The notes under the pieces: model-generated | What the model was told of the DNA's origin: nothing | Database searches by the model: none | Seen by the model: the letters and a program-made list of their open reading frames with translations, nothing else | In this document: positions 1 through 64,000 of the stretch, piece by piece | Numbering within the stretch: position 1 is the first letter of the stretch | Layout: every line of letters starts with the position of its first letter | Translations under genes and position numbers: made by a program | Source of the DNA: a virus | Length of the DNA: 64,000 nucleotides | Virus record (IMG/VR): IMGVR_UViG_3300035187_002895 | Span: 5,480-69,479 of that record | Strand: one strand, 5' to 3'

Positions 1-265
1 CTGTGAGTTGGTCCGTGGCTCCCATGGAAATGGTGTCCAAAAGGCCCTCCCCTACGCCATAGGCTCCCGCTCCCAAAGTCTTCCAGAAGCTGCCGGATTT
101 GGCTATTTCGTCAGGCTTGCTGTCGGGGGCGTGGATGCGTCTTACGATGCCTCCTTCCACTTCAATGTCAATACCGCCATCCCTGTGGCTACGGCCACGG
201 AACTGGTCAACTACTTTCCATTTGCCGCCCTGCATGATGCCGGAAATTGGGACAATAGGTTTCAT
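1..265 (-). CDS. Partial putative virion/cargo protein (runs off window start)
   Basis: Manual translation from ATG at 265: MKPIVPISGIMQGGKWKVVDQFRGRSHRDGGIDIEV..., open to position 1. GxSHxxGGI motif resembles crAss-like structural proteins. TATCTTTG promoter box just upstream (270-277, minus). Confidence 0.6.
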   Translation of the reverse strand, partial: MKPIVPISGIMQGGKWKVVDQFRGRSHRDGGIDIEVEGGIVRRIHAPDSKPDEIAKSGSFWKTLGAGAYGVGEGLLDTISMGATDQLT

Positions 266-282
266 AAGGCAAAGATAAGAAT

Positions 283-867
283 TTATTGGGCCAAAACAGA
301 TTTCAGTTGCGTGAAGGTTCCGTCAGGATTGGTTTGATAGGCCGATGTTACCAAGGGCCGTTTCTTCCATATCTTCCACCACTTGTCCCGTTTCCCCTTA
401 TACACCACCACCCGAACGGTGTCGGATATGCTTATGGTTCCATACAGGGTGTCGTTCTTTGTGTATAACTTCCCTTCGGGCAGGTAATACACTTTCTCCG
501 TCCTGTCGTATATGGTGGTGTCCCTGCCGGGGGCCAAAACGGGAACGGTGTAACGAAGCCCCGTCTGCATATAGGCCCTCAGCCCGTTTATACGGGTGTC
601 GAATCGGGCCTTTATGTCTTTCAGTTCTGTGGACAAATATTCCTGTGCCTGGTCCTGACTGAGCAATATCGTTTTGGTACGGGCTTCCATTTGTCCGAAT
701 CGGTTACGGGAAGTGTCCATGCTGTTACGGATGGCAACGGATAGGCCGCTAACATCCTCCGAAAGAATATCGTTCTGTTTCCGTAGGATACGGTTCTCTA
801 CAATCAGAAACACAAGAAGGGCTATTATGCCCCCCTTGATGATTAAGTCTGTGGAAATGGGTATCAA
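283..867 (-). CDS. Membrane-anchored protein, possible i-spanin/Rz-like lysis protein
   Basis: N-terminal TM (GGIIALLVFLIV) then coiled coil. Likely TTG start at 867 overlapping the upstream TGA (the ORF track extends to 921). Confidence 0.45.
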   Translation of the reverse strand: MIPISTDLIIKGGIIALLVFLIVENRILRKQNDILSEDVSGLSVAIRNSMDTSRNRFGQMEARTKTILLSQDQAQEYLSTELKDIKARFDTRINGLRAYMQTGLRYTVPVLAPGRDTTIYDRTEKVYYLPEGKLYTKNDTLYGTISISDTVRVVVYKGKRDKWWKIWKKRPLVTSAYQTNPDGTFTQLKSVLAQ

Positions 868-1271
868 AGTTCCGGTTCGTTTACATAGAACGGGGACAAC
901 ATTTCCTCCATTGCCTCCCAAGGATTGGCCTTCTTAAAGTCTTCGGGAAACGCATCATAATTGAGCGGAAGGAAATCGGGCAGTTTGGTTTCCTGTTCCA
1001 ACAGGGAACGGTAGGCTTTGCGGAAGGCTTTCTCTCCGTCTGCCGTCCATTTGTAGCCTCCCTTTTCGTCCCGTAGGATGATGTTGTTCTCCTTGGCGCA
1101 ATGGTCAAGCCGTAAGTCCTCTATGGCCTCGTCTATGGCTTCGTAACAAGGGCTCAATTTCTTTACCAGTTTCCCAAGTTGAACAACAGGGAGAAGGTCT
1201 TGTGCATTTTGCATCCCCTGAAGGATGTTCTGATGGAACGCTCTTAGCGTAAGCAATTTTTTGTTTTGCAT
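864..1271 (-). CDS. Hypothetical phage protein
   Basis: ORF 864..1361; likely start MQNKK at 1271, downstream of a TACCTTTG box at about 1290. Confidence 0.6.
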   Translation of the reverse strand: MQNKKLLTLRAFHQNILQGMQNAQDLLPVVQLGKLVKKLSPCYEAIDEAIEDLRLDHCAKENNIILRDEKGGYKWTADGEKAFRKAYRSLLEQETKLPDFLPLNYDAFPEDFKKANPWEAMEEMLSPFYVNEPEL

Positions 1272-1300
1272 AGGAATATATATTTTGGGCAAAGGTAATA

Positions 1301-1531
1301 TTATTTCCTTTGGAATTTCACAGCCTTTGAGGCTACGGATTTCTTTCCTACACAGCCCCAAGCCTTACGGGAAAGGGCATTGGCACAAGGGGGGTTGGCA
1401 CACTTCTTAATGCCGCTGGAACGGGCGCAGTAATTGTCCCCCTTTGGGGTTCCGGGGGAAATGGAATAGCCCTTGGCCCCGAAGGAACGGGTTTTGCCTC
1501 CTATGGTGGTTGTAAATTTCTTGTCGCTCAT
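1301..1531 (-). CDS. Small basic Cys-containing phage protein
   Basis: 76 aa with FGAKGY...YCARS...SRKAWGC, a pattern seen in small phage proteins; function unknown. Confidence 0.6.
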   Translation of the reverse strand: MSDKKFTTTIGGKTRSFGAKGYSISPGTPKGDNYCARSSGIKKCANPPCANALSRKAWGCVGKKSVASKAVKFQRK

Positions 1532-1607
1532 TGCTTTGTGAAATAATTATACAAAAATAAACTTTTTTCTACCTTTGTCTCATAAATTGGAAATTGAACA
1601 CAAACAG

Positions 1608-1642
1608 AAAAGCCCCTTCTTTTAGTTGGGGCCTTTTTTTTT
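1608..1642. terminator. Intrinsic terminator-like hairpin
   Basis: AAAAGCCCC-loop-GGGGCC-T10 in an intergenic gap. Confidence 0.55.
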
Positions 1643-1717
1643 CCTTCTCATTGCTTTCAACACCAAAACAAGAAATAAATTGGTGAGCGATATAATAAAC
1701 AAGAACAATTCAAGCCG

Positions 1718-1993
1718 TCAGTCTTCCTCGTCCTTGTCCTTGTCCTTTTCCTTCCGCTTCCGCTTCTTTTTCTTCTCCTCTTCCATACGGTCCAGTTCGT
1801 TCCATATCCTTATGGATGTCAGGATGGCCGCTGTTAAGCCCACAAAGATGCTTACCAATAGGTTTACTTCCGCAAGGATGGGGGCAAGGTAAACAAGAAA
1901 GGCAAGGTCAAACCCCACCAAAGGAATGTCAAGTAAAATCATCCTTTTAACAGGACAGGCCCAGTCCTTTATGTACTCAATCAAGTGTTGCAT
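1718..1993 (-). CDS. Putative holin-like membrane protein
   Basis: Likely start MQHLIEY at 1993; two hydrophobic segments and a highly charged C-tail (EEEKKKKRKRKEKDKDKDEED). Confidence 0.5.
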   Translation of the reverse strand: MQHLIEYIKDWACPVKRMILLDIPLVGFDLAFLVYLAPILAEVNLLVSIFVGLTAAILTSIRIWNELDRMEEEKKKKRKRKEKDKDKDEED

Positions 1994-2390
1994 ATTGAGC
2001 CCGTTTTGAAAGTAATGTTTCCACCGTGGCCGAAGCCCAATCGTCCAGGCCGAAAATGTATGCCACAACTTTCGGTCCGGTAAGTTTCTCCCCCCTCCAG
2101 GATTTCGCCCCAAGCATCTGCCTGATGGCCCTCTGGGAGTGGTCCACTCCACTCTCCATTCGGATGCGGAATATTTCCTCCCCTTTCACCTGTTGCCGGA
2201 ACTGAGCCGCTTCACAGGTGATTTTAAAGATGCCGTCCCTGTCAATGGATGCGACAACATTAATGGGGGAACGGGCAGGGCCGTCAATGGATAGGTAAAG
2301 GCCAGCATCATACTTGGGCCTGAAACCAAAGGCTTTGGCCCAAAAGCATTGTGGCTTCTGGAAGATGATGATGTCAAGAGAAGTTGGCAT
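1977..2390 (-). CDS. Hypothetical protein
   Basis: ORF 1977..2450, likely start MPTSLD at 2390; same strand and packing as neighbours. Confidence 0.55.
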   Translation of the reverse strand: MPTSLDIIIFQKPQCFWAKAFGFRPKYDAGLYLSIDGPARSPINVVASIDRDGIFKITCEAAQFRQQVKGEEIFRIRMESGVDHSQRAIRQMLGAKSWRGEKLTGPKVVAYIFGLDDWASATVETLLSKRAQYATLD

Positions 2391-2419
2391 GGCTGCTTTT
2401 GTTTCGGCAAAAATAGGAA

Positions 2420-2791
2420 TTAATTGAATCGGCCCTCCGAATCGGCCCAAAGAATCTTTTGGGTGACCAAATTGGCTATGATAACGCTCTGATGAAGCAT
2501 ACTCATGTAATACTCAAACTCCGTCATAACAGCATCAGGGCTGTTGCAAGGAACGGGAACCCCCTTGTCGTTCACACAATGGGAATTGTCCGCAATGAGC
2601 GACACAATTTTGGGGGGAATGATGTTTATGGGAGTATCATCCTTATCGAAGTAGTTCACCTGAACGGTGAGGTTGATGTTCTCTCCCATAAAGGGAACGG
2701 CATTGATAAGCAATCCGGCCATTGTGGCCGTCCTTTTGAACCCGTACACGGGGTCGTTGCTTATGGGTACTGTGATGTTGTAGTTGCTCAT
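2420..2791 (-). CDS. Hypothetical protein (possible tail-fibre accessory)
   Basis: 123-aa ORF directly downstream of the tail fibre gene. Confidence 0.6.
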   Translation of the reverse strand: MSNYNITVPISNDPVYGFKRTATMAGLLINAVPFMGENINLTVQVNYFDKDDTPINIIPPKIVSLIADNSHCVNDKGVPVPCNSPDAVMTEFEYYMSMLHQSVIIANLVTQKILWADSEGRFN

Positions 2792-2795
2792 GTTG

Positions 2796-5700
2796 TTATG
2801 CGCTTCCTTTCATTAAACCTTTATTTACCAATACAGTTCTTATTTCATTAAGGAGGGTAATAACCCCATCTGCTTGGGCTGCTGTAGAATAGCCCCATGG
2901 AGTTGTTTGTGTGGCTGCTGTTGTTGCAACCGCTGCCTGTGCAGCCGCTGCTCTTTGTGTGCTTGCAGTAGCTCCGTGAAATCCGAGTAATTGAGTGGTG
3001 CTTGTTCCAATTTGAGTCCCTGCGCCCGAAGTGGACAAGACAAGATTCACGCCCGTTGCAATAGTAAGTGCCGTGCTACTAATCGCTAATGCTGCGGTAG
3101 TGCTATTGGGATAGAAATTTATTGTTCCTCCTGAACTTATCCATGTTTGGGCACTTCCTACGCCAATACCATAATCTAATGAAGTAGTAGTATTGTTGGC
3201 GAAAAGAACAATTTTAGTACCTGCACTTCTAACAACAGACCCAACAGTAAATGCCGGATTTGCTGATACGCTTCCAAACTGCATATATTGAGCATTTGGA
3301 GACCCGCTGAAAAACAATGCTGGAATAGAATTATTTGTTGTTGAATCGGCAGTTAGATTTAACCCCCTTACAGTATTGCTATACTCAAATTGGGCCGCTG
3401 CAATAGGACTTGTAACACCCCCTCCGTTATTTGGATAGAACCTTATAAAATTAGGAGCCGAAAGCCATAAAATAGGGCCAGACCCTTCTGTTCCAATAGC
3501 AGCATCTATACTACTGGCACTAATATTTGGATAAAATGTTATTTTAGTTCCTGCACTTCTGGTTGTGAAAGATGGCACTGCAATATTGGATGTGTTGTTA
3601 AAATTCATCCAATTTATTGTACTACCTCCAATTGTCAATTGAGCATTTGTTGTGCTGCCCGTTGTGGGGGAAATGGAAACGGATGTGGCCGATGCCGGAC
3701 TGGAACTGAAGACGGCCTGTGCCGAAAAGGTTTTCGCCCCTGTGAAAGTTTGGGCGTTTTCAAGCAACGCTACAGTTCCTGTCAGGGCGGGTAGCGTCAC
3801 CGTTCCCGATGCCGTTGCGGATGCGTTCAGCGTGGTGGTTCCGCTTGAAGAACCCGCAAGAATAAGTGTTCCTGAGTTAAAGGTTTTTGCTCCTGTATTG
3901 GTTTGTGTAGAAGCCAAAATCATATTACCCGCCCCTGCCGCTGTCCATGACAAGTTCCCGCTGGCATCGCTGCTTAGTATCTGTCCTGCCGTAGGGGCCG
4001 TTGTGGGCCAATAGTAGTTGATGTTGGCCGCTGCACTTGTGGAAGCCTGTACCGTTGTTGTAAAGGCATTGGAACTATTACGGAATACAATCGTTCCTGT
4101 AACACTACTACTCACCCCAACATCCACTCCGCTATTGAATGTGGCCCGTCCCGCTGTGGAAAGGGTGGCTACGGATGGGTTGGCAAGAAGTTTTCCTGTG
4201 GTTCCACTAAATACGGCAAAGTTACCGTCCGTTGCAGAACCCGGCCCCACTACATCTCCCGTTCCCGAAACTGCCACCCATGACATTACGCCTCCCGTTG
4301 TGGCCGTCAGGAATTGATTGGCCCCTGTCGGATAGGCATTAGGAAGGGTGTATATCCCCGCTCCCGTCACCGTTGCTGGAGCCAGAAGGGAAACGGACCC
4401 CCCACCATTCACGCCAAGAACCAAGTCGGCTGAATTGCCGCCCCCTGCCGGAATTGTCAGGGTTTGGGTGCTGTCTATTAGGGCTACGGTTCCGCTTTGG
4501 TCAGGAAATGTGTAGATTTTGGTCGAAGTGGTGGCGGAAAACAAAAACTCGCTTTTAAAGGCATCTGTATCAAAAAAAACAGACATCTTTTTATCCCCGC
4601 CCTGTTCCCGAAAGAAAAGGGTGGCATAATTGTTTATACCCGTAGGGGCTGACCCTCCCGCTTTCCTGTAATGGGTGTGGCCATTCGTGGCATTATCCCC
4701 AAACTGAGGGCTGTAAAGGACAGGATTGGTGCTGAACACAAGGTTTGTGGTAGTAGTCCCTGTTGTTCCTGTGGCCCCTGAAAGATACTGAACCTGTGTC
4801 GTTGTGGTTGTGGAGGCTATCGGTAGGCCATTGGCATCACTCACCAAGGCCCTGTTTGCCGTTGGAGCCGTCAGGCCGCTTACGGCTGTTCCACTTGTGG
4901 CATAGTAGGCCAACTGATATTGCGTTCCGCTATTCACGGTTCCACTTCCAGTAGGAGAGGTCCACACCCCATCCGCCCGAAGGAAGTTTGCAGTTCCCCC
5001 GCCTGATGCCGGAACAACGCCCGAAAGGGAAGAGGAAAACTGATTTATCAATGCCGTCAGTTGGGTTTGCGTAAGGGCTATGGGTGTCGCTGAACTTCCT
5101 GTGTTGTTCCCTATTACGGTGTTGGCAGGAAGATTGGCCATCTTGGCAAGCGTAACGGCTGCGTTAGCTATCGTTACGGCTCCCGAAACGGCTATCGTTG
5201 CGTCCCCTGACATGGCCACCCACTTGTTCCCCGTTGTTGCTGCCGTGTCGGCCATTAGGAATGTGGCATTGGCCCCTATGGGCAATCGGGCAAGGGCCAC
5301 TCCTGTATGCGTCAACAGGTCGCCCTTGCTTGTCAGAATGGGAACATTTGGCGAAACAAGCCCTATTTCCCCTGTGCTGCTATTTATAGCAAAATCAGAG
5401 GCGTTGAAGTAAAGCTCCTGTACCTGACCGTTCGTTAAGGCATACCGCCCTAAAACGGTTTGGCTCTGAACATTCTGTATCTTGGGATAGGTGACGGCCC
5501 CGTTGGCTATTGTAAACTGAGCCTCATTGGTTCCGCTTACAATGGCGAAACTTGCCGTCAGGTCCCCCGCCACAACAGAGTTTACGGCTGCGCTGGCGGT
5601 GTTCCCCATAAAAATGGTGTTCACGGCCAAGGAATCTGTCAGGTAGCCGTCAAGGGCATCCTGTAGGCCGTCTATCTGCGTTATGGGGAAGTTGAACCCT

Positions 5701-6902
5701 ATGTCGGCCAATACCAAGGCCCGAAAGCCCGGTGTTGCTGCCGATCCTGTTGTCGGTCCCGCAAATACGGTGTTGGCCGTTTGGGTTTGTAGCGTAAACC
5801 CTACAATGGGGTTTATGGCCGTTCCCGAATTGACAGCGTTGAATATAGCCCCTGCCGGAACGGTCATGGTAACGCTGTTCACTTGCCCCCCTGATGCGGA
5901 TGCTACGGTGGTGACGGATGTGAGCCGTCCCTTGCTGTCCACGGTGACAATGGGAATTAGTAGGTTGCTTCCGTAGGTTCCCGCTGTCACTCCCGAATTG
6001 GGAAGGTCCGATGAGGTGATGGTTCTGAATGTGGGAACCGTTCCGTTTATCGTACTGCTTGAGGCAAGGAACCTGTTTGCGTTCTGTGTATTGAGGGAAA
6101 CATCCAAAACAGCCGCCCCCGTCTGAGGACTGGTTGTTGTGGTGAATACCGTTGTTGCGTTTGTTGTCAGCGAGACAGAGGCCACACCCGATGGGTTGGC
6201 TATAACATCGTTTATGTTGGCGTTCAGCTTCTGTAAGGCCGTCAGAATGGTGTCGGAAGAAGAAATGGCCGCAGGACTTACAGCCCCGTTCCATCCCGTC
6301 AATAGTTTCCCTATTACGGCTGCATTGCTCAATACAGGGTTGGGATAGGTTCCCGACAATTCACCCCCTGCTGCTATTCCTGATATGGTGGATATATAAG
6401 GGGTGTTGTCGTAACTTATTGTCGTTCCGCTTATCTTGACGAACCCGGTCCCCGATAGGGCGTTCTGCTTGGCGTTCAGGGCCGCTGTTATTCCTGCATT
6501 GGATGTATAGCTGCCCTGTAAGTTGGCCCAACTAATATCCCCAAGGACGGCAGCATTGTTCACTTTCGTCACTTGGGCCTGTGTCAAATGGTAGTATTCC
6601 CCTGCCGTTCCCCCTTGCAGCCCCGAAAGGTCATTGTGTATGCCCTGATAGGATAGGGTGTTGGCGTAGGTGGTTACGGAAGGGAAATAGGGCGGAAGAG
6701 GAACATCCAATAGGTTCCCTATGTTTATCAGGGCCGTAAGGGCATCAAGCCGAACGGATTCCGAAAGGGAGGTGTCATTGGCCGTTGTCTTGAGGCCGCT
6801 CATCATACTGGCCCTTTCCAGTTCCCCTTTGGAAACGGCCTGTGAAATGGCTAACGCTGCTTTGGCGTTGTATGTTGAAAGGTCATCAAGAAAGTTTGCC
6901 AT
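2796..6902 (-). CDS. Tail fibre / receptor-binding protein
   Basis: 1368 aa rich in G/S/T/A, with typical fibre motifs (GGELSGTYPNP, VTVDSKGRLTS, TNFLRADG-like, GAKTF repeats). Confidence 0.85.
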   Translation of the reverse strand: MANFLDDLSTYNAKAALAISQAVSKGELERASMMSGLKTTANDTSLSESVRLDALTALINIGNLLDVPLPPYFPSVTTYANTLSYQGIHNDLSGLQGGTAGEYYHLTQAQVTKVNNAAVLGDISWANLQGSYTSNAGITAALNAKQNALSGTGFVKISGTTISYDNTPYISTISGIAAGGELSGTYPNPVLSNAAVIGKLLTGWNGAVSPAAISSSDTILTALQKLNANINDVIANPSGVASVSLTTNATTVFTTTTSPQTGAAVLDVSLNTQNANRFLASSSTINGTVPTFRTITSSDLPNSGVTAGTYGSNLLIPIVTVDSKGRLTSVTTVASASGGQVNSVTMTVPAGAIFNAVNSGTAINPIVGFTLQTQTANTVFAGPTTGSAATPGFRALVLADIGFNFPITQIDGLQDALDGYLTDSLAVNTIFMGNTASAAVNSVVAGDLTASFAIVSGTNEAQFTIANGAVTYPKIQNVQSQTVLGRYALTNGQVQELYFNASDFAINSSTGEIGLVSPNVPILTSKGDLLTHTGVALARLPIGANATFLMADTAATTGNKWVAMSGDATIAVSGAVTIANAAVTLAKMANLPANTVIGNNTGSSATPIALTQTQLTALINQFSSSLSGVVPASGGGTANFLRADGVWTSPTGSGTVNSGTQYQLAYYATSGTAVSGLTAPTANRALVSDANGLPIASTTTTTQVQYLSGATGTTGTTTTNLVFSTNPVLYSPQFGDNATNGHTHYRKAGGSAPTGINNYATLFFREQGGDKKMSVFFDTDAFKSEFLFSATTSTKIYTFPDQSGTVALIDSTQTLTIPAGGGNSADLVLGVNGGGSVSLLAPATVTGAGIYTLPNAYPTGANQFLTATTGGVMSWVAVSGTGDVVGPGSATDGNFAVFSGTTGKLLANPSVATLSTAGRATFNSGVDVGVSSSVTGTIVFRNSSNAFTTTVQASTSAAANINYYWPTTAPTAGQILSSDASGNLSWTAAGAGNMILASTQTNTGAKTFNSGTLILAGSSSGTTTLNASATASGTVTLPALTGTVALLENAQTFTGAKTFSAQAVFSSSPASATSVSISPTTGSTTNAQLTIGGSTINWMNFNNTSNIAVPSFTTRSAGTKITFYPNISASSIDAAIGTEGSGPILWLSAPNFIRFYPNNGGGVTSPIAAAQFEYSNTVRGLNLTADSTTNNSIPALFFSGSPNAQYMQFGSVSANPAFTVGSVVRSAGTKIVLFANNTTTSLDYGIGVGSAQTWISSGGTINFYPNSTTAALAISSTALTIATGVNLVLSTSGAGTQIGTSTTQLLGFHGATASTQRAAAAQAAVATTAATQTTPWGYSTAAQADGVITLLNEIRTVLVNKGLMKGSA

Positions 6903-6903
6903 A

Positions 6904-7800
6904 TTAACAGTTACAGGATATTTCTTGTGCGGAACAAATTTCTTTAAGTTTTTCGTAAATTTCTGTGGCGGTGGTCCATTCCCCCGATTCCATAGCGTTC
7001 AGCATTCCTACATACATGGCATACACTTCAAGGTAGTCCTCGTTGCATTTGCCACACATAACGCTCTGTAAGAACTCGTAACGCATTCTGTTGAGGCAGT
7101 TCTGAACGAAGCTGTCCACCATTATGCCGGAACTTGCCAAAAACCATCCATTCTGAGTGGCAAGGGAAACATATTCCAGTCCGGGAGTGTAGGTTTCTGT
7201 TATCGGTGCGCCCACCAAAAAAAGCTCATACAGGCCCGTTATTACATTTCCGTCCTCATCCACAGGAAGAGATAAGGAATATTCATAAGGGGCTTCTGCC
7301 TGGTCTGGTTGCGTGTCAGGACCAAGAGTTAGGTTGGGGTTGGTTTTGTCGCTTTTTATTCGGTAAACCGTCCACAGATAGAGTGCGCTTCTTTTGGGCC
7401 TCAATGGGTCAAATACGCTGCTTTCAGGGTTGTATCCCGTTGGATTTGTGGTGGCATTGTATGTCCCCGTTCCATCCGTAACATCTATCTGAGTTTGGTC
7501 TGTATTGATTGTAAGCACCCCCCAACGCAACACAAGGTCTTTAGGAGATTGTGCATCAGGAGTAACAAAGAATGCCACCTGTTGGCTTGAAACCAAAAAG
7601 ACAGGGGAATTTGCTGCTGTGACAAAGAAAGCATCCTGACGGCTTCCTGTGAGGAATATGTTTGCCTCGCTTTTCGTAACGAAAAAGGCATCTGAACGCT
7701 GGCCTGTTTGAAATATGGAAGAGTTCCCTACTGTGTTAAAGAAGGAAACTTTCTTTCCGTTTGTTACGAAAAATGCTACTTTTTTTGTAACTGTAGGCAT
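6904..7800 (-). CDS. Putative tail structural protein
   Basis: 298 aa adjacent to the fibre; five N-terminal (A/S)FF(V/N)T repeats, DGTGTYNATTNPTGY motif, Cys-rich C-terminus. Confidence 0.6.
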   Translation of the reverse strand: MPTVTKKVAFFVTNGKKVSFFNTVGNSSIFQTGQRSDAFFVTKSEANIFLTGSRQDAFFVTAANSPVFLVSSQQVAFFVTPDAQSPKDLVLRWGVLTINTDQTQIDVTDGTGTYNATTNPTGYNPESSVFDPLRPKRSALYLWTVYRIKSDKTNPNLTLGPDTQPDQAEAPYEYSLSLPVDEDGNVITGLYELFLVGAPITETYTPGLEYVSLATQNGWFLASSGIMVDSFVQNCLNRMRYEFLQSVMCGKCNEDYLEVYAMYVGMLNAMESGEWTTATEIYEKLKEICSAQEISCNC

Positions 7801-7806
7801 TGTTTA

Positions 7807-8619
7807 TTAGGCTGTTCCGCCCGTTCCTGTATTTCCTGAACTTGTTGAACCTACACCAAAATATCCTCTTTGTACCAATGAGTTGTTTGACTGACTGGGT
7901 TCCACCAAAAATTCAGTAATGTTTTCCTCCGTAGTGATACGATAGGCAGTTGTGCTGCTTAAGGTTTGTCTTGGTGTTGCTCTCAGCCAAATGTAGTCTG
8001 GAATGTCTGCAAAAGTAGGCCAACGGCTTGTTGTTCCACTTGGGGTAAACACATTCTCAACCCTGATTGTAAAAGGAATGTTTGCAGCCGTAGCCGTTGA
8101 AACGGGTATTCCAACATCACTTACACGCTCCAGTTTGGTTGTGGATGTTTGATTGTCGGCATTTTCGCTGTTGGAGGCCCTCCAAGTTGTCAAATCGGGA
8201 ATGTATGCCTGATTGTTTGGCAATCCTGTTTTCTGTGTAGAAACCCGAATGAAAAATGGTTCCGTAATTGTCAGAATGGTTTTGGCCGCATACAATCCAT
8301 TTGCACCGGGTGGCGTAGCCAATGGCGTATCCGTAAGTTCAAGTGCCGTTGCATTTGTAATGCTATCAATTTGGCCCATCAAAACGAATACCCCTGCATT
8401 ATCGAGGTAGTACAGATATTCGCCCGGATTAAACAAAGTGAAATCTGTTGCAGTACCATTGACGGTGTTTCCAGCAAAGGAAGAAAAGGTTCCATCCGAA
8501 TACAAAGGAGCTACAATTTCTTCAGTGGGCGCATTTGTTGTTCCTCCGCTGTTTGAGGTTGCAAGCCCTTGGTTGTTTTGATTAATTCTGTAATAATTAA
8601 TCGTTGCGTTGTATGCCAT
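7807..8619 (-). CDS. Putative structural protein (paralog of 8634-9473)
   Basis: 270 aa, T/G/S-rich; shares GT.T.F...GEYL.Y...L.GQI..I...TA..LT with the next gene. Confidence 0.65.
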   Translation of the reverse strand: MAYNATINYYRINQNNQGLATSNSGGTTNAPTEEIVAPLYSDGTFSSFAGNTVNGTATDFTLFNPGEYLYYLDNAGVFVLMGQIDSITNATALELTDTPLATPPGANGLYAAKTILTITEPFFIRVSTQKTGLPNNQAYIPDLTTWRASNSENADNQTSTTKLERVSDVGIPVSTATAANIPFTIRVENVFTPSGTTSRWPTFADIPDYIWLRATPRQTLSSTTAYRITTEENITEFLVEPSQSNNSLVQRGYFGVGSTSSGNTGTGGTA

Positions 8620-8633
8620 TTTTTTTGTGTTGT

Positions 8634-9473
8634 TTATTCTGGAATGTATCCTGCTGCAATTAAATTTTCACGGGAGTAGTTTAACCCTGCCCTGATGCAA
8701 TTCAAATTGAAAAATTCTTTTGCCATCAATTTGTACAAGGTGTTTGGAGCAAATTCAGACCCGCTGATTCCTGACCTGTCAAGCAATGCGTAAGCAAAGT
8801 TTGGAATGTTTGCCGAGGATGGGAAATACAATCGGTCATTCCCTACTGTTACACTTGGCCAATTGAATATTGCCCTTATGGAATAGGAAAGATTTTGAAT
8901 TGGGGGCGTAGCCTGAACAGAAGGAAAGTTTACATCGCTGTAACGCTTTAGATTATTTGTATTGCTATCGTTTATGTCCCCGTACTTTCCGGGAGGGTTT
9001 ATAAGCCATTGTGCCCAATTAGGGAGAGCAAACTGAGTACCACTTCCATCCAAACGAATAACGGGAACCCTGATTAAAATATCATCCCGATTGGAGATTA
9101 TTACCTTGGTTTTCCCACAATTAGCCCCCGGTGCGGATATCGTTACAGGCGAACCGCTTGTTAATGTCATAGCCGTAATTGTAGATACGGTGGCTATTTG
9201 CCCCAACAATACAGGCTCGTTGGATATATTGTCGTAGTAGAACAAATATTCTCCAACAGAAAAATCCCGAAGAAAATTGGTGTTAGTCCCCGATATTGCC
9301 ACATTGCCCGAAGTTGCAGTTATTTTTCCTGTCGCAAGGGTTACGGGCGTTATGATGTCAGTAAGAGAATTGGCCGTCCCGCCCGTAGGAGTGTTGGCTA
9401 CATCAATGTTCTGAACAGTGGCTTTGGCAAATGTGATGCCCGTAAGAATTTGAGATATTTGGTCTATTGCCAT
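8634..9473 (-). CDS. Putative structural protein (paralog of 7807-8619)
   Basis: 279 aa, same shared motif block. Confidence 0.65.
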   Translation of the reverse strand: MAIDQISQILTGITFAKATVQNIDVANTPTGGTANSLTDIITPVTLATGKITATSGNVAISGTNTNFLRDFSVGEYLFYYDNISNEPVLLGQIATVSTITAMTLTSGSPVTISAPGANCGKTKVIISNRDDILIRVPVIRLDGSGTQFALPNWAQWLINPPGKYGDINDSNTNNLKRYSDVNFPSVQATPPIQNLSYSIRAIFNWPSVTVGNDRLYFPSSANIPNFAYALLDRSGISGSEFAPNTLYKLMAKEFFNLNCIRAGLNYSRENLIAAGYIPE

Positions 9474-9507
9474 TTTCGTAGGAATCTATTCGCAAAAATA
9501 CAGAATT

Positions 9508-9891
9508 TTAGTTACTACTGCCCCCTTTGAAAATTAATTCTTCCATTTGATGGATTTGTGCCCACCGATTCCATATATGGTCGGGTAACCGTTCCGTCAA
9601 ATCATCCCCCTCCACGCCCTCTATCGGGTGTATTTCAACAGGAAAAATATCCCGTGCAAGTTCCTCTATCTCCTTCCTGTCCATCCCGTCCTCAACAGGA
9701 ATGATTTCCATGTATATGTCCTCTATTCCCATCCGATACAACATTCGGGAAAAGGTTTCGTCAGCAAAAATAATCACAGGCCCGTTCTTCTCTTCCCATT
9801 CAAGGGCCGAAACTATTAACGAGGCCGTTTCCTTTTCGCCCATAGGAATCATATCCTTTGTTCCTATATGATAGCCCACTTTTACTTCCAT
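9508..9891 (-). CDS. Hypothetical protein
   Basis: 127-aa acidic ORF with a TACCTTTG box just upstream (about 9896-9903). Confidence 0.6.
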   Translation of the reverse strand: MEVKVGYHIGTKDMIPMGEKETASLIVSALEWEEKNGPVIIFADETFSRMLYRMGIEDIYMEIIPVEDGMDRKEIEELARDIFPVEIHPIEGVEGDDLTERLPDHIWNRWAQIHQMEELIFKGGSSN

Positions 9892-9905
9892 ATGGCAAAG
9901 GTATC

Positions 9906-9944
9906 AAAAAAAAGGAGGCAAAATGCCCCCTCCTTTTCTCTTTT
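9906..9944 (-). terminator. Intrinsic terminator (possibly bidirectional)
   Basis: A8-GGAGG...CCTCC-T-rich hairpin after gene 9962-10162. Confidence 0.6.
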
Positions 9945-9961
9945 ACAAAATGAAAGTTTAG

Positions 9962-10162
9962 TTATGAATAATTCTGATATGTGTAGGTGAGCAACTGATT
10001 GGCCGTCACCGTATCATTAACGGCCCCGCTCTGCCTGTATTGCACTTCCTGATAGAACGCCAATAAGGTTTGGGTTTTCAGGGAAGGTTTCACACAGCCC
10101 CCCTGAATGTCAAACTTCTGGGAGGCTATGTATTTGTCGTACAGGGTTTGCAGGGTGTCCAT
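9962..10162 (-). CDS. Hypothetical small protein
   Basis: 66 aa, TAATG coupling to the upstream gene. Confidence 0.55.
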   Translation of the reverse strand: MDTLQTLYDKYIASQKFDIQGGCVKPSLKTQTLLAFYQEVQYRQSGAVNDTVTANQLLTYTYQNYS

Positions 10163-11139
10163 TAGTCTTCGATTTTGGGCCCTCTACGGGCTTTGGAAGT
10201 TGTTGTCTTTGCCGCTTCAAATGTTTCCCGGAAGAACTCAATTACATGATTCTGAAATTCATCAGAATGTTGTGCGTACTTGTAAGCATTCACAGCAATC
10301 ACTTCGTTGTTGTCCATCGGAATCGGTTCGGCAAATTTACAAATTTCCCTGCCATCATAACGCATCAATTTGTCTTCCGTACAAATCAATTTCTTGTTGT
10401 TCAATCCGTCATGGACGATTGCGATTTTGTTCACCTCATCCAAACGCTTAAGGGCCTCAGAAACTTCCTTGTAGCTGCCGTCCTCTATTTTCTTAATCAG
10501 AATGGCACGGCTTCCCTTCGGCTTACCCACAAGGTCAGGACGGCCATAGAAAGGACGCTCATACTGAGAATGGGCCATAAGGATGTTCAAACTTGCTTCA
10601 CTCAGGTCCTTGAGTTTGTTAAGCAACGAAAGTTTCACCTCAAAGTTTTGGGTGATACCTGTGCTTTCGTTTTCGGTGTCCACAATTTCAAACTTCCAAC
10701 TCCTGCGTTCCAGTCCCGAAAGAGGATCGGTCCGCATCTGAGGGTGTAACTGAATGGCAAAGAAACGCTCCCTGTCGCCCACTCTGTCGCCCATAAAGGT
10801 AAGTTCCCCTTGTTCGCTGAAAATGGGCCGTCTGTAACGGGGATTCCCATCGCCATCATATCCCTCCAGAAACCCCACCTGATAAGGCTTACGGTTCCAT
10901 CGGATGGTCCAGGGGGACGGGATGCCGTGCTGTCCAATCTTCTTCACCATCCCTGACGATACGGGACGGTTCATGTCCTGAGAGGTTCCCCTTATTTCAA
11001 AAACATTGAAAAACAAACTTGGATTGAGCCTCACTTTCACGATGTCGCCCGGCTCAAGGCTAATCAGTTTGTCTTCCACTTCTTGGGGCCATGTATTGAT
11101 TTCATAGATGCCCTCCCGTGTTGATGATACTACGCTCAT
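10162..11139 (-). CDS. Hypothetical protein downstream of the capsid gene
   Basis: 325-aa ORF with basic C-tail (ARRGPK); position as in crAss-like head modules. Confidence 0.65.
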   Translation of the reverse strand: MSVVSSTREGIYEINTWPQEVEDKLISLEPGDIVKVRLNPSLFFNVFEIRGTSQDMNRPVSSGMVKKIGQHGIPSPWTIRWNRKPYQVGFLEGYDGDGNPRYRRPIFSEQGELTFMGDRVGDRERFFAIQLHPQMRTDPLSGLERRSWKFEIVDTENESTGITQNFEVKLSLLNKLKDLSEASLNILMAHSQYERPFYGRPDLVGKPKGSRAILIKKIEDGSYKEVSEALKRLDEVNKIAIVHDGLNNKKLICTEDKLMRYDGREICKFAEPIPMDNNEVIAVNAYKYAQHSDEFQNHVIEFFRETFEAAKTTTSKARRGPKIED

Positions 11140-11176
11140 AGTGCTGTTTTTTTGTTATACATTTTTGCAAAGAAAC

Positions 11177-11214
11177 AAAAAAAGGGCCAACTTTTCAGAA
11201 GGCCCTCTTTTTTT
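11177..11214 (-). terminator. Intrinsic terminator after the major capsid gene
   Basis: A7-GGGCC-loop-GGCCC-T-run. Confidence 0.7.
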
Positions 11215-11227
11215 CTCACCATTGTGA

Positions 11228-12685
11228 TTAAATGATGGTTCCGCCAAAATACAACTTGTTGGCAAGCATGGTTTGGGCAGCGAAGTTTTCGTTGTTCACG
11301 ATTTGATACTTCATTGCGCCAAAGTGTGCAGGGTCACGCTTGATGATTTGGTTCATCACGGGAGTACCACCTGTAGTTACAGGGGCCTTCAATTGAAGAA
11401 CACGGAACATCGGAGCGGTAACGGTGTAAGAAGTATTGGTCAGTTCACGGGGAACAGCTACTTCCTCCTTCGGAATGATACAGAAAGAGTTGGCCCAGTA
11501 TCCGTCATTCAGGCTTGTTCCGCCCAAATCAGGAGAGTACATGGCCTTGTGTGCCCACTCAGAAGCCTCGTTCAGGTTCACCTTGAACTTGCCAAGAGTG
11601 AACTGACCAAGGGATTTCTTCAAGCCTGGACGACCTGACCCGTCATTCATTTCACCGGAAATGAACTGAACAGCACCACCTGTCAATGGAGCCAAGGCGT
11701 TACGCTGAATGCTCTGAAGGAAGGCATAACCACCCCACAGGTCAAGTTCAGTACCAGCACCACGGTTTTGGAGACGGATTCCGATGTCCTCAAGGTCGCT
11801 CATTTGAACGCCACCTGCTACATAGTCATCGGTAAGACCGAAAGCCTGAGCAGCAGATACGAAGCCAACGGTGGTTTGCTTTCCTCCGTAAGTTTCTCCA
11901 CGGCCACGGGTGATGGCAGCAGACTTGCGAAGCATTGCAGTCATCATGGCATCGGCAAAGATACGAGGGGCAAGGATGGTTTGACCGCCTTCCAGTTGGA
12001 ACATGAAAGACTGGTTGTAAGTATCCTGACCAACAACGGCAGAACCTGTACTCATGTACTGGAATGAAACACCGAAACGAGACCATCCACGGACAGTACC
12101 GTTAGGGAAATCCCCATTAGGGTCGTTTACGGCATCCTGTGGCAGAAGGGTGTCGCCAGCAGTTACTGAACCAGAAGTAAGGGTTACATCAGAAGATGCA
12201 GCAACGGTGATACAGAAGTTGCCAGCACCAGGAGCCACCCCACCAAATGTAGTATTAATCGCTCCAACACCTGTCACATTAAGGATAAGTGAAGGAGAAT
12301 CGGCAACCTGAAAGTTTTGGCCAACGGTGGCGTAAACATAAGAGGCAGAGTTATAGACGATGCCCTGAACAACCAAAGTTGCAGTTGCACCGCTAATGTT
12401 GCCAATTGACACCACAGTAAGGGTGTTCAGAACCGATTCCTGTTCAGCGTGGAACTGTTGCGTGGTGTTGGTTTGAACGCCTACGAACGCTTTGTTGTCC
12501 ACAAGGTGAGCCATAAGGCCGTTCTCAATAAGCTGCCTGTCAGGGTAGCGGTCAAGAAGGGTGGGCCAGAAATCACGGACAAACGATACGCTATCTGCAA
12601 GTCCGGAAAGGGTAGCGGCATCCGCTACGGATGATGGAGAGGTGGCTGTTGCACCTGAAAAAATTGGGCCTGTTGGAAGTGCCAT
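11228..12685 (-). CDS. Major capsid protein (putative)
   Basis: 485 aa after portal and acidic scaffold, followed by a strong terminator; composition and order typical of an MCP. Assigned by synteny, not by a diagnostic motif. Confidence 0.75.
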   Translation of the reverse strand: MALPTGPIFSGATATSPSSVADAATLSGLADSVSFVRDFWPTLLDRYPDRQLIENGLMAHLVDNKAFVGVQTNTTQQFHAEQESVLNTLTVVSIGNISGATATLVVQGIVYNSASYVYATVGQNFQVADSPSLILNVTGVGAINTTFGGVAPGAGNFCITVAASSDVTLTSGSVTAGDTLLPQDAVNDPNGDFPNGTVRGWSRFGVSFQYMSTGSAVVGQDTYNQSFMFQLEGGQTILAPRIFADAMMTAMLRKSAAITRGRGETYGGKQTTVGFVSAAQAFGLTDDYVAGGVQMSDLEDIGIRLQNRGAGTELDLWGGYAFLQSIQRNALAPLTGGAVQFISGEMNDGSGRPGLKKSLGQFTLGKFKVNLNEASEWAHKAMYSPDLGGTSLNDGYWANSFCIIPKEEVAVPRELTNTSYTVTAPMFRVLQLKAPVTTGGTPVMNQIIKRDPAHFGAMKYQIVNNENFAAQTMLANKLYFGGTII

Positions 12686-12710
12686 TTTCTTTTTTGTCTA
12701 AAGGGTTTTG

Positions 12711-13772
12711 TTAAAAATTACTTTGTACCCCCACAATCCTCATTCCCCCAATGGTCGGACCTTTTGAGCCTACCACTTGCTTGGGGTCTATCGGGGCTGT
12801 GTTCGGGGGCGGTATCTGATTGTTCAGAGTGCGGTTCATTGCCTCAATCGCTTCCTTCGGAGCCGCTCTACGGGCCGCTTCCAGCATCGCCGGAATCTGA
12901 CTTTTGAGCATTTCCAATTCCGCCATGGCAGCAGCAGCCTTCATGTTAGGCCACACATTGCCCTCTTTATCGAGGCTTAATGGAACATCATTGCTGTACA
13001 CAATATCCTTTATCTTTTCCGGGTTCACTGCCGGGTACTGATACCCCGGAATTTCCAGAGGCAGTCCTTCGGCCTTTAGTGAACCAATCCCGTCTTCCAC
13101 AAGTTGATTGAATGTGTTTTGATACCCATCCATGTCGAACTCCTGACTTACAGGACTTTTTGCGGCTTCGATTTTCCCCTTAATCTCATCCTGTTGAGCG
13201 ATGCGTTGCTGGCGGATGCCCTCGGCTTGCCATGCTATTGCATCGTAGTCCTCCTCAGAGAGTCCAAGATTTTCGGGTATCTCAAAGTCAATATCCGGAT
13301 ATTGCTTTCTCAGATGTGCTTCAATGTGTCTGTCGGTGGTGGCCCAAGGATTTGCCTCCTTGAACGCTTCCTTTATCAGGTCCCCGACTGACTTTTTACT
13401 GAAATCCTCATTCAACATAGCAAGCGTTTCGGGCTTGTTTATGATGTCAAGAATTTCTTCAGGCATTCTGTACTCCACTTTGGGAGCACTTGCCTGTTGC
13501 AGCTTTGCCTCCATTTCGGCCAGTTGCGAACGAAGGGCTTCTATGTCCTCATTCGTTGCGGCTGGGGCCGTTTGGTCAGGCGTATTCTGCTCCGGTTGGG
13601 ATGGGTTCCCCTCCAAGTTCTGGGGGTAGTTCTCCTCCTCCGGCAAACTCACTTTCGTTACCTTGAACGGGTTGTCCGCCAGGGGGAACAAATTGCTCTG
13701 CTCCGATTCCGGATTCTGCTCCTGCTGGTATTGCAGGGTTTCCGCTTGTTGGTTGTTGATTACCTCCGCCAT
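12711..13772 (-). CDS. Putative capsid scaffolding protein
   Basis: 353 aa, very acidic, E/Q-rich and coiled-coil-like, between portal and MCP. Confidence 0.65.
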   Translation of the reverse strand: MAEVINNQQAETLQYQQEQNPESEQSNLFPLADNPFKVTKVSLPEEENYPQNLEGNPSQPEQNTPDQTAPAATNEDIEALRSQLAEMEAKLQQASAPKVEYRMPEEILDIINKPETLAMLNEDFSKKSVGDLIKEAFKEANPWATTDRHIEAHLRKQYPDIDFEIPENLGLSEEDYDAIAWQAEGIRQQRIAQQDEIKGKIEAAKSPVSQEFDMDGYQNTFNQLVEDGIGSLKAEGLPLEIPGYQYPAVNPEKIKDIVYSNDVPLSLDKEGNVWPNMKAAAAMAELEMLKSQIPAMLEAARRAAPKEAIEAMNRTLNNQIPPPNTAPIDPKQVVGSKGPTIGGMRIVGVQSNF

Positions 13773-15954
13773 ATATTTGTTCTATCTGTTGGTTTATTTT
13801 TTGCAAAATTACATCAGGATTTTGAATATTCGTTGGATTTGTGAAAGCTGCCTTGGCATATTCGCCTACAACAGTTCCCATAATCTTCAATAATTCCAAC
13901 TTTTCCTTTCCCTCCTGAGCCTGTCTGTTACTCGCCATTTGGCGGTCCGTGTTGGCTTGGTCTATCTGTTGCTGCATCATGGCCTTCTTCATTTCCGTCC
14001 GCTTCTGCTGAACGGCAAGGTAGCCCCATGCTTGCTTCATGTTGTCAATGATTTTCAGATAGGCATATTGGTCCATAGTTAGGATTCCTGCCGCCATGGC
14101 CTCCTGTGCTTTCGCATACAGGTCCTGCCATTCCATATCCGTAGGAAGGGGTTCCACAACAAGATTGGGAATCTTCCCATCGGGATTGCCGGAAGGAATC
14201 ATAAACTGACGGCTGTTCATCACCCCTGCCTCTCCCGTTTGCAGGATGTCGTACATCAGGTTTTCCCACAGGGAAGAATACAAACGGATTTTCGCATCCA
14301 TAAGGCCCGAAAGGACATTGTCGCTTCCCTGAAGGAGCATTTGGCTTACAGCCTTTCCCTGTTCGGGACTTACCCCGCCCCCTGTGTCAATTTTGGGAAC
14401 GCCCACGACATCATGCAGCAAATTGATTTGCTGAAGGAGAAGGCCCCAAAGAACATTCAGGTTGGCCCCTCCGTCATTCCCTATCATGGTAATGGCATCC
14501 TTTACAGACGCATTGTGAAAGCCACGATAGGCCGAAGAAGAAACCACCCCAAGGCCACGCTCAAGGAGCGTAGTCATAAGGTCCTCTGCCGTCACCGTAT
14601 CCCCTTCCTTGAGGGCAAGGTCGGCAAGGGCATCCTGGTCCACCCGTATCATCCACGGAAGGAACTCCTTCACATAAGTTTTGAACTTCTTGAAAGTATC
14701 TTCAATAGCATCAATGTGGGGTTTGGCCCTGTCAATAATGGAGATGGTTTCACCCCTCACCATACTGCTTTGATGCCATACAAAGGAGCCATACACCTTA
14801 GCGGCATTCACCTTAAAGGCATCCTCGTTATTGGTTACGATGGGCTGACGAACACCGGGCTTAACTCCATAGTCATAGACATATCCGCTTCCGCAAATAT
14901 ACTTCCCCCCGAAAAGGTTCTGAACCTTGGCTGTATATACATCACCATCCTTTCCGGGAGTTTTCTTGGTATATCCATTATACGCTCGTCCGTTCTTAAT
15001 GTTGGTGTAGAGAAGGTCTGTGGAGACATACTCAAAATCCATGATGAGAACATAATCCGTATAGGTGTTAGTGAAAGTAGTGAGGTAGTTGTTGTTGTTA
15101 TTGGTCCAGAAGTAGAGCCAGTTGTATAGGATGGAGAACTGTCCCCCTCTCAGGTTGTTTAATTGATTGTCCGTAAGAAACTCCTGAGCTTCGATACGAA
15201 CCTGCTCAAGAGGTACAGGACGGATTCTGTAACTCCAAACAATGTCACGCCCATCAGGATAAAAGGACATACTATGGCCACTATTAAGTGGATCAAGCCA
15301 TTCGATTTGCCGTTTGCCATTTACTCTATTGATATAATATCCCATTGTTCCCGTTATGGCATCGTCATAGTCTGCCATACGGGCAAGCACTTCTATATTG
15401 CTTTCCTTTCCCACCTTTTGAAGGGCAAGTTCAAGGAACATTTCTTCTGTGAACTGGGGCATACATTGTAGCATGATTTCCAGTTCTGTTGTGTCTATGG
15501 GAACTTCATCGGGGGTAAGCCCAAGGGGAGTGAGGAACTGATTCATATCAGCCCCCTGCTGTTTTAGCACCATTGCCACCTTCATTTTGGCTTCGATGTC
15601 CTTTCGTTCCTGCATGGAGAACGCATCAATCATGGACACGGAAGGCTTAAACTTTTGTCGGTTCAGTTTACCGACAATAGATTCAAGGATGGTGGAAGTG
15701 AGTTTCATGTTCCTCAGGTCGGCTCCCAGAAGGGTTTGGGAATCGTTGGCTCCAAGGTTGTCAATGGGCTGAACGGTACGGAGGTAGGATTGGTTACCTA
15801 CGGCATATTGGTAGTTTTCGGCCCATTTCCTTCGGGGGAAATTGGGGCTTTCTATCTGCATCAGATGCCACGATTCAAGCCCTTGTGCAAAACTTTTGCC
15901 AAAGGACTCGTCCTTCTTCTTCTCAAACGGGGCGGTGAGGTCTGGTGCGAACAT
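13576..15954 (-). CDS. Portal protein (putative)
   Basis: 792 aa; N-terminal ENYQYAVGNQ, C-terminal Q-rich coiled coil and low-complexity tail; size and position as in crAss-like/P22-like portals. Confidence 0.8.
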   Translation of the reverse strand: MFAPDLTAPFEKKKDESFGKSFAQGLESWHLMQIESPNFPRRKWAENYQYAVGNQSYLRTVQPIDNLGANDSQTLLGADLRNMKLTSTILESIVGKLNRQKFKPSVSMIDAFSMQERKDIEAKMKVAMVLKQQGADMNQFLTPLGLTPDEVPIDTTELEIMLQCMPQFTEEMFLELALQKVGKESNIEVLARMADYDDAITGTMGYYINRVNGKRQIEWLDPLNSGHSMSFYPDGRDIVWSYRIRPVPLEQVRIEAQEFLTDNQLNNLRGGQFSILYNWLYFWTNNNNNYLTTFTNTYTDYVLIMDFEYVSTDLLYTNIKNGRAYNGYTKKTPGKDGDVYTAKVQNLFGGKYICGSGYVYDYGVKPGVRQPIVTNNEDAFKVNAAKVYGSFVWHQSSMVRGETISIIDRAKPHIDAIEDTFKKFKTYVKEFLPWMIRVDQDALADLALKEGDTVTAEDLMTTLLERGLGVVSSSAYRGFHNASVKDAITMIGNDGGANLNVLWGLLLQQINLLHDVVGVPKIDTGGGVSPEQGKAVSQMLLQGSDNVLSGLMDAKIRLYSSLWENLMYDILQTGEAGVMNSRQFMIPSGNPDGKIPNLVVEPLPTDMEWQDLYAKAQEAMAAGILTMDQYAYLKIIDNMKQAWGYLAVQQKRTEMKKAMMQQQIDQANTDRQMASNRQAQEGKEKLELLKIMGTVVGEYAKAAFTNPTNIQNPDVILQKINQQIEQIYGGGNQQPTSGNPAIPAGAESGIGAEQFVPPGGQPVQGNESEFAGGGELPPELGGEPIPTGAEYA

Positions 15955-16848
15955 TTATTGGCCGAAGTTATAGTAGGGCTGTCTTATTGGACTTTGGATA
16001 AGCATATTGTTTGGCAATGCTTTTCTGTATTGCGGCATAACAGATGTGTTATACAAAGGGTTTCTTATCAAGAACTCCCTTTCAGTTTCGCCCGTGTAAG
16101 GAGCCGCCATCATTGATGGTTCTCTTTCAAGTCCCGTAGGAGTTGGTCTTAATCCCGATGGGGCGAAAGGTAGGTTACGGGGAACATTGTCCGTAGCAGA
16201 TGGCCTGTTGTATTGAGACTGATATTCCTGATTCTCTCCATATGTCATTGGCGTACCCTCCGATGGGATTGTCATATCGGGTTTCTGCCCTTTCGTAAAC
16301 TGCATCCCTTGTATTGGCATAAAGGCCATAGCCCCCTGAATGGGAGCCATTGCCGCCTGTGCGTTGTATTGCCTTCGGGCCGCATCCATAGCCGCCATGT
16401 CATCTTCCCATCTACGCATCCTGTTCTCCCGCCTTGCGTCAGCATTCATGGAAACGCCCATCAGTTCGCCCTGTGCCTGTCTTTGGGCCTGTGCGCCCCT
16501 CATGGCAAGGTTCCGCCTTGCGGCCTGTCCCTGTATGTTCAAACGGGCCAATAGGTTCATAAGGTTGCTTGGTGTCGCCACCCCTCGCTTCCCTGCCGCT
16601 ATTATGTCGCCCTGTTGTTGGGCCATGCCCTCCATTTCCTGAGCATAACCGGGAGCCAAAACAGAAGCGGCCCTTGCACGGGCATTGGCAATCTGTTCCT
16701 GCTCAATAGGCGTAAGGCCCGGTGCGCCTTCCTCAAGAAGCCGTTGCCGTTCCCTTCTAAGCCTTTGGGCCTCAATTAGGCCGGGAATGCTCCCCGCAAA
16801 TGCAAGCCCCGCTCCAATGGCAGGTTGTTGCCAGTTTTGTATTGCCAT
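15955..16848 (-). CDS. Putative internal virion (ejection/pilot) protein
   Basis: 297 aa; Gly/Ala hydrophobic N-terminus (IGAGLAFAGSIPGL) and A/Q-rich helices. Confidence 0.55.
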   Translation of the reverse strand: MAIQNWQQPAIGAGLAFAGSIPGLIEAQRLRRERQRLLEEGAPGLTPIEQEQIANARARAASVLAPGYAQEMEGMAQQQGDIIAAGKRGVATPSNLMNLLARLNIQGQAARRNLAMRGAQAQRQAQGELMGVSMNADARRENRMRRWEDDMAAMDAARRQYNAQAAMAPIQGAMAFMPIQGMQFTKGQKPDMTIPSEGTPMTYGENQEYQSQYNRPSATDNVPRNLPFAPSGLRPTPTGLEREPSMMAAPYTGETEREFLIRNPLYNTSVMPQYRKALPNNMLIQSPIRQPYYNFGQ

Positions 16849-16850
16849 TT

Positions 16851-19800
16851 TTACTGAACGATTGAATTGTTGCCTTTTACTTCCACAAAATTGAGCTTCA
16901 CAAAGGTGTTCGCATCAAATGCAAATTTAGAATAAATTATTCGGCTTTCCATTATTTTTCCTGCAAGCAAGCCGCCCGTTGTATTCGTGGCCCTTCGGAT
17001 GGCCGCTTCGTAGTCCCCTTTCCGCTCAATGAAATAGGACGGAGACAGGGCCGATTCAAGAGGAACGCCCCCGCTATCAGCAGGACAGGACAGTTCCACG
17101 CCCGTAGGCTTGGCCCCAAACACTTTGATTTGGTTCCATTGCTTTACGGAAGCAGGAGCCTCGTTGGTTACAATGGTAAGGGACGGATTCTTGAAGCCCC
17201 CGAAAAGGAAATTGTTGGCCACGCCCTGCGCTTCCACATCCGAAACATATATCCTTCCCTCAATGAAGTAATACTGCTTTGTAGGAAGGCCCGTTGCCCT
17301 TTCGGGGTATAACAGAATGTCTTCCTTGATGGCCTGAAAGTATTCCCGCTGCCCCTGAAAGGTTTTGTAACGCTCCGAAAAGACAGCCGTGTTCTTTTCC
17401 TTTCCCAACAAATGGATTTCGTCCGTCATTTGGTCGTACCATGTTATTAGTAACGAATTGTCGTTGTAGGTTCGCCTTAGAAAGTTCCCGAACGAATAGG
17501 TGAGGCCAAGCCTTTCAAGTCCGGCATTGGTGTAACGGATAAGGTCGTTCACCACATCGCTCCACCAGTAAACGGTTCCAAGGGGCGTTTTCGTTACGCT
17601 CATAGGACGGGAACTTCCATATTGCCCCAATAAGGGCCGCTGAGAGGCCAAGTAGGAATCTGTAGTGGTTACATTGTTGCTCCCGTCCACATTCGTTAAT
17701 TGGATGGCATCATAGTAAAAGGAACTCACCCCGTAGGTTCCTATGGCCAACAGTATCCCTGGTTCCCTTTGGGTGGCATTGGTGGTAACAAGGGCCGTAA
17801 TGGGACCGTTCTCAGCAGGGGCCAATCGGAAGTCAAGGGAGTTGAACTTGTTAAGGCCGTTCACTTGGGTTCCCTGTACGATGGGAAGGGAAAAGCAAAT
17901 GGAACTGTTAAGCCTTCGGTTGCGGACATCCTTGTAGTCGGTAACATTTTCCTGCCCTATGTCCTGATTCCATGTCTGAGCGTAAATGTCTCTGGGGGAC
18001 ATGGAAATGAAAGTTCCGTACCATGCGGTGCGGTTCATTGTGATGGGTTGGTCAGGGTCAATTGTAGGACTCTCTCCGAATTTTGGCAGAGTGTAAAGAT
18101 TTAATGGTCTTGAAGTAAACGGATAAACCTTGTTTACGCTACTCATGCTTGCGTCCCCTGTAATAATTCCTTTCACCGAATTATATTGCTTTATTTCCGT
18201 TTCAAATTCCTGTTTGGTATAGGTCTTTTGGGTGGTATAAACGGTTTGGTCGTCCTCGTTTATTTCCGTTGTAAGGGTGAAATTGTAGAAAAGGGAATAT
18301 ACATTCGTTGGGTTTTTGGCCTTGCTAAATGAATCTGTATTAGGCCCAAAAACAGCGACAGGAATGGAATAAGGTGTAAGATTAATTTCAGGTTCGGCAC
18401 TTGTTAAATTTGGATGTCTTAATATGGCAGCATCCGCTTTTATAAAAATGAATTGATTGTTTATGGTATAAACAGGAAACTTTAGGTAATTCAAATATCT
18501 TCCTGCATCGTTTTCATCGGGCTTCCCATACCAATAATCGTTATAGGCAAGTTGTGGGTCCAATATTTCAAAAGAGTATGGATTGTATATTGTAACATAC
18601 TGATTCCCAGTATTGTTGAAAGGTTCGCCATTGTTGAAAAAAATCACATACCCCTTAAAGGTGTATTTTTTGTTTTGTTTGTCTTCGTCTTTGCTCCATA
18701 TAGTGTTTAGGTCGGTGTTCCTTGGGTTTTCTGGTACTTGGTAATAATAAAACTTCCCTTGAACGGTTACAAAAAACCTTGCCTCTTGCTTTTCATTTTC
18801 ATACCAAAGAAAAACTTGTCCTATGCTTTGGTTCATAGATACAATATTCTTGGCCTTGCTTCTCACTATATTCACCCTGCTCACCCAATCGGGTAGCGTG
18901 TTGTTTTTTAAAGTTATTTTGTATGGGCAAACTGTATTGTTATTATCATCTTGGCCATACCCAACAACATTTATATATCCGCCATTATTGTGGTCAGGAC
19001 TGGATTCGTATAATACAACCGTGTTATTTGATGCTGTTCCATTTAGGTTAAATGTATTGCCATTCAAATTCACTACCTTTTGGTTTAATATCGCAGCCAC
19101 TACTTCTGTAGTGTTGGTTACGGGATAGGTGCGACCAAATTTGTCCACAAGTTCCACCCCGATTGTATATCTTCCCCAAGGAACAAAAGAGTTGTATTGT
19201 AGATTGCCTGCTTCTATGGCATTAAAAATCCTTCTGTCATTCTGTTCAAAAAATGCACCAAAGTCTGACCCTGCAATAGCCACCGATTCAATTGCTGCCT
19301 CAACCGTTATCCCTGTGTCGTACTCGTAGTCCAACACATAGTTCCCATGGTTTACCCTGTTCTGGGCCACTTCGTTGGTAACGCTCAGTAACGGAACCGA
19401 ATCGAATCGGGCATCCGTTATGTCCGAAGCCACCGTGTTCTTTATGGCCGTCAGCACATTGCTGAAGGTCCAACTCCGAACCACCCCCTCGTTCTTCTGA
19501 TACTGAAGTTCCCTCCATACCCCATCGTTCCCGTTCCGTATCACTATCACTATGGCCCGTATCATTGAAGAAACCCGCCCATAGGCGTTCCATTCACTTT
19601 CCGGAATCGTTATCGTAACATTCTCCGTGGCCCAATTCAGGGCCGTAAACGGACCCAAACGGCTTTCCTCAAAGTTGTCGTACACATAGTAATACGAATA
19701 CTGTAGGCCCGTTTCCGTCTGTGTTTTGTTCTGTATCGTTGCGCTCCTTTGGTCAAGGTTCAATACGGGACTAACCACCAAAGCCTCCCCAGGGGGACGC

Positions 19801-20300
19801 TTTATCTGCGTGTAGTGCCAGTCCTCAACAGGGGTGGGATACACATCGTCCCCGCCCCCCGTCTGCGTCCGAACACCCTTCTCAATGTTCACCATCCGGG
19901 GCGGATTCACATTGTCGGTAAAGTACAGCTTCCCGTCTATTACCGCTATCGAAACATTGTATTCGTCCTGTCCCTCAAAGTTCAACCAAGACCCCCTCAG
20001 TACCGGTTCCACTAAATCCGTAGCCCCATTGATGCGATACAGGCCGTGGTCCCCTCCACTATTGTAAAGGGCAAAGTAAACATTGCGGCTCTCCAAGTCG
20101 GAATAAACCCCCACCACCCGATTGGTCCCCGTAGGGGGAACGAAAGGCAGTTCCTCGTTGCCAAGGATGAGCGTTCCGCCCGAAAGGTTGGTGTCCTCTG
20201 TGCTGGCCCCAAAACGCAAATTGATAGCGTCACGGGCCTCGTTGGGCTTTATCACCCTGTCGTCCACATCGGGGTTCACCCGGTCAATCCTGTGTATCAT
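16851..20300 (-). CDS. Tail stabilisation / muzzle-like protein
   Basis: 1149 aa; N-terminus NPDVDDRVIKPNEARDAINLR and LYFTDNVNPPRMVNI, YSYYYVYDNFEESRLGPF resemble crAss muzzle / P22 gp10-type proteins. Confidence 0.75.
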   Translation of the reverse strand: MIHRIDRVNPDVDDRVIKPNEARDAINLRFGASTEDTNLSGGTLILGNEELPFVPPTGTNRVVGVYSDLESRNVYFALYNSGGDHGLYRINGATDLVEPVLRGSWLNFEGQDEYNVSIAVIDGKLYFTDNVNPPRMVNIEKGVRTQTGGGDDVYPTPVEDWHYTQIKRPPGEALVVSPVLNLDQRSATIQNKTQTETGLQYSYYYVYDNFEESRLGPFTALNWATENVTITIPESEWNAYGRVSSMIRAIVIVIRNGNDGVWRELQYQKNEGVVRSWTFSNVLTAIKNTVASDITDARFDSVPLLSVTNEVAQNRVNHGNYVLDYEYDTGITVEAAIESVAIAGSDFGAFFEQNDRRIFNAIEAGNLQYNSFVPWGRYTIGVELVDKFGRTYPVTNTTEVVAAILNQKVVNLNGNTFNLNGTASNNTVVLYESSPDHNNGGYINVVGYGQDDNNNTVCPYKITLKNNTLPDWVSRVNIVRSKAKNIVSMNQSIGQVFLWYENEKQEARFFVTVQGKFYYYQVPENPRNTDLNTIWSKDEDKQNKKYTFKGYVIFFNNGEPFNNTGNQYVTIYNPYSFEILDPQLAYNDYWYGKPDENDAGRYLNYLKFPVYTINNQFIFIKADAAILRHPNLTSAEPEINLTPYSIPVAVFGPNTDSFSKAKNPTNVYSLFYNFTLTTEINEDDQTVYTTQKTYTKQEFETEIKQYNSVKGIITGDASMSSVNKVYPFTSRPLNLYTLPKFGESPTIDPDQPITMNRTAWYGTFISMSPRDIYAQTWNQDIGQENVTDYKDVRNRRLNSSICFSLPIVQGTQVNGLNKFNSLDFRLAPAENGPITALVTTNATQREPGILLAIGTYGVSSFYYDAIQLTNVDGSNNVTTTDSYLASQRPLLGQYGSSRPMSVTKTPLGTVYWWSDVVNDLIRYTNAGLERLGLTYSFGNFLRRTYNDNSLLITWYDQMTDEIHLLGKEKNTAVFSERYKTFQGQREYFQAIKEDILLYPERATGLPTKQYYFIEGRIYVSDVEAQGVANNFLFGGFKNPSLTIVTNEAPASVKQWNQIKVFGAKPTGVELSCPADSGGVPLESALSPSYFIERKGDYEAAIRRATNTTGGLLAGKIMESRIIYSKFAFDANTFVKLNFVEVKGNNSIVQ

Positions 20301-20314
20301 TTCGCAAAGTTACT

Positions 20315-23300
20315 TTATTTTTCGCCCACCATCTTTTGGTATTCCCTAAACCAATATTGTTTTTGGGCCGCCAACTTCCAATCAATCTCTTTGTTTATGG
20401 AACTCATAATTTCAATAAGAGACTTCAACTCGTTATACTGAACATTGTAATCATTCCGTATCCTGTCAAGTAGGTCTGTTGTTAAATTGTTTACGGAGGC
20501 AGAAGATACATTTTTGCCCGTCTTGATTCTTTCAAAAAGCATAGGGGTATCTTCTTTCTTGATACCAAATCGTTGGGCAACATTGTCGGCCCTTGCCTCC
20601 CTGAAAATTTCAATGGCTTTATCTTTTTTGTCCGTTCCTACTGTAGCCTTTTCAAAAGCCTTTTTGGCCATTTCGGTATCCCCTTCCTTTGCATAACTCT
20701 TGAAGGCTTTTTCCCATGCCAACTTTTTTGCATCAGGGGTCATTATGTTTCGTATCTGCCTTTTTTGGGATTGCTCCTCCATTAGCTGATCCCGTGAAAC
20801 GCCCCATCCCAAGATGGCCAAAGCAGTAACGAAAGTTCCCCAAAAGCCCCCTTGCTCTTCATAGGATTCTTTGGTCGCTTTTACGGTGAGGTTTGATAGT
20901 GCATCTTTCGCCTCTTCCCGTAGGTCCACTTCTTGCCCCGTTCCGTACAAAGTACGAATATACCAAGGCTGTCCCTTCACCCTACGGCTTCCAAGGAAAG
21001 TGTAAATCAATCTTGTAGTAGGCAATAGTTTCCCTTCGGTCATTCGTCCTATAAGTCCCAAAGGAGAGGGAACATTGTCCTGTCCAAGGTGCTTTTCAAT
21101 TCCTGTTTCTGTGGATACATATCCCTTTTTGTTAAAGAATAGTTCAGAATAAATTCTGGCTTGCAAAACAATGTGTTGGGTTAGCCCACTAAATGGTTCT
21201 ATGGTTTGTGAACCCATTCGTATTTTCATCCAGTCTGACCTTCTTGGGTCGTCAATGTTCACTGAGGTAACCCCTTCTTTTTTCTTTTCCTCTTCATCCA
21301 ATTCGTCATTGTCCCATCCCCCTAAAAGTTTGGTTAAAAGGACCACCACCATTGTTGAAACCAAAGCTTTTGCATAGGTTTTGATTGCCACCTTTTGAAT
21401 TGGGGACAAAGCAAAATAAGAATCGGCTCCTACACCTCTTCGGCCCAAATGATAAAAAAGAATTGGCGTGGTAAGTTTCAAAAGAGAGGCCCAGTTCCTT
21501 GCTGAAAAGAATGTGAAACTCATTGCTGCCCTAAAGGTCTTATTTTTTTCCAATCCGCTCATAGAAGTGCGCCTTGAAAATGTATTTGTTATATCGGCAA
21601 TATTTTTAAAAACTTTTTTGTCGTTCTTATAAGTAAGCCCTTTCATTTCAGCAATGTTAGCCGCAGCATTAAACATGGCAAATTGCAGGGTATTCATATA
21701 TGCCGCCTGAGTTCTTTCCAAAGCACTAAAAGGATTTAGTTTTTGCCAGTATTTCAATAGGGTTTGCCCTTTGGGCCCCATCATTTTTACCAAAAACTTT
21801 CCTAATGAATCAAATGCCGTACTTGCAGAGGCAATGGCTGCCAAATCGTCTTTTAGGGCTATTGTATCATTTCTGTTATAGAAATCCAATCCCGATTCTC
21901 TTGCAAGTTGATAGCGTGGGTTATTTTTTATTTCGGCTTGAATCTTTGCATAATTTGATTCTGAAACCATAGCCTTTACGGCTTTACTAATGGCTTCTCC
22001 TGTTGCTTTAAAATCTTGAAAAGCCAACAAAAACCCTTGGATTCCGGTTACTCCCAAGTCAAACCCAACATTGAACCATCGAACCAATCCATAAATGTTC
22101 AGGAACTCATCAACAAAACTACCATTCACCCGTTTGTCTTCCTCCCTGACCATATCATTCCATTCTTCATCCAGTTTGAATTTCTCAAACTCAATGTCCT
22201 TTGCTTCTTGGTCAAAATCAACAGGGGGTCTCCTTTCCTTTTTGCTGAAGTCCTTGTTTGTAATCTTCTTCTTAAGTTCATCTATACGCTTTTTGGCCCG
22301 TTCTTTATAGGCTTTCAAGCGTTCAGGGTCGGACATTTGTTGCTTAGTATGGCCAAACAAGTCCTTGTGGATTTGGTTTATCTGGTTTAATACCAACTTA
22401 GCCCTGTCGGAAAGTTGTTTCTTTCTAACAGGATCCTTTTCCTTTTTTATTCCATTTTGTAAGTCCTCCAGTTCGCTTTGAAGTTTGCCTTCTGTTTTAA
22501 GGGTATTTATTGTATCCTGAATTTCAGAGCGGGTTTTGGGCTTTACTTTCTTGGCATATCCCGTTATGGCATCCCTTATGGCCCTTGTGGTAAGGGAAGG
22601 GTTATCCTCTTTAAGCGTTTCAAGAATGGCCTCGGCAATTGCGTCTATGTCCGTCATGCCCTCGCTTACATAGTAACGAATCAGGGAGTGAGGAACGAAA
22701 ACATTTCCCTCCACCACTTCTGCCATTCCTTCTTTGGTTTCAAGAATTTCGGCATGGTAATCAACAAATTGCCCTTCGGCCTTTGCTTGTTGAGCCTTAG
22801 AAAGCCCCTTGTACCATTGGGAATCTTTTATGATTTGTACGCCTTTCTTTATGGCTATTTCAACCGATCCGCCAGCTTCCAATACTTTGGCCACCCCTTC
22901 TACGGCTGCATCCCAAACCAAAGAGGGAGGGGTTGCAGCAGCAAACATTCCGGGCTTTTGCTTAACCAGTTTTAGTTTCCGTACCTGTTCGGCAAGTTTT
23001 TTCAGGACAGAAGAGGAAAGCTTTCTTTGCGTTTTGGATTCTTCGTCAATAGATTCTGCAATGTCGGAAACGGCCTGAGATTGTTCGTATTCTTTCTGTT
23101 TGGCTTCAAGGTCAAGAAGTTTCTTTTCAAGTTCCTTGTATTTGGCTTCGGCATCTCTAAGTTTTTGGTCCATTTCCTCCGACATAGGGGAATTGGGAAA
23201 AACGGCTTGCCATTGCTTTTTCCTTGCGACATAGGAATAAGGAACCATAGTGTCTGCCATTATTTGCCTCCAGACAACCAATCGGATACCTGCACCGGAT

Positions 23301-26300
23301 ATGAGCCTGTATGCCTTTTCCTGTAATTCGGCAAGCCTTTTTATATCAAAAGAGTTTTGGGCAGCATCTTCAGACTTTTCAATCCTGTTTTGCAGATATT
23401 CCCCAAGGGCTTTAAATATCCCCAAACGGAGGTCTTCCCCAAGATACAGGCCGTCTCCTTCAAAGGTCTTGGAAAGGTCTTGGAACACCTCGTATGCCCC
23501 GTCAAATCCCAGTTTCTCCAGTAACTGTTCTCCTTTCTTAAACGCTTCTTTAATGTTTACTACGGGACGGAAAAGGCCCAGTTCCTCAATAACCTTTGCC
23601 ACCTTTTGGGAAGTGGTGGCGGTATAGCTACGACCAAGGACGGCCTTAATCACCTCCCCTTCCCCGCCTTGGGGTTGTGGTGTGGTGGGCGGAACGGGCG
23701 GGGTGGGCGGAACGGGCGGGGCCTGTTTGTTTCCTGTTTCCGCTACGGCATCATTGTAGAACTTCTCCCATTTTTCTCTATCCTTATCAACATTTTCAAA
23801 TTTCGTTTTTCCAAGGTCCTTTATGAATTGTTCAAAAGAATAAACTCCTGTTGCGAGTTTGGTTTTAATGTATTTGGCAACAGCCCTGAACAGTTCAATG
23901 TCGGCAGCGGCTCCACTTTCCCAATTGGGAATGATTCCTATCCTTCGGTTTGCCGCTTTCCATTTGTCAAGGGCGGTCTTTAGTTCCTGTTCGGGGGAGA
24001 GTTTCGTTCCAAACAAGGGAAGTCCCTTCTCTACGCTCTCCCGCATTTCGGGAGTGATGTCTATGGAGTATTGAGTGGTGATTTTTGGTTGTACTAAATC
24101 TGCGCCAGAAAAACCTTTTAAAAAGCCATTAATGGCACTTTGCTCTGTATTGTCGGAGTATGCAGCAATTCCATTGCTATTAACAACAACATATTCTTTA
24201 GTCCATTCGCTTGCACCCTTGTATTCTGATTTCCTAATTACTTTATATCCTTGGCCTTTTGCATTTTCCCAATTCCTAACCGTTTCTTTTCCTGCATTAA
24301 TCTCCACCGTTCCCGGCTCTTGCCTAAACAGGCTCTTTGCTACATTACCTACTATGCCTAAACTGCCTTCTGCTGGCGAGCCGTAAAAGCCTTTCATGCC
24401 TTTGCCGCCTACTTTTAGGTTTTGCCCTTCAAGTCTTTTTATGCTTTCATATTTCGGGTTTCTTTTATACCAATTAAAGGCTTCATTATACGTATCAAAG
24501 TTTGACTTTAAAGTTTTATTGTTTATTATAACATCATACTTGTCGGTAAAGTTATCCTTCATTATCAAGGGAGAGATTTCAGCTAAATTCCCTTCGTTAT
24601 TTATAATTCTATTAGCAACATCCTTCCCAACATAGTCTTGCAGTTTACTTTCTTCTATTGTTTCCGAAAATGAATTTACACCTTGATTAAAGTGCAAGAA
24701 ATACCTACCATCGGATTTCTTCTCATAGTCAATGCTGCTTACCTGTTTACTCAAATCATACCTATCATTCTGTTGTTCACCTGTTGTCCATGCAATCTTA
24801 TCAGCACCTTGCTTAACCGCCTCCCGAAGGGCCACTTTTAAGCCAAGTTTAGTCCATGCGTTTGTGTTAGTTACGAAGGGGGCTGCTGGAGTTCTACTTG
24901 CACTATAAATAGGAGTGACGTCTTGTCCTTCAGAAACTAATTCATTAGCTTCCTCTTTTGTATTAAACCTCCCCTTTACCCTACCACCTTCCGTAACCTG
25001 ATAGCCAACTATTTTTTTATCAGAATCAAACCCTTCCTTCTTCCCTTTCTGCCCCCAGTCGCTCTGCACTTCCTCCAAGAACAGCACCTTGTTGCCATTG
25101 GCATCCGTGCGGGTGTTCATTCGGAGGTGAACGAGGATGTTTGGTTCGTCATAGTGAGAGGACTGGAAATCAGTAGCCATTGATTTCGTAGCGCTTTCAT
25201 TATACTTATCTGCCGCTTCAAAAGAACTCCACTTTTTACTTGTTAGTGTGCCGTCTGTTTTTCTTATGCTGAATGTGCCATCTTCGTTTTGCTCAACTGT
25301 TCCTTTACCAACTTTACTCGGCAACGTCACCAACACCTCCTTGTAGTTCTCCTTATCGCCTTCAAGTTGATATTGTTCAAACTTCGGAATACCGCCCTTT
25401 TTAGCATTGATACTATTTCTGTATTTATTGCCTATTTTTATTAACTTCTTATCTGTTATATTGTATTTTTCTACCCAATTTTCATTATTTACGATGGCTT
25501 CTTTTGCGTCAAAAACACTTGCCATTCCTAAATAATCGTAATCATCCATTAGGGTGTCAGTCAGGTAGTTTTCTTCGTCTGCACTTATCATTTTGGCTTC
25601 TGCCATATCTTTCACCACCACACTAATCTCCACACGATTGTCCTTCATCCAATCACGGAGTTCCTTCTTAGAAACTTGCTCGCTCGGCTTCTTGCTTTCC
25701 AAAAAGCCCCTCACGCCCGTCCATACATCCTCGTCCTCCTTGCTCTTCAAACGTTTCGCCCATGTGGCAGCAGGAAGTTTGTCCTCCTTGCTGTCAAGGA
25801 TTTTCTGCTCCAATTCGGAATACCATCCGTTTATCACCTCAGCAGTTTCCTTGCTGTCATCCCTCACCACTTCCACTTCACGGCCATTAGGCAGCGTAAC
25901 GGAATAAGTGTCGTTCATGTACTTCCCGAACGCTCCCTTGTTCCACTTTGCCCCTGCCATCTTCTCATCTATCCACTTTATTGTGTTGGCAATGGCCTTC
26001 CCAAGTTTCGTTCCTTTCTCTACTTGTGAAGCCATGAAGTCCAACGCTTCATTGTAAATGGTGACGGATATTCCAAAGTCAATGGCAGAGAGGGGTCCAT
26101 TCTGCTTCTTGTTTCGTATTCTGTTGGCTATGTCGGCATTTGTGTTGCCGGGCATTGCGGAAGGTTCCGTCCCCTTCGGCATGGCCACTTCCTTGCCCTC
26201 CTTTGCCCCACTCCACAAGTCGGGGTTCTCCATCAGGAACTGACGGACCTGGTCGTAGGACATTGTTTCTCCCGTGTCCTTCAAGGTGAACACACGGGAC

Positions 26301-26326
26301 TGCGGAACGCAAGGAAGTTTAGCCAT
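20315..26326 (-). CDS. Giant polyvalent (likely virion-delivered) protein
   Basis: 2003 aa; SSHYDEPNILVHLRM...LFLEEVQSDWGQ domain recurrent in phage large polyvalent proteins, long helical regions, hydrophobic C-terminal segments. Confidence 0.7.
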   Translation of the reverse strand: MAKLPCVPQSRVFTLKDTGETMSYDQVRQFLMENPDLWSGAKEGKEVAMPKGTEPSAMPGNTNADIANRIRNKKQNGPLSAIDFGISVTIYNEALDFMASQVEKGTKLGKAIANTIKWIDEKMAGAKWNKGAFGKYMNDTYSVTLPNGREVEVVRDDSKETAEVINGWYSELEQKILDSKEDKLPAATWAKRLKSKEDEDVWTGVRGFLESKKPSEQVSKKELRDWMKDNRVEISVVVKDMAEAKMISADEENYLTDTLMDDYDYLGMASVFDAKEAIVNNENWVEKYNITDKKLIKIGNKYRNSINAKKGGIPKFEQYQLEGDKENYKEVLVTLPSKVGKGTVEQNEDGTFSIRKTDGTLTSKKWSSFEAADKYNESATKSMATDFQSSHYDEPNILVHLRMNTRTDANGNKVLFLEEVQSDWGQKGKKEGFDSDKKIVGYQVTEGGRVKGRFNTKEEANELVSEGQDVTPIYSASRTPAAPFVTNTNAWTKLGLKVALREAVKQGADKIAWTTGEQQNDRYDLSKQVSSIDYEKKSDGRYFLHFNQGVNSFSETIEESKLQDYVGKDVANRIINNEGNLAEISPLIMKDNFTDKYDVIINNKTLKSNFDTYNEAFNWYKRNPKYESIKRLEGQNLKVGGKGMKGFYGSPAEGSLGIVGNVAKSLFRQEPGTVEINAGKETVRNWENAKGQGYKVIRKSEYKGASEWTKEYVVVNSNGIAAYSDNTEQSAINGFLKGFSGADLVQPKITTQYSIDITPEMRESVEKGLPLFGTKLSPEQELKTALDKWKAANRRIGIIPNWESGAAADIELFRAVAKYIKTKLATGVYSFEQFIKDLGKTKFENVDKDREKWEKFYNDAVAETGNKQAPPVPPTPPVPPTTPQPQGGEGEVIKAVLGRSYTATTSQKVAKVIEELGLFRPVVNIKEAFKKGEQLLEKLGFDGAYEVFQDLSKTFEGDGLYLGEDLRLGIFKALGEYLQNRIEKSEDAAQNSFDIKRLAELQEKAYRLISGAGIRLVVWRQIMADTMVPYSYVARKKQWQAVFPNSPMSEEMDQKLRDAEAKYKELEKKLLDLEAKQKEYEQSQAVSDIAESIDEESKTQRKLSSSVLKKLAEQVRKLKLVKQKPGMFAAATPPSLVWDAAVEGVAKVLEAGGSVEIAIKKGVQIIKDSQWYKGLSKAQQAKAEGQFVDYHAEILETKEGMAEVVEGNVFVPHSLIRYYVSEGMTDIDAIAEAILETLKEDNPSLTTRAIRDAITGYAKKVKPKTRSEIQDTINTLKTEGKLQSELEDLQNGIKKEKDPVRKKQLSDRAKLVLNQINQIHKDLFGHTKQQMSDPERLKAYKERAKKRIDELKKKITNKDFSKKERRPPVDFDQEAKDIEFEKFKLDEEWNDMVREEDKRVNGSFVDEFLNIYGLVRWFNVGFDLGVTGIQGFLLAFQDFKATGEAISKAVKAMVSESNYAKIQAEIKNNPRYQLARESGLDFYNRNDTIALKDDLAAIASASTAFDSLGKFLVKMMGPKGQTLLKYWQKLNPFSALERTQAAYMNTLQFAMFNAAANIAEMKGLTYKNDKKVFKNIADITNTFSRRTSMSGLEKNKTFRAAMSFTFFSARNWASLLKLTTPILFYHLGRRGVGADSYFALSPIQKVAIKTYAKALVSTMVVVLLTKLLGGWDNDELDEEEKKKEGVTSVNIDDPRRSDWMKIRMGSQTIEPFSGLTQHIVLQARIYSELFFNKKGYVSTETGIEKHLGQDNVPSPLGLIGRMTEGKLLPTTRLIYTFLGSRRVKGQPWYIRTLYGTGQEVDLREEAKDALSNLTVKATKESYEEQGGFWGTFVTALAILGWGVSRDQLMEEQSQKRQIRNIMTPDAKKLAWEKAFKSYAKEGDTEMAKKAFEKATVGTDKKDKAIEIFREARADNVAQRFGIKKEDTPMLFERIKTGKNVSSASVNNLTTDLLDRIRNDYNVQYNELKSLIEIMSSINKEIDWKLAAQKQYWFREYQKMVGEK

Positions 26327-26328
26327 TT

Positions 26329-26820
26329 CTATTTGTTACCTAATTCTTGGTCAAAGATAAGAAGCCCACCCGGACATTCCGAAACAAGGGCCAAACGGGC
26401 CAATAGGTCCCCGTATTCCCCCACAGCCTTCGTCTGTATCTTCACAAACTTGTGAACCCTCACCTGAACGGACGCATCCTTTGTGGCGAAATAGAAATCA
26501 GAATAGAAGTCCTTCAGGTCCTTTTCCAAATCGAAAGCCTCCTGAAGGATTCCCATCAGGTCAATCCCTTCCTTGAAGTCCACTTCGTCTATCTTGGGCA
26601 TATCGGCCTCGTCCATCATGTCGTTGAAGAAGTCCCGTAACTTGTAGTAGTGGGCCTGTTCGTCAGCCGATTCCTTCTCGAAGAACTTTTGCGCTCCGAA
26701 AAGGCCCTGTTTCTGGCAGCAGGAGGCGGCATACTTGTAAAAGTTGGAAGCGTAAAGTTCGTGTCCTACGGCTTCGTTCAGCAGCTTTCTGTCGCTGGCT
26801 TTTAATAGTGATTCTTTCAT
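26329..26820 (-). CDS. Ferritin-like protein
   Basis: ELYASNFY...GLFGAQKFFEKESADEQAH...LEK matches the non-heme ferritin ferroxidase pattern (E, Y, ExxH, E). Start MKESLL coupled to the upstream stop (TGATG). Confidence 0.8.
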   Translation of the reverse strand: MKESLLKASDRKLLNEAVGHELYASNFYKYAASCCQKQGLFGAQKFFEKESADEQAHYYKLRDFFNDMMDEADMPKIDEVDFKEGIDLMGILQEAFDLEKDLKDFYSDFYFATKDASVQVRVHKFVKIQTKAVGEYGDLLARLALVSECPGGLLIFDQELGNK

Positions 26821-29800
26821 CAGATACAATCTTGTTTTATTTTGTCGGACAGGTTGTCCATTATGTCTTCAAAGTTTTGGGTGATGTTCTGCATCCGTTC
26901 AAAGGCCCCGTTTCCGTACTTGTTGTCAAAGGACTTCGTTTTGATTTTTGATGGCTTCTTTATGCCGTCAAATTCTGTGGAGGCGTTCCCTTCTTGTTTG
27001 GAGGTGAAGGAGGGTTGGGTGGTTGGTGCTAAAGATTTTAGTTCTGAAATTTGTTTAGTCTCAAAAGGAATGTACAAATCTATTGGCTTGCCTATTCCAC
27101 CCAATGGGTCTATTACATTTTTTATAATAAGCCCATCCGCTTTTTTATTTGTAAAAGAAAGATTGGTAAATATATCTGGACTCCTCAAGCCTCTTACCGT
27201 TTGAAGTATTTGACTTGTTGTAAGTTTTACTTTTTGAGGAGTCATTTGGTTGGTTTCAACCTCTATATCGTCCCATTTTTTACCCTTTGCATCAATTATT
27301 ATTGGCTCGCTTATTTTAACATTCACGGATTTTAGATAGCCATCTTTTGAGCCATATTTTTTCATATAGCCTTCTGCTGTCCCCTTGTCTGTGGTAAAGA
27401 AATATCCAAGTCCTTCATCCGAGAACTTTTCAAATTTCTTATCTGTGCCGTGATATAAAACTAAGGGCTCGCCTTTTTCATTAACAACTTTATTCCCTCC
27501 CTTAGCTGTAAAGTCTCCCTCCCCCCCCTTCGTTTCGGGGCCTTTGGGGGCGGGTTTCGTTCCCTCCCCTTCGGGTTTCGTTTCGGGGGCGGCTGGAGCG
27601 GGGGGGGTTACCTCTGCTTTTCCAAGGGGCGTTTGGGCTGTTCCTTTTTCGGACTTGCGACCTCCAATGCCCTCTTGAACTTCTCCCTTTGTGCCGGAGT
27701 CAGAAAGGCGTAGATTCTGTCTAACTTGTTCATAGTTCTTTATTTTTGTTTTTAAATTGTCTTCAATAATAACTCCTTTTGTTTGTTCCCCCCTAAAAAT
27801 ATCTGTTGTCCCAACACTATTGTTGTAGTTTTTTAGAAAGTCCTTAAACCCACCTTCAAGAGTTAGTGCTATCATTAACGCTTCTGGACTTGGCGGTTTT
27901 ACTCCTGAAAACCCAAGACTTAATTGGGATGCCATATCCACAGGAGACATTTTTGCTGATTTTGCTTTTGATAGATAATCTATCCCCTCTATAATATCGG
28001 GTATCAAACTATCATTTCCAAGTGCAGAGTTCCTTATAAGCGGGATAATAGATTTTAGAATGATATTTTTTACATTCCCCATTCCGGGATTGTCCAAAGT
28101 TCGTATTGTGTTTTCGTCCAGTGCCGCTCCCAATACCAATGTTTCCAGAAATGATACGCCTTCTTTTGTGGCCGTATTGTCTTCATTGAAATATCTTGGA
28201 AACTCATTTGAACCCAATATTCCCTCCTCTTGCAGAAGGGCTTTTATTTTGGTTATTTTTTTAGGGTCTGACGATACTTCACTTGGTTTTTCGGCCTCCT
28301 CATATATTTGGGCAAGTATGTTCTTAAATCTATCAGAGGCTCTTTTGCTTATTTCAACCGCTCTTTCTATTGGCCCCTTTTCCTTTTTTTCCTGTTTGTT
28401 AAAGAGAGCAAATGTTTCGGTGGTGTACGGAAGGGGTGTTTCCAGTTCAAATACCAACATAGGATTAGTAATGCCATCCAAAGCATTTTCAGGCAACCCA
28501 TACCGCTTTAATTTTCGTTTCAGTCCATCAAGATATTCCTTATCAGTCCCAAGTTTTGAAGCCAACTTTCGGCTCATGGTTCTATTGTTGCCATCCAAAA
28601 CGATACCATCTGTGGTTACCACAGGTGTTTGGTCTATTGCTCTTTCGTCAAGTGTTGTGGCTATTGACTGAACTTGTGCTTGGGCCTGAGTGTCTGTTTT
28701 GTAGTCTCTGTCGTTTGCTGTTTTCCCGTTTGGGTTTGTTGGGAATCCGGGAGTTTGAGAAAATGTTTCTTCATTATGGGAAGCAAGAACATCATTTGAA
28801 GATACAATTTTGTATGTTCCTTTTATTTTAGTTCCATCCCCAAGTGTCCGTGTGTCGGTGTCCCCTTCTGATTTTTTGTTTTTAGAATAGGCTGGGCTTC
28901 CGATTTTTTCTTTTGGTTTGTTAAATACAACAAGTTCTCCTTCTTGTATATCGGATGCTGGGAAATAAATAGAATCGTACCCTTCTTTCCGAAGAGCATC
29001 GGTTGTCATCTTGGATAACTTTGCAATCCCGCTATCAGAAAGGTCATCAACAGATAATTCTCCGTCTGGTATATCAAAGTTTTCAAAATCATTTTGGTCA
29101 AACTCGTTCCTGTTTTCATTCAGGATACCGTTTCGCAAACCAACCAATCCAAAGTCATCGGTAACAACATAGGGATTGCTAACCTTTACCTTTACGGAAA
29201 CGGCTGGTTTTTCTTCTGTTGCATACCTATTTGGTTCTGTGGCGTAATAAGTGCCTTCTGCTTGAGACTGGCCCATTCCAAGTCCTTCCACCCTTGTTAT
29301 ATCAAGGGAATCCAAGTGTTTGACAACTTGTTCTTTCGGGGTTTCGTTTGTTATGGTTCCCGCCCCTCCCGTTTCCCCCACAGGCTCCACCTCCGTAGCG
29401 GGGGCGGCAGGGGGCGTTTGTTCTTTAGATAGTAGGGATTCAATTTCTTTATCAGATAACCCTAATGCAACTAAATCTTTTTTTGCTGAATCCATTTCAG
29501 ATTGAGCATTTTTAATTGCATTGTTTTTCCTTTTTTGATTAATAGCATCTATACTTACATTATTGCCTTCTAATTCACCGCCAACAAAAACTTTTTTACC
29601 CCCTGCTGATTTATAATTTTTTGCTTCCCATTCTTCTTTTACCGCTTTAGCCTTGTTGTACTGGTCAACAAGTTTTAGTTTAGCTTCTTTGTATGTTTTT
29701 GCCCATCTTTTATCAAAAGAAGATTTTTGGTATTCATCTTCTCTTATATCATCTATTACTTTTTGTTTTTGTTCAGGTGTTTCTGCGGCTTGCTCTGCAA

Positions 29801-32222
29801 ATAATTTATCGAAATCAAACCCTTCCGCCAAATTTTCGGTAGGCTTTTGATTTTTTGCAATGTCAATAAGAGTAGATTTTGTAGGCAGTTTTTTTATAAT
29901 TCTACCATCAAAAGTTTTTTGTTCTTCATAGAAGATATTACCATCTTTATCTGTAAGTGTAATGTCTGGTGAACCCGCACCTCTACCAACGTCTGTAATT
30001 GTATATTCAACACCTTCAATAACTACTTTTTTACCGATTGGGTTTTTAAGTTTTTCTTTTATACTTTCTTCTGTATCGTTAACTTTAGCCGCACTCTCTA
30101 CATCACTTAATGGAGGGGTTTCTGATACGGCAGGGGGCGTTACGGGTTTCGTTTCGGTTTCGGCCACAGGTTCCTCAACGGGGGCTTCCTCGGAGGGAAC
30201 GGTTTCGACTACCGCCTCTTCCTCAGCAGGAGCCACAGGACCCTCTTCCGCCACCACTTCCCCCTCCGCAGGAGCGGCCTCTATTGCGGCAATCTGTTCG
30301 TTCAGGTCCGCAAGGGCTTGGTCCGGCATTTCATATTCCACTATGGTTCGGTAGTTCTCGTCCTCAAGGTCCTCAAGGGTGATTTCCCCCGCCTGTATCC
30401 TTCTGATGTCGTCTTCCACTCCCGCCCTCCGCTCAGGGGAAAGGCTCTGTCCCTCTGACATAAAGTAATCTTCCAGTTCCTGTTCCGTAACAGGAGCGTA
30501 CTCCGTTTCAGGGGCCGTTTCAGGGGCCACAGGTGGAACGGGTGGAACGGGAGCCACAGGTGGTGGAACAGGGGCCGTTACAGGAGCCACAGGGGCCGCA
30601 ACGGGAGGAACCGCCCCGCTGGGGGGAGGGGGAGGTGTAGCCCCCGTTGGGGGAACTGCTTTGCCCCTTCTTTTCATTCCTATTGTCGCTATTGCGCCCA
30701 ATAACATACCCACTACCGACCCTGCATTTGCACTTTCAGGAATCCCTTCCGTCCAGTTTACTAAGTTTTTCTCAAGTTCTACTAACTGATTGTTTGTCAA
30801 ATTGCTGAACAACTGCTGAACAGCTTCTTGCCCCCCTTCATCAACCCCTTGGGAAAGGGCTATTACAGCCTTAATGGCAATCGTAGGATTGGTTACCCTT
30901 CCTATCCGTTCCGCCAAATTGGTCAATGGTAGGTTCTCCAATGGGGCCATAGCCAAAGCATTTGCAAGGGCTTGTTTAAAAGCCGTCTTGTCGGTTTCCC
31001 CTTTTGCCAACATATTCTCATATTCACTATTGAATACCTGAGAGAAGGCTACCATTGTAGGCTTGTTGAAAAGTTTTCCCAAAGAGGCTTTCCATATTCC
31101 AGGGTTTTTAGCAATTGATTGACTGGCCCCTCCCGGCCCTGCCGCAATCATAGACAATATTTGCCCAACCCCACTTCCTACATTGGCAGCAAGACCAGTT
31201 CTTTCCTTTTCCCCTATCCAAGTACGGGCAATTTCGCTATCATCAACCCATTTGTCGTATTTGTCGGCAAGTTTATATAACAGGTCATCTTCTACTTTTG
31301 TATTTATGCCCATTAAGTTCATGGCCCCAGCCCCTAATTCAGAAATAGTTTTGGCTATTGCAGAAGGGGTTTTAAAAATCGTTCGGTTAAACCCTGATGC
31401 AAAATCGCCCATTGCATCCATGGCTTTCTGACCAATTCCTTTAGACTCTTCCTTTTTCTTCTTTTCCAGTTCCGCCCCACTACCGCCCATAATAGCAGCC
31501 TGTTGGTCTTCGGGGGATAGGTTCTGAAACGATTCTTCGGCCTCTTTGAAAGGGAATATTAAGCCTTGTGGAGCCGCAGACCTTTGGCTTCTGGCCATAT
31601 CCGCAATTTCCTTATTTGCATATTCCCCAGCCTCCCTTTGCTTTTCTGTGTCATAAACAGATTCCGTTCCAAGTTGGGTTTTGGCCGTAACCAATGGATT
31701 GGCTTGGTCCATTTTCTCCCTTTCAGCAAGCACTCCCTTTGCCGCATTGTAATCAATGAAAACGGGAGACTTAGATGTTTGCTGTAGTTCCGCTTCGTTT
31801 TTGAATTGAACAAATGGCCTAAATTCAGGAGCCTGTTCCTGCGGAACCTCCACCTGTTCCCTCGTCAGGTCCGTCAAGGTCTGTGTGCCGGAAATGGGAA
31901 CCACTCCCAACCCGCCCTTTCGGGCCAACTCACGGGTTTGCTCCAAGGGCGTTAAGGGTTTCACCTCCTTTGCAGGAACCTTCTCAGGAACGGAAGGGGT
32001 CGTGATTTCAGGGGCGTACCGAAATAAAAAGTCATCGTTGTCCTTGGCCCATCCCCTCTTTACGGAAAGTTCTGATACCTTGTTTAGCAACTCAGGGTCG
32101 CCCAATAGCCGTTTCGTAAACCCTTGATAGGAGTATTTGCGTGTGGATTCTTTTGTAACGGGGTCCTTAAGCATTGCCCGATACAAGTTCTTCCTTTCTT
32201 CTCCGTCTATAATTTCAGCCAT
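26820..32222 (-). CDS. Giant polyvalent protein with DdrB-like ParB and ART-like domains
   Basis: 1800 aa; SHN...NDRDY...TPVVTTDGIVLDGNNRTM (ParB/DdrB-like); GEPLVLYHGT...GYFFT (ART-PolyVal-like); second degenerate ART-like block (GTYYAT...SNPYV...GYDSI...ELVVF); Pro/Glu-rich linkers. Confidence 0.7.
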   Translation of the reverse strand: MAEIIDGEERKNLYRAMLKDPVTKESTRKYSYQGFTKRLLGDPELLNKVSELSVKRGWAKDNDDFLFRYAPEITTPSVPEKVPAKEVKPLTPLEQTRELARKGGLGVVPISGTQTLTDLTREQVEVPQEQAPEFRPFVQFKNEAELQQTSKSPVFIDYNAAKGVLAEREKMDQANPLVTAKTQLGTESVYDTEKQREAGEYANKEIADMARSQRSAAPQGLIFPFKEAEESFQNLSPEDQQAAIMGGSGAELEKKKKEESKGIGQKAMDAMGDFASGFNRTIFKTPSAIAKTISELGAGAMNLMGINTKVEDDLLYKLADKYDKWVDDSEIARTWIGEKERTGLAANVGSGVGQILSMIAAGPGGASQSIAKNPGIWKASLGKLFNKPTMVAFSQVFNSEYENMLAKGETDKTAFKQALANALAMAPLENLPLTNLAERIGRVTNPTIAIKAVIALSQGVDEGGQEAVQQLFSNLTNNQLVELEKNLVNWTEGIPESANAGSVVGMLLGAIATIGMKRRGKAVPPTGATPPPPPSGAVPPVAAPVAPVTAPVPPPVAPVPPVPPVAPETAPETEYAPVTEQELEDYFMSEGQSLSPERRAGVEDDIRRIQAGEITLEDLEDENYRTIVEYEMPDQALADLNEQIAAIEAAPAEGEVVAEEGPVAPAEEEAVVETVPSEEAPVEEPVAETETKPVTPPAVSETPPLSDVESAAKVNDTEESIKEKLKNPIGKKVVIEGVEYTITDVGRGAGSPDITLTDKDGNIFYEEQKTFDGRIIKKLPTKSTLIDIAKNQKPTENLAEGFDFDKLFAEQAAETPEQKQKVIDDIREDEYQKSSFDKRWAKTYKEAKLKLVDQYNKAKAVKEEWEAKNYKSAGGKKVFVGGELEGNNVSIDAINQKRKNNAIKNAQSEMDSAKKDLVALGLSDKEIESLLSKEQTPPAAPATEVEPVGETGGAGTITNETPKEQVVKHLDSLDITRVEGLGMGQSQAEGTYYATEPNRYATEEKPAVSVKVKVSNPYVVTDDFGLVGLRNGILNENRNEFDQNDFENFDIPDGELSVDDLSDSGIAKLSKMTTDALRKEGYDSIYFPASDIQEGELVVFNKPKEKIGSPAYSKNKKSEGDTDTRTLGDGTKIKGTYKIVSSNDVLASHNEETFSQTPGFPTNPNGKTANDRDYKTDTQAQAQVQSIATTLDERAIDQTPVVTTDGIVLDGNNRTMSRKLASKLGTDKEYLDGLKRKLKRYGLPENALDGITNPMLVFELETPLPYTTETFALFNKQEKKEKGPIERAVEISKRASDRFKNILAQIYEEAEKPSEVSSDPKKITKIKALLQEEGILGSNEFPRYFNEDNTATKEGVSFLETLVLGAALDENTIRTLDNPGMGNVKNIILKSIIPLIRNSALGNDSLIPDIIEGIDYLSKAKSAKMSPVDMASQLSLGFSGVKPPSPEALMIALTLEGGFKDFLKNYNNSVGTTDIFRGEQTKGVIIEDNLKTKIKNYEQVRQNLRLSDSGTKGEVQEGIGGRKSEKGTAQTPLGKAEVTPPAPAAPETKPEGEGTKPAPKGPETKGGEGDFTAKGGNKVVNEKGEPLVLYHGTDKKFEKFSDEGLGYFFTTDKGTAEGYMKKYGSKDGYLKSVNVKISEPIIIDAKGKKWDDIEVETNQMTPQKVKLTTSQILQTVRGLRSPDIFTNLSFTNKKADGLIIKNVIDPLGGIGKPIDLYIPFETKQISELKSLAPTTQPSFTSKQEGNASTEFDGIKKPSKIKTKSFDNKYGNGAFERMQNITQNFEDIMDNLSDKIKQDCI

Positions 32223-32231
32223 TGTGTTCTT

Positions 32232-33842
32232 TTAAAATACCATAGGTTCTTCTTGGTCCCCCATCTTCTGTCCAGGAATGTCAAAAGTATCTACCTTCCT
32301 TTTTTCCATATTGATATGGGTCTTTATTACTCCACCATTCTTTTCAGGAATAAAAAGTCTCACAGTAGGAGCCGTTCTGAAAATAGGTTCATCCTTATTT
32401 TCACCTACTGGTGTTGCTATAGTGGCCGTAACATCATATCCAATTTGCTTGTTTACAAGATTGCCTTTCCCTTTTCGTATCAATCCAATGGCTGTTGTAT
32501 TGTCCAAAGGGGTTCCTTTCTTCACCGTATAAAGCGGCTGTGGTTTTCCTCCTACTGCGTTTGCAGGTTTGCCCCCAAAGAAATTAATGTCTTCTTTAGC
32601 AAAGTACATTTCACTTTTAATCGGGTCTGAATACTTAAACCCGGATTTTAAGGTGTAAGTACCATCGGGCCGTTGTGATACTATTTTTTGAGTATCAGGG
32701 TCTTTTGGTGATTGCAACAGGTAAACAGCAACGCCAGCGGGGTGATTGTATTGCTTAGAATATGTAAATACTCTATCTGTGGGCGAACCAATAGTGGCTT
32801 GTTGTTTATCCTCTGCTCCTTGTTGATTTGTTACAGGGAACTCAATACTCCTTATTCCAATTGGTTGCTCAATGTCTATTGGAGTTTTTCCTCCTCCTTT
32901 CCCTCCTTTCCGTCCCTGTTCCAAGGACCGAACATATTGCGTTTGGCCCTTGTAATTGGCAAACACTTGGTCATAAAAGGCTTGCTTGGCCTCCTTGTTC
33001 TGTTCCTCCACCGTCAAGGCCGCAAAAGCGGGGTCCTTTTGATTGGCCGTTACCATTTGCATAACAGCTCTGTCCCGTATCTTTCTCGCTATCGGTTCCC
33101 CCTCAAATATCTGGTCGGCCCTGTTTATGTCCACAGGTCCCGCCATAAAAGCGTCCCCTGTCGCCACCGTTCCCTTCACCCTTTTGGGAATGAAAACATC
33201 GTAATACTCAGATTTTGTTTTCTGGCGGTCACGGGTTTCTATTTCTTCAGACTTGGGCTTCGATTTGCCTATCATCGTTTGCCCAAGACGGCCAAGGTTT
33301 ACATTGTTTATGTCCCCCAAGGCTTGGTCCAATATCTGTTCTGAATCGGATTCCTGAAAGAACTGTGAGTTCCTTATCGGGGAACTTTGGTAACGGGTGG
33401 CCAAATGGCTTCCAATAAGGCCGGGGTTTACGGATACGCCATAGGTTTCGGCCTGTTTCTTCATGTCGTCTATTTCCTTGCTCCTTTGGGTGGCAAAATT
33501 GTTCCGGGTTTCGTTCTCCGTTTTGGTTATGGCCCCCATCTGATACAGGTCAGCATTTGGAACATTCGGGTTCCCAGCCATTTGGGTCATGTCCGAAAGG
33601 TCTTTGTTTTGCATATCCCGAAGGATGTCGCTGTAATAGTTTCCTGCTATTCCGGGAAGGGCCGATATGGAAGCCTTGTTTCGCTCCTGTTGCTTCTTGT
33701 ATTCAAGGTCGGCCAACTTTGCAGCCCTCTGTGCCTCCAAAGCCGCATAGCGGTCCTGCCGCCTTTTGAAGTCAGTCATGTAGGGCAATATCTCGTTCCG
33801 TAGAACGGGGATGCCAATGGTTCCTGCTGTTTCTTGTGCCAT
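32232..33842 (-). CDS. Putative internal virion protein
   Basis: 536 aa, Q/K-rich, directly upstream of the giant proteins. Confidence 0.55.
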   Translation of the reverse strand: MAQETAGTIGIPVLRNEILPYMTDFKRRQDRYAALEAQRAAKLADLEYKKQQERNKASISALPGIAGNYYSDILRDMQNKDLSDMTQMAGNPNVPNADLYQMGAITKTENETRNNFATQRSKEIDDMKKQAETYGVSVNPGLIGSHLATRYQSSPIRNSQFFQESDSEQILDQALGDINNVNLGRLGQTMIGKSKPKSEEIETRDRQKTKSEYYDVFIPKRVKGTVATGDAFMAGPVDINRADQIFEGEPIARKIRDRAVMQMVTANQKDPAFAALTVEEQNKEAKQAFYDQVFANYKGQTQYVRSLEQGRKGGKGGGKTPIDIEQPIGIRSIEFPVTNQQGAEDKQQATIGSPTDRVFTYSKQYNHPAGVAVYLLQSPKDPDTQKIVSQRPDGTYTLKSGFKYSDPIKSEMYFAKEDINFFGGKPANAVGGKPQPLYTVKKGTPLDNTTAIGLIRKGKGNLVNKQIGYDVTATIATPVGENKDEPIFRTAPTVRLFIPEKNGGVIKTHINMEKRKVDTFDIPGQKMGDQEEPMVF

Positions 33843-33845
33843 GTT

Positions 33846-34583
33846 TTACCCGTGTCTGTATCCTCTGATGCGTTCAAATATTTTCACAATCGTTGGAATC
33901 TTCATTCTGTATATCGATTCCAAAGCAAACTTATATTCCTTTTCGTATTCGATTTTACTCACTTGCCACCTTGAATCCCCCTTGTAAAAGTAGTACCAAT
34001 AGTTCATCCAATGTTTCAAAGCCATGATGAACCAGGGGTGGATACAGGTTTCGTCTGAGGGCGTTACACAATTTGTATAATACCGCAAATATATGTTCTT
34101 GAACCGAAATGTGGGACTGGTTATCATTATTCGTTTCTCAGGGTCTATCTGAATGTCCCCGTAATCGCCCCCGTTGCCGTAGGCATCTATCCCTCCTGAT
34201 GTGGCCCATCCCATTCCGTATCCGTAAAGCCCTCCCCAATACCAAATGTTGTTAAATGTGCTTTGTATAAGGGGCGGGATTTCAGGTTGGTACTTATGGG
34301 AAGTGAGGCGGTTGTTTATGGCCAGTCCCTTTACATAGTGGCCTATCTGCGTTCCTACGCTTACATAGTCGTAGTAGTCGTTGGGAAGCCTTACAATGTT
34401 GTATCCTGTGCTTTCAAGTTGGATGCAGATTTCCTTGTCCCTGTCGGGAATGGTGGTTTTCACATCCTTTTGCATTTGTCGAACATAGTCCAGGGCCCAT
34501 GACAAAAAGTTATACTCCATGTTGGCAGGTGCGCCAAGCTCCTCCATTTTTGTTCCCACTATGCTCTGTACGGTGTCTAACAT
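33846..34583 (-). CDS. Putative tail ring/tubular protein
   Basis: 245 aa with VRLPNDYYDYVSVG, typical of crAss ring / tail tubular A-like proteins. Confidence 0.6.
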   Translation of the reverse strand: MLDTVQSIVGTKMEELGAPANMEYNFLSWALDYVRQMQKDVKTTIPDRDKEICIQLESTGYNIVRLPNDYYDYVSVGTQIGHYVKGLAINNRLTSHKYQPEIPPLIQSTFNNIWYWGGLYGYGMGWATSGGIDAYGNGGDYGDIQIDPEKRIMITSPTFRFKNIYLRYYTNCVTPSDETCIHPWFIMALKHWMNYWYYFYKGDSRWQVSKIEYEKEYKFALESIYRMKIPTIVKIFERIRGYRHG

Positions 34584-34585
34584 TG

Positions 34586-35215
34586 TTATTGCTGATTAGG
34601 GTTTGCGTCCGATACCATATCCGCCCTGCGGCCATAACGCTGCATCATGTAGGGCATCACCTTATTGATAACAAGCAACGCCTGAGCCTCGTTCAGGGTG
34701 GCATCGTTGGCTACGGCTTGCGTTACTACTATTGTCTTGATTTTTATGGGGTTGTTACAGGCCGGAAGAATGTAAACAAACTTGTTGGCAAGGCTGTAAA
34801 AGTAGTTTCCCGCAAACTTAATTGTGGTTCCCCCTCTGATGTTTTCGTAGTTCTCAAGGCTTATGAAAGCAATTTGCTTCCGTCCCTTGTAGTCAAAGTC
34901 CCCAACAGCCACCCTCACAACGCCCCTGTTTTTCGGTAGGGGAATGTAATTGGAAGCCAAGGAAGCATACACATACCCCATATTGTCGGTATGTGGTGCA
35001 GGAAAGATTAAGGGAAGGGGATAGTTCACAAGCCATTGGCCGTTTACGGTGGATTGGTTCTCGGCCTTGTAGTTCTCAAAGTATTCCTGACGGCCCACTT
35101 CGGCAGCAGCCTCCCTTACCAATGCCTCCACTTCACGGACATCTATCCCTTCCGTTGTCGGCCTCCCTGCCGTAAACATCAGAACTATCTGATTGGCTAA
35201 ATAATTAATGTCCAT
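34586..35215 (-). CDS. Putative tail ring protein
   Basis: 209 aa in a run of three similarly sized structural genes. Confidence 0.55.
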   Translation of the reverse strand: MDINYLANQIVLMFTAGRPTTEGIDVREVEALVREAAAEVGRQEYFENYKAENQSTVNGQWLVNYPLPLIFPAPHTDNMGYVYASLASNYIPLPKNRGVVRVAVGDFDYKGRKQIAFISLENYENIRGGTTIKFAGNYFYSLANKFVYILPACNNPIKIKTIVVTQAVANDATLNEAQALLVINKVMPYMMQRYGRRADMVSDANPNQQ

Positions 35216-35216
35216 G

Positions 35217-35918
35217 TTACAATATTTTGTCGTTCATGGCATTTCCGGATTGCACCAGAACACCATTTGAAAGATTGAATCCAAGGGCCGATATGGTTCC
35301 GTAAACAAGGTTGTCAAGTTTGTCCTCCGTCCAGTCTATGTCCTCAACAGGACCAGACCCGTCACCATTCAGTATCGTAGGGTAAACAGTCCCATTGTCC
35401 TCAAATGTAAACGAAACAGGAGAAGGCAAGGTGAGAACCCGTGCGTTTGCCCTCACCCCAACAGGAGCCACTTCAAATTGAAGCAGTCCCGCCATTCTCC
35501 CCAAGGGACGCTTCTGAATGGGAGGAACCACAGGGTTCTCCTTTAGCATCAAAAACTGATTGTCAGGGACAATGTTCACAGGGTAGTACGGGCCGTTCTG
35601 TTCATAGTTCACCTCCAAGGAAAGGACAAGGTCCACATTTCTGCTTCCCCCGTCAATGGTGTAAATGTTCCCCACAGGAGTGATGGAAAAGACACGGTAT
35701 AGTTCCGAAATGGCATCCGCTGAAGCGGTGGTTACTTCGGGGTAAACGGACGAAGAAGGACGGCCCGGTGCGTATTGAGCAAGGTTCCCCCTCAGGCGTT
35801 TGTAGAGGTCAAGGGAGGTGATATTGATGGCGTTCTGTATCTCCTCCGCTGTCTTGTAGTAACCCCCTGCGTTCAGGTAGGTTAGGACAGTTGTGATAAG
35901 GCGTTCAATGGTGTTCAT
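35217..35918 (-). CDS. Putative tail ring protein
   Basis: 233 aa; LNAGGYYKTAEEIQNAIN N-terminus similar to crAss-like ring proteins. Confidence 0.55.
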   Translation of the reverse strand: MNTIERLITTVLTYLNAGGYYKTAEEIQNAINITSLDLYKRLRGNLAQYAPGRPSSSVYPEVTTASADAISELYRVFSITPVGNIYTIDGGSRNVDLVLSLEVNYEQNGPYYPVNIVPDNQFLMLKENPVVPPIQKRPLGRMAGLLQFEVAPVGVRANARVLTLPSPVSFTFEDNGTVYPTILNGDGSGPVEDIDWTEDKLDNLVYGTISALGFNLSNGVLVQSGNAMNDKIL

Positions 35919-35997
35919 TGTGGCCGCAAGTTACGAATATTGAAAGAATTATTTGTTCCAATTTTTTTTGTAGCGCATTTCCATAGGGGAATTGTTT

Positions 35998-36005
35998 TAC
36001 ATTTG
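35998..36005 (+). promoter_or_regulatory. Bacteroidota-type -7 promoter box
   Basis: TACATTTG (TAnnTTTG) 4 nt before the ATG of the plus-strand island. Confidence 0.5.
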
Positions 36006-36009
36006 CCGA

Positions 36010-36726
36010 ATGGAAAATAACAAAATTGTACTCCATGGAATACATTGTTTACTTGGAGATTCAGACATAACCACTCATATTCAAAATCACGGAACCTTAA
36101 AATGGGATGAACCGTTTTCTTTAATAACCCAAATATTGGGTAAGGGCAATGGACGGGTTATGGCCGACATAGGGGCGTATATAGGAGATAGTGTAAAATG
36201 GTTTATTGATGACGGATGGGATTGCCATGCTTTTGAGCCTCAAAAAGATGCTTATGAATGTTTGGTCTTAAATGTTGGCAATGATTGTAAAACCTACAAT
36301 ATTCCAATAGGGTCTTCTCAATTGGTCAGTATGTATGCCCAAACCGAAGGAAATCTTGGAGCAAGAAGCTTAGATTTGGGAGGCGAAATTTCTGCGGTGG
36401 AATTGGATTCAATAATGGACAAAGTGGATTTCATAAAAATAGATGCCGAAGGTTTTGAGCCATTTATTTTGGAAGGTAGTAAAATCCTTTTGTCAAAAAA
36501 ACCAATAGTTGCAATTGAAATAAATCATGTAGGGCTTGCTAAATATGGATTTGTGGAAAATGATATTTTCAAGTATTTTGATAATTACATAGCCATAGAA
36601 ACATATTTTTATGCAGACTACCAATATGATGTTTTGTTGATTCCTATTGAGAAATATGAAGAATACAAAAAGATCCTTCTTGCAGCCCCTTTTTGCAATC
36701 TTAAATTACGCCATATTACTTTATGA
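36010..36726 (+). CDS. FkbM-family SAM-dependent methyltransferase
   Basis: ADIGAYIG, HAFEP and VDFIKIDAEGFE motifs; likely start MENNK at 36010. Confidence 0.85.
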   Translation: MENNKIVLHGIHCLLGDSDITTHIQNHGTLKWDEPFSLITQILGKGNGRVMADIGAYIGDSVKWFIDDGWDCHAFEPQKDAYECLVLNVGNDCKTYNIPIGSSQLVSMYAQTEGNLGARSLDLGGEISAVELDSIMDKVDFIKIDAEGFEPFILEGSKILLSKKPIVAIEINHVGLAKYGFVENDIFKYFDNYIAIETYFYADYQYDVLLIPIEKYEEYKKILLAAPFCNLKLRHITL

Positions 36727-37028
36727 AAATTCACATAATACTTGGACGATTCGGGGACATTTACATGGTGTGCAAGCAGCTAAAGCAGCCGTCCACCATT
36801 GCCTGCCTTGAAGAGTTTTCTCAAATAGTAGAAGAATTGTTTCCCCAACACACTTGTATTAAACTTACCAATCTGCCAATAAATAACCCATTTATGGCAC
36901 AACAAATCCTTTCGCTGTCCCATCCCTTTCACGATATTGTAGTATGCCAGCAAGACGGTACTCCCTTGGAAAACATGAAGGAATTTAGAACATTTCAAAC
37001 CTACCAAGAACACTATGCTTCCATTTAA
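36723..37028 (+). CDS. Glycosyltransferase-like N-terminal fragment / hypothetical
   Basis: LGRFGDIYM resembles the GT9-type N-terminal motif; only 101 aa. Confidence 0.45.
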   Translation: MKIHIILGRFGDIYMVCKQLKQPSTIACLEEFSQIVEELFPQHTCIKLTNLPINNPFMAQQILSLSHPFHDIVVCQQDGTPLENMKEFRTFQTYQEHYASI

Positions 37029-38058
37029 AAAGGCAATTATAAATCTGGATGGCCATAGCAGTAAAATATTGGACATTCAAGAAATAAAAATCAACATAGT
37101 GGCTGTGCTTAAAATGCTTGGATTGCCATACGAAATATACAAGCCGCACAAAAAAGGATTTCGGGTTTTACAAGAAGAAATGAACAGGCCCGATACGCTA
37201 TACATTCTCAATGATAGTCTTCAATACCACCTTTGCGAAAAGCCGTGCATATTGATTACCAGAAGCATTCCTTGGGTTCAATCTGCCCCCAAGCCCAACA
37301 CAATCGGGGTGATTACTCAGGAAATGATGCTTACCAATCGTTCTTTTCTCATGGCTTTAATTTATAGAAATCAGCCAGTAAGGGGTTTCTATAACAAATA
37401 TGCAGCAAGAACCTATTTGGTTGCCAATGATTATTTCAGTTCCAATATGGATGTCATGCACCGCAACTCAATGGCTATGATTACTTGGAATCATGTGTCT
37501 AAAAAAGACATTCATTTTTCGTCAAGTTTTCATGTTAGCGATGGGCTGCCGTTTGTAAATGATATTTTGAAAGAAGGGTTGTCGTTATTGTCCCATCCTG
37601 ACGACCTTTTGATTATTACCAATCGGGATATTTGCCTTGTCAATGAATCCACCGCAATCATACGGGCTTATATGGATAGCTTAAATCTTTCTTGTTGTTA
37701 TGCAAAAAGGGTTGATTTGCCTGAAATTCCATTCCCTCTTTCCTTTTCTCAAATTCAATCCCATCCACAAGCACCCGGTATTGATTTGTTTGTTTTCCGA
37801 AAGGAGGCTTTGTGCATTCCAGAATTGATAGAAACAAAGCTTTATCTTGGAAGAGTTGGCTGGGATAGTTTTTGGGCCGACCGTGTCCAATACGAATTGC
37901 CATTTAAAATATGCTATCACCAAATGCATAGTTCAGATTGGACAACTGAAAAGGGCGAAAAAGAAAACGCTCATAATATTTGTATTATCAGCCAAGCCTT
38001 GGTGGATTTTCAGGTTTCTTGTAATGAAAAAGGGCCGTACTATACCAAAAACATATAA
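37015..38058 (+). CDS. Putative glycosyltransferase-like protein
   Basis: LPFVNDIL...IITNRDICL...GIDLFVF...LGRVGWD...YHQMH pattern of GT-A-like nucleotide-sugar enzymes. Confidence 0.5.
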   Translation: MLPFKKAIINLDGHSSKILDIQEIKINIVAVLKMLGLPYEIYKPHKKGFRVLQEEMNRPDTLYILNDSLQYHLCEKPCILITRSIPWVQSAPKPNTIGVITQEMMLTNRSFLMALIYRNQPVRGFYNKYAARTYLVANDYFSSNMDVMHRNSMAMITWNHVSKKDIHFSSSFHVSDGLPFVNDILKEGLSLLSHPDDLLIITNRDICLVNESTAIIRAYMDSLNLSCCYAKRVDLPEIPFPLSFSQIQSHPQAPGIDLFVFRKEALCIPELIETKLYLGRVGWDSFWADRVQYELPFKICYHQMHSSDWTTEKGEKENAHNICIISQALVDFQVSCNEKGPYYTKNI

Positions 38059-38060
38059 AC

Positions 38061-38101
38061 CAAAAAAGCCACTCCCTTTTGAGAAGTGGCATTGTTTTTT
38101 T
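38061..38101. terminator. Bidirectional terminator between convergent genes
   Basis: A6-GCCACT...AGTGGC-T-rich. Confidence 0.65.
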
Positions 38102-38112
38102 GTCCTTTTATT

Positions 38113-38355
38113 TTAGGATACGGTAGAGGCTCCGGCTGCGGTACGGATATTTGCTATTGAATGCTTTACCAAAGCAACACCGACTGTACCATTTAGATTT
38201 TCGTAATCAAATTTAGACCAAGTGGCAACCCCGGATTGTGAACCCAAAGTTGGCCAATTGATGTTGTCTGTGTTGTATGTAACCAAAACAGAACCACCAG
38301 TAACAGGAGCACCAGAAATAGGGCTTACTGTAGAAAACATATTAAGGAGAGGCAT
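38113..38355 (-). CDS. Small hypothetical (possibly structural) protein
   Basis: ORF 38113..38388, likely start MPLLNM at 38355. Confidence 0.5.
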   Translation of the reverse strand: MPLLNMFSTVSPISGAPVTGGSVLVTYNTDNINWPTLGSQSGVATWSKFDYENLNGTVGVALVKHSIANIRTAAGASTVS

Positions 38356-38424
38356 TTTAGAAATGTTTAATGTTTTTGTGAAGCCCAAAATTACGAAAAA
38401 TCAAAATATCTCTTAAGTTTTTTT

Positions 38425-40650
38425 TCAGGCCCTCACCTTTCGCAAAAAAGTTCCCCTCGGAAACAAGTTCGTCCCTGCCTTCACCGTTGTGTTTGCGTAC
38501 AAAAACGGGTTGCTGTATTCGTTCGTGTTGAACTCGTAGAAATGGGCCATTATTGTGGCCATGGTGCTATCACTTTTCGTCCTGTTGGTTATGTCAAACA
38601 TCATGTTGTCATTGATGCTCTGAATGAAAGGATACCGTATCGGTTCCTCAACAATGTTGTAGGTGTGTTCCCCCAGGAAGATGCTGTCCCCCCGAAGGAA
38701 GTCATTGAAGTATGTGGCCCCTTTCCGAACCACATCGTTCCCCTGTCCTTCTATTCCGGTATAGATTCCCACCGTTTCCCATTGAACCTGTGTCGGGCTT
38801 GCTTCGTTCAGGATTTCGGCTTCCCGTAACAGGAACCCTCCATAGCCCCTTGCGCTGAAAAAGTTCTCCACGCTTATTGAGGCGTTATTTTCGATTACAA
38901 TAGGCATGGAGTAGTACACAGCTGCCATAAGCAATTGTTCCATGTCCATGTTCGGATCGGCAGACCGATGCGTAAAGGAAAGGAACACGGCAGGGGTGGG
39001 GAAATAATTCGGCAAATTGTTTCCTGTTGTGGCCCTCACTTTTCTGTTTTCGTCCTCGTATGCCTTGTTGTAGTAGAGTTTGCCCGTTATGGCCATTTTG
39101 GAGCCTTTCCCTTTGGTGCTGGCTTTTAGGTAGGGGTCCACTCCCAAACAACCAAGTTTGCCGTTTACAGGGCATTTTACGCCCCTCTTTATTTGCATCC
39201 TGTTTATGTAGGCAGCAGGAGGTTCCCATGTCCTTTGGACGGTCCCCTTGTTGTCCTCTTTCCATCCCACTACGGTTTTCTCCTTTGGGTCCATCCAATA
39301 GAAGTAGCCCGTCCTCACCATGTCCTGAACGGACTTTATGTCTGCCGTCCTCTTGAGGGACTGGAGAATGGATATGTCGAAAGGGCAATGTTCGTTCAGG
39401 CTATTGAATGCGTCCGAAGGGGTGAAGGGGTTCTGTCGCATTTCCTCTGCGTACAGGTCGTCAAGCCCCGCTTCAAGGAGTTGTTGCCTGTCCCTGCTGA
39501 GTTTGTCCCTGCTCCCTATCCTTTCGTCATGGCCGTGTTTCTGCATCCATTCCCATTGTTCGTCATCGGGGTATTCCACAATGTCGTTCCCGTAGGCATC
39601 CGTCCAACCGGGAAGGCCCATGTAGGCAGGAAGGAACAGGGCTATCAGTTTGTTGGTAGTGGTGGGGTACTTCCCGTTCTGTCGGGTGTCAAGGTTGGCC
39701 TGTTCGTAAAACCTGCGGAACTCCTCGCCTCCCTGGTCGCCCTCTTCCGTTGTGGTGGGAAAGAAAGCAAAGCCCCTTTTGCGGCCATTCACCATCAAGG
39801 CCCTCACCTGTTTGGCCCACCATTTGGTGATTTGAACCTGCACCCATTTACCGCCCTCATCGGCAAAGAGGCCGTTCAGACGCTTTCCATCCCATCCCCG
39901 TTTGGTTAGGGCACGGAGCCTTATGGAGCCTCCAAGGGCCTTGGAAATGCTCGTTGTTTTCTTCGTTTTGGATTGCCGTTCGGGCGGTTCCACAAGAAGG
40001 AGTTCGTTCTTGAGCATCCTGTGGGTGGGAATAAGCCACAAAGGAAGGGACATAACAGGCTTGGAAATGAGTTCGTCAAAGTTCTCATCAGCAAGTTTCT
40101 GGTCGGAAGAAGAAAGCCCTATGTTCTGCTTTTCGGCCCGTATGGCAAGCCAGAACATTATCAGGTGGCCCCAAGTGGAAAGCCCCTCCTGACGGCCTTT
40201 CAGGTAGATAACGCCCAGTTCCTTGTGGTGCTGGAAAACATTCCAACAGAAATGAAGGATTTTCCGTTGGCGGTCCCTGTATTCAAGAAAGCCGTCAGAA
40301 GTTTCAAGGGCGGGTTTCCAATAGTTCAGGCCGAGGTACATCCAAGGGTTTATCCAAGTGAGAACGCCCCTGATATACATCCATTGGCCCGTATGGAAGA
40401 TTTTCTTCACCTCCTCCTTAATGAACTGTTGCTGAAGGGGCGTGTAACGGATGGAGCCGTCATCGGCCCGTTGGCCCTGTTCTATGTTCATGTAGTCAGG
40501 GATGGGCGTTCTTGTGAACTTGGCCTTGGGGTTTCCGTATCCGGGAACGGATGTAAGGTCTTCGGGAATGGGCGGGGAAATGCACTCCAGATTCCATATC
40601 GTTTCTACGATACGGTTTTTAACAAGTTTCTGGTTTTCCTTTAGTAACAT
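38425..40650 (-). CDS. terL: Terminase large subunit
   Basis: LKGRQEGLST (ATPase Walker A variant), LFADEGGKW (Walker B), GVDPY nuclease motif; 741 aa, crAss-like type. Confidence 0.9.
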   Translation of the reverse strand: MLLKENQKLVKNRIVETIWNLECISPPIPEDLTSVPGYGNPKAKFTRTPIPDYMNIEQGQRADDGSIRYTPLQQQFIKEEVKKIFHTGQWMYIRGVLTWINPWMYLGLNYWKPALETSDGFLEYRDRQRKILHFCWNVFQHHKELGVIYLKGRQEGLSTWGHLIMFWLAIRAEKQNIGLSSSDQKLADENFDELISKPVMSLPLWLIPTHRMLKNELLLVEPPERQSKTKKTTSISKALGGSIRLRALTKRGWDGKRLNGLFADEGGKWVQVQITKWWAKQVRALMVNGRKRGFAFFPTTTEEGDQGGEEFRRFYEQANLDTRQNGKYPTTTNKLIALFLPAYMGLPGWTDAYGNDIVEYPDDEQWEWMQKHGHDERIGSRDKLSRDRQQLLEAGLDDLYAEEMRQNPFTPSDAFNSLNEHCPFDISILQSLKRTADIKSVQDMVRTGYFYWMDPKEKTVVGWKEDNKGTVQRTWEPPAAYINRMQIKRGVKCPVNGKLGCLGVDPYLKASTKGKGSKMAITGKLYYNKAYEDENRKVRATTGNNLPNYFPTPAVFLSFTHRSADPNMDMEQLLMAAVYYSMPIVIENNASISVENFFSARGYGGFLLREAEILNEASPTQVQWETVGIYTGIEGQGNDVVRKGATYFNDFLRGDSIFLGEHTYNIVEEPIRYPFIQSINDNMMFDITNRTKSDSTMATIMAHFYEFNTNEYSNPFLYANTTVKAGTNLFPRGTFLRKVRA

Positions 40651-40687
40651 TCTCCGTTTTTTTAAGGGTGTGTGTTTTGGGTAAATA

Positions 40688-40715
40688 GGCGCAATTATGC
40701 GACTATAAAGTAGTT
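40688..40715 (+). other. attI-like recombination site 1
   Basis: GGCGCAATTATGCGACTATAAAGTAG^TT, identical to 43666-43693; ends in the GTT core that begins the first cassette. Confidence 0.75.
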
Positions 40716-41487
40716 AGCCGCAATACAGAGAAACCCTGCCAACCGAAGTGGCGAAGTGTTCTGCATCTTTTTCAATTCCTATGAAATTGCGGTTTAACAT
40801 TTCACAGGCTAATCCTGATTTATTACTACCCATCGTAAAATCTAATACCGTTTGACCTTCCAATGAATAAGTGTTTACTATGTACTTACATAATTCAATA
40901 GGTTTTTCAGTTTTATGAAATGTCTTTCCTTCACTTTCGGCAGTCTTAAAATACTGAACGCTTCGTGGGTATCTTAGCCCATCACTTTTTACTTCAACTT
41001 GTTCAAAACTACCATACACATCATTTTCAGTTTGTTGTTTCCTTACACCTTTATTGTAGGCAGTTCCTTCTGTCATTTGTGGGTAATAAACAGGCGTTCC
41101 TTTGCAGAAAACAACAATATCTTCGTGTGCTACCATTGGTCGTTTCTTAGCGTTTAAGAAGCCTGTTGCCTTTGATTTTTCCCAAACCCAAGTATATTTA
41201 AACATCTTCGGGTTGCTCATTATTAGATTGCTTGTAAATGGTTGCTGTGAATGAAATACTATTGGTGCATTTTGTTTAGATAATCTATTTACTTGTTGCC
41301 ACATTTTTTCAAAGTCTATCACATTATCCCAACTGCATTGTGTAGTGCCAAATGGTAAATCACAATAAATTAAGTCAATACTATTGGATGTTAAAAGCGG
41401 TAAAACTTCAAGGCAATCACCCTGATAGAATGTACTGCGGCTAACATCGGTTTTGCAATAGTGGGGCTTTTGTGCTATATCAATCAT
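40714..41487 (-). CDS. DNA methyltransferase, N6A/N4C family (cassette-borne)
   Basis: GDCLE, DLPFG (DPPY variant), HKTEKP, VLDFTMGS, FIGIE. Starts inside the attC-like site; its stop TAA is the TTA of the core. Confidence 0.9.
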   Translation of the reverse strand: MIDIAQKPHYCKTDVSRSTFYQGDCLEVLPLLTSNSIDLIYCDLPFGTTQCSWDNVIDFEKMWQQVNRLSKQNAPIVFHSQQPFTSNLIMSNPKMFKYTWVWEKSKATGFLNAKKRPMVAHEDIVVFCKGTPVYYPQMTEGTAYNKGVRKQQTENDVYGSFEQVEVKSDGLRYPRSVQYFKTAESEGKTFHKTEKPIELCKYIVNTYSLEGQTVLDFTMGSNKSGLACEMLNRNFIGIEKDAEHFATSVGRVSLYCG

Positions 41488-41569
41488 TTGTAATTCTATT
41501 AAATATTAGTTGTGGGTTGAACATTTGTGCCTTGAAACCCCACCATCGCAAAGCCGTATTCCGTTAGCC
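41436..41569 (+). repeat. attC-like site 1
   Basis: TGCGGCTAAC-ATCGGTTTTGCAATAGTGGGG...CCCCACCATCGCAAAGCCG-TATTCC-GTTAGCC imperfect palindrome. Confidence 0.85.
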
Positions 41570-41570
41570 A

Positions 41571-41786
41571 CTATTGCTTCAATCTCCAAACTTGGTGTAG
41601 TGTATTATCACCTATCATTTCTGCTAAGTGTTTCTCGCAACAATGAGTGTAGTCTTCATAAGTTTTACCCTCTCCAATGTCTTGCACCTGAAATACGGCT
41701 TTGTCGTTACAATTAAGCTCGCAACAGTGCAATGACGGCTGGCTTTGTTCGTTCAATTGTGGTGTTTCAAATAACCTTTCCTGCAT
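41571..41786 (-). CDS. Small Cys/His protein (cassette remnant)
   Basis: 71 aa, CCELNC...HCCEKH possible Zn finger. Confidence 0.55.
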   Translation of the reverse strand: MQERLFETPQLNEQSQPSLHCCELNCNDKAVFQVQDIGEGKTYEDYTHCCEKHLAEMIGDNTLHQVWRLKQ

Positions 41787-41789
41787 ATT

Positions 41790-42215
41790 TCAATCCTTTC
41801 CTTTCCGTTTCTTTTTCAGGGCAAGCTTCAGGTCCTCCACGGCCTTCCGTAGAATCAATGTGCAATTTATAACTTTTTCCGAACTCTGTATCTTCGGGAG
41901 CCGTTTCTGTACCTTCACCAATGCCCTCGTAAGGGCCTGTGCCTCCGTCTTCATCTGGAACGCCTCATAGTCCCGTTCCAATGTGCTATTGGCCGCATAA
42001 GCGGGTAGGCCCCCCTTCCACAATGAACGGCCCGGATAGAAAAAGTTGGTTGGATGGACATACTCCTTCTTGACGGGTCCGAATTGGTGCATTACGGCAG
42101 ACAGGTCGTCATTGACGGCCACCACCTGCCACTTTGCCGTTACATACCGGCCTCTTACAAATATAAAATCGCCAGTCTTTATCATGTGCTTTCTCCGTGT
42201 TGGTTGTCGCTTCAT
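41790..42215 (-). CDS. Hypothetical protein
   Basis: 141-aa ORF with backbone-like composition. Confidence 0.55.
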   Translation of the reverse strand: MKRQPTRRKHMIKTGDFIFVRGRYVTAKWQVVAVNDDLSAVMHQFGPVKKEYVHPTNFFYPGRSLWKGGLPAYAANSTLERDYEAFQMKTEAQALTRALVKVQKRLPKIQSSEKVINCTLILRKAVEDLKLALKKKRKGKD

Positions 42216-42462
42216 GGATGTATTTAACTCGTTTTAAAATGTATTCCTTTTTCGTTTCCGCAAACAGGACAAACTCCCCCTTGTACACCCTCCTCAGATA
42301 CTGCCTGATTTCCATGTAGGTTTGGGTGCGGAAGTAATACTTGCTTACAGGAATGATGTGTCCCAAAGGAAGGGACTGTAGCCTGTCGGCAAATATTTTA
42401 CTCAGCAGTTTCGGGGGTTTCCTTCCCCTTGTTGCCCTTTCTTTCAACAGCCGGACTTTCAT
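42109..42462 (-). CDS. Hypothetical basic protein (possible DNA-binding)
   Basis: 117 aa with RGRKP motif; overlaps neighbours. Confidence 0.45.
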   Translation of the reverse strand: MKVRLLKERATRGRKPPKLLSKIFADRLQSLPLGHIIPVSKYYFRTQTYMEIRQYLRRVYKGEFVLFAETKKEYILKRVKYIHEATTNTEKAHDKDWRFYICKRPVCNGKVAGGGRQ

Positions 42463-42964
42463 GTTTTATTTCCCGTAATGCAGCTTCCAAAGCCCCTTCA
42501 CCAAAATCACTTTCCAGTTTTCCGGTATTGAAGTCGGCCTCGGCCTTTTCATTTTTCTTAAACAAATCTTCTGCCATTCTTTTGATTTCGTCCATGACAG
42601 GCTTTAACTTTAGGCTATTCTCAATCTTAACCTTGTAAGAGGAGTTTTCGTTTGGCCTTCCGTCAGGTTCAGGAGTGCGGATGGATTCGCAGACATTGTG
42701 GTACATTCTCACCATGGACCAATAGGCTTCGGCCTTTATGTTGAGGGCAAAGTGTTCCCTGCTCCCAATCAAAAGGACCTCATCAGGAAGGGAAAACCCC
42801 ACCCTACGGGTTGTTTCGGCCACCCTTCCCTCCCATGTGAGGCTCAGGGGAATCGTGTCGCTGTACACCAACTCCACCCACTCTTTTTGCCTTTCGGTAA
42901 GTTTTATTGTGGGCAGAGAGGATGTACTTAATTCCTCTGAAGGTTGTTTCTTTGACTTCGCCAT
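42398..42964 (-). CDS. Hypothetical protein (candidate terminase small subunit)
   Basis: 188-aa helical protein upstream of terL; candidate by position only. Confidence 0.45.
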   Translation of the reverse strand: MAKSKKQPSEELSTSSLPTIKLTERQKEWVELVYSDTIPLSLTWEGRVAETTRRVGFSLPDEVLLIGSREHFALNIKAEAYWSMVRMYHNVCESIRTPEPDGRPNENSSYKVKIENSLKLKPVMDEIKRMAEDLFKKNEKAEADFNTGKLESDFGEGALEAALREIKHESPAVERKGNKGKETPETAE

Positions 42965-43229
42965 TTTGAATTTGTTCTAAAAGTTGTTCGATTAGGTCCA
43001 CCAGGGGAGGAACCATTCCGATTATGTAGCTGTCCTGTTCGCTATGGATTCCGGTGGCTACAAGAAAGTTGCCCCCTCTAACATAGATTTCATAGCATTT
43101 AAGGTGGTTGTTAAAAACTCTTCTCCAGCAATCCTTGGATGGCGGAAGACAATCCACTCTTTCCGGCCTTTTTTTGGGGCTATCCTTGGTTTGGCCCGTG
43201 TCCTGCTGATCCGTTGGGTTAGTTTCCAT
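42804..43229 (-). CDS. Hypothetical protein
   Basis: 141-aa ORF with A-rich start context. Confidence 0.45.
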   Translation of the reverse strand: METNPTDQQDTGQTKDSPKKRPERVDCLPPSKDCWRRVFNNHLKCYEIYVRGGNFLVATGIHSEQDSYIIGMVPPLVDLIEQLLEQIQNGEVKETTFRGIKYILSAHNKTYRKAKRVGGVGVQRHDSPEPHMGGKGGRNNP

Positions 43230-43351
43230 GATTTTTTAAGGTCTGTTTTTCGTGCCTTTGGGAAGCGTTGGATTCCTGTTTGCATAAATTCCCCGAAGGA
43301 ATAAAACCGAAGCCGTCCTGTGTCCCGTGTCCATTTTTCTGTACCGTCCAT
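43058..43351 (-). CDS. Hypothetical protein
   Basis: 97 aa, TAATG coupling to the upstream gene. Confidence 0.4.
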   Translation of the reverse strand: MDGTEKWTRDTGRLRFYSFGEFMQTGIQRFPKARKTDLKKSWKLTQRISRTRAKPRIAPKKGRKEWIVFRHPRIAGEEFLTTTLNAMKSMLEGATFL

Positions 43352-43629
43352 TATTCATTCAGGAGCGTTTCATACATTTCCAGAAGTGTTTCTGCCTTTA
43401 GAAATTCTGAACTATAGGCAAGGGAGAACCAATTGGGGCAATCTGGAAGGGTTTGGTCCCAATTCCATTTGGTTTTGAGTTGTTCAAAGATTTCCCTTGC
43501 TTTCGGAGGTTCTTCAAAGTCTAATGCGGTAAACAGACGGGAAAGGTCTGATTGCATTTCTTTTTCCTTTCTCACCCAGTAAAGGGACTTCACCTGAAAG
43601 TAGAATGGTATTAATTTGGTTATGTTCAT
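43351..43629 (-). CDS. Hypothetical protein
   Basis: 92-aa ORF beginning just beyond attI-like site 2. Confidence 0.55.
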   Translation of the reverse strand: MNITKLIPFYFQVKSLYWVRKEKEMQSDLSRLFTALDFEEPPKAREIFEQLKTKWNWDQTLPDCPNWFSLAYSSEFLKAETLLEMYETLLNE

Positions 43630-43665
43630 TTCGATTTTGTTTTTGTTTCGCTTTTTGGTCGTGTT

Positions 43666-43693
43666 GGCGCAATTATGCGACTATAAAGTAGTT
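43666..43693 (+). other. attI-like recombination site 2
   Basis: GGCGCAATTATGCGACTATAAAGTAG^TT, 28/28 identical to site 1. Confidence 0.75.
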
Positions 43694-43710
43694 ATAAAAC
43701 ATTAAAACGA

Positions 43711-43859
43711 TTTTATAACAAAGTATATAAGTAATGTTTGGGTTGGTTTACCAATCTAATAACCTTCCAGTAATTAACCACCTCATTCATTAGTAGGGTG
43801 CAAGGTGTTCTCTAAACACGAACCACCCAAACACATACTTATATACTCAATCGTTAGCG
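43711..43859 (+). repeat. attC-like site 2
   Basis: TTTTATAAC-AAAGTATATAAGTAATGTTTGGGT...ACCCAAACACATACTTATATACT-CAATC-GTTAGCG. Confidence 0.85.
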
Positions 43860-44312
43860 GTAATTTAAGACAGAGAACGTGCCAACCTTTGCCTTCTCCC
43901 CGAAAATGATAATACACATCGGCAACCAAAGTCCACGTTCTTCATCATTAAAATTTACCTCGCCATTGATAAAACGAATTTCTGCTTTTACACAAACTTC
44001 CGCCCACCATTTTGTATTGCTTCTTACAGGTATTAAACAAACTTTCGTTCCTCCAAACCTTTCAGCATCATTACACGCTTTTTTTACCCACTTATTCAAA
44101 TCTCTGCTAAATGGTGGGTTCATCCAACAATTACCTTCCCAATTCATAGCAAGTGAATTATCTTCCTTTGTCCAATATTCGGGCAGTTTGTAGTTTAATG
44201 CACTTGCACAAACATCTCTTGTTAAGCCAAATTCGTTTATCAATGGCTGTACTATTTTAAGCGGAGTACTATACTCAACGCTATTACTTTCTCCTACTAC
44301 TTGTGTTCCCAT
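43854..44312 (-). CDS. Phage N6-adenine methyltransferase (Dam-like, PF05869-type), cassette-borne
   Basis: YSTP...DVCAS...WMNPPFS...LIPVRSNTKWW...IRFINGEVNF; stop codon lies in the GTTA core. Confidence 0.85.
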   Translation of the reverse strand: MGTQVVGESNSVEYSTPLKIVQPLINEFGLTRDVCASALNYKLPEYWTKEDNSLAMNWEGNCWMNPPFSRDLNKWVKKACNDAERFGGTKVCLIPVRSNTKWWAEVCVKAEIRFINGEVNFNDEERGLWLPMCIIIFGEKAKVGTFSVLNYR

Positions 44313-44342
44313 ATTTTAAATTTTAATTTCTGAATAATAAAC

Positions 44343-44479
44343 TACCGCTAACACGGGTTTTGCGTCAGCAGGGGTTTCGTTTTTTAATTCAGCTTTTTTT
44401 CATTCTATTAAACTTTAGTTGTTAATTAATCATTTGTGCTTCTAAGCCCTGCCGAACGCAAAGCCCGAAACCGTTACCT
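44343..44479 (+). repeat. attC-like site 3
   Basis: TACCGCTAAC-ACGGGTTTTGCGTCAGCAGGG...CCCTGCCGAACGCAAAGCCCG-AAACC-GTTACCT. Confidence 0.85.
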
Positions 44480-44485
44480 GCAAGG

Positions 44486-44698
44486 CTACGATTGACGTTC
44501 CAAATCAGGCGAAGGCTCACACTTTGTATCGGGCATTTGATTAAAAACTTGTTTAATTGTGCTTACATCATATCCATCGAGTTCCAATGCTAATTCAAGT
44601 GCATTTCTAACTGCATACGGATAATAGCAAGTTTTTAAATCAATGGTTACAATTGGTGTTTGCCTTTCGTCTTGGTTTCTTTCTACAATAATTTTCAT
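44486..44698 (-). CDS. Hypothetical protein (cassette-borne)
   Basis: 70-aa ORF filling the cassette. Confidence 0.6.
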   Translation of the reverse strand: MKIIVERNQDERQTPIVTIDLKTCYYPYAVRNALELALELDGYDVSTIKQVFNQMPDTKCEPSPDLERQS

Positions 44699-44736
44699 TT
44701 CGTTTTTAAATTAAATTCCTACTGATAAACCGCCCA

Positions 44737-44825
44737 GCAGGTAACAGCGGTTTGGCAAAAGCTGCCATTGAAATTTTTGCAAAAATTGAGCATCCGTTAT
44801 GCAGCCTTCGCCAAGCCGAGAACCA
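44737..44825 (+). repeat. attC-like site 4 (right core lost)
   Basis: GCAGGTAAC-AGCGGTTTGGCAAAAGCTGC...GCAGCCTTCGCCAAGCCG-AGAACC, then ATC where GTT is expected. Confidence 0.8.
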
Positions 44826-45098
44826 TCATCCCTTCCATATCACAAGGTGTTTAGGGCCGTTTTCAGAGGCCAAATGAAAATCATACCGGAAACGACCCTT
44901 CACCCCGTTCAGCTTCCGCCATCGGGCAAAAGTGGACCTCACCGTGTCGTATTGGTCCCTTCCCACTCCCAACAGAACCACATAGGTTACATTCGGATGC
45001 AGAAAGTTCGTGTAGTCGTATGTCAAAGGACGGCCCCGCCCGTCTGACTTGGGAAACAATGGGGCCTCCGTTTTCTTCTTCTTCTTCTTCGTTTTCAT
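44826..45098 (-). CDS. Hypothetical basic protein (possible DNA-binding)
   Basis: 90 aa, poly-Lys and GRGRP motif. Confidence 0.55.
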   Translation of the reverse strand: MKTKKKKKKTEAPLFPKSDGRGRPLTYDYTNFLHPNVTYVVLLGVGRDQYDTVRSTFARWRKLNGVKGRFRYDFHLASENGPKHLVIWKG

Positions 45099-45733
45099 TT
45101 CCGTCTTCGTTTCACATATCCCATCCGTTCCGCATCAGGGCCGTGAGCCAGCACCATCCTTCTGCGAACCAAAAAGCCTCCGTCCCATCCCACACGAACA
45201 TTGGATTCGTCCCCCCAAAAGAGAACGGTGTTTTCGGGGAAGTGTTCGTTCTGTCCCGATACCACTCCCCTATCGGTGTAGAACTCCCGTATCTTTTCCA
45301 CGGGCTTTTGGAGGGTGTCGTAACTTATCAATTCCACATTGGGAAGAATCAGGCCCGATTTGGACCGGGCCGTTTGTATGGGCTTGCAATAAATGTACTC
45401 CCCCACCATTCGGTCCCCAACGCTTATGATGCTCTGAGGAAGCACAAGAAGGTGTCCGTTTATCTTCGGGGTGTTTCCCTTGTAAGTGGAATGGGCCTCC
45501 GAAAACCAAAACCGAACCTTTTCCCCCACAATGGGGGTGTTCAGTTCGTCCTTGAGCGGGGCCTTTACCACCGTTCCCTCCTCGCATAACCCGTTCGTTT
45601 CGTTGTATATATTGGAAGGGGCATGGAGCAAAAGGGTTCCGTGCTGTATGGTTTCCTCGTAAATGCCACGGATGGCAACAAGGTATTCCCTGATGGGTTG
45701 GAGGTTGGGGGTATATTCCGTTACGAAAGCCAT
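45095..45733 (-). CDS. Tandem GroES-like domain protein
   Basis: Two GroES-like halves (LQPIREYLV...EGTVVKAP...VGEKV; EYIYCKPI...KSGLILP...RGVV). Confidence 0.6.
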   Translation of the reverse strand: MAFVTEYTPNLQPIREYLVAIRGIYEETIQHGTLLLHAPSNIYNETNGLCEEGTVVKAPLKDELNTPIVGEKVRFWFSEAHSTYKGNTPKINGHLLVLPQSIISVGDRMVGEYIYCKPIQTARSKSGLILPNVELISYDTLQKPVEKIREFYTDRGVVSGQNEHFPENTVLFWGDESNVRVGWDGGFLVRRRMVLAHGPDAERMGYVKRRRK

Positions 45734-46023
45734 TACAACAGGATGCAGTGAATGTCGTGTTCCCGAAGGATGAGGTATTCCACCTTGTCAAATTCCACCC
45801 TTGTTCCGGCCCCTTTTGTGTAAAGGACCTTTTGGCTGTGTTTGATTATTTCGCATTTGTTTCCTACACAAATCACTTCTCCTTGGGGAGGGGATTCCTT
45901 TGCGGTATCGGGAATGATAAGGGTTCCTTTTTCGTCATAGAAATCAGCGGGTTTGTCAGGAAGCACAAGTACCCTTGTGTCCACCATCACTACATTGGGA
46001 TGTTTCATTTTTTGTTTTTGCAT
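45733..46023 (-). CDS. groES: Co-chaperonin GroES
   Basis: RVLVLP...GTLIIPDTAKESPPQGEVICVG...KVLYTKGAGTRV...EYLILREHDI. Confidence 0.9.
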   Translation of the reverse strand: MQKQKMKHPNVVMVDTRVLVLPDKPADFYDEKGTLIIPDTAKESPPQGEVICVGNKCEIIKHSQKVLYTKGAGTRVEFDKVEYLILREHDIHCILL

Positions 46024-46030
46024 TAGCGCA

Positions 46031-46060
46031 CAAATGTAAAGGGATTATTTCACAATCAAA
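46031..46060 (-). promoter_or_regulatory. Bacteroidota-type promoter for groES
   Basis: Minus strand TTTG-N18-TACATTTG. Confidence 0.55.
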
Positions 46061-46109
46061 ACAAAAAAAATTCAGGCTTTATTTTCCGGTTTCGCTTTGC
46101 TGGCAAATA

Positions 46110-46137
46110 GGCGCAATTGTTCGCATACAGCGTAGTT
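46110..46137 (+). other. attI-like recombination site 3 (variant)
   Basis: GGCGCAATT-GTTCGCATACAGC-GTAG^TT: same first 9 bp, same length and same GTAGTT end as sites 1 and 2. Confidence 0.7.
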
Positions 46138-46142
46138 ATGTG

Positions 46143-46370
46143 TCATTTTAGACGAGCATACCATTTCAATCTATCATCATTACCAATTTCAACCAATTCA
46201 AATTTAACCGTTCTGTTTTCTAAGATAGCCCAAGGATGAAAATTAAAACTCAAAGGGTCTATTGGTAATTCACCATTTCTATTACCAGTTAAATTTGAAT
46301 TATCGCACTTTACAACCCAATAAGGTTCAATGTTGAAATTGGTTGATTTAATTAAAGTTCCTGTTTCCAT
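46143..46370 (-). CDS. Hypothetical protein (cassette-borne)
   Basis: ORF 46143..46469; likely start METG at 46370, since the longer form reads through the attC-like site. Confidence 0.55.
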   Translation of the reverse strand: METGTLIKSTNFNIEPYWVVKCDNSNLTGNRNGELPIDPLSFNFHPWAILENRTVKFELVEIGNDDRLKWYARLK

Positions 46371-46389
46371 ATTTATTTGAATTAAAAAC

Positions 46390-46486
46390 GACACATAACA
46401 AAGTGTATAAGAAAGTTTGCTATAAAGTTTAGTGCTAATTTGAAAGTTTCTACAAGCAAACCTTCTCATACACCCAGTCGTTATAG
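46390..46486 (+). repeat. attC-like site 5
   Basis: GACACATAAC-AAAGTGTATAAGAAAGTTTGCT...AGCAAACCTTCTCATACAC-CCAGTC-GTTATAG. Confidence 0.85.
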
Positions 46487-46492
46487 GTAAGG

Positions 46493-46735
46493 CTAAAGAC
46501 CGAGTAACTCCGACAATTCATTTTGCTTTTTAGTTAGCCATTCCTTTGCTAATCTTTTACCATCTTCTAAATCGTAGCCTTCTCCGATATATTCGTTTCC
46601 AATAGTTACAGAATAGCTATCACTTTCTTTCCATCCTTTCCATTCAATTAGGCATTGACCTAATGGTGTTTCAGAAATAACGTGAGTATAATGGCTCACT
46701 CCTTGTTTTGGGTCTTTTGGTTCTGTCCAATTCAT
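46493..46735 (-). CDS. Hypothetical protein (cassette-borne)
   Basis: 80-aa ORF filling the cassette. Confidence 0.65.
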   Translation of the reverse strand: MNWTEPKDPKQGVSHYTHVISETPLGQCLIEWKGWKESDSYSVTIGNEYIGEGYDLEDGKRLAKEWLTKKQNELSELLGL

Positions 46736-46759
46736 TTTATTAAAATTTGTGAGAAGCCC

Positions 46760-46894
46760 TACCTATAACAGCACATAGGCAATATGGTGGGGTTCTCGGT
46801 TAATATTAAGTTTCGTTTTCAATTCATGTTTTGTGCTTACAGAGAGGTTAGTGTTCCAAAATCCGCCACATCGCCTATCTGCATCACGTTAGTA
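46760..46894 (+). repeat. attC-like site 6
   Basis: TACCTATAAC-AGCACATAGGCAATATGGTGG...CCGCCACATCGCCTATCTGC-ATCAC-GTTAGTA. Confidence 0.85.
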
Positions 46895-46900
46895 GCCATT

Positions 46901-47383
46901 TTAGGACAGACGTACATACCGCCCTTTAATGCTACAATTTTTTAGTATTTCAGCGTTTTCTTCACCATAAGCAATCAATACGCTTGGTGCTCCAGCCGTT
47001 CCACCTTTTTCGCCTGTAACGTGGTAAAAAGACAATCTACCTTTAATGAATAGTATTGCAGTTGCTTTATCCCATACACATTTAAAAAACATTTTCGTTT
47101 CAGTCCTTGCAAAAGTCAAGGCTATACAATTTCCGTGCATTACTGCCTTTTCTAAAAAAAGTTCTGTGTATTTTCCGTAAGGTGGATTACACCAAACTCT
47201 ACCATACCAATTTTGCATCAGTCCGTTATCATTAATATTAAAATGATTTTTAGCTGTGTCCCAAGGTCTTTCAATCGGGCTACACGGATCTAAATCAAAT
47301 TCGCCTAATGCTTTTACTAATTCGGGTGGGGTAAGCCACTCGTCTTTTCCTGTACTTGTATTACCTTCAAATGTTACATTCAT
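46901..47383 (-). CDS. Phage N6-adenine methyltransferase (Dam-like, PF05869-type), cassette-borne
   Basis: DEWLTPP...FDLDPCS...VWCNPPYG...ARTET...LFIKGRLSF. Confidence 0.9.
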   Translation of the reverse strand: MNVTFEGNTSTGKDEWLTPPELVKALGEFDLDPCSPIERPWDTAKNHFNINDNGLMQNWYGRVWCNPPYGKYTELFLEKAVMHGNCIALTFARTETKMFFKCVWDKATAILFIKGRLSFYHVTGEKGGTAGAPSVLIAYGEENAEILKNCSIKGRYVRLS

Positions 47384-47411
47384 ATTTTTTAAATTAATTC
47401 GTAAAAAAAAC

Positions 47412-47511
47412 GGCTACTAACACGCAATTGGCAAAATAAAAGCCATCAAGTGTAGTGCTAAACTTCAACGGTAGTGCAAGGCTTTTACTTCGCCAATCGC
47501 CACCGTTACCA
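47412..47511 (+). repeat. attC-like site 7
   Basis: GGCTACTAAC-ACGCAATTGGCAAAATAAAAGCC...GGCTTTTACTTCGCCAATCGC-CACC-GTTACCA. Confidence 0.85.
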
Positions 47512-47517
47512 CCAATG

Positions 47518-47931
47518 CTATAAGACACGGTAGTAGTTCTTTTCAAATATTCTGACAACCATATCACGTTCCCATTTTGACAACTTTGACTGTTTGTTTT
47601 GAATAAGTCCATATTCTTTGACAATATCAGTTCTATCAGGCAATTTGCGTTCATATCGACTTTCTCCATACCCATACAAATCATTCATATAAGGCATATA
47701 AATCATTGAAGCCATTGCCATAATTCCACCAAGTTTTGATGAAACGTGTTTATGTTTCCTTTGCTCTGTTTTTATCGGAGCATATTTTACACCGTTTAAA
47801 TCAAAACTTTCATCGTATGAATGTGAATTTGGTTCATCAACTATAATCACATCAACACCTTTGTTTTTTAATGCTTCGGCAACTGCTTTCCCAGAGCCAT
47901 CAATTCCAATTATTCCTATTTTATTTTCCAT
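47518..47931 (-). CDS. Hypothetical protein with Rossmann-like N-terminus (cassette-borne)
   Basis: 137 aa starting KIGIIGIDGSGKAVAEAL..GVDVIIVD. Confidence 0.6.
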   Translation of the reverse strand: MENKIGIIGIDGSGKAVAEALKNKGVDVIIVDEPNSHSYDESFDLNGVKYAPIKTEQRKHKHVSSKLGGIMAMASMIYMPYMNDLYGYGESRYERKLPDRTDIVKEYGLIQNKQSKLSKWERDMVVRIFEKNYYRVL

Positions 47932-47962
47932 TTGTTTGTTAAATTAAATTCATTAAAAGCAC

Positions 47963-48052
47963 TGGTGGTAACAGCACATAAGCAAAAGCCCAAAATCCAA
48001 CCGCACAATGCCACCGCTATTTGTGCCTTCGCTTATCTGCAAAACGTTACCG
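47963..48052 (+). repeat. attC-like site 8
   Basis: TGGTGGTAAC-AGCACATAAGCAAAAGCCCAAA...TTTGTGCCTTCGCTTATCTGC-AAAAC-GTTACCG. Confidence 0.85.
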
Positions 48053-48072
48053 CACCACCTTACCGCACCACC
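48047..48072 (+). repeat. 13-bp direct tandem duplication at the right junction of array 3
   Basis: TTACCGCACCACC twice, starting exactly at the G^TT position. Confidence 0.8.
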
Positions 48073-48080
48073 CCTCCTGC

Positions 48081-48488
48081 TCACTGCACCACCTCATTTC
48101 CCCGCCTGAGTTCCCTTTGGTTTCCGGTTTCGGTTTTGTGGCATCCCTTACACAACACTTCCAACAGGGAAGGGTCCTCCACGAAAAGCCGTTCACAAAA
48201 TCCCGGAAGGTCTTCGTATCTCCGAAGGCTCCCAACAGGAACGATGTGGTTCACTTCTACATTCCTCCTGTCGTAAAACCTTTGGCAGCGGGAACACAAG
48301 TAGGCCACCCGCTTACTGCGGCCCACATACGAAACGGATGAGGCCCGTTTCAGGGCTACATTGAAGGGCTTCCACCAACGGGATAGGTTCCGTAACGCTG
48401 ACCGTATCTTGCCCATATGGGCCGATTGCGTTTCCGTTCCGCTGTTGCGGGTCCGCTCAACTCTGGGGGCTTTTACCGTTCGTTTCAC
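48081..48488 (-). CDS. HNH-family endonuclease-like protein
   Basis: CSRC...EVNHIVPVG...LEVLCKGCH. Confidence 0.75.
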   Translation of the reverse strand: MKRTVKAPRVERTRNSGTETQSAHMGKIRSALRNLSRWWKPFNVALKRASSVSYVGRSKRVAYLCSRCQRFYDRRNVEVNHIVPVGSLRRYEDLPGFCERLFVEDPSLLEVLCKGCHKTETGNQRELRRGNEVVQ

Positions 48489-49024
48489 TCTCTTTCAAAA
48501 ATCAAATTGTTGTCAAGGCAATGGAACACCTGAAGGAAGTACCGCCTGTCCCTGGGGTGTACTTCCCCCGTGTAACTCTTGTATGTCCTCCCGTTTGTCA
48601 TCCGTATCTTGTGCATCGGGTAGGTTCGCAACAGGTCCGATTCCCGTTCCGTAAAGGTGAAGTAGGCTTCCCCCGAACAATTGAAAGGCTTCCATGATTT
48701 CTTCACCAGTTTGGCCCCGTTCTCAAACAGGACGATGATTTCATCGTTTTCGTTACAGGCCCCAAGGCCCACCATCAAAACGGATACCACAACGCTCAGG
48801 TCGTCCCGGATAATGGGGCTGACAATAAAGCCGAGTTTGCTCGTTTCGTTGGCCACCACAAAGTCCCGTGTGGTGAACAGGTAGGACTTACCCGACATTT
48901 GGTCGGTTTCCCTGTAAATGAAAACGCTGTCGGACTTTTTGAAAGCGTAAACCGTGTCAGGGGACTGTCCCGAAGCACAGGAAAGGGACAGGGCAAAGGA
49001 AAGGGCCGTTATGAAGTGTTTCAT
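48485..49024 (-). CDS. Exported protein with signal peptide
   Basis: MKHFITALSFALSLSCASGQ signal-like N-terminus; host-like periplasmic protein. Confidence 0.6.
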   Translation of the reverse strand: MKHFITALSFALSLSCASGQSPDTVYAFKKSDSVFIYRETDQMSGKSYLFTTRDFVVANETSKLGFIVSPIIRDDLSVVVSVLMVGLGACNENDEIIVLFENGAKLVKKSWKPFNCSGEAYFTFTERESDLLRTYPMHKIRMTNGRTYKSYTGEVHPRDRRYFLQVFHCLDNNLIFERE

Positions 49025-49413
49025 TTCTCGTAAACGATTTCGTTAGGGTCCGGAACATACACGCCAAGTTCCGTAATGGCAAAGGTGCGAATTTGTTCGA
49101 TATAATCGGTCATTTCTTTTGTCGTCAGGGACGAAGTGGAACGGACAAAGTATTGCTCCGTTCCGTCTGGCATCAGTTTGGCATACTTGAGGAACATCTT
49201 CCCCATCAATTGGTGCGTTTCTTCCCTTGTAAAGCCCGTTTCCTCAGAAACATAGGCTATCACAACGGACCAGTAGTAGCGCAATTGCGCCGCTGACCGT
49301 TGGGCCCTGTGCTTCTTGATGGATATGGCTTGCAGCCCTTTCAGGTGCTTGAGGACCCCAAACAGCTTCTGTTTGTCCTCGTTGCTGTCAAAGTTAATCA
49401 GGATGTCTATCAT
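49021..49413 (-). CDS. NinB-like recombination protein
   Basis: RSAAQLRYYW...G...EETH...STSSLTTKEMTDYIEQI...LGVYVPDP. Confidence 0.7.
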   Translation of the reverse strand: MIDILINFDSNEDKQKLFGVLKHLKGLQAISIKKHRAQRSAAQLRYYWSVVIAYVSEETGFTREETHQLMGKMFLKYAKLMPDGTEQYFVRSTSSLTTKEMTDYIEQIRTFAITELGVYVPDPNEIVYEK

Positions 49414-49425
49414 TTCCGGTCGGGG

Positions 49426-50850
49426 TTAGAAAGGTTCAAATGCACTAAGTCCATTGGATGTTATTGGTTTTGGGAACTGAGTAAATGTCGGGGCCTGTGA
49501 ACTGTGGTAATCCGAAAATCGCATAACCTTGTTTTCAAATTTTAGCGCAAATTCACCCACCGAACCATGCCTGTTTTTTGCAAGACTACCAACCGCAAGT
49601 CCATCAACTGGACATTCTTGATTATCAACCAAAAAATTACCAGATAGGCCGTAGTATTCAGGCCGCATCAGAAATAAAACTTGGTCAGCATCAGATTCGA
49701 TGTTTCCAGATTCCCGAAGGTCAGATAGTTGCGGGATTTTATCTGACCGCTTTTCCACTTCCCGATTTAGGGAAGAAAGGCAAACCACCGTAATGCCCAA
49801 CTCTTTGGCAATGGCTTTTAAAGTGGACGAAACTTCTCCCATTTCTTGGTCTCTGTTAAGGTTTTTAAAGTTGAGATTGCTCCCAGAAATCTTTTGTAGG
49901 TAATCCACAAAAAGAACCTGAATGCCAAACTTTCGCTTCCAAATGTGGGCTTTGGTACGGATGGATTGCACTCTGATTGTACTCGGATCTGAAATGTAAA
50001 TTGGCAGCTTTGCGGCTATGGCTTCAAAGTGGGCAAGCCGTTCAAGGTCGTTTTCATTAAGCGTGTTGCTATTGCGTAACTTGATTGCCTCAACATTCGA
50101 AATGTTTGAAAGAATCCTTTGCGTGATTTGTTCTCCGGACATTTCCAAAGAAATGACACCAACTGGTATGCCAGCCATTGACAAAGTTTTCATTGTCGTG
50201 GTCATCCAACTTGTTTTTCCGCTTCCAGGTCTTCCGCCTATAACCCAAAAATCAGTTGGTACGAATCCACCTGTAAGTGAATCCAAAACTTTTGACCCAG
50301 TCGTAATACCACCGCCACCGTTTTTGATTTTTCTTGCTCGGTTTTCCCTTTCAATTTCAATTCGCTCCTGCATGGTCAGGTCGTTTGATTTAAAATTGTT
50401 GGTCATTACATCGGAAACTCCTTTTTGGACAAATTCGGCAACTTCGAAAATATCCTCTTTTTCGTTAAGGCTTTTGGATAGTCCCTCAGTAACGACTTGG
50501 TTTATTTTAGTCCGTATGTATTGTTCAAGAATAATCCGAGAATGAATTTCTACATAAGCCGCCGAAGAAACCTTCATAGCTAAAAACCCAAGTTGCGATG
50601 CACCACCAACTTGTTCGTATGTGCCATCTTTTTTTAGAGTTTTGGCAAGCGTAATGGTATCAATCTGAACCCTATCGGCCAACATCTTTTGCAAGGTTTG
50701 GAAAAGGATTTGATTTGCCGGATTTGTAAAGCATTCGTAAGATGGCAAAATATCCAATGCTTTTATCAATGCTTGGTTGTCAAGAATCATTGCCCCTAAA
50801 ACTGCATATTCAGTTTCGAAGCTTTCGTCAAAGGTCGGTTTTGTTGTCAT
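49426..50850 (-). CDS. dnaB: Replicative DNA helicase
   Basis: EYAVLGAMI, GGRPGSGKT, SLEMS, FVDYLQ, LSDLRESGNIESDAD, AKNRHG; likely start MTTKP at 50850 (ATGA overlap). Confidence 0.95.
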   Translation of the reverse strand: MTTKPTFDESFETEYAVLGAMILDNQALIKALDILPSYECFTNPANQILFQTLQKMLADRVQIDTITLAKTLKKDGTYEQVGGASQLGFLAMKVSSAAYVEIHSRIILEQYIRTKINQVVTEGLSKSLNEKEDIFEVAEFVQKGVSDVMTNNFKSNDLTMQERIEIERENRARKIKNGGGGITTGSKVLDSLTGGFVPTDFWVIGGRPGSGKTSWMTTTMKTLSMAGIPVGVISLEMSGEQITQRILSNISNVEAIKLRNSNTLNENDLERLAHFEAIAAKLPIYISDPSTIRVQSIRTKAHIWKRKFGIQVLFVDYLQKISGSNLNFKNLNRDQEMGEVSSTLKAIAKELGITVVCLSSLNREVEKRSDKIPQLSDLRESGNIESDADQVLFLMRPEYYGLSGNFLVDNQECPVDGLAVGSLAKNRHGSVGEFALKFENKVMRFSDYHSSQAPTFTQFPKPITSNGLSAFEPF

Positions 50851-51566
50851 GGTCTGGAGCGGGGATTTTTTATTGGTTCTGTTTGATAATTTGAAAAACT
50901 TGGTATGGATGGATTCATCTGCTCTTTTGATAGCCAATTCCTCAAAGTTAGATTTACACTGACATAATCAAGTTTGGCCTTGTTTTCCATTGCAAGTAGT
51001 TTGGCATGGATTAAATCAATGTTAAACTCAGAGGCTATTTTTTGGGCTTCGTCAAAGGTCAGTTGCTTTTTGAGTTTTGAAACACGAGGGCAGTTTTCTC
51101 TGACCCATTGCTGAATAGGATGAATTGGTTCTTGAAATTTGATTTCATGTTTAATTGTTTCTTGTTCTAATGTTATATGTTTATTTATAGTGTCCATGCT
51201 TTGCCGCATGCTTTTACCTTGCTTTACCTCATGCTTTACCATTGCTTTATCCAATGCATTACCGTTTTTTGGCATGCCACTTTTTAGCGTTATGATGTTA
51301 GCGGTGTATTGATTCTTTGATTTTTGGACCATTTCAATAAACTCCCATTTGACCAAATCGTCAAGATGTTTGGTAAAGGTTTGAACCTTTTTAATTCCGA
51401 TTGCCTCCATAGCGTAATGGGTTGGAAGGCTAAACTTTTCCTTCCACCCCAAACGGTTGCAATGGTCGATTGCAAAAAAATAAATTGCCGTATGTGTAGG
51501 ACTAATCAAGTCGGTATTTTCAAACGACCAATCAAACCACTTGCGACTTAATTCGTAGCCGTTCAT
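50847..51566 (-). CDS. Putative replication initiator (wHTH)
   Basis: 239 aa directly upstream of dnaB; N-terminal wHTH-like region and C-terminal LRNWL motif as in phage O/DnaD-like initiators. Confidence 0.65.
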   Translation of the reverse strand: MNGYELSRKWFDWSFENTDLISPTHTAIYFFAIDHCNRLGWKEKFSLPTHYAMEAIGIKKVQTFTKHLDDLVKWEFIEMVQKSKNQYTANIITLKSGMPKNGNALDKAMVKHEVKQGKSMRQSMDTINKHITLEQETIKHEIKFQEPIHPIQQWVRENCPRVSKLKKQLTFDEAQKIASEFNIDLIHAKLLAMENKAKLDYVSVNLTLRNWLSKEQMNPSIPSFSNYQTEPIKNPRSRP

Positions 51567-51748
51567 ACCAAACGCAACAATATTTCCTTGAATTTTTCTA
51601 TTGCCTCTAAAGGGGTCATTTTACTAACCTCCTCTCTTTTTTCTTCTACAAGAAATCTGTAGACGACAATAATTTCATGAACCGTTAGGCCACCATCTTC
51701 GGGCCTTGTTAGCAGCCTGTTAAGGTCTTTCTGTATTTGGGATTCCAT
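51563..51748 (-). CDS. Hypothetical protein
   Basis: Likely start MESQ at 51748; ATGA coupling to the initiator. Confidence 0.45.
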   Translation of the reverse strand: MESQIQKDLNRLLTRPEDGGLTVHEIIVVYRFLVEEKREEVSKMTPLEAIEKFKEILLRLV

Positions 51749-51943
51749 AAAAACAAGCATCCCTGTCCGGTTGAAACCACAAGGTCTGGATTTGCCCAAC
51801 AGTTAAAGGCCCCTTGCGATAACGACCAGACAGGGATGTCTGAGTTTTTAATGTTTTTTTCCAATCTGTTAATTGTCGGGTTTTCCAGTCCCGTTGCCTT
51901 TCGGCTCTGCAAAGGTACAAACACTTATTTCACATTCGCAAAA

Positions 51944-52489
51944 TTATTTTTCCCAATATGTTTTCTCCCCCCTCCTGTAATGTTTCATGTTCTCCTTTGC
52001 CTTCTCATTGACAAAGTGCTTCTCCTTGTACGTCACATAGTTGTTGGGGAACAGAACAAACTGCCCCGTTTCAAGGGCAATAAGGTTTAACGGCTTGTGT
52101 TCCGCAGGATAGCGGGAATAGCCGTCCTTCCAATCAATGATGATGCCGGTGTGCCTTCCTTTGGGGTTTCCGGGATCAATCATTGGCCTTGCCTCTAAGC
52201 CCTCCAGGAACGGCAAATAAACGGCCTCTATGTCCTCTCCCATTCCGCACCAGGGCATCAGAGCGTTCCCGTCATAACGGAAATCCTCCGTCGTGGAAAG
52301 GGCCTGTAACGGCAATCCGCTCCAATGGGCCCCACTCTCAAGGAACACATGGCAGGAAAGGACCTGATACTCCCGGCAGAACACCCCGTGCCATATTCCC
52401 TTCGTAACGCCCTCTGGCATATCAGGGCCAAGGAACGAATTGTGAACATTCACATAGAAATGGAACGGAAGAGGGGCGTGGCGGGGCAT
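51944..52489 (-). CDS. Hypothetical phage protein
   Basis: 181 aa with LESGAHWSGLPLQAL, EHKPLNLIAL.TGQF...PNN; upstream TAGTTTTG box. Confidence 0.65.
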   Translation of the reverse strand: MPRHAPLPFHFYVNVHNSFLGPDMPEGVTKGIWHGVFCREYQVLSCHVFLESGAHWSGLPLQALSTTEDFRYDGNALMPWCGMGEDIEAVYLPFLEGLEARPMIDPGNPKGRHTGIIIDWKDGYSRYPAEHKPLNLIALETGQFVLFPNNYVTYKEKHFVNEKAKENMKHYRRGEKTYWEK

Positions 52490-52529
52490 GGAGCAAAACT
52501 ACACAATTCCCCCCAAACGGAACGGAAAC

Positions 52530-52562
52530 AAAAAAACCCTCCGAATTTCAGAGGGCCTTTCC
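52530..52562 (-). terminator. Intrinsic terminator
   Basis: A7-CCCTC...GAGGG hairpin. Confidence 0.5.
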
Positions 52563-52655
52563 TATATGTTTAATAAGACTAACTTTATCGTTCCCGTCCC
52601 CGTCCCCGTTTCGTCAGGAAGGCCCCAAAGAGGCCCGTAGGCGGGGCGTTTTGCT

Positions 52656-53018
52656 TTATGTGGGCTTTCCTTTCCCCAAAGGGGCTTCCCCCGAATCGTG
52701 CCGTTTCTTGCACTCCATAACCACTTCGTAAAGGCTCTCCATCGTGTGGCATATCCTCATGCCGTCAATTTCGGCCTGTAGGCTCCCCGTGCCGAACTCG
52801 TTCTCCCAACAATACCACCCAATCCATCCCATGCCGTCAGAACCGAAATGGGCCTCCATAAGGGCGTGTATGGCCGAATGTAAAGGACCCTCAATCCTTT
52901 CCAACCTCATTCCCAACTTGAACCACTCATCGCTAATGTTGCTGGCATCCTTGAGGGAAAGGATCATTCCCTTAAACTCGTCAAACTGCATCTGTTTTGG
53001 ATTTGTAGGTTTCTTCAT
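52656..53018 (-). CDS. Hypothetical protein
   Basis: Likely start MKKPT at 53018; WIGWYCWENEFG motif. Confidence 0.55.
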   Translation of the reverse strand: MKKPTNPKQMQFDEFKGMILSLKDASNISDEWFKLGMRLERIEGPLHSAIHALMEAHFGSDGMGWIGWYCWENEFGTGSLQAEIDGMRICHTMESLYEVVMECKKRHDSGEAPLGKGKPT

Positions 53019-53217
53019 AGTAATCTGTTCCGTGCAAATATTTTCCATCATCGGCAAAAGGGTTTTCGCCTTTATCAAAAACCTCCGCTATCTGCTCCTT
53101 CTCCATTGCCCTGCCCCGTTCCTTAATGGCCTTCCACTTTTCAAATGTTTCTATTGTAATTAAAGCTTCAATCTCTTTAATCATCCACTCTACTGCCGTT
53201 ATCTGTTTATTTTCCAT
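52981..53217 (-). CDS. TAVEW-family small protein
   Basis: KQITAVEWM...AMEKEQI...DYYEETY. Confidence 0.65.
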   Translation of the reverse strand: MENKQITAVEWMIKEIEALITIETFEKWKAIKERGRAMEKEQIAEVFDKGENPFADDGKYLHGTDYYEETYKSKTDAV

Positions 53218-53470
53218 AGGTTTCGGTGTAGTATTCCTGTCCGGTTTTAATGCCGTACAAATTGGTTCCATTTACATCTGTTATGGTGGTTTTTCGGCCA
53301 TGTGCAGCAATTATTTGGTCCTTCTCCATTGCTTTGGCCTTCTCAAATTTTTCATACCAATTTTGGCTCTTATCTTTTTTATTCCATAAATTTTTGAACA
53401 ACCATTCAGAAGCCATTGGCTCATTCCATAATTGTTCAAATAGCCATTCTACCGCAGTTTGCTCTTTCAT
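53207..53470 (-). CDS. TAVEW-family small protein
   Basis: EQTAVEWL...AKAMEKDQI...EYYTETY; internal EWLF..LWN duplication. Confidence 0.65.
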   Translation of the reverse strand: MKEQTAVEWLFEQLWNEPMASEWLFKNLWNKKDKSQNWYEKFEKAKAMEKDQIIAAHGRKTTITDVNGTNLYGIKTGQEYYTETYGK

Positions 53471-53691
53471 AGTTTTTCTATTTCTTGTTTTACCTCTAAT
53501 AAATAATCAAATATCCCTAACCATTCTTCAAATCTTCTTGGTTGTTGATTTTCCCATAGATCTAATAACTCATCACAAACATAGGTAGCTATTGTTTTAG
53601 CTATGAGTTTATTCTTATCATGAGATAACTCAGTACACCATCTACTATATGCATCATTATATAATTGTAATGCTTTTTCTTGTGCTTTCAT
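53467..53691 (-). CDS. Hypothetical small protein
   Basis: MKAQEKA...EVKQEIEKL. Confidence 0.6.
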   Translation of the reverse strand: MKAQEKALQLYNDAYSRWCTELSHDKNKLIAKTIATYVCDELLDLWENQQPRRFEEWLGIFDYLLEVKQEIEKL

Positions 53692-53701
53692 AGATTTTAA
53701 T

Positions 53702-54007
53702 TTAACAAACTGAACATCCAATTTTACCAGGTCTTTCCATTCTTAAAACGCCTTGCCTACAATTCGGGCAAATGTTTTTTCCTTCATTGAATGTAACCTC
53801 GTAGAAGTAATCTATGCCCTTAAAATCGTCATCATCATTTGACAAATACCCAAAATGAATGGCCTTCTCCATTTGCTCCTTCTCCATTTCCTTAGCCTTT
53901 TCAATCAATTCGTACATAACGCCATGAACGCCCACCGTTTCCTCAAGTTTGACAAACTCGGCCTCAAGCCACTCAACTGCCGTCTGCTGTTTCCGTTCCG
54001 TTTCCAT
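53702..54007 (-). CDS. TAVEW-family small protein with Zn-ribbon tail
   Basis: KQQTAVEWL...AKEMEKEQM...YFYEVTF, followed by CPNC...CSVC. Confidence 0.65.
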   Translation of the reverse strand: METERKQQTAVEWLEAEFVKLEETVGVHGVMYELIEKAKEMEKEQMEKAIHFGYLSNDDDDFKGIDYFYEVTFNEGKNICPNCRQGVLRMERPGKIGCSVC

Positions 54008-54014
54008 ATGTCTG

Positions 54015-54209
54015 TTATTCGTTTGTGTCGTCCATGTCGTCCCCTCTCGAAACAGGAAGGAAATGTTCACATTCCCCATCCCCGTCAGGCTCACAAGCCA
54101 TCACCTCATCCGTTACCTCCCGTATGTCACTCCTGAAAAGGAAATAACGAAGGCACATTTCCCCTAAAGGGCATTTCCTGTTGGAACAAAGAGCAAATCC
54201 AGAAGCCAT
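54015..54209 (-). CDS. Small Cys-rich protein
   Basis: LCSNRKCPLGEMCLRY...CEHF; upstream TACATTTG box. Confidence 0.55.
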   Translation of the reverse strand: MASGFALCSNRKCPLGEMCLRYFLFRSDIREVTDEVMACEPDGDGECEHFLPVSRGDDMDDTNE

Positions 54210-54247
54210 TTCAAAAGCAAATGTAAAACAATTATTTTGTTCACAAA

Positions 54248-54931
54248 TTATATTTCCGGTTTTGTTCCGTTTTTAAAATCAATTGTCAATTGTGAGGCAA
54301 AATCCTTAAAACGCTTCTCCTGAGCAAGGAAATAGTCCCTGTCCAATTCCACTCCCAGAAAGCTCAAATCGGCCTTATAGGCGGCAATTCTGGAAGAACC
54401 GCTCCCAAGGTGGGTATCAAGAATCTTGTCGCTCGGTTTGGCGTAGTTCTTAAATATCCAATCGTATAATTCAGTAGGTTTTTGCGTTGGGTGTATTCTA
54501 AATTCATCGTTTGTATCTGAAATAAAACCCATAGTTCTCAATGTAAACATTTTTACAACTTTAGTAAAAGAAGTCCAACACAATTCTGCATCAGCAAAAA
54601 CACTTTTATTATCTGTATTGTTTATTTTATTCCAAACTATCCAACATTTGCTAACTGGTATTTTATCTGTAAAATAATTTCCGCCCCATATTAATTGATT
54701 TTTAGAAACCCTAAAAAGTTCATCAAAATATTCTTGTTGCGGTGTTTCCCTATCCCATTTTACATCTTTTAATTCTGGTCTATTATTATTTACGCCCCAA
54801 CCATTTTTACCTCTTGCATAAGAAATCCCATAAGGCGGGTCCACAACGGCCAAATCGAAATACTTATCAGGAAAGCGAGCCATTACCTCCATGCAATCCT
54901 GGTTATACGCCACCGATTCCACCTGTTTCAT
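54248..54931 (-). CDS. DNA methyltransferase, N6A/N4C family
   Basis: NQDCME, VDPPYG, IHPTQKP, ILDTHLGSGS, GVELD. Confidence 0.92.
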   Translation of the reverse strand: MKQVESVAYNQDCMEVMARFPDKYFDLAVVDPPYGISYARGKNGWGVNNNRPELKDVKWDRETPQQEYFDELFRVSKNQLIWGGNYFTDKIPVSKCWIVWNKINNTDNKSVFADAELCWTSFTKVVKMFTLRTMGFISDTNDEFRIHPTQKPTELYDWIFKNYAKPSDKILDTHLGSGSSRIAAYKADLSFLGVELDRDYFLAQEKRFKDFASQLTIDFKNGTKPEI

Positions 54932-55443
54932 TTTGTTTCCGTTTTATCAATTATGTTCACTCTTTTTTCGTTTGGGAAATATTCCCCATCCTCTGTTACC
55001 TTACGAAACTCCAGAACCACCCTTCTGCCCTCGTCCGTTTCTATAAAATCGTTTCTGTCCTTATTGTTTCCTTTCCAAAATATCAAAGGACTAAGGACAT
55101 AATCGTTTCGTTCTCCCGTTATTAACCCCAAATTCTTAAGGGAAGCCAAATGTTTGGGGATGTTGTTAAGGCTTACCCCTGTCACCTGTGTAATATGTTT
55201 CCTTCGTTCGGGGGACAATATCACAATCCCCGTTCCAAACTCAGCATATTGCGTAAGCTGCCATAAAACCTTCACATCCATAAGGCTTTTTATTCGGAAC
55301 AAAGGAGCCATGTACTTGTAATATGTCATGTAAAACTCGTCCCCCTTAAAAGGAATGCTATAATACTGCGTTTCCGTCTGAAACTGTTTCTTCCCGTGCT
55401 CGTCCTCAAGAGACACTATCCTCAAATTCTTTTTCGTTGCCAT
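54928..55443 (-). CDS. RepL-like winged-helix protein
   Basis: HTH-like segment (ITQVTGVSLNNIPKHLASLKNLGLI) followed by YVLSPLIFWKG. Confidence 0.6.
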   Translation of the reverse strand: MATKKNLRIVSLEDEHGKKQFQTETQYYSIPFKGDEFYMTYYKYMAPLFRIKSLMDVKVLWQLTQYAEFGTGIVILSPERRKHITQVTGVSLNNIPKHLASLKNLGLITGERNDYVLSPLIFWKGNNKDRNDFIETDEGRRVVLEFRKVTEDGEYFPNEKRVNIIDKTETK

Positions 55444-55871
55444 GTCGTAAAATAATGCGACAAATGTACTAATCTTTTCTGAAAAGTACTAACGAAAATA
55501 AGACAAACTCCTATTCTGAAATGACGGCATACTCTCACACTATTTAAAAGTACTCTCAGAATAGTACTTTTTTCATTGCGAGTTCCTGTAAATCACTTTG
55601 TTATAAACACCTTCCTATCTATTCTTATATAATGAATTTATCCGTGTCACTTACCATTTCCTCCCCTGTCCCTCCCATTCCCGTCCCCGTCTCTACACAT
55701 CCTGCCTACTCCTCTCCCCTCCCGTTCCCTTCCCATTCCCCATCCCCCCCCCTTCCCTTTCCCGCCCCCTTCCCTCCCCTTTCCTCCCCGTCCCCCCTAA
55801 AAAAAAAGAAACGAACACAGGGCCAACAAGGAACGAACTCAGGACGGAAAGGAACTGAAAAGTTTCGGCAC

Positions 55872-55977
55872 TTAACATATCGGACGGGAGAAAGGAAAAG
55901 GAACTTTCACTGTGAGTTAACATATCCGACGAGTTAACAAATCGGACTGAAAGGGTCCACCACTTAACGAATCGGAC
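55872..55977 (+). repeat. Four 14-bp direct repeats (iteron-like)
   Basis: TTAACATATCGGAC 55872, TTAACATATCCGAC 55917, TTAACAAATCGGAC 55934, TTAACGAATCGGAC 55964. Confidence 0.8.
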
Positions 55978-56069
55978 GGGGCCGCCCCCTGTCCCCCCTC
56001 CTTCCGTCCCTGCCCGAAACCAATCCCCCTTAACCCCGTCCCCCTGACCTGGTGCGGACTGGTGGGCCC

Positions 56070-56400
56070 TTCGGGAACCTGAACCAGACCAAACCGATAC
56101 CGGAAACGGAAACCCTGCCAACCCGAAACAGGATCCATACAGGAAAGGAACCAATCCGAAACCGTTATACGGAATATACAGGACGGAACCGGAAGCCTGT
56201 ATATATATAAGGAAAGGGACCAAGACCAGACCAGACCGAAACCAGGAAAGGATCAGGACCAGACAAGGACCAGGGCAGGGAAAGGAACCAGAACCCGAAC
56301 AGGACCAGGAACAGACCGGACCGAAACGGGAAAGGAACCAGACCTGACCGAACCGAAACAGGGACCGAAACGGGAAAGGCCCGAATGTCAACACGGGACG
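56070..56400 (+). repeat. Low-complexity purine-biased short repeats
   Basis: Dozens of GAACC/AGACC/GGACC/CCGAAAC units; very few T on the plus strand. Confidence 0.75.
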
Positions 56401-56606
56401 GGGAATGGGCCCTCCTTCCGCTTCCTTTCCTTTCCTTGCCTTTCCTTGTTTCGGATTTGTTACGCATACACGCACGCACGAAGGAACATTTAACCTTTCG
56501 GATTTCCTTACATGAAGCGAAACGGGTAAATGTGTGGTTTACAGGGGATTAGGGAACAATTCCTTACATATTGTTTCACATTGTGTCGGGTTTTTTCCGT
56601 TTATAG

Positions 56607-56637
56607 TTTGGATTTGTTTGTCGGGGCCGTACTTTTG
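56607..56637 (+). promoter_or_regulatory. Bacteroidota sigma70-type promoter of the early operon
   Basis: TTTG-N19-TACTTTTG, consensus boxes and spacing. Confidence 0.75.
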
Positions 56638-56666
56638 TCTTGTTCAATTTTTATAACACAAACAAA

Positions 56667-56939
56667 ATGAAAAACGAAACGGCGTTGGTTGTCAAAGAAT
56701 TAGTTATGACAACATACAAAAGTAATTTATCCAAATTTTCAGAGTCCGAAAGCATTGAGTTAACGGAAATTAACAGCGGCATAAGAGAGTTCATCATAGA
56801 CCTTTCAAAAGATGGTAAGGTGTGGAGGGGTGAGGTAAATGGAGTTATGATTACAGATGGAGACTTTTGGGCCCTTCCGAAATTGGCAATGTTAGAGGAG
56901 TGTTGGTTGTATATTGGCAGACAATTACAACTAATATAA
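56667..56939 (+). CDS. Early hypothetical protein
   Basis: Start MKNET after an A-rich leader. Confidence 0.6.
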   Translation: MKNETALVVKELVMTTYKSNLSKFSESESIELTEINSGIREFIIDLSKDGKVWRGEVNGVMITDGDFWALPKLAMLEECWLYIGRQLQLI

Positions 56940-56946
56940 CCCACCA

Positions 56947-56995
56947 GGCCGGAAATATGCACTTTGGGAGCCGTCATAGGTTCCTCCGGCCACAA
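56947..56995 (+). ncRNA. tRNA-like element 1 (degenerate)
   Basis: GGCCGGA/TCCGGCC 7-bp stem with a stacked GGAGCC/GGTTCC hairpin, ends ACAA; T-loop non-canonical. Confidence 0.4.
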
Positions 56996-57032
56996 TGCCA
57001 ATTTTGGCAGATTATCAAAACAAACCAAAAAA

Positions 57033-57482
57033 ATGAAAACTGTAGAAAAACTTTTAAGATTCGCCTACCAAAGGCCCGGACTTAATCCACGGGATTACAT
57101 TTCTGATTACAGAGATATTCAGGGCAGAAGGGCCTATTTCCGTGAAAGTAGGGAAATAACAAACGATTTGCAGGACTTTAAAACCCTCTTTTCTTTTGCT
57201 ACTCAAAGAATTGAGAATCTGGAAGAAAAGTTAATAACCTACCTTTCCAAAAATTCAGGTCGTTTAACACTTGAAAACGGAAACCTGCAATATATAACAG
57301 GTCAATATTTCCCAACGGAGTACAGACCAGCCGCAAGTAGGGTTATTGCTTCGCTTCTTTGGGACGATTACAGGGAGGAAAAGAATCAAGATGGAACGCA
57401 AGTCTATGCGGACGGAATAGCTATCAGGAAGGCAATTTGCCGCAACTTCAATAGAAGGATTTGCAAATATTATTTCAACTAA
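57033..57482 (+). CDS. Early hypothetical protein
   Basis: Start MKTVEK; QRPGL and YITGQYFPTEYRPAA segments. Confidence 0.7.
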   Translation: MKTVEKLLRFAYQRPGLNPRDYISDYRDIQGRRAYFRESREITNDLQDFKTLFSFATQRIENLEEKLITYLSKNSGRLTLENGNLQYITGQYFPTEYRPAASRVIASLLWDDYREEKNQDGTQVYADGIAIRKAICRNFNRRICKYYFN

Positions 57483-57489
57483 AACTCAG

Positions 57490-57535
57490 GGCCGGAAAAG
57501 GAAAGAGGCGGGTTCGAGTCCCCCTCCGGCCCCCA
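57490..57535 (+). ncRNA. tRNA-like element 2 (acceptor stem plus T-arm only)
   Basis: GGCCGGA/TCCGGCC stem, GCGGG-TTCGAGT-CCCCC T-arm (one mismatch), then C and CCA; an 11-nt purine linker replaces the D and anticodon arms. Confidence 0.6.
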
Positions 57536-57575
57536 ACAAAACACGGGAACGGGTGTAGGCCGAACGGGAACGCTT

Positions 57576-57764
57576 ATGTTACAATTTTCAGAAGTTATGC
57601 AGGAAGTGAAAGCCCTTTATGAAGGTTGGCTTTCAGATGAAACATTGAAAGATGTTCAAAGCCCTGAAGAAATGCAAATGGAAATGTTGCAATGTATTCA
57701 GGGAGTAATAGGTTCAGACTTTGTAATTCTCACAAAGGAGCAGCATCAGAAATTAGTTTGGTAA
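57576..57764 (+). CDS. Early hypothetical protein
   Basis: 62-aa ORF in the operon. Confidence 0.5.
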   Translation: MLQFSEVMQEVKALYEGWLSDETLKDVQSPEEMQMEMLQCIQGVIGSDFVILTKEQHQKLVW

Positions 57765-57781
57765 TTAAACAGCAAAGCAAA

Positions 57782-57943
57782 ATGAAAACCTTCAAATTCA
57801 AACTTTACATTCGGACGAAACAAGGGCAGGAATTTGTCGTTGCCTGTTCGGAAATCATGGCGCAAAATGTAGATGCAGCCCTGAAACAGTTCAACAAACA
57901 AGCCTTACCCTTCCATCACTTCGCAACAATAGAAACGCTATGA
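57782..57943 (+). CDS. Early hypothetical protein
   Basis: Start MKTFKF; ATGA coupling to the next gene. Confidence 0.55.
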   Translation: MKTFKFKLYIRTKQGQEFVVACSEIMAQNVDAALKQFNKQALPFHHFATIETL

Positions 57944-58194
57944 AAACAAAGCAAATAGTTGATTCTTGCCTGAATGATATTGAGCTGGACATTATAAGGA
58001 ACAATGCCCGGCTAAATGTAGCGGTTCAGGACCAAACATTTCGGCTTGCCATTGCAAACGCAAAGCAATCAGAGAGTCTTCTATCAATGTGGGGCGAACC
58101 ACAACTAAAGAAATACGGCTACAATGTCGCCAAAATAAGGCAGTCAATTGAAAATATAAAGCAGGTTTGTAAAGAGTTCAATATTCGATATTAA
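57940..58194 (+). CDS. Early hypothetical protein
   Basis: 84-aa ORF. Confidence 0.6.
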   Translation: MKTKQIVDSCLNDIELDIIRNNARLNVAVQDQTFRLAIANAKQSESLLSMWGEPQLKKYGYNVAKIRQSIENIKQVCKEFNIRY

Positions 58195-58203
58195 CCCCCC
58201 CTT

Positions 58204-58268
58204 TCCCATACCCCCGCTGGGGGGGGATGCCTTCGGGCGGTCCGGTTCGATTCCGGATATGGGAGCCA
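58204..58268 (+). ncRNA. tRNA-like element 3 (no anticodon)
   Basis: TCCCATA/TATGGGA stem, TCCGG-TTCGATT-CCGGA T-arm, then G and CCA; the inner arms are a C5/G hairpin and GCC-TTCG-GGC. Confidence 0.7.
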
Positions 58269-58309
58269 ATCTTTGCCGGGAACGGGGCCTAAGCCGAACG
58301 GAAAGCAAA

Positions 58310-58459
58310 ATGAAAATTCAGGAACTTATCAGCAAAAAGGGGTATCAATTAAGAATGAACCTGACCAATGGCAGAATAGGGAGTTATTCAGCCGTAAAAA
58401 ATGGCCGTGTATATGCAACCGAAAAGACACAGACACAACTTTTAAAAAGACTGAAATGA
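58310..58459 (+). CDS. Early hypothetical protein
   Basis: Start MKIQEL; ATGA coupling. Confidence 0.5.
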   Translation: MKIQELISKKGYQLRMNLTNGRIGSYSAVKNGRVYATEKTQTQLLKRLK

Positions 58460-58719
58460 ACACATTTGAAAATTTCCTTTTCATTCACGACTCAAACGGA
58501 GTGCCATATGGAGGCATTCCCATGAGCCGCCCGGAAGCCGCCCTGAAACTGGCCATAATTGAGGCCATACGGGACAACCTGGCCCCCCTTACGATTAGGG
58601 TGGACCTGTACTACCTTATGAACTTTGGAATCGTCAAAGCCTACCAACTTTCTGGCGAGGAACTTTTCTTTTCCGCTTCGATTGAATCCTTTCCTTCACT
58701 CCTGACGGCACAGAAATGA
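58456..58719 (+). CDS. Early hypothetical protein
   Basis: Start MNTFEN; ATGA coupling at both ends. Confidence 0.55.
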   Translation: MNTFENFLFIHDSNGVPYGGIPMSRPEAALKLAIIEAIRDNLAPLTIRVDLYYLMNFGIVKAYQLSGEELFFSASIESFPSLLTAQK

Positions 58720-58982
58720 ACATTACTTTAATCGAATCGGGCTGCCCCTGGACCTTCACCGTCAACGGTCGGGAGGTGGTTGTAACGGGGCTAAACATAC
58801 AGCACCGGCCCTTTCAACTTGAAGTGTATGACATGACCGAAAACGGCCCCAAGTGCCATTACCGACAGGCCCTTATGCCCTATCTGGCAGACCTGGAACT
58901 TGAGGTGGGTTCGTTCCTGTCCATGGACGAAAAAGAGGCCCTCATTGATTTTTTTACAGAGAATTTAGAACACGAAATATGA
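58716..58982 (+). CDS. Early hypothetical protein
   Basis: 88 aa, ATGA coupled. Confidence 0.6.
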   Translation: MNITLIESGCPWTFTVNGREVVVTGLNIQHRPFQLEVYDMTENGPKCHYRQALMPYLADLELEVGSFLSMDEKEALIDFFTENLEHEI

Positions 58983-59227
58983 AAGCACGAATTTTAGTAA
59001 CGGGGAACAACCCCCAAACCATTGCCGCCACCATTAAAGGAGACGGCCCTCACAGGGTGACGAACACGGGAAGCGTTCTCATTCCGTTCAACAAGTTTAA
59101 AGCCGCCCAAAGGGAACTATTGCGGCTCCATGATGATTTAAGCCTTGAGGGGACTTTCCATGTATGGACCCCGAAATGTGACGAACTGATTGCCGAAAGT
59201 TTTCACCTATCCATTCTCAAGCCATGA
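58979..59227 (+). CDS. Early hypothetical protein
   Basis: 82 aa, ATGA coupled. Confidence 0.6.
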   Translation: MKARILVTGNNPQTIAATIKGDGPHRVTNTGSVLIPFNKFKAAQRELLRLHDDLSLEGTFHVWTPKCDELIAESFHLSILKP

Positions 59228-59484
59228 CCCACACGATTAAGTGGAACTGCCCCGAATGGGACGGCCCTGAAACTTTAGACGAGGCCGACACGCTCAAAGA
59301 GGCTCTTAGGCTTTACGCTCTGGCCCGAAAGGGTGTTCTGTTAGGCGAGAAGCAGAACGCCCGTCTGGTGGCCTGTAAACGGCCTGAAACGGTGGTTGTG
59401 TGGATAGAGAGGGAAGGGAAGGCAATTCAGGAGGGGAACTTGCAGAAAGGATTGATTAGATTCTACCAACATGGACAGAAATAA
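59224..59484 (+). CDS. Early hypothetical protein
   Basis: 86 aa, ATGA coupled. Confidence 0.6.
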   Translation: MTHTIKWNCPEWDGPETLDEADTLKEALRLYALARKGVLLGEKQNARLVACKRPETVVVWIEREGKAIQEGNLQKGLIRFYQHGQK

Positions 59485-59683
59485 AATTCCCCTTAACACC
59501 CTCACCACCGTGGCGGGGGCCTGGCAAATCATTTACCCGGCCTATTGTCAGGACTTCCTTTGGAGCTGCGCCACATTCCGTGAGTTCCAGAATTTGGTTT
59601 CGGAAAGGTTTATTCTGGATGATGCCCAGTGGGCCCACATCCATGCACTGTGGGGACAGTTCCACCCCAAACTTACGGCCTGA
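59471..59683 (+). CDS. Early hypothetical protein
   Basis: 70-aa ORF in the operon. Confidence 0.5.
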   Translation: MDRNKIPLNTLTTVAGAWQIIYPAYCQDFLWSCATFREFQNLVSERFILDDAQWAHIHALWGQFHPKLTA

Positions 59684-59692
59684 AATAGCCGT

Positions 59693-59739
59693 TCCCGTTT
59701 TGGAAATTTACAGGGGATCGACACCCCTGACGGGAACAA
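59693..59739 (+). ncRNA. tRNA-like element 4 (acceptor stem plus T-arm only)
   Basis: TCCCGTT/GACGGGA stem, AGGGG-ATCGACA-CCCCT T-arm, ends ACAA; 12-nt linker. Confidence 0.5.
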
Positions 59740-59777
59740 TGTCAGCACGGTGCTGGCAGGATTTAAAACACACACAA

Positions 59778-60026
59778 ATGGAAAAAGAAAAAGAGGTGGG
59801 CCCGATGGAGGCCCAATTCCCGCTTCTGTATATGTACAGAACGGAAGTCATGCTATCCGATTGGGAAATCTTTCTCCTGATTGAAGGGCTTACTACAATT
59901 ATTGAAAAACGGGAGAAGGAATTGAGAGATGGGCTTTTTGGGCCAGATAGGATGGCCCATTTTGACGAAATGAAGGCCCACAGGGAACAACTATTGGCCA
60001 AACTAAAAACCATTAAAGTGCTATGA
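59778..60026 (+). CDS. Early hypothetical protein
   Basis: Start MEKEKE after an A/C-rich leader. Confidence 0.55.
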   Translation: MEKEKEVGPMEAQFPLLYMYRTEVMLSDWEIFLLIEGLTTIIEKREKELRDGLFGPDRMAHFDEMKAHREQLLAKLKTIKVL

Positions 60027-60370
60027 GTATGGAAATTAAAACAGAAGGTTCCCCCGCTGAATATGTCGGGGCCCTTATTCTTGTGGCCAAGGCTGGCCGC
60101 ATTCGGGTGAACTGCCATATCAGTTCCGATTTCGTTCCGCTCCAGTTTTGGCCCGAATTGGTGGCCAAGTTTGGGGGAACGCTCTGGATGAGCCGTATAT
60201 TCAGGAATGTATTCTGTGAACTCCCCGAAGGCTTCACCCTCTCCCATAATTTCAGCAAGGAAATTGAGGCCCAGATACAGACTGAATTGCTCCCCGAATT
60301 GGTGGAACTACAGCCCGAAAGTAAAATTGAAATCAAAGATCAAACATTCGTTGTATGCAGCACACAGTAA
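60023..60370 (+). CDS. Hypothetical protein
   Basis: 115 aa, ATGA coupled. Confidence 0.6.
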   Translation: MSMEIKTEGSPAEYVGALILVAKAGRIRVNCHISSDFVPLQFWPELVAKFGGTLWMSRIFRNVFCELPEGFTLSHNFSKEIEAQIQTELLPELVELQPESKIEIKDQTFVVCSTQ

Positions 60371-60627
60371 AAGTAGAGATTAGCTATTCGCACGAGGTGA
60401 CGGTGATTGCCGACACCCTTCAGGAGGCTCAGGAAAAGGCCATAGCCATAGGCATGGAAATGGTTCCTGTTAATTCCTTCAATGTTGAAGTGAGGCCCAG
60501 AACGCCCCTCAAAACTTTTCGTTCCGTTTCCGACATGGTGAGGTATTGTGACCACAAGGGCATGATTCCCGTTTCCACTAACATAAAAGCAGACGGGGCC
60601 GTTTCCGTCATCCTGATGAAGAAATGA
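60355..60627 (+). CDS. Hypothetical protein
   Basis: 90 aa, VIADTLQEAQEKA motif common in small phage proteins. Confidence 0.6.
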   Translation: MQHTVKVEISYSHEVTVIADTLQEAQEKAIAIGMEMVPVNSFNVEVRPRTPLKTFRSVSDMVRYCDHKGMIPVSTNIKADGAVSVILMKK

Positions 60628-60697
60628 AAAGGAAAGAAATTATTCCCCGCCTTGCCGGGATGGTGTTATTATTTAACTTGTTATACCAATTTTTCAA

Positions 60698-60961
60698 ATG
60701 AAAAAAGAACAACTACAGGAGGTGTTGGATGACCTCCCCAAAAAGCTGCACGATATGTACGCTTTCGAAATCATCCCCGAAGGGCCCAATTGCCCCGCTT
60801 TCCTGCGGATGGGCCGCTCCATTAACGGCATAATGTCGGAAGTGGAAATCACACCCCTTCTTGAGGTGGTGCATTTGGAAGACTCCCTGTCCTTCCGGAA
60901 CTCCTACCAGTTCGTTTACCTTTCCACCCATACCTACTCAATCTGTGAATACCGCCGTTGA
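60698..60961 (+). CDS. Hypothetical protein
   Basis: 87-aa ORF. Confidence 0.55.
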   Translation: MKKEQLQEVLDDLPKKLHDMYAFEIIPEGPNCPAFLRMGRSINGIMSEVEITPLLEVVHLEDSLSFRNSYQFVYLSTHTYSICEYRR

Positions 60962-61178
60962 CATATTCATAATTATGTTCGGGACCCTTGCCTGTTGGTC
61001 CTTTGCCTGGAAGGCTTACATTGCCCACCATTCAGAAAGATGGAGGGATAAGGTGGTGTATATTGTGTTGGCATTCCTGATGCTGCTGGTTGTATTTGCG
61101 GAAATTACGATTGTGAGGCCGCAAAATTTTAAACCGTCCAAAATGGAACACTTCCCAAAATCGCATAAAAATGTGTAA
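60861..61178 (+). CDS. Small membrane protein (start uncertain)
   Basis: Two hydrophobic segments in the C-terminal 70 aa. Confidence 0.45.
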   Translation: MRWCIWKTPCPSGTPTSSFTFPPIPTQSVNTAVDIFIIMFGTLACWSFAWKAYIAHHSERWRDKVVYIVLAFLMLLVVFAEITIVRPQNFKPSKMEHFPKSHKNV

Positions 61179-61221
61179 AAAGCGGTTTTTGGAATTATTT
61201 CACAATATTATGCAACTTTTT

Positions 61222-61253
61222 GTTGCACAATATTTTGCGGGGTGTTATGTTTG
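61222..61253 (+). promoter_or_regulatory. Bacteroidota-type promoter
   Basis: GTTG-N20-TATGTTTG upstream of the SSB-like gene; CACAATATT repeated at 61201 and 61226. Confidence 0.55.
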
Positions 61254-61313
61254 CCCCGCTCTAAAGCAAAAAGTTTAAAACAATTTCTAACAAATTTTCT
61301 AACAAACAAAAAA

Positions 61314-62054
61314 ATGGCAATTATTGTCTCGTCCAAGGGCAGCACGACGGCCCGTGAACCAATTCCAGCAGGGGCCCATGCTGCCCGCTGCTACAGCATC
61401 ATTGACCTCGGAACTTCCGAGCAGCTTATTTCCGGCAACCAGAGGGTTGTCCGTAAAATCCGCATAACATTTGAACTGCCCACCGAAAGGAGGGTGTTCG
61501 GTGAGGAAAAGGGGGAACAGCCCTGCGTAACGAGTAAGGAGTTCACCCTGTCCCTTGCCGATAAGTCCAACCTTCGGGCCTTCCTGAGGTCATGGAGGGG
61601 CAAGGACTTTACAGAGCAAGAGGCCGCAGCCTTTGATGTGGCCAAATTGATAGGGGCTCCCTGTCTGCTTAACATTATTCATGTGGCCGGGAAGACAAAC
61701 CCGTCCAAAATGTATGACGAAATCAGCAGCGTGTCCCCGCTCCCGAAAGGGATGGTTTGCCCTCCGCAGGAGAACCCGTCCTTTGAGTTTTCGGTTTCGG
61801 AATGGAACCAGAAAGCGTTTGAGGAAATGCCCCAGTTCCTTCGGGAAAAGATTATGGCAAGTTTTGAGTTCCGGGAGTTAATGGCTCAGGGCATTGCCCG
61901 TCCCGTTACGGCAGGACATAACGCTGCCTTTCCTGCCGCTGCCCCTGTGGCTCCGGCTCCCGCTCCTGCTGCCCGTGTTGTGGCTCCCACGCCTCCCCCT
62001 GCCCCTGCTCCTTTTATTGACGAGGATGATGATTCAGATCCTCTTCCATTCTAA
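61314..62054 (+). CDS. ssDNA-binding-like phage replication/recombination protein
   Basis: IPAGAHAARCYSIIDLGT...LRSWRG...LIGAPCLL, Pro/Ala linker, acidic DDDSDPLPF tail. Confidence 0.7.
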   Translation: MAIIVSSKGSTTAREPIPAGAHAARCYSIIDLGTSEQLISGNQRVVRKIRITFELPTERRVFGEEKGEQPCVTSKEFTLSLADKSNLRAFLRSWRGKDFTEQEAAAFDVAKLIGAPCLLNIIHVAGKTNPSKMYDEISSVSPLPKGMVCPPQENPSFEFSVSEWNQKAFEEMPQFLREKIMASFEFRELMAQGIARPVTAGHNAAFPAAAPVAPAPAPAARVVAPTPPPAPAPFIDEDDDSDPLPF

Positions 62055-62081
62055 TTTTCTAAACAATTTCTTTTTACAAAA

Positions 62082-62582
62082 ATGAATTTGTTTCAAATTA
62101 CACAGGAATTTCTCGAACTGGCCTCCCTCATTGAGGAGGCCGGGGGCGAGGTGAACGATGCCATCCTTGAGGAACTGGCCATCAGTCGGGGCAACTTCGC
62201 CCACAAGGCGGAAGGATACACGAAATTGATTCTCAAATGGGAATCCGAATCGGAGGCCGCATCAGCGGAAATCAAACGGATACAGGCCCTGAAAAAGACG
62301 AAGGACAACGCCATAGCCCGTCTGAGGGACACGCTCCTACAGGCCCTTATGGTGTTCGGGTCTGAGGACAGCAAGGGAATCAAGCGTTACGAAACGGCCC
62401 TGTTGAAGCTTTCCACAAGGCGTTCCGCTGCCGTGGAAATTACGGACGAAACGGCCCTGCCGGAAGAGGCTTTCGTGATTAAACGGGAAGTGTCCAAGAC
62501 GGCCATCAAACGGCTTCTGGAAGACGGAATGGAGATTGATGGGGCCGCTATTAAGGAGAATGTATCTTTGCAGATAAGATGA
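62082..62582 (+). CDS. Siphovirus Gp157-like protein
   Basis: MNLFQIT...AEIKRIQALKK...STRRSAAVEI...SKTAIK...G.EIDGA...SLQIR. Confidence 0.8.
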   Translation: MNLFQITQEFLELASLIEEAGGEVNDAILEELAISRGNFAHKAEGYTKLILKWESESEAASAEIKRIQALKKTKDNAIARLRDTLLQALMVFGSEDSKGIKRYETALLKLSTRRSAAVEITDETALPEEAFVIKREVSKTAIKRLLEDGMEIDGAAIKENVSLQIR

Positions 62583-64000
62583 GATACGGCTCAGTTTGTT
62601 CAGGAATAGAGGCGGCTTCCGTAGCATGGGAGCCGCTTTCCTGGCAAGCCCAATGGTTTGCCGAAATTGAACACTTCCCTTCCGCAGTTCTTGCCCACCG
62701 ATTCCCAACGGTTCCGAATTTGGGGGACATGACTAAAATTCACGAAACAAAACAATTTCAAAATGCAAATATTGATTTGCTTGTTGGAGGCACACCTTGT
62801 TTTGCGTTAGGAACTCCAATTGTTACAAGCAGGGGCATAATTCCTATAGAAGATGTTGTGGTTGGTGATATGGTTCTAACTCACAAATTAAGATGGAAGC
62901 CGGTTCTTGCAATTGGTAGCAAAGAAGCAGAAACCGTAATGCTTGGTGGACATGGGAATGGTGGTATAGAAACCACTCCAGAGCATCCATTTTATAGCAA
63001 GATTAAGAATCAAATTTGGAACAATTCAAAACGGATGTACGAAAGGAATTTGTCTCAAGATGCAGAATGGATTGAAGCCAAAGATATGGTGGGTAGGTTT
63101 TGGGGAATCCCAACAAGTGGAGAATTATTGCCGATTCCTCCAATCACATTAAGCGGGAACGAAACACATCTTCCAATAATGAATCAAAGTTTCTATTGGG
63201 TAGTTGGTGCGTGGCTTGGTGATGGATGGACAAGGATTTCGGAAAGGCGTAGCTATGTCTTGATTTGTGCAGACAAAAACAATCACAAATCCATAGCACA
63301 GCATTTAGATGGATGCAATCTAAAATACTCCATTTCTGAAGAAAGAACCACAATAAAGTATCAAATAGCCTCTTCTGCATTGGCTAAATGGCTTGTTGCA
63401 AATTTCAACAAGGGAGCAAAGAATAAAACCCTTGCTTCCTGGGTGCTGTTTGGGCTAAGTGAAGAAAGTAAGAAATCGCTTTTTGATGGATATTGCTTTG
63501 CTGATGGCTACAAGATTTATAATAACAAACAAGATCAAAATGGTTTTGGAGCAACTACAATAAGCCAATGTCTTGCCACAGGAATAAGACTTTTGGCGGC
63601 ATCACTTGGCTATTCGGTTGGAGAAAATTATTGCAAACCCAAGAGAAGAGTTACCACAATTGAGGGGCGCAGAGTTAATGAACAACCATTCTATCAGATA
63701 AGGTTTCACTCCCATAGCCGTTCTGCTGTTCAAGAAAATGGGATACTTTGGCAAAAAACAAAAACATACAAACAAACCAATGCAATTAGAACTGTTTCCA
63801 ATATCGAAGTTGCCGACGACAACAGTTATGTCGCTGGAGGGATTATCGTCCACAACTGCCAATCCTTCTCCGTCGCCGGACTTCGAAAGGGACTGGATGA
63901 CCCTCGTGGTCAACTCATGTACACCTTTGTTGAACTTGCTGCTCGAAAGAGGCCCAAGTGGGTGGTTTGGGAGAACGTCCCCGGAGTCCTATCCTCTAAC
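62579..64000 (+). CDS. dcm: C5-cytosine DNA methyltransferase with intein (partial, runs off window)
   Basis: Manual translation: MRYGSVCSGIEAA...DLLVGGTP[intein]CQSFSVAG...WENVPG. Absent from the ORF track because there is no stop in the window. Confidence 0.92.
   Translation, partial: MRYGSVCSGIEAASVAWEPLSWQAQWFAEIEHFPSAVLAHRFPTVPNLGDMTKIHETKQFQNANIDLLVGGTPCFALGTPIVTSRGIIPIEDVVVGDMVLTHKLRWKPVLAIGSKEAETVMLGGHGNGGIETTPEHPFYSKIKNQIWNNSKRMYERNLSQDAEWIEAKDMVGRFWGIPTSGELLPIPPITLSGNETHLPIMNQSFYWVVGAWLGDGWTRISERRSYVLICADKNNHKSIAQHLDGCNLKYSISEERTTIKYQIASSALAKWLVANFNKGAKNKTLASWVLFGLSEESKKSLFDGYCFADGYKIYNNKQDQNGFGATTISQCLATGIRLLAASLGYSVGENYCKPKRRVTTIEGRRVNEQPFYQIRFHSHSRSAVQENGILWQKTKTYKQTNAIRTVSNIEVADDNSYVAGGIIVHNCQSFSVAGLRKGLDDPRGQLMYTFVELAARKRPKWVVWENVPGVLSSN
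62798..63856 (+). mobile_element. Intein with LAGLIDADG homing endonuclease (353 aa)
   Basis: Begins CFALGTPIVT, block B TPEHPFY, VGAWLGDG and FDGYCFADG motifs, ends GGIIVHN followed by Cys; in frame. Confidence 0.92.

Follow-up and report, generated by a model that had tools for sequence, protein, structure and literature searches.

Eight hairpin-forming sequences in a stretch of phage DNA are real recombination sites, placed around small swappable genes. The DNA, a 64,000-nt stretch referred to below as the window, belongs to an IMG/VR record whose portal, TerL and DnaB genes show its phage nature, and the phage is of the Flavobacterium type. The sites are very probably attC-type folded-DNA recombination sites of an integron-like cassette system that occurs in some bacterial chromosomes as well as in phages of Flavobacteriia and other Bacteroidota. 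Sites of this family follow a design of their own: an A·C directly after the core, asymmetric spacers, a T-A pair at +7 and an A·C at +15, counted from TAAC.

Docking sites and cassettes in the window

Three orphan attI-like docking sites (platforms) that lack a hairpin and end in GTAG|TTA head arrays of one, three and four cassettes. The cassettes are low in GC (0.30-0.38, versus 0.46-0.51 for the backbone). Platform P1 (40688..40716, + strand) heads array 1 and lies 37 nt upstream of the TerL start codon. The identical P2 (43666..43694, + strand) heads array 2, and P3 (46110..46138, + strand), a variant of P1 and P2, heads array 3 and is situated upstream of a Cpn10-like gene. There are three platform matches in the window and none in 100 shuffles. 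The platform was also found in 10 other viral stretches, in which the DNA diverges directly after GTAG|TTA.

The sites, all on the + strand, are scored here in bits by a covariance model trained on 19 sites. Array 1 consists of a single cassette (40714..41563, - strand, GC 0.365) with an N6/N4 DNA methyltransferase ORF (40714-41487; PF01555, 4.7e-23) and site S1 (41442-41566; 98.9 bits), which is of the long type at 125 nt. The TAA stop of this ORF coincides with the TTA of the platform core, and its start is inside S1. The P1 junction has the 7-mer GTTAGCC, and GGCTAAC, the left core of S1, is its reverse complement.

Array 2 begins with an ORF-less cassette of 162 nt (43692-43853) containing S2 (43716-43856; 53.0 bits). 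It is followed by cassette 2b (43854..44473, - strand), with a Dam-like methyltransferase ORF (43854-44312; PF05869, 6.9e-22) and S3 (44349-44476; 104.1 bits), and by cassette 2c (44474..44828, - strand), with a 70-aa ORF (44486-44698) and S4 (44742-44828; 38.8 bits). S4 is degenerate, has no right GTTA core, and its right arm ends in ...GAGAACCATCA.

Array 3 has four cassettes, all on the - strand. Cassette 3a (46136..46480) carries a 75-aa ORF (46143-46370) with no family match and S5 (46396-46483; 59.0 bits). Cassette 3b (46481..46888), with an 80-aa ORF (46493-46735) and S6 (46766-46891; 95.9 bits), shows 87% identity to Flavobacterium phage vB_FspS_hattifnatt9-1. A second Dam-like methyltransferase (46901-47383; PF05869, 3.7e-13) is found with S7 (47418-47508; 67.7 bits) in cassette 3c (46889..47505), and a 137-aa ORF (47518-47931) with S8 (47969-48049; 46.6 bits), the last site of the array, in cassette 3d (47506..48049).

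All eight predicted sites are present, and the model detects no others in the 64 kb at E<=1, the sole additional matches being weak reverse-strand echoes of S1 and S5. S4 was outside the training set and was still recovered. Cassettes join one another exactly at the G|TT of the TAAC...GTTA hairpin. The 7-mers that flank adjacent sites are reverse complements in 5/5 pairs, as are those of the platform-to-first-site junctions (3/3). The Dam gene module is present in 19 other viral loci, where homology stops at G|TTA. In 9/10 close copies of this module homology also breaks near TAAC, and a one-sided G|TT exchange does not account for that second break.

A positional code and its relation to attC

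The original prediction was that the sites, despite arms that differ widely in sequence, share a structural code distinct from that of canonical attC. Within the window the positional elements were confirmed. TAAC is followed by A in all eight sites, and C precedes GTTA in the seven that have a GTTA, S4 being without one. None of these seven cores fits GTTRRRY; they read GTTAnnn. In 8/8 the right spacer exceeds the short left one by 2-4 nt. A at +15 faces C in every site, in S2 and S3 after a 1-nt right-arm bulge, and A at +12 does so in five (S1, S4, S6, S7 and S8). An A·C on one strand is a G·T wobble on the opposite strand, and the minus strand, which from docking-site polarity is the bottom strand, had been expected to fold better. 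It has the lower MFE in seven of eight sites when folded with 3-nt flanks, the exception being S2, by 0.1 kcal/mol. Folded from core to core it is lower in six, with S2 and S3 as exceptions.

On other phage contigs the model found 121 non-identical sites, and these follow the code too. TAAC is followed by A in 116 of these and C precedes GTTA in 115. A is at +15 in 115/121, opposite C in 107, in a set that leans toward the code because the model's 19 training sites all carry A15; sites without the A·C at +15 were still recovered (14/121). T at +7 (119/121) pairs with A and is called invariant. The left spacer has 1-3 nt in 99 sites, and the right spacer, which here includes the C and thus equals the 4-6 nt of the earlier description plus that C, has 5-6 nt in 96. 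The short spacer is on the R'' arm and the long one on the R' arm, and the difference, right minus left, is +2 to +4 in 116. The bottom strand is the more stable in 101 sites and the less stable in 19, with one tie.

Covariation in the stems was strong: 17/19 pairs covary, and 85.1% of cells are paired compared with 54.7% in shuffles, none of 500 shuffles being as high. While the stems covary, the A·C is kept at +1 in 112/113 rows and at +15 in 108/111 rows. This stem covariation supports the proposal that the sites act as folded-strand recombination sites.

With no code at all, A·C/G·T mispairs could also have come from palindromes, once perfect, that underwent neutral decay or strand-biased deamination. 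Strand-biased transition mismatches are expected from C-to-T deamination on one strand, and the wobbles counted up to stem position 21 are 202 on the bottom strand versus 41 on the top strand. However, more than half of this excess is at one position, the A·C mismatches numbering 107 at +15, 39 at +12 and 23 at +10. In addition, neighbouring pairs covary freely and remain Watson-Crick, and the A at +15 is held in spite of the widely differing arms. Decay is therefore considered a very improbable origin of the pattern.

Canonical attC sites, such as those of class 1 mobile integrons and the Vibrio VCR, are recombined by IntI and are imperfect palindromes between conserved AAC and GTT triplets (R'' and R'). 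They have an unpaired central spacer of 5-6 nt per arm and extrahelical bases on the R''-L'' arm (G16 and T20/T24 of the bottom strand), and in an integron cassette the ORF is upstream of attC on the top strand. Integrons provide the textbook example of recombination in which the enzyme recognises folded single-stranded DNA by its shape, and their defining innovation is held to lie in the flipped-out bases and in the IntI insert to which these bind.

The phage sites might be ordinary attC, substrates of a classical bacterial IntI, in a phage CALIN (cluster of attC sites lacking an integron integrase) that derives from a host integron. We regard this as unlikely, even if the likenesses are substantial. 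Both types are imperfect palindromes bounded by AAC and GTT (TAAC in 8/8 and GTTA in 7/8 window sites), with crossover at G|TT, an R' box complementary to the R'' of the next site, and a hairpin-less docking site on the recombinase side. Several elements proposed as distinctive are shared as well. An A after TAAC is present in three of six class 1 attC that were extracted, all six have C before GTT, and the bottom strand folds better in all six. The greater stability of the attC bottom strand by way of G:T pairs is canonical (Nivina 2016, PMC5027507).

Other properties set the two apart. As predicted, the phage sites have no fixed extrahelical bases: in the 121 sites bulges never occur at a fixed place, and single-base bulges up to stem position 19 number nine in the left arm and 22 in the right. 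The same script shows left-arm extrahelical bases in the six class 1 attC. The phage spacers are unequal (1-3 versus 5-6 nt), with surplus bases on the arm opposite to that of class 1 attC. The A·C/G·T pairs at +1 and +15 and the T-A pair at +7 are fixed in the phage sites, and their cores are GTTAnnn. Moreover, the cassette ORFs are inverted. Those of the window are all antisense to the sites, as are 264 of 295 ORFs flanking 153 sites, the usual integron orientation being found where this site family forms arrays in bacteria. With filters off, the phage-site model gives class 1 attC from three integron plasmids no more than 9.9 bits, compared with 37-109 for phage sites. It has no matches in 50 kb of R100 or in Polaribacter phage P12002L, one of the CALIN phages of Qi et al.

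The associated recombinase

The prediction also assigned the hairpins to a separate recombinase lineage that may read wobble pairs; the assignment to a lineage is supported at the level of the site family. Forty-seven phage loci were fetched by recombinase homology only. All 108 sites in these loci are upstream of, and antisense to, a tyrosine recombinase, with none downstream, and a site is present in 32 of the 37 loci that have at least 600 bp of upstream DNA. The enzyme is an Xer/IntI-like tyrosine recombinase of 275-300 aa. Against the NCBIfam IntI model TIGR02249 it scores 155-159 bits, below the cut-off of 265, and it matches in two stretches, skipping model positions 178-238. About 41 residues of IntI1 have no counterpart in it, and the IntI-specific insert is missing. 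Thus, unlike in integrons run by IntI, the enzyme beside these sister arrays is a non-IntI one. A motif, TACATATA[A/G]TAGTTA, adjoins the recombinase start and resembles the ...GTAGTTA end of the window platforms, the part in common with the 29-bp platform being the last 8-11 nt only.

The window's own record tells against this assignment. No tyrosine, serine or Y1 recombinase was found in its 69.5 kb (72% complete), and PF00589 is absent. A PF00589 gene is likewise absent from all 10 records with the window's platform class, including one complete genome, and from the cultured and complete hattifnatt9-1, in which at least 10 sites are present. It is accordingly the family, and not this locus, that ties the sites to the enzyme.

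A CALIN comprises at least two attC that are no more than a few kb apart, on a replicon that has no integron integrase. The window, with eight sites and no PF00589 in a record that is 72% complete, has a CALIN layout, with the reservation that the CALIN definition is based on IntegronFinder attC calls. No published description of the present system was found, the nearest being that of phage CALINs by Qi et al. (2023, PMC9892861), whose main text names no Flavobacterium phage. In that paper, virulent phages carry attC-bounded cassettes without an integrase, and several cassettes encode DNA methyltransferases, as some do in the window. Their sites differ in having been called by IntegronFinder/HattCI and recombined by IntI1. 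IntI1 recombined 5/6 of those phage attC, so a classical IntI may act here too, and the lack of a recombinase in the record is in keeping with ordinary attC. Against ordinary attC are the insert-less enzyme beside every site of the recombinase loci and the absence of the platform from genome_contigs, a collection with a single genome for each species. In addition, IntegronFinder 2.0 finds almost no integrons in Bacteroidetes (PMC9024848); such near-empty surveys suggest that arrays of the present type may be going unnoticed.

Other known systems share single properties with these sites. At the CTX-phi attP, XerC and XerD, which have no IntI insert, use a hairpin formed by one DNA strand, and the whole phage integrates at chromosomal dif, with no cassettes, arrays or G|TT cores. 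The present system is similar in its Xer-type enzyme without the insert and in its one-strand hairpin, and dissimilar in having cassettes, arrays and G|TT cores. An Xer/dif site is double-stranded, spans about 28 bp and has two 11-bp arms and a 6-bp centre; this was ruled out, as the cores here are 81-141 nt apart and joined only by covarying intrastrand pairing. IS200/IS605 and REP/RAYT elements have short subterminal hairpins and a Y1 (HUH) transposase. These were also rejected, as PF01797 is not in the record and the hairpins, of 81-141 nt, mark off single genes at G|TT.

DNA-level selection, proposed mechanism and significance

In bacterial arrays, on the chromosome of Polaribacter sp. HL-MS24 and elsewhere, the ORFs run in the sense direction relative to the sites. 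Of nine such sites, eight have A15·C, and in eight the bottom strand is the more stable one. These arrays bear on a role at the RNA level, in which the hairpins would be terminators, processing sites or stabilisers in minus-strand transcripts and the wobbles tolerated G·U pairs. In the phage of the window the better-folding strand is indeed the sense strand of all cassette genes. However, the wobbled strand stays constant when the bacterial ORFs switch strand, which argues for selection at the DNA rather than the RNA level. Furthermore, the wobble is fixed at a single position (+15) and not scattered, cassette junctions are exactly at the cores, and an Rfam search of the hairpins gave no matches (Rfam holds no attC family). 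Overall, an RNA role is highly improbable.

With folded-DNA recombination as the preferred reading, the short recombinase would be supplied in trans by the host or by a co-infecting phage, and would use the folded bottom strand for recombination at the docking site. Strand and register may be signalled by the asymmetric spacer and the fixed wobble positions in place of extrahelical bases; the assignment of the cleaved strand is one that we infer by analogy. Perhaps, and this is offered tentatively, the family represents a second independent class of folded-strand cassette system, with an Xer-like enzyme that lacks a flipped-base pocket. A bulged spacer in the cleaved arm and G·T at +1, +15 and often +10/+12 from the R'' core would then set strand and register, and the system would run the chromosomal arrays of Bacteroidota as well as the orphan arrays of unrelated lytic phages, which share a pool of anti-restriction cassettes.

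A large family of sites thus does an integron-like job without flipped bases and with an enzyme that lacks the insert, and this constitutes a natural experiment on how strand choice is encoded. The predictions are sharp and cheap to check, as the +1, +7 and +15 positions and the unequal spacers are open to mutation one at a time. The system is also relevant to phage biology: the window cargo includes three DNA methyltransferases, and docking site and cassettes are shared among unrelated phages. Among cultured Flavobacterium phages from the Baltic, the efficiency of plating on a second host went along with possession of a particular methyltransferase (PMC7077304).

Folded sites between the terminase and helicase genes

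The source record is a linear IMG/VR virus of 69.5 kb with an estimated completeness of 72% (CheckV), and bases 5480–69479 of it form the window. The window encodes a portal protein, a large terminase (38425–40650, minus strand) and a DnaB-like helicase (49426–50937, minus strand). The site-bearing region is situated between the terminase and helicase genes. Here GC content alternates, low segments having 0.30–0.38 and the backbone 0.46–0.51. The low-GC segments carry small minus-strand open reading frames, whose products include one N6/N4 methyltransferase and two Dam-like methyltransferases. Two stop codons coincide with GTTA cores: the TAA of the N6/N4 methylase gene (40714–40716) and that of the first Dam gene (43854–43856) each correspond to the TTA of such a core on the opposite strand. 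The methylase gene starts inside site S1 (41442–41487), and its first ~15 codons are encoded by the left arm of that hairpin. Another low-GC island (35992–38058, GC 0.36–0.39) has plus-strand genes, including one for an FkbM-type methyltransferase, and is found between the structural genes and the terminase gene. The covariance model described below finds no site of the family in this island, and the island therefore arrived by another route.

The eight attC-like sites, S1 (41442–41566) to S8 (47969–48049), belong to a family of folded sites that bound cassettes, are strand-asymmetric and have a positional code in common. They are imperfect palindromes of 81–141 nt on the plus strand. The original prediction ascribed to them a left core TAAC followed by A, a C preceding a right core of the form GTTA and not GTTRRRY, a short left and a long right spacer, an A at +15 from TAAC (A15) that faces C, the same mismatch at +12 in five sites, and a minus strand that folds better. 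All eight sites do begin with TAACA. By arm-against-arm alignment, the left spacer is short and the right one 2–4 nt longer in every site, and A15 is opposite C in 8/8, in S2 and S3 after a one-base bulge of the right arm. At +12, A is opposite C in S1, S4, S6, S7 and S8, the five expected. The right-end description stands for the seven sites that end in CGTTA, none of whose cores fits GTTRRRY (0/7), and fails for S4, where the right core is lost. DNA energy parameters favour the minus strand in seven of the eight sites when 3-nt flanks are included and in six when sites are folded core to core.

At the right end of S4 (44800–44830) GTTA is absent, the arm ends in ...GCCGAGAACCATCATCC, and the site directly abuts a higher-GC block (44826–46023) that holds a Cpn10-like gene. 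S4 may be a decayed last site or a secondary-site junction. Directly after S8, the 13-mer TTACCGCACCACC is present twice in tandem (48047–48072), beginning at the TT of the G|TT crossover. This could be the footprint of the original docking-site flank.

Hairpin-scanner counts (112 real versus 97 control) were discarded, since the reversed-sequence control preserves hairpins, and a covariance model was used instead. Its 19 training sites (seven of the window, twelve of other contigs) do not include S4, which the model recovers at 38.8 bits. At E ≤ 1 it has no further matches in the 64-kb window beyond two weak reverse-strand echoes of S1 and S5, and an Rfam search of 40000–49000 at E ≤ 1 gives zero matches. 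In 86 fetched loci (882 kb) there are 173 model matches at E ≤ 0.001. The best 150 of these 173, together with the window's eight and with identical copies removed, make up a larger set of 121 sites.

The positional code is retained across these 121 non-identical sites. TAACA is found at the start of 116 and CGTTA at the end of 115; the left spacer is 1–3 nt in 99, the right spacer 5–6 nt (C counted) in 96, and the right exceeds the left by 2–4 nt in 116. T is present at +7 in 119 sites, and at +12 there is A·C in 39 and G-C in 42. An A is at +15 in 115 sites and faces C in 107, in an alignment fitted to a model whose training sites all had A15; even so, the model recovered 14 sites that lack A·C at +15. 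The conserved positions keep a constant distance from the left core alone; from the right core, the C opposite A15 is 17–20 nt away. Mismatches that become G·T on the opposite strand outnumber the reverse type by 202 to 41 up to stem position 21, and the opposite strand is more stable in 101 sites, less stable in 19 and tied in one. Single-base bulges up to position 19 are rare (nine in the left arm, 22 in the right) and have no fixed place, in line with the original statement that most stems lack fixed extrahelical bases.

Covariation was assessed on 113 distinct rows. Paired cells amount to 85.1%, versus 54.7% in shuffles and 26–38% with slid partners, and in 17 of 19 stem pairs both partners vary. 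Every one of the 113 rows has T-A at +7. Non-pairs occupy +1 in 112/113 rows and +15 in 108/111.

Site lengths fall into two classes, ~120–129 nt (87 sites) and 80–99 nt (21 sites). Long-class sites have a conserved central stretch in common (S1, S3 and a site of locus L018), and short-class sites a loop motif (S5, S7 and sites of loci L016 and L021).

Comparison with class 1 attC sites

Six class 1 attC sites, those of aadA1, aac(6')-Ib, blaOXA-1, arr-3, dfrA27 and dfrA14, from R100 and three other plasmids, were compared by the same script. They have in common with the phage sites the C before GTT (6/6), the A after AAC (3/6) and the more stable bottom strand (6/6). These three properties, part of the proposed distinctness from canonical attC, do not separate the two groups. 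What does set the S1–S8 family apart from class 1 attC is arm geometry and the absence of extrahelical bases. Unmatched bases are inside the left arm in class 1 attC; the phage sites have them in the right spacer and none at a fixed place in the stem. The properties in common agree with Nivina et al. (PMC5027507), who assign the attC extrahelical bases to the arm that bears AAC in the top strand and give spacers of 5–6 nt per arm. In the phage sites, the bulged spacer and the fixed G·T pairs may serve as recognition cues in place of flipped bases.

Class 1 attC score at most 9.9 bits (E > 8) on the phage-site model when its filters are off. There are no model matches in R100 or in Polaribacter phage P12002L, one of the CALIN phages of Qi et al. 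(2023). Their paper on phage CALINs is the nearest published work; a literature search that covered its main text yielded no paper on phage cassette arrays run by an Xer-like enzyme. The IntegronFinder 2.0 paper (PMC9024848) reports almost no integrons in Bacteroidetes.

Cassette boundaries, docking sites and the Dam module

Outside each core, three bases agree between neighbouring sites. The right-end 7-mer is the reverse complement of the next site's left-end 7-mer in 5/5 pairs (S2–S3, S3–S4, S5–S6, S6–S7 and S7–S8). Circular cassettes that join at G|TT leave this complementarity of neighbouring cores as their signature.

Each of the three arrays starts with a conserved, non-palindromic 29-bp attI-like docking site, or platform, at 40688, 43666 and 46110 (three matches versus 0 in shuffles). 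Its consensus is GGCGCAATT.T.CG..TA.A..GTAGTTA, and its final bases match the left core of the first site in the array. The first cassette of array 2 (43692–43853) is 162 nt, has no open reading frame and consists of little beyond S2. The platform is also found in 10 stretches of other viral contigs, among which the DNA after GTAG|TTA differs by lineage. One platform-bearing contig, G003, is a complete 39-kb genome with terminal repeats and has only one small protein in common with the window phage. Thus, platform and cassettes are common to unrelated phages. The possibility that the 29 bp are merely a phage promoter of the adjoining gene was rejected because the G003 platform is downstream of plus-strand genes, behind a terminator. 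The platform is absent from the genome_contigs collection of bacterial genomes (one genome per species).

Relatives of the Dam-like methyltransferase gene at 43854–44312 (protein identity 70–99%) are present in 19 viral loci. On the stop-codon side, the ten closest copies match the window as far as the G of GTTA; toward the start codon, homology ends 1–15 nt past TAAC in 9/10. Among these ten, the whole of S3 is conserved in L018 only, and L017 and L022 have their own start-side hairpin in common, with different outer flanks. The cassette's own hairpin is therefore the one on the start-codon side, in agreement with the polarity predicted from the platform. A cassette site on the stop-codon side of the open reading frame was also considered and rejected, as no locus has that hairpin in common with the window.

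The start-side hairpin has been replaced far more often than one-sided G|TT exchange would permit, and a break near TAAC in addition to G|TTA is unaccounted for by such exchange. Apparently, hairpins and genes are modules that move separately. The Dam module (43853–44367; also in loci L003 and L016–L024) has 9-bp terminal inverted repeats, TTAGCGGTA...TACCGCTAA, and its close copies display at least six different start-side hairpins. In L020 (~4900–5500) the same ~21-nt sequence flanks the module on both sides in direct orientation, and the start-side hairpin is apparently truncated.

A short Xer/IntI-like recombinase beside the sites

The 72% complete record has no tyrosine recombinase, serine recombinase or Y1 transposase. 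A PF00589 gene is absent from all 10 platform-bearing records, and the 349-aa and 376-aa proteins adjoining the G003 platforms match no Pfam family. Tyrosine recombinases of 276 aa and 298 aa are encoded in two of 22 records searched, each gene 2–4 kb from the Dam cassette. Among NCBIfam models, the archaeal XerA type fits them best (184 and 206 bits; cut-off 220). Against the integron-integrase model they score 155–159 bits (cut-off 265), in two stretches that skip model positions 178–238. The nearest solved structure is the XerC-like 4a8e, with a match to IntI4 (2a3v) at 3e-27. Identity to IntI1 is 29–30% and the catalytic residues are kept; ~41 IntI1 residues around 199–250, which we take to be the base-binding insert, are missing.

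A protein search that used the recombinase alone gave 56 viral loci, and the 47 close ones were scanned with the site model. All 108 sites detected lie upstream of the recombinase gene and antisense to it; the 277 kb downstream of the gene in these loci has zero sites. Among the 37 loci in which 600 bp or more precede the gene, 32 have a site, and the nearest site ends 162–1550 bp from the gene. In four loci (L084, L045, L050 and L052) the distance from the recombinase match is only 162–182 bp. Short Xer/IntI-like recombinases accompany the site family of S1–S8, and the separate recombinase lineage originally proposed is supported by this placement and by the integron-integrase scores.

Between the recombinase gene start and the first cassette is a motif near TACATATA[A/G]TAGTTA, beyond which the sequences diverge. 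Its end resembles those of the window platforms, ...AAAGTAGTTA and ...AGCGTAGTTA. The intI-attI-attC order is matched, with the enzyme gene at the left, then the docking site, then the sites in TAACA...CGTTA orientation. The phage cassette open reading frames point toward the docking site, 264 of 295 flanking frames being antisense to the sites. By analogy with attI × attC recombination, the exchanged strand would be the minus strand of the window, and the short enzyme may act in trans on the orphan arrays of the window phage.

S6 has 87% identity to DNA of the cultured Flavobacterium phage vB_FspS_hattifnatt9-1, whose complete genome has at least 10 sites among small minus-strand genes, an array head of ...TATTGTAGTTA and no tyrosine recombinase. 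By term search, the paper describing this phage (PMC7077304) mentions neither hairpins nor integrons.

Bacterial assemblies have 484 confirmed relatives of the recombinase, mostly in Bacteroidota. With loci taken from the best 80 of the 484, sites at E ≤ 0.01 are found in 20/79. The complete chromosome of Polaribacter sp. HL-MS24 has 11 sites, mostly in two clusters, and a Balneola assembly has six adjoining the recombinase gene. In the Polaribacter locus the enzyme gene is between ordinary chromosomal genes and the cassettes, whose products include HAD, NUDIX and glyoxalase-like proteins. These arrays bear on whether the strand asymmetry of the sites arises at the RNA level. The Polaribacter open reading frames are on the same strand as the sites, and still A15 is opposite C in 8/9 sites and the bottom strand is more stable in 8/9. 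Hence it is the polarity of recombination, and not the direction of transcription, that determines which strand bears the wobbles, and this speaks against an RNA-level origin.

In bacterial loci L133, L107, L118, L164 and L114, the recombinase gene, the open reading frames and the sites share one strand, with the sites after the gene. Phage sites are antisense to the gene and to the frames. Common to the two layouts is an enzyme gene that adjoins the TAAC side of the array and runs in the same direction as the cassette genes.

Follow-up and report, generated by a model that had tools for sequence, protein, structure and literature searches.

In an uncultured lake phage, four folded RNA elements are found on the sense strand between the small early genes, within the 64-kb stretch of DNA that was analysed as a whole (the window; Table 1). 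They begin 7–9 nt 3' of the stop codons at 56939, 57482, 58194 and 59683, the gap being 7 nt for element 1, 7 nt for element 2 (6 nt when counted to its 8-bp stem), 9 nt for element 3 and 7 nt for element 4. From the 3' end of each element, which is the CCA end in elements 2 and 3, it is 40–41 nt to the next ATG (57033, 57576, 58310 and 59778) in all four cases, and the intergenic gap measures 93–94 nt at three of the four sites. No Pfam or PHROG family was found for the ten ORFs searched (56667–59481, with 59471–59683 and 59778–60026 left out), and no recognisable tRNA-processing enzyme is present among the 38 proteins of the phage that were scanned against Pfam.

Table 1. Features of the early operon and its control region (positions in the window)
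Feature	Position	Strand	Description
Early operon	56667–60026	+	small genes punctuated by the elements
Operon genes, first half	56667–56939, 57033–57482, 57576–57764, 57782–57943, 57940–58194, 58310–58459	+	
Operon genes, second half	58456–58719, 58716–58982, 58979–59227, 59224–59484, 59471–59683, 59778–60026	+	
Motif, upstream copy	56390–56411	+	AACACGGGA(A)CGGGG; non-coding control region; repeat D17
Element 1	56947–56995	+	7-bp outer stem, 13-nt linker, stacked 6-bp hairpin, tail ACAA
Palindrome after element 1	56996–57009		perfect, 14 bp, TGCCAATTTTGGCA
Element 2	57489–57535	+	8-bp stem, 11-nt purine linker, T arm, CCA
Motif after element 2	57540–57568	+	AACACGGGAACGGG-TGT-TAGGCCGAACGG; between element 2 and ATG 57576; repeat D17
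Element 3	58204–58268	+	65-nt tRNA mimic: 7-bp acceptor, two mini-hairpins, T arm, G-CCA
Motif, second copy	58273–58301	+	CGGGAACGGGG...TAAGCCGAACGG; before ATG 58310
Element 4	59691–59737	+	8-bp outer stem, 12-nt linker, stacked 6-bp hairpin; 14-bp stack overall
Palindrome after element 4	59740–59758		imperfect, TGTCAGCAC-G-GTGCTGGCA

All four structures, which a preliminary description had placed just 3' of these stop codons, were reproduced from the sequence and from single-sequence folds. The D and anticodon arms are indeed replaced, by linkers in elements 1, 2 and 4 and by mini-hairpins in element 3. Element 2 is an acceptor/T-arm minihelix with CCA. Its stem (57489–57496 with 57525–57532) consists of a G-1:C73 pair and the 7 bp that it has in common with element 1, the T arm reads GG(C)GGG-TTCGAGT-CCCCC with one C bulged or mismatched and the loop TTCGAGT, and the CCA lies at 57533–57535. 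Element 3 is a compact tRNA mimic, in which TCCCATA (58204–58210) pairs with TATGGGA (58258–58264) as the acceptor, the hairpins CCCCC-GCT-GGGGG and GCC-TTCG-GGC (with a TTCG tetraloop) stand for the D and anticodon arms, and the canonical T arm TCCGG-TTCGATT-CCGGA is followed by a discriminator G and CCA (58265–58268).

The anatomy of acceptor, T arm and NCCA is the one read by RNase P, RNase Z and the CCA-adding enzyme, and its presence, as claimed in the preliminary description, holds for elements 2 and 3. A coaxial stack of 12 bp followed by N-CCA, as in a minihelix substrate of RNase P, is found in element 3 (7+5 bp, GCCA) and, with one C off, in element 2 (7(8)+5 bp, CCCA), while element 1 has 13 bp and ACAA and element 4 has 14 bp and AA. 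Likewise, the T-arm motif GGTTCRANYCC of the t-elements of plant mitochondria, together with an acceptor-like stem, occurs in element 2 as GGTTCGAGTCC and in element 3 as GGTTCGATTCC, and is absent from element 1 (loop GTCATA) and element 4 (loop ATCGACA).

Elements 1 and 4 have neither a T-loop consensus nor a CCA. The outer stem of element 1, GGCCGGA (56947–56953) with TCCGGCC (56985–56991), carries the linker on its 5' side and encloses GGAGCC-GTCATA-GGTTCC, whose 6-nt loop is not a T-loop. As the 5' and 3' parts of this element align with plain GGCCGG...CCGGCC-ACAAT hairpins of two relatives (L072 and L050), it is by sequence a member of a conserved GGCCGG...CCGGCC-ACAA hairpin family. Element 4 consists of an outer stem GTTCCCGT (59691–59698) paired with ACGGGAAC (59730–59737) and of CAGGGG-ATCGACA-CCCCTG, the loop of which is off the T-loop consensus. 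Its outer stem is identical to that of a canonical T-arm minihelix (L037:3441–3488) situated 3' of the homologue of the 149-aa gene in a related phage, and its linker is similar to that of L171; judged by this identity, element 4 is a diverged copy of the L037 minihelix. The four elements are not a single tRNA-like family, and the homologues of element 1 in relatives are plain hairpins. That the stem sequences differ is only partly true, since elements 1 and 2 have an identical 7-bp stem. The NCCA ends stand for elements 2 and 3, whereas the ACAA tails (56992–56995 in element 1) look less like a CCA variant than like the onset of the A/C-rich leader of the next gene.

The two pairs of elements are also supported by different statistics. 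Fold energy alone backs elements 1 and 4, with tight-fold z values of −3.95 and −3.71 compared to −1.15 for element 2 and −0.77 for element 3. Elements 2 and 3, whose fold energy is unexceptional, are backed by motif statistics: a strict descriptor of the tRNA top half (an acceptor of 7 bp, a 5-bp T stem stacked on it and a TTCRANN loop) matches these two elements only, on both strands of the 64-kb window. In 300 dinucleotide shuffles the mean number of matches was 0.29, at least two matches occurred in 4% of the shuffles, and matches followed by NCCA had a mean of 0.0067 per shuffle.

As expected beforehand, no standard tRNA was called. ARAGORN found no tRNA gene in the window and none in the 5.6 kb of the contig outside it, Rfam gave no match at the gathering score and no tRNA match at E≤10 in 56600–60100, and no element has an anticodon loop, which rules out canonical tRNA genes. 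The best Rfam match at element 2 was a 13-nt fragment of a tmRNA T arm (8.4 bits, with the gathering score at 47), and with this sub-threshold fragment as the only match, tmRNA, bacterial Y RNA (YrlA) and viral TLS were set aside. The C4/CI antisense RNA family (RF01695) was rejected as well: Rfam did not match it, and complements of the linkers in the window amount to none for element 1, none for element 4 and four for element 2 (1.1 expected), all of low complexity and none a convincing target. Intrinsic (Rho-independent) terminators were likewise dismissed, since the tails of the four elements (ACAAUGCC, CCCAACAA, GCCAAUCU and AAUGUCAG) contain no U-tract and a terminator scan gave no plus-strand site at any of them. 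No sigma-70-type promoter was found at the elements, although sigma-70 rules may not be those of the host.

The signals said to follow the elements were all recovered, namely palindromes after elements 1 and 4 and a shared motif after elements 2 and 3. The motif has the core CGGGAACGGG...TA(A/G)GCCGAACGG at 57544–57568 and 58277–58301, and the copy behind element 2 recurs upstream of the 149-aa gene in a strain variant (loose ends 56649 and 57030). The perfect palindrome may serve as a binding site for a protein or form a hairpin in the RNA.

T-arm minihelices with compensatory changes exist in related as well as unrelated phage contigs. Eight orthologous ones precede the first early gene in related contigs, with a conserved block upstream of them. 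The covariation among homologues that had been proposed as a check was found in these leader minihelices: 91 of 96 pair cells are standard and 4 of the 12 pairs have changed on both sides, whereas partner shuffles gave a mean of 79 standard cells and reached 91 in none of 2000 trials. In the leader slots of two relatives, L104 and L137, the same architecture carries a AACTTTGC loop in place of the T-loop. Eight more distinct minihelices, none of which ARAGORN calls a tRNA, come from unrelated IMG/VR contigs; all eight are intergenic and on the gene strand, and in seven the next ATG-started ORF (at least 40 codons) follows after 23–57 nt (204 nt in L154). Most members of the minihelix family have no CCA. 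No real tRNA was found in the slots of relatives by ARAGORN (86 loci, 337 kb), and neither a ribozyme nor a tRNA by Rfam (40 loci).

We favour, with rather less than even confidence, the reading that the elements act in cis as signals for the formation of RNA ends within the early polycistronic transcript and would be the phage counterpart of the t-elements of plant mitochondria. This reading is supported by the anatomy of elements 2 and 3, the negative searches for tRNA genes in the contig, the minihelix family in other contigs, the fixed geometry, the lack of canonical terminators at the elements, and the precedents of the t-elements and of phage RNAs processed by RNase P. Counting against it are the unexceptional fold energies of elements 2 and 3, the deviating loops, tails and stacks of elements 1 and 4, the plain hairpins and repeated stems of relatives, the AACTTTGC loops of L104 and L137, the negative searches for real tRNAs and ribozymes in the slots of relatives, and the lack of a recognisable tRNA-processing enzyme among the proteins scanned. 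We infer that transcription runs through them, that enzymes recognise and cleave them and that gene expression is affected. Each intergenic stretch would fold during transcription into a coaxial acceptor-like stem with a hairpin stacked on its 3' side, elements 2 and 3 thereby presenting a faithful tRNA top half (12-bp stack, GGTTCGAnTCC T arm, N-CCA) on which the tRNA-maturation enzymes of the host could act. At the 5' edge, 7–9 nt past the upstream stop codon, the cut would be made by RNase P, and the 3' edge would be handled by RNase Z or by exonucleases together with the CCA-adding enzyme. The message would be split such that each downstream cistron receives a uniform 40–41-nt leader, and tRNA-like RNAs of 45–65 nt or tRNA-like 3' caps would be left as products. 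Element 4 would be a diverged element of the same kind, and element 1 would belong to the same modular system as a plainer hairpin.

The acceptor/T-arm minihelix has so far been mostly an engineered substrate and a figure in theories on the origin of tRNA. If the cuts are real, a natural example would be added, bacteriophages would be using mitochondrial tRNA punctuation with stripped-down tRNA mimics, and the division and stabilisation of long early transcripts in Shine-Dalgarno-poor phages would be explained; synthetic operons would also gain a compact, portable signal for RNA processing. Annotation by tools of the ARAGORN or Rfam type would miss such elements, as both called none here. In addition, the elements may shape the mosaicism of phage genomes, because they are located at the joints where early genes are swapped between strains. 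A full-text search of the literature found no description of such elements in phages; the nearest is a survey of viral structured-RNA candidates, which in its treatment of tRNA-like candidates has them only where they overlap ARAGORN calls (PMC10690425).

The main rival, possible although we doubt it, is that the elements are structural hairpins of a modular system of stem-loop plus regulatory motif similar to the PeSL (promoter-early stem-loop) cassettes of T4-type phages, which are composite terminator/promoter motifs at the borders of indels (PMC4122927). The stems would then be attenuators, weak terminators or stabilisers of 3' ends, the motif or palindrome behind them a promoter or operator, stem and motif together recombination joints for the swapping of small early genes, and the T-loop merely a compact, stable hairpin closure. 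Indeed, a tRNA shape is not required at the slot of element 2, as 23 of 69 distinct relatives have a plain GC-rich hairpin there, nine of them followed by a T-run as in intrinsic terminators, compared to two with a T-arm minihelix. Within single relatives one stem is also repeated after several genes: L024 has the plain stem GGGACGGG/CCCGTCCC four times, L050 and L072 have CCGGCCGGGGAG/CTCCCCGGCC three to four times and L063 has its stem twice. Stem families are common to different slots and phages (elements 1 and 2 with L050/L072, element 4 with L037), and the conserved motif behind elements 2 and 3 recurs at 56390 and in the strain variant. Furthermore, contigs from four lake-water DNA runs diverge from the window at or near the elements (56944, 57030, 57482 in two runs, 57505, 57541, 58197, 58202, 58261 and 58316), and one strain form is without 56654–57762. 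Breakpoints are however also located at gene borders free of elements (56653, 57763/57787, 58454 and 59813) and thus need not be caused by the elements. Neither the U-tract nor the sigma-70-type promoter of such a system is seen, element 3 is unrelated to the repeated stem families, and two canonical T arms with N-CCA within 0.8 kb would be very unlikely without selection for tRNA likeness.

It is unlikely, in our opinion, that the released small RNA is itself the useful product, with the CCA-ended mimics of elements 2 and 3 acting in trans early in infection, either by sequestering, as decoys or sponges, the host factors or defence toxins by which the acceptor end of tRNAs is bound or modified, or as substrates of aminoacyl-tRNA synthetases, element 2 having the tRNA-His feature G-1:C73. 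A His microhelix can be aminoacylated and MenT toxins target the acceptor end of tRNAs, which would fit such a role. An encoded CCA is confined to the two most tRNA-like elements, the arms in element 3 are replaced by extra-stable mini-hairpins instead of being decayed, and the elements are early in the operon; those of the leader class in relatives even open the early transcript and would be made first and in quantity. On the other hand, the linkers lack convincing targets in the window, CCA is absent from most members of the family, and a G at −1 is expected by chance in one of four cases. Quite unlikely is a yet broader proposal, in which anticodon-less tRNA top halves between early genes would form an unannotated RNA class of several unrelated phage groups and do two jobs: hijacking RNase P, RNase Z and the CCA-adding enzyme of the host, so that the early message is divided into cistrons whose leaders are uniform, and flooding the cell with minihelices that end in CCA and are charged (element 2 being tRNA-His-like by G-1:C73) or soak up acceptor-end-directed defence toxins or tRNA-modifying enzymes.

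Phages often have tRNA genes among their early genes and the order of arms in element 3 is cloverleaf-like, but decayed phage tRNA genes, or integration-site remnants copying the 3' half of a host tRNA, are very improbable, as the two acceptor strands have been retained and covary in relatives, the arms have given way to tight hairpins instead of eroding, the geometry is fixed, no integrase is present among the proteins scanned, and a search of one genome per species (185,579 species) gave no match to the 3' half of element 3 (22-mer) and two to that of element 2 (21-mer), with no tRNA seen by ARAGORN at either locus.

Several known systems resemble the end-forming signals that we favour. In mitochondrial tRNA punctuation and in the mascRNA of MALAT1, a tRNA or mimic within a longer transcript sets the flanking RNA ends; the phage elements would likewise be tRNA mimics within a longer transcript, but those systems are eukaryotic and use full cloverleaf-like tRNAs or mimics. 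According to McClain, Guerrier-Takada and Altman (1987), the minimal substrate of RNase P is reportedly an acceptor stem on a T stem-loop with a 3' RCCA. Elements 2 and 3 have this anatomy, yet they are natural and not engineered, and an 11–30-nt linker substitutes for their D and anticodon arms. Phage RNAs are also known among the non-tRNA substrates of RNase P, the CI RNA of P4 being one of them. The enzyme processes phage M3 RNA, C4 antisense RNA and polycistronic mRNAs, with C4 (P1/P7) and M3 (phi80) named as non-tRNA substrates (PMC11143913). C4, M3 and CI are, like the present elements, small tRNA-like RNAs, and a tRNA enzyme of the host excises them from early transcripts of the phage. 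A 3' CCA is of help to RNase P. In contrast, there are several copies in one operon here, with no Rfam match to RF01695 or another family and no antisense target found for the linkers in the window.

The PeSL cassettes of T4-type phages have in common with the lake phage that stem-loops followed by a conserved motif are repeated between small early genes whose function is not known (PMC4122927), and in both cases strains swap genes at these joints. A PeSL as described there combines a terminator-like stem-loop with a sigma-70 early promoter, whereas neither such a promoter nor a U-tract was found here, and it has no T arm and no CCA (PMC4122927).

A further likeness is to the t-elements, which were found through the GGTTCRANYCC motif (Forner et al. 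2007, PMC1920247). These too combine that T arm with an acceptor-like stem without forming a working cloverleaf, are set just 5' or 3' of coding regions, and are accompanied by plain acceptor-stem-like stem-loops; a role in directing RNase P and RNase Z has been proposed for them (PMC1920247). Located on the 5' or 3' side of mRNAs, they have ends that match mapped termini ascribed to the two enzymes, and the ends of mRNAs and released elements were mapped by experiment (PMC1920247), whereas the phage elements are known from sequence and folds. Unlike the t-elements, the phage elements belong to a bacteriophage early operon, encode a CCA in two cases and are held in a fixed frame, 7 nt behind a stop codon and 40 nt ahead of the next ATG.

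The source record of this phage is 69.5 kb long with a completeness of 72% (CheckV), and the window encodes DnaB, several DNA methylases and a Gp157-like protein, with the large virion-type genes on the minus strand. Searches of phage records by blastn with 56600-60100, and by tblastn with the 149-aa product of an early gene (57033-57482), gave no matches, and the best matches in the DnaB search were at most 33% identical, suggesting that there is no close cultured relative. The early-type operon is composed of small plus-strand ORFs from 56667 to about 60026, and no Pfam or PHROG family was found for the 10 ORFs submitted (56667-59481). Only four sizeable intergenic gaps exist in this operon, each of which contains one of the four folded RNA elements, el1 to el4.

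An origin or control region probably lies at 55630-56460, where divergent gene blocks are separated by about 0.8 kb of low-complexity DNA that is non-coding and has a strong strand skew. Within it, 55650-55800 is a tract of C and T only, 55869-55947 carries repeated GTTAACAnATCGGAC units, and 56070-56373 (about 330 bp) is made up of GGACC/AGACC/GAAAC units. The octamer GGGAACGG is present in 18 copies in the whole window versus 2.6 expected, and motifs of a related kind (ACGGGGA/CGGGAAC) are found again in the relatives' control regions. Elsewhere in the window, a Hint/intein domain interrupts a C-5 cytosine DNA methylase gene (62579-64000), and 26820-32222 encodes an 1800-aa polyvalent protein with ART-PolyVal and ddrB-ParB domains.

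All four structures of the preliminary description are indeed present, each being the minimum-free-energy fold of its tight sequence, and the T arm of el3 is perfect. As had been described, they start 7, 7, 9 and 7 nt behind a stop codon (el1 to el4). The next ATG follows 40-41 nt after the element end in all four (for el2 and el3 the CCA is taken as the end), a length of 93-94 nt is shared by three of the four intergenic gaps, and one stem is common to el1 and el2. The palindromes after el1 and el4 were recovered as well, as was the CGGGAACGGG...GCCGAACGG motif (also written CGGGAACGGGG...CCGAACGG) after el2 and el3; a third copy of its first half is found at 56390, and an IMG/VR search for the motif gave no matches. 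The ACAA tails run on into A/C-rich leaders that reach the next ATG and, judged from the sequence, are read here as the beginning of the next gene's leader rather than as a CCA variant. A candidate fifth element (56529-56572) has the TTTACAGGGGAT of el4 but a weak fold (-9.7 kcal/mol, z -1.0) and is not claimed.

Folded elements and accompanying motifs in the window and in other contigs (L-numbers)
Feature	Position	Strand	Description
el1	56947-56991	+	7-bp stem, 13-nt linker, stacked 6-bp hairpin with 6-nt loop
el2	57489-57535	+	8-bp stem (7 bp + G-1:C73), 11-nt linker, T arm, loop TTCGAGT, then CCA
el3	58204-58268	+	7-bp acceptor, two mini-hairpins (one TTCG-closed), T arm TCCGG-TTCGATT-CCGGA, G-CCA
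el4	59691-59737	+	8-bp stem, 12-nt linker, stacked 6-bp hairpin, loop ATCGACA
Palindrome after el1	56996-57009		
Palindrome after el4	59740-58		
Motif after el2	57544-68		CGGGAACGGG...GCCGAACGG
Motif after el3	58277-301		CGGGAACGGG...GCCGAACGG
Leader element, L104	6299-6360		3' hairpin loop AACTTTGC
Leader element, L137	~5680-5742	-	3' hairpin loop AACTTTGC
tRNA-like element, L178	4475-4538	-	64 nt; 9-bp 'anticodon' stem, 3-nt closing loop
Y-shaped element, L002	1985-2045		closing stem, hairpin 1, hairpin 2 stacked on 3' strand (all six)
Y-shaped element, L003	940-1010		
Y-shaped element, L004	1055-1110		
Y-shaped element, L008	330-385		
Y-shaped element, L009	1075-1140		
Y-shaped element, L067	1082-1140		

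The expectation that no standard tRNA would be detected held: ARAGORN called none in the window or the rest of the contig, and Rfam likewise made no call. In a search of both strands of the window, a strict descriptor of the tRNA top half matched exactly twice, at el2 and el3, each followed by N-CCA, as compared with a mean of 0.29 matches in 300 dinucleotide shuffles and of 0.0067 when NCCA was included; an earlier loose descriptor had produced 352 overlapping matches and was uninformative. By fold energy, el1 (z -3.95) and el4 (z -3.71) stand out strongly, the GC-rich el2 (z -1.15) and el3 (z -0.77) only weakly; the argument for the latter two is the motif. The stem pattern of el1 and el2 had at least 120 matches in IMG/VR, apparently by chance, with no stacked T arm among the matches listed.

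The gene of the 149-aa protein lies between el1 and el2, and the protein has a wide distribution, with 350 homologues including P0002, which is 81% identical; the 84-aa and 70-aa proteins encoded 5' of el3 and el4, respectively, had no homologues in IMG/VR. The AF2 model of the 149-aa protein is confident (pLDDT 90.9), no fold match was obtained for it (best E 1.3 with Foldseek against PDB, best Z 4.7 in the wide VIA search), and it belongs to no Pfam or PHROG family. The label 'NusB', given to a homologue by one source, is backed by none of the analyses run. Around homologues of the 149-aa protein, 6 viral and 80 metagenome loci were retrieved (identity 38-57%). A relaxed descriptor matched 18 times in 400 kb, where 20 shuffles averaged 6.35. 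In L037, a canonical T-arm minihelix with the loop TTCGAAC lies 11 nt 3' of the homologue's stop codon, i.e. in the slot of el2, and its outer stem is that of el4 (TTCCCGT/ACGGGAA), which makes el4 a diverged member of a T-arm family.

An orthologous T-arm minihelix, the leader class, was found in eight related contigs (L002, L003, L004, L008, L009, L067, L097 and L248), where a conserved upstream block is followed by the minihelix and then by the first early gene, a position other than the one behind a stop codon. Except for those first found with the descriptor, members were anchored by their flanks and not by pairing; in MAFFT the 5' acceptor strands were not alignable and the linkers were variable, and pairs were counted by script from coordinates. 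Standard pairs occupy 91 of the 96 pair cells, with both sides changed in 4 of 12 pairs, whereas shuffled partners averaged 79 and in 2000 rounds never came to 91; these statistics refer to the eight leader sequences only, a 20-sequence set having been left out because most of its rows had been chosen for pairing and two of them, L196 and L214, are real tRNA-Ile genes that the descriptor had taken for minihelices. The covariance model R1, trained on three near-identical leader elements, recovered only its own subfamily (7 true matches) and el2 (11 bits, E 1.7). Sigma-70 scans 5' of the leader elements gave weak results, with no site in L009 and, in L003, a single one (9/12) some 60 nt away.

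The leader slots of L104 and L137 show the same architecture with a AACTTTGC loop replacing the T-loop; this loop is conserved, the stems covary, and a long insertion is present in hairpin 1. Relatives also contain a Y-shaped element 3' of the gene preceding the early control region. Its tail is (A)CAAAG, the loop of hairpin 1 is TGAAAATAG in three relatives, and its stems differ wholly between phages with pairing kept.

The pattern GGTTCGANTCC-N10-CTAT had at least 117 matches in IMG/VR, and a 7-bp acceptor within 40 nt was present in 23 of those listed. These 23 included eight rows with tRNA-length linkers, three real tRNA-Ile genes and three contigs already known; the remaining rows, at least nine, represent at least eight distinct new minihelices in contigs outside this phage group, and this kind of minihelix thus extends beyond it. 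ARAGORN called none of the eight, all are intergenic and on the gene strand, and the next ATG-started ORF of 40 or more codons follows after 23-57 nt in seven and after 204 nt in the eighth (L154). The tRNA-like element of the unrelated viral contig L178, identical in L247, is likewise not called by ARAGORN; its design idea is that of el3.

The main rival explanation regards the stems as plain hairpins in a modular system similar to PeSL, the stem-loop and early promoter cassette of T4-type phages, with the T arm being incidental. Such a system accounts for the plain hairpins of the relatives. In detail, the 80 nt 3' of the homologue's stop codon were surveyed in 86 sources, of which 69 were distinct once 14 duplicates and 3 that were too short had been set aside: a T-arm minihelix occupies this el2 slot in only 2 of the 69 (the window and L037), a plain hairpin with at least five G-C pairs in 23, nine of them terminator-like with a T-run behind, and 44 are weak-stemmed or stemless. 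In addition, one plain stem recurs 3' of several early genes inside single relatives, el1 can be aligned to such plain hairpins in two relatives (L072 and L050), CCGGCC-ACAAT end included, and neither a real tRNA nor an Rfam ribozyme was found in the relatives' slots. Together with the stem shared by el1 and el2 and the ACAA leaders, these observations argue against a purely tRNA-based reading.

The PeSL-like explanation also accounts for the mosaic joints. Only DNA runs were found among those listed as containing the stretch. Over 56500-60100, contigs of four such runs from lake water cease to follow the window at 56944, 57030, 57482 (two runs), 57505, 57541, 58197, 58202, 58261 and 58316, and departures fall at element-free gene borders too. 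One strain form skips 56654-57762 and thus lacks operon genes 1-3, and in another 56650-57029 is replaced by sequence with the CCGGGGACGGGG...CCGAACGG motif. This makes the early region a mosaic with the elements among its joints, a pattern shared with PeSL cassettes (PMC4122927). There are also lake-water strains in which 59814-60022 is exchanged for 214 different letters. What plain hairpins leave unexplained, however, is el3 and the twofold occurrence of a canonical T arm with CCA.

That the elements are relic tRNA genes or attachment-site leftovers is argued against by the tight replacement hairpins, the covariation and the lack of a tRNA match, the 3' half of el3 having no match in one genome each of 185,579 species and that of el2 two in the same set, with ARAGORN finding a tRNA at neither locus.

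The preliminary description had interpreted the elements as tRNA-like punctuation of the early transcript or as released tRNA mimics, which is partly supported. The best-supported reading of the sequence, to which we assign somewhat less than an even chance, is that el1 to el4 are intercistronic end-forming (processing) signals of the t-element type. We infer every enzymatic step: a cut at the 3' edge of an element would, given the constant 40-41 nt to the next ATG, yield uniform leaders. No account of tRNA mimics that lack an anticodon and lie between genes of a phage came up in a full-text literature search; the passages of PMC10690425 on this subject give tRNA-like candidates only where ARAGORN calls overlap, and its supplements may list such motifs. 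RNase P is known to cut the C4 and M3 RNAs of phages as well as polycistronic mRNAs (PMC11143913). The t-elements, tRNA-like folds of plant mitochondria, were found through the motif GGTTCRANYCC, which is common to both systems, and lie 5' or 3' of mRNAs, two positions mirrored by the leader and post-stop positions in the phages; according to the same report (PMC1920247), they adjoin plain acceptor-like stem-loops, and their ends match mapped termini ascribed to RNase P and RNase Z.
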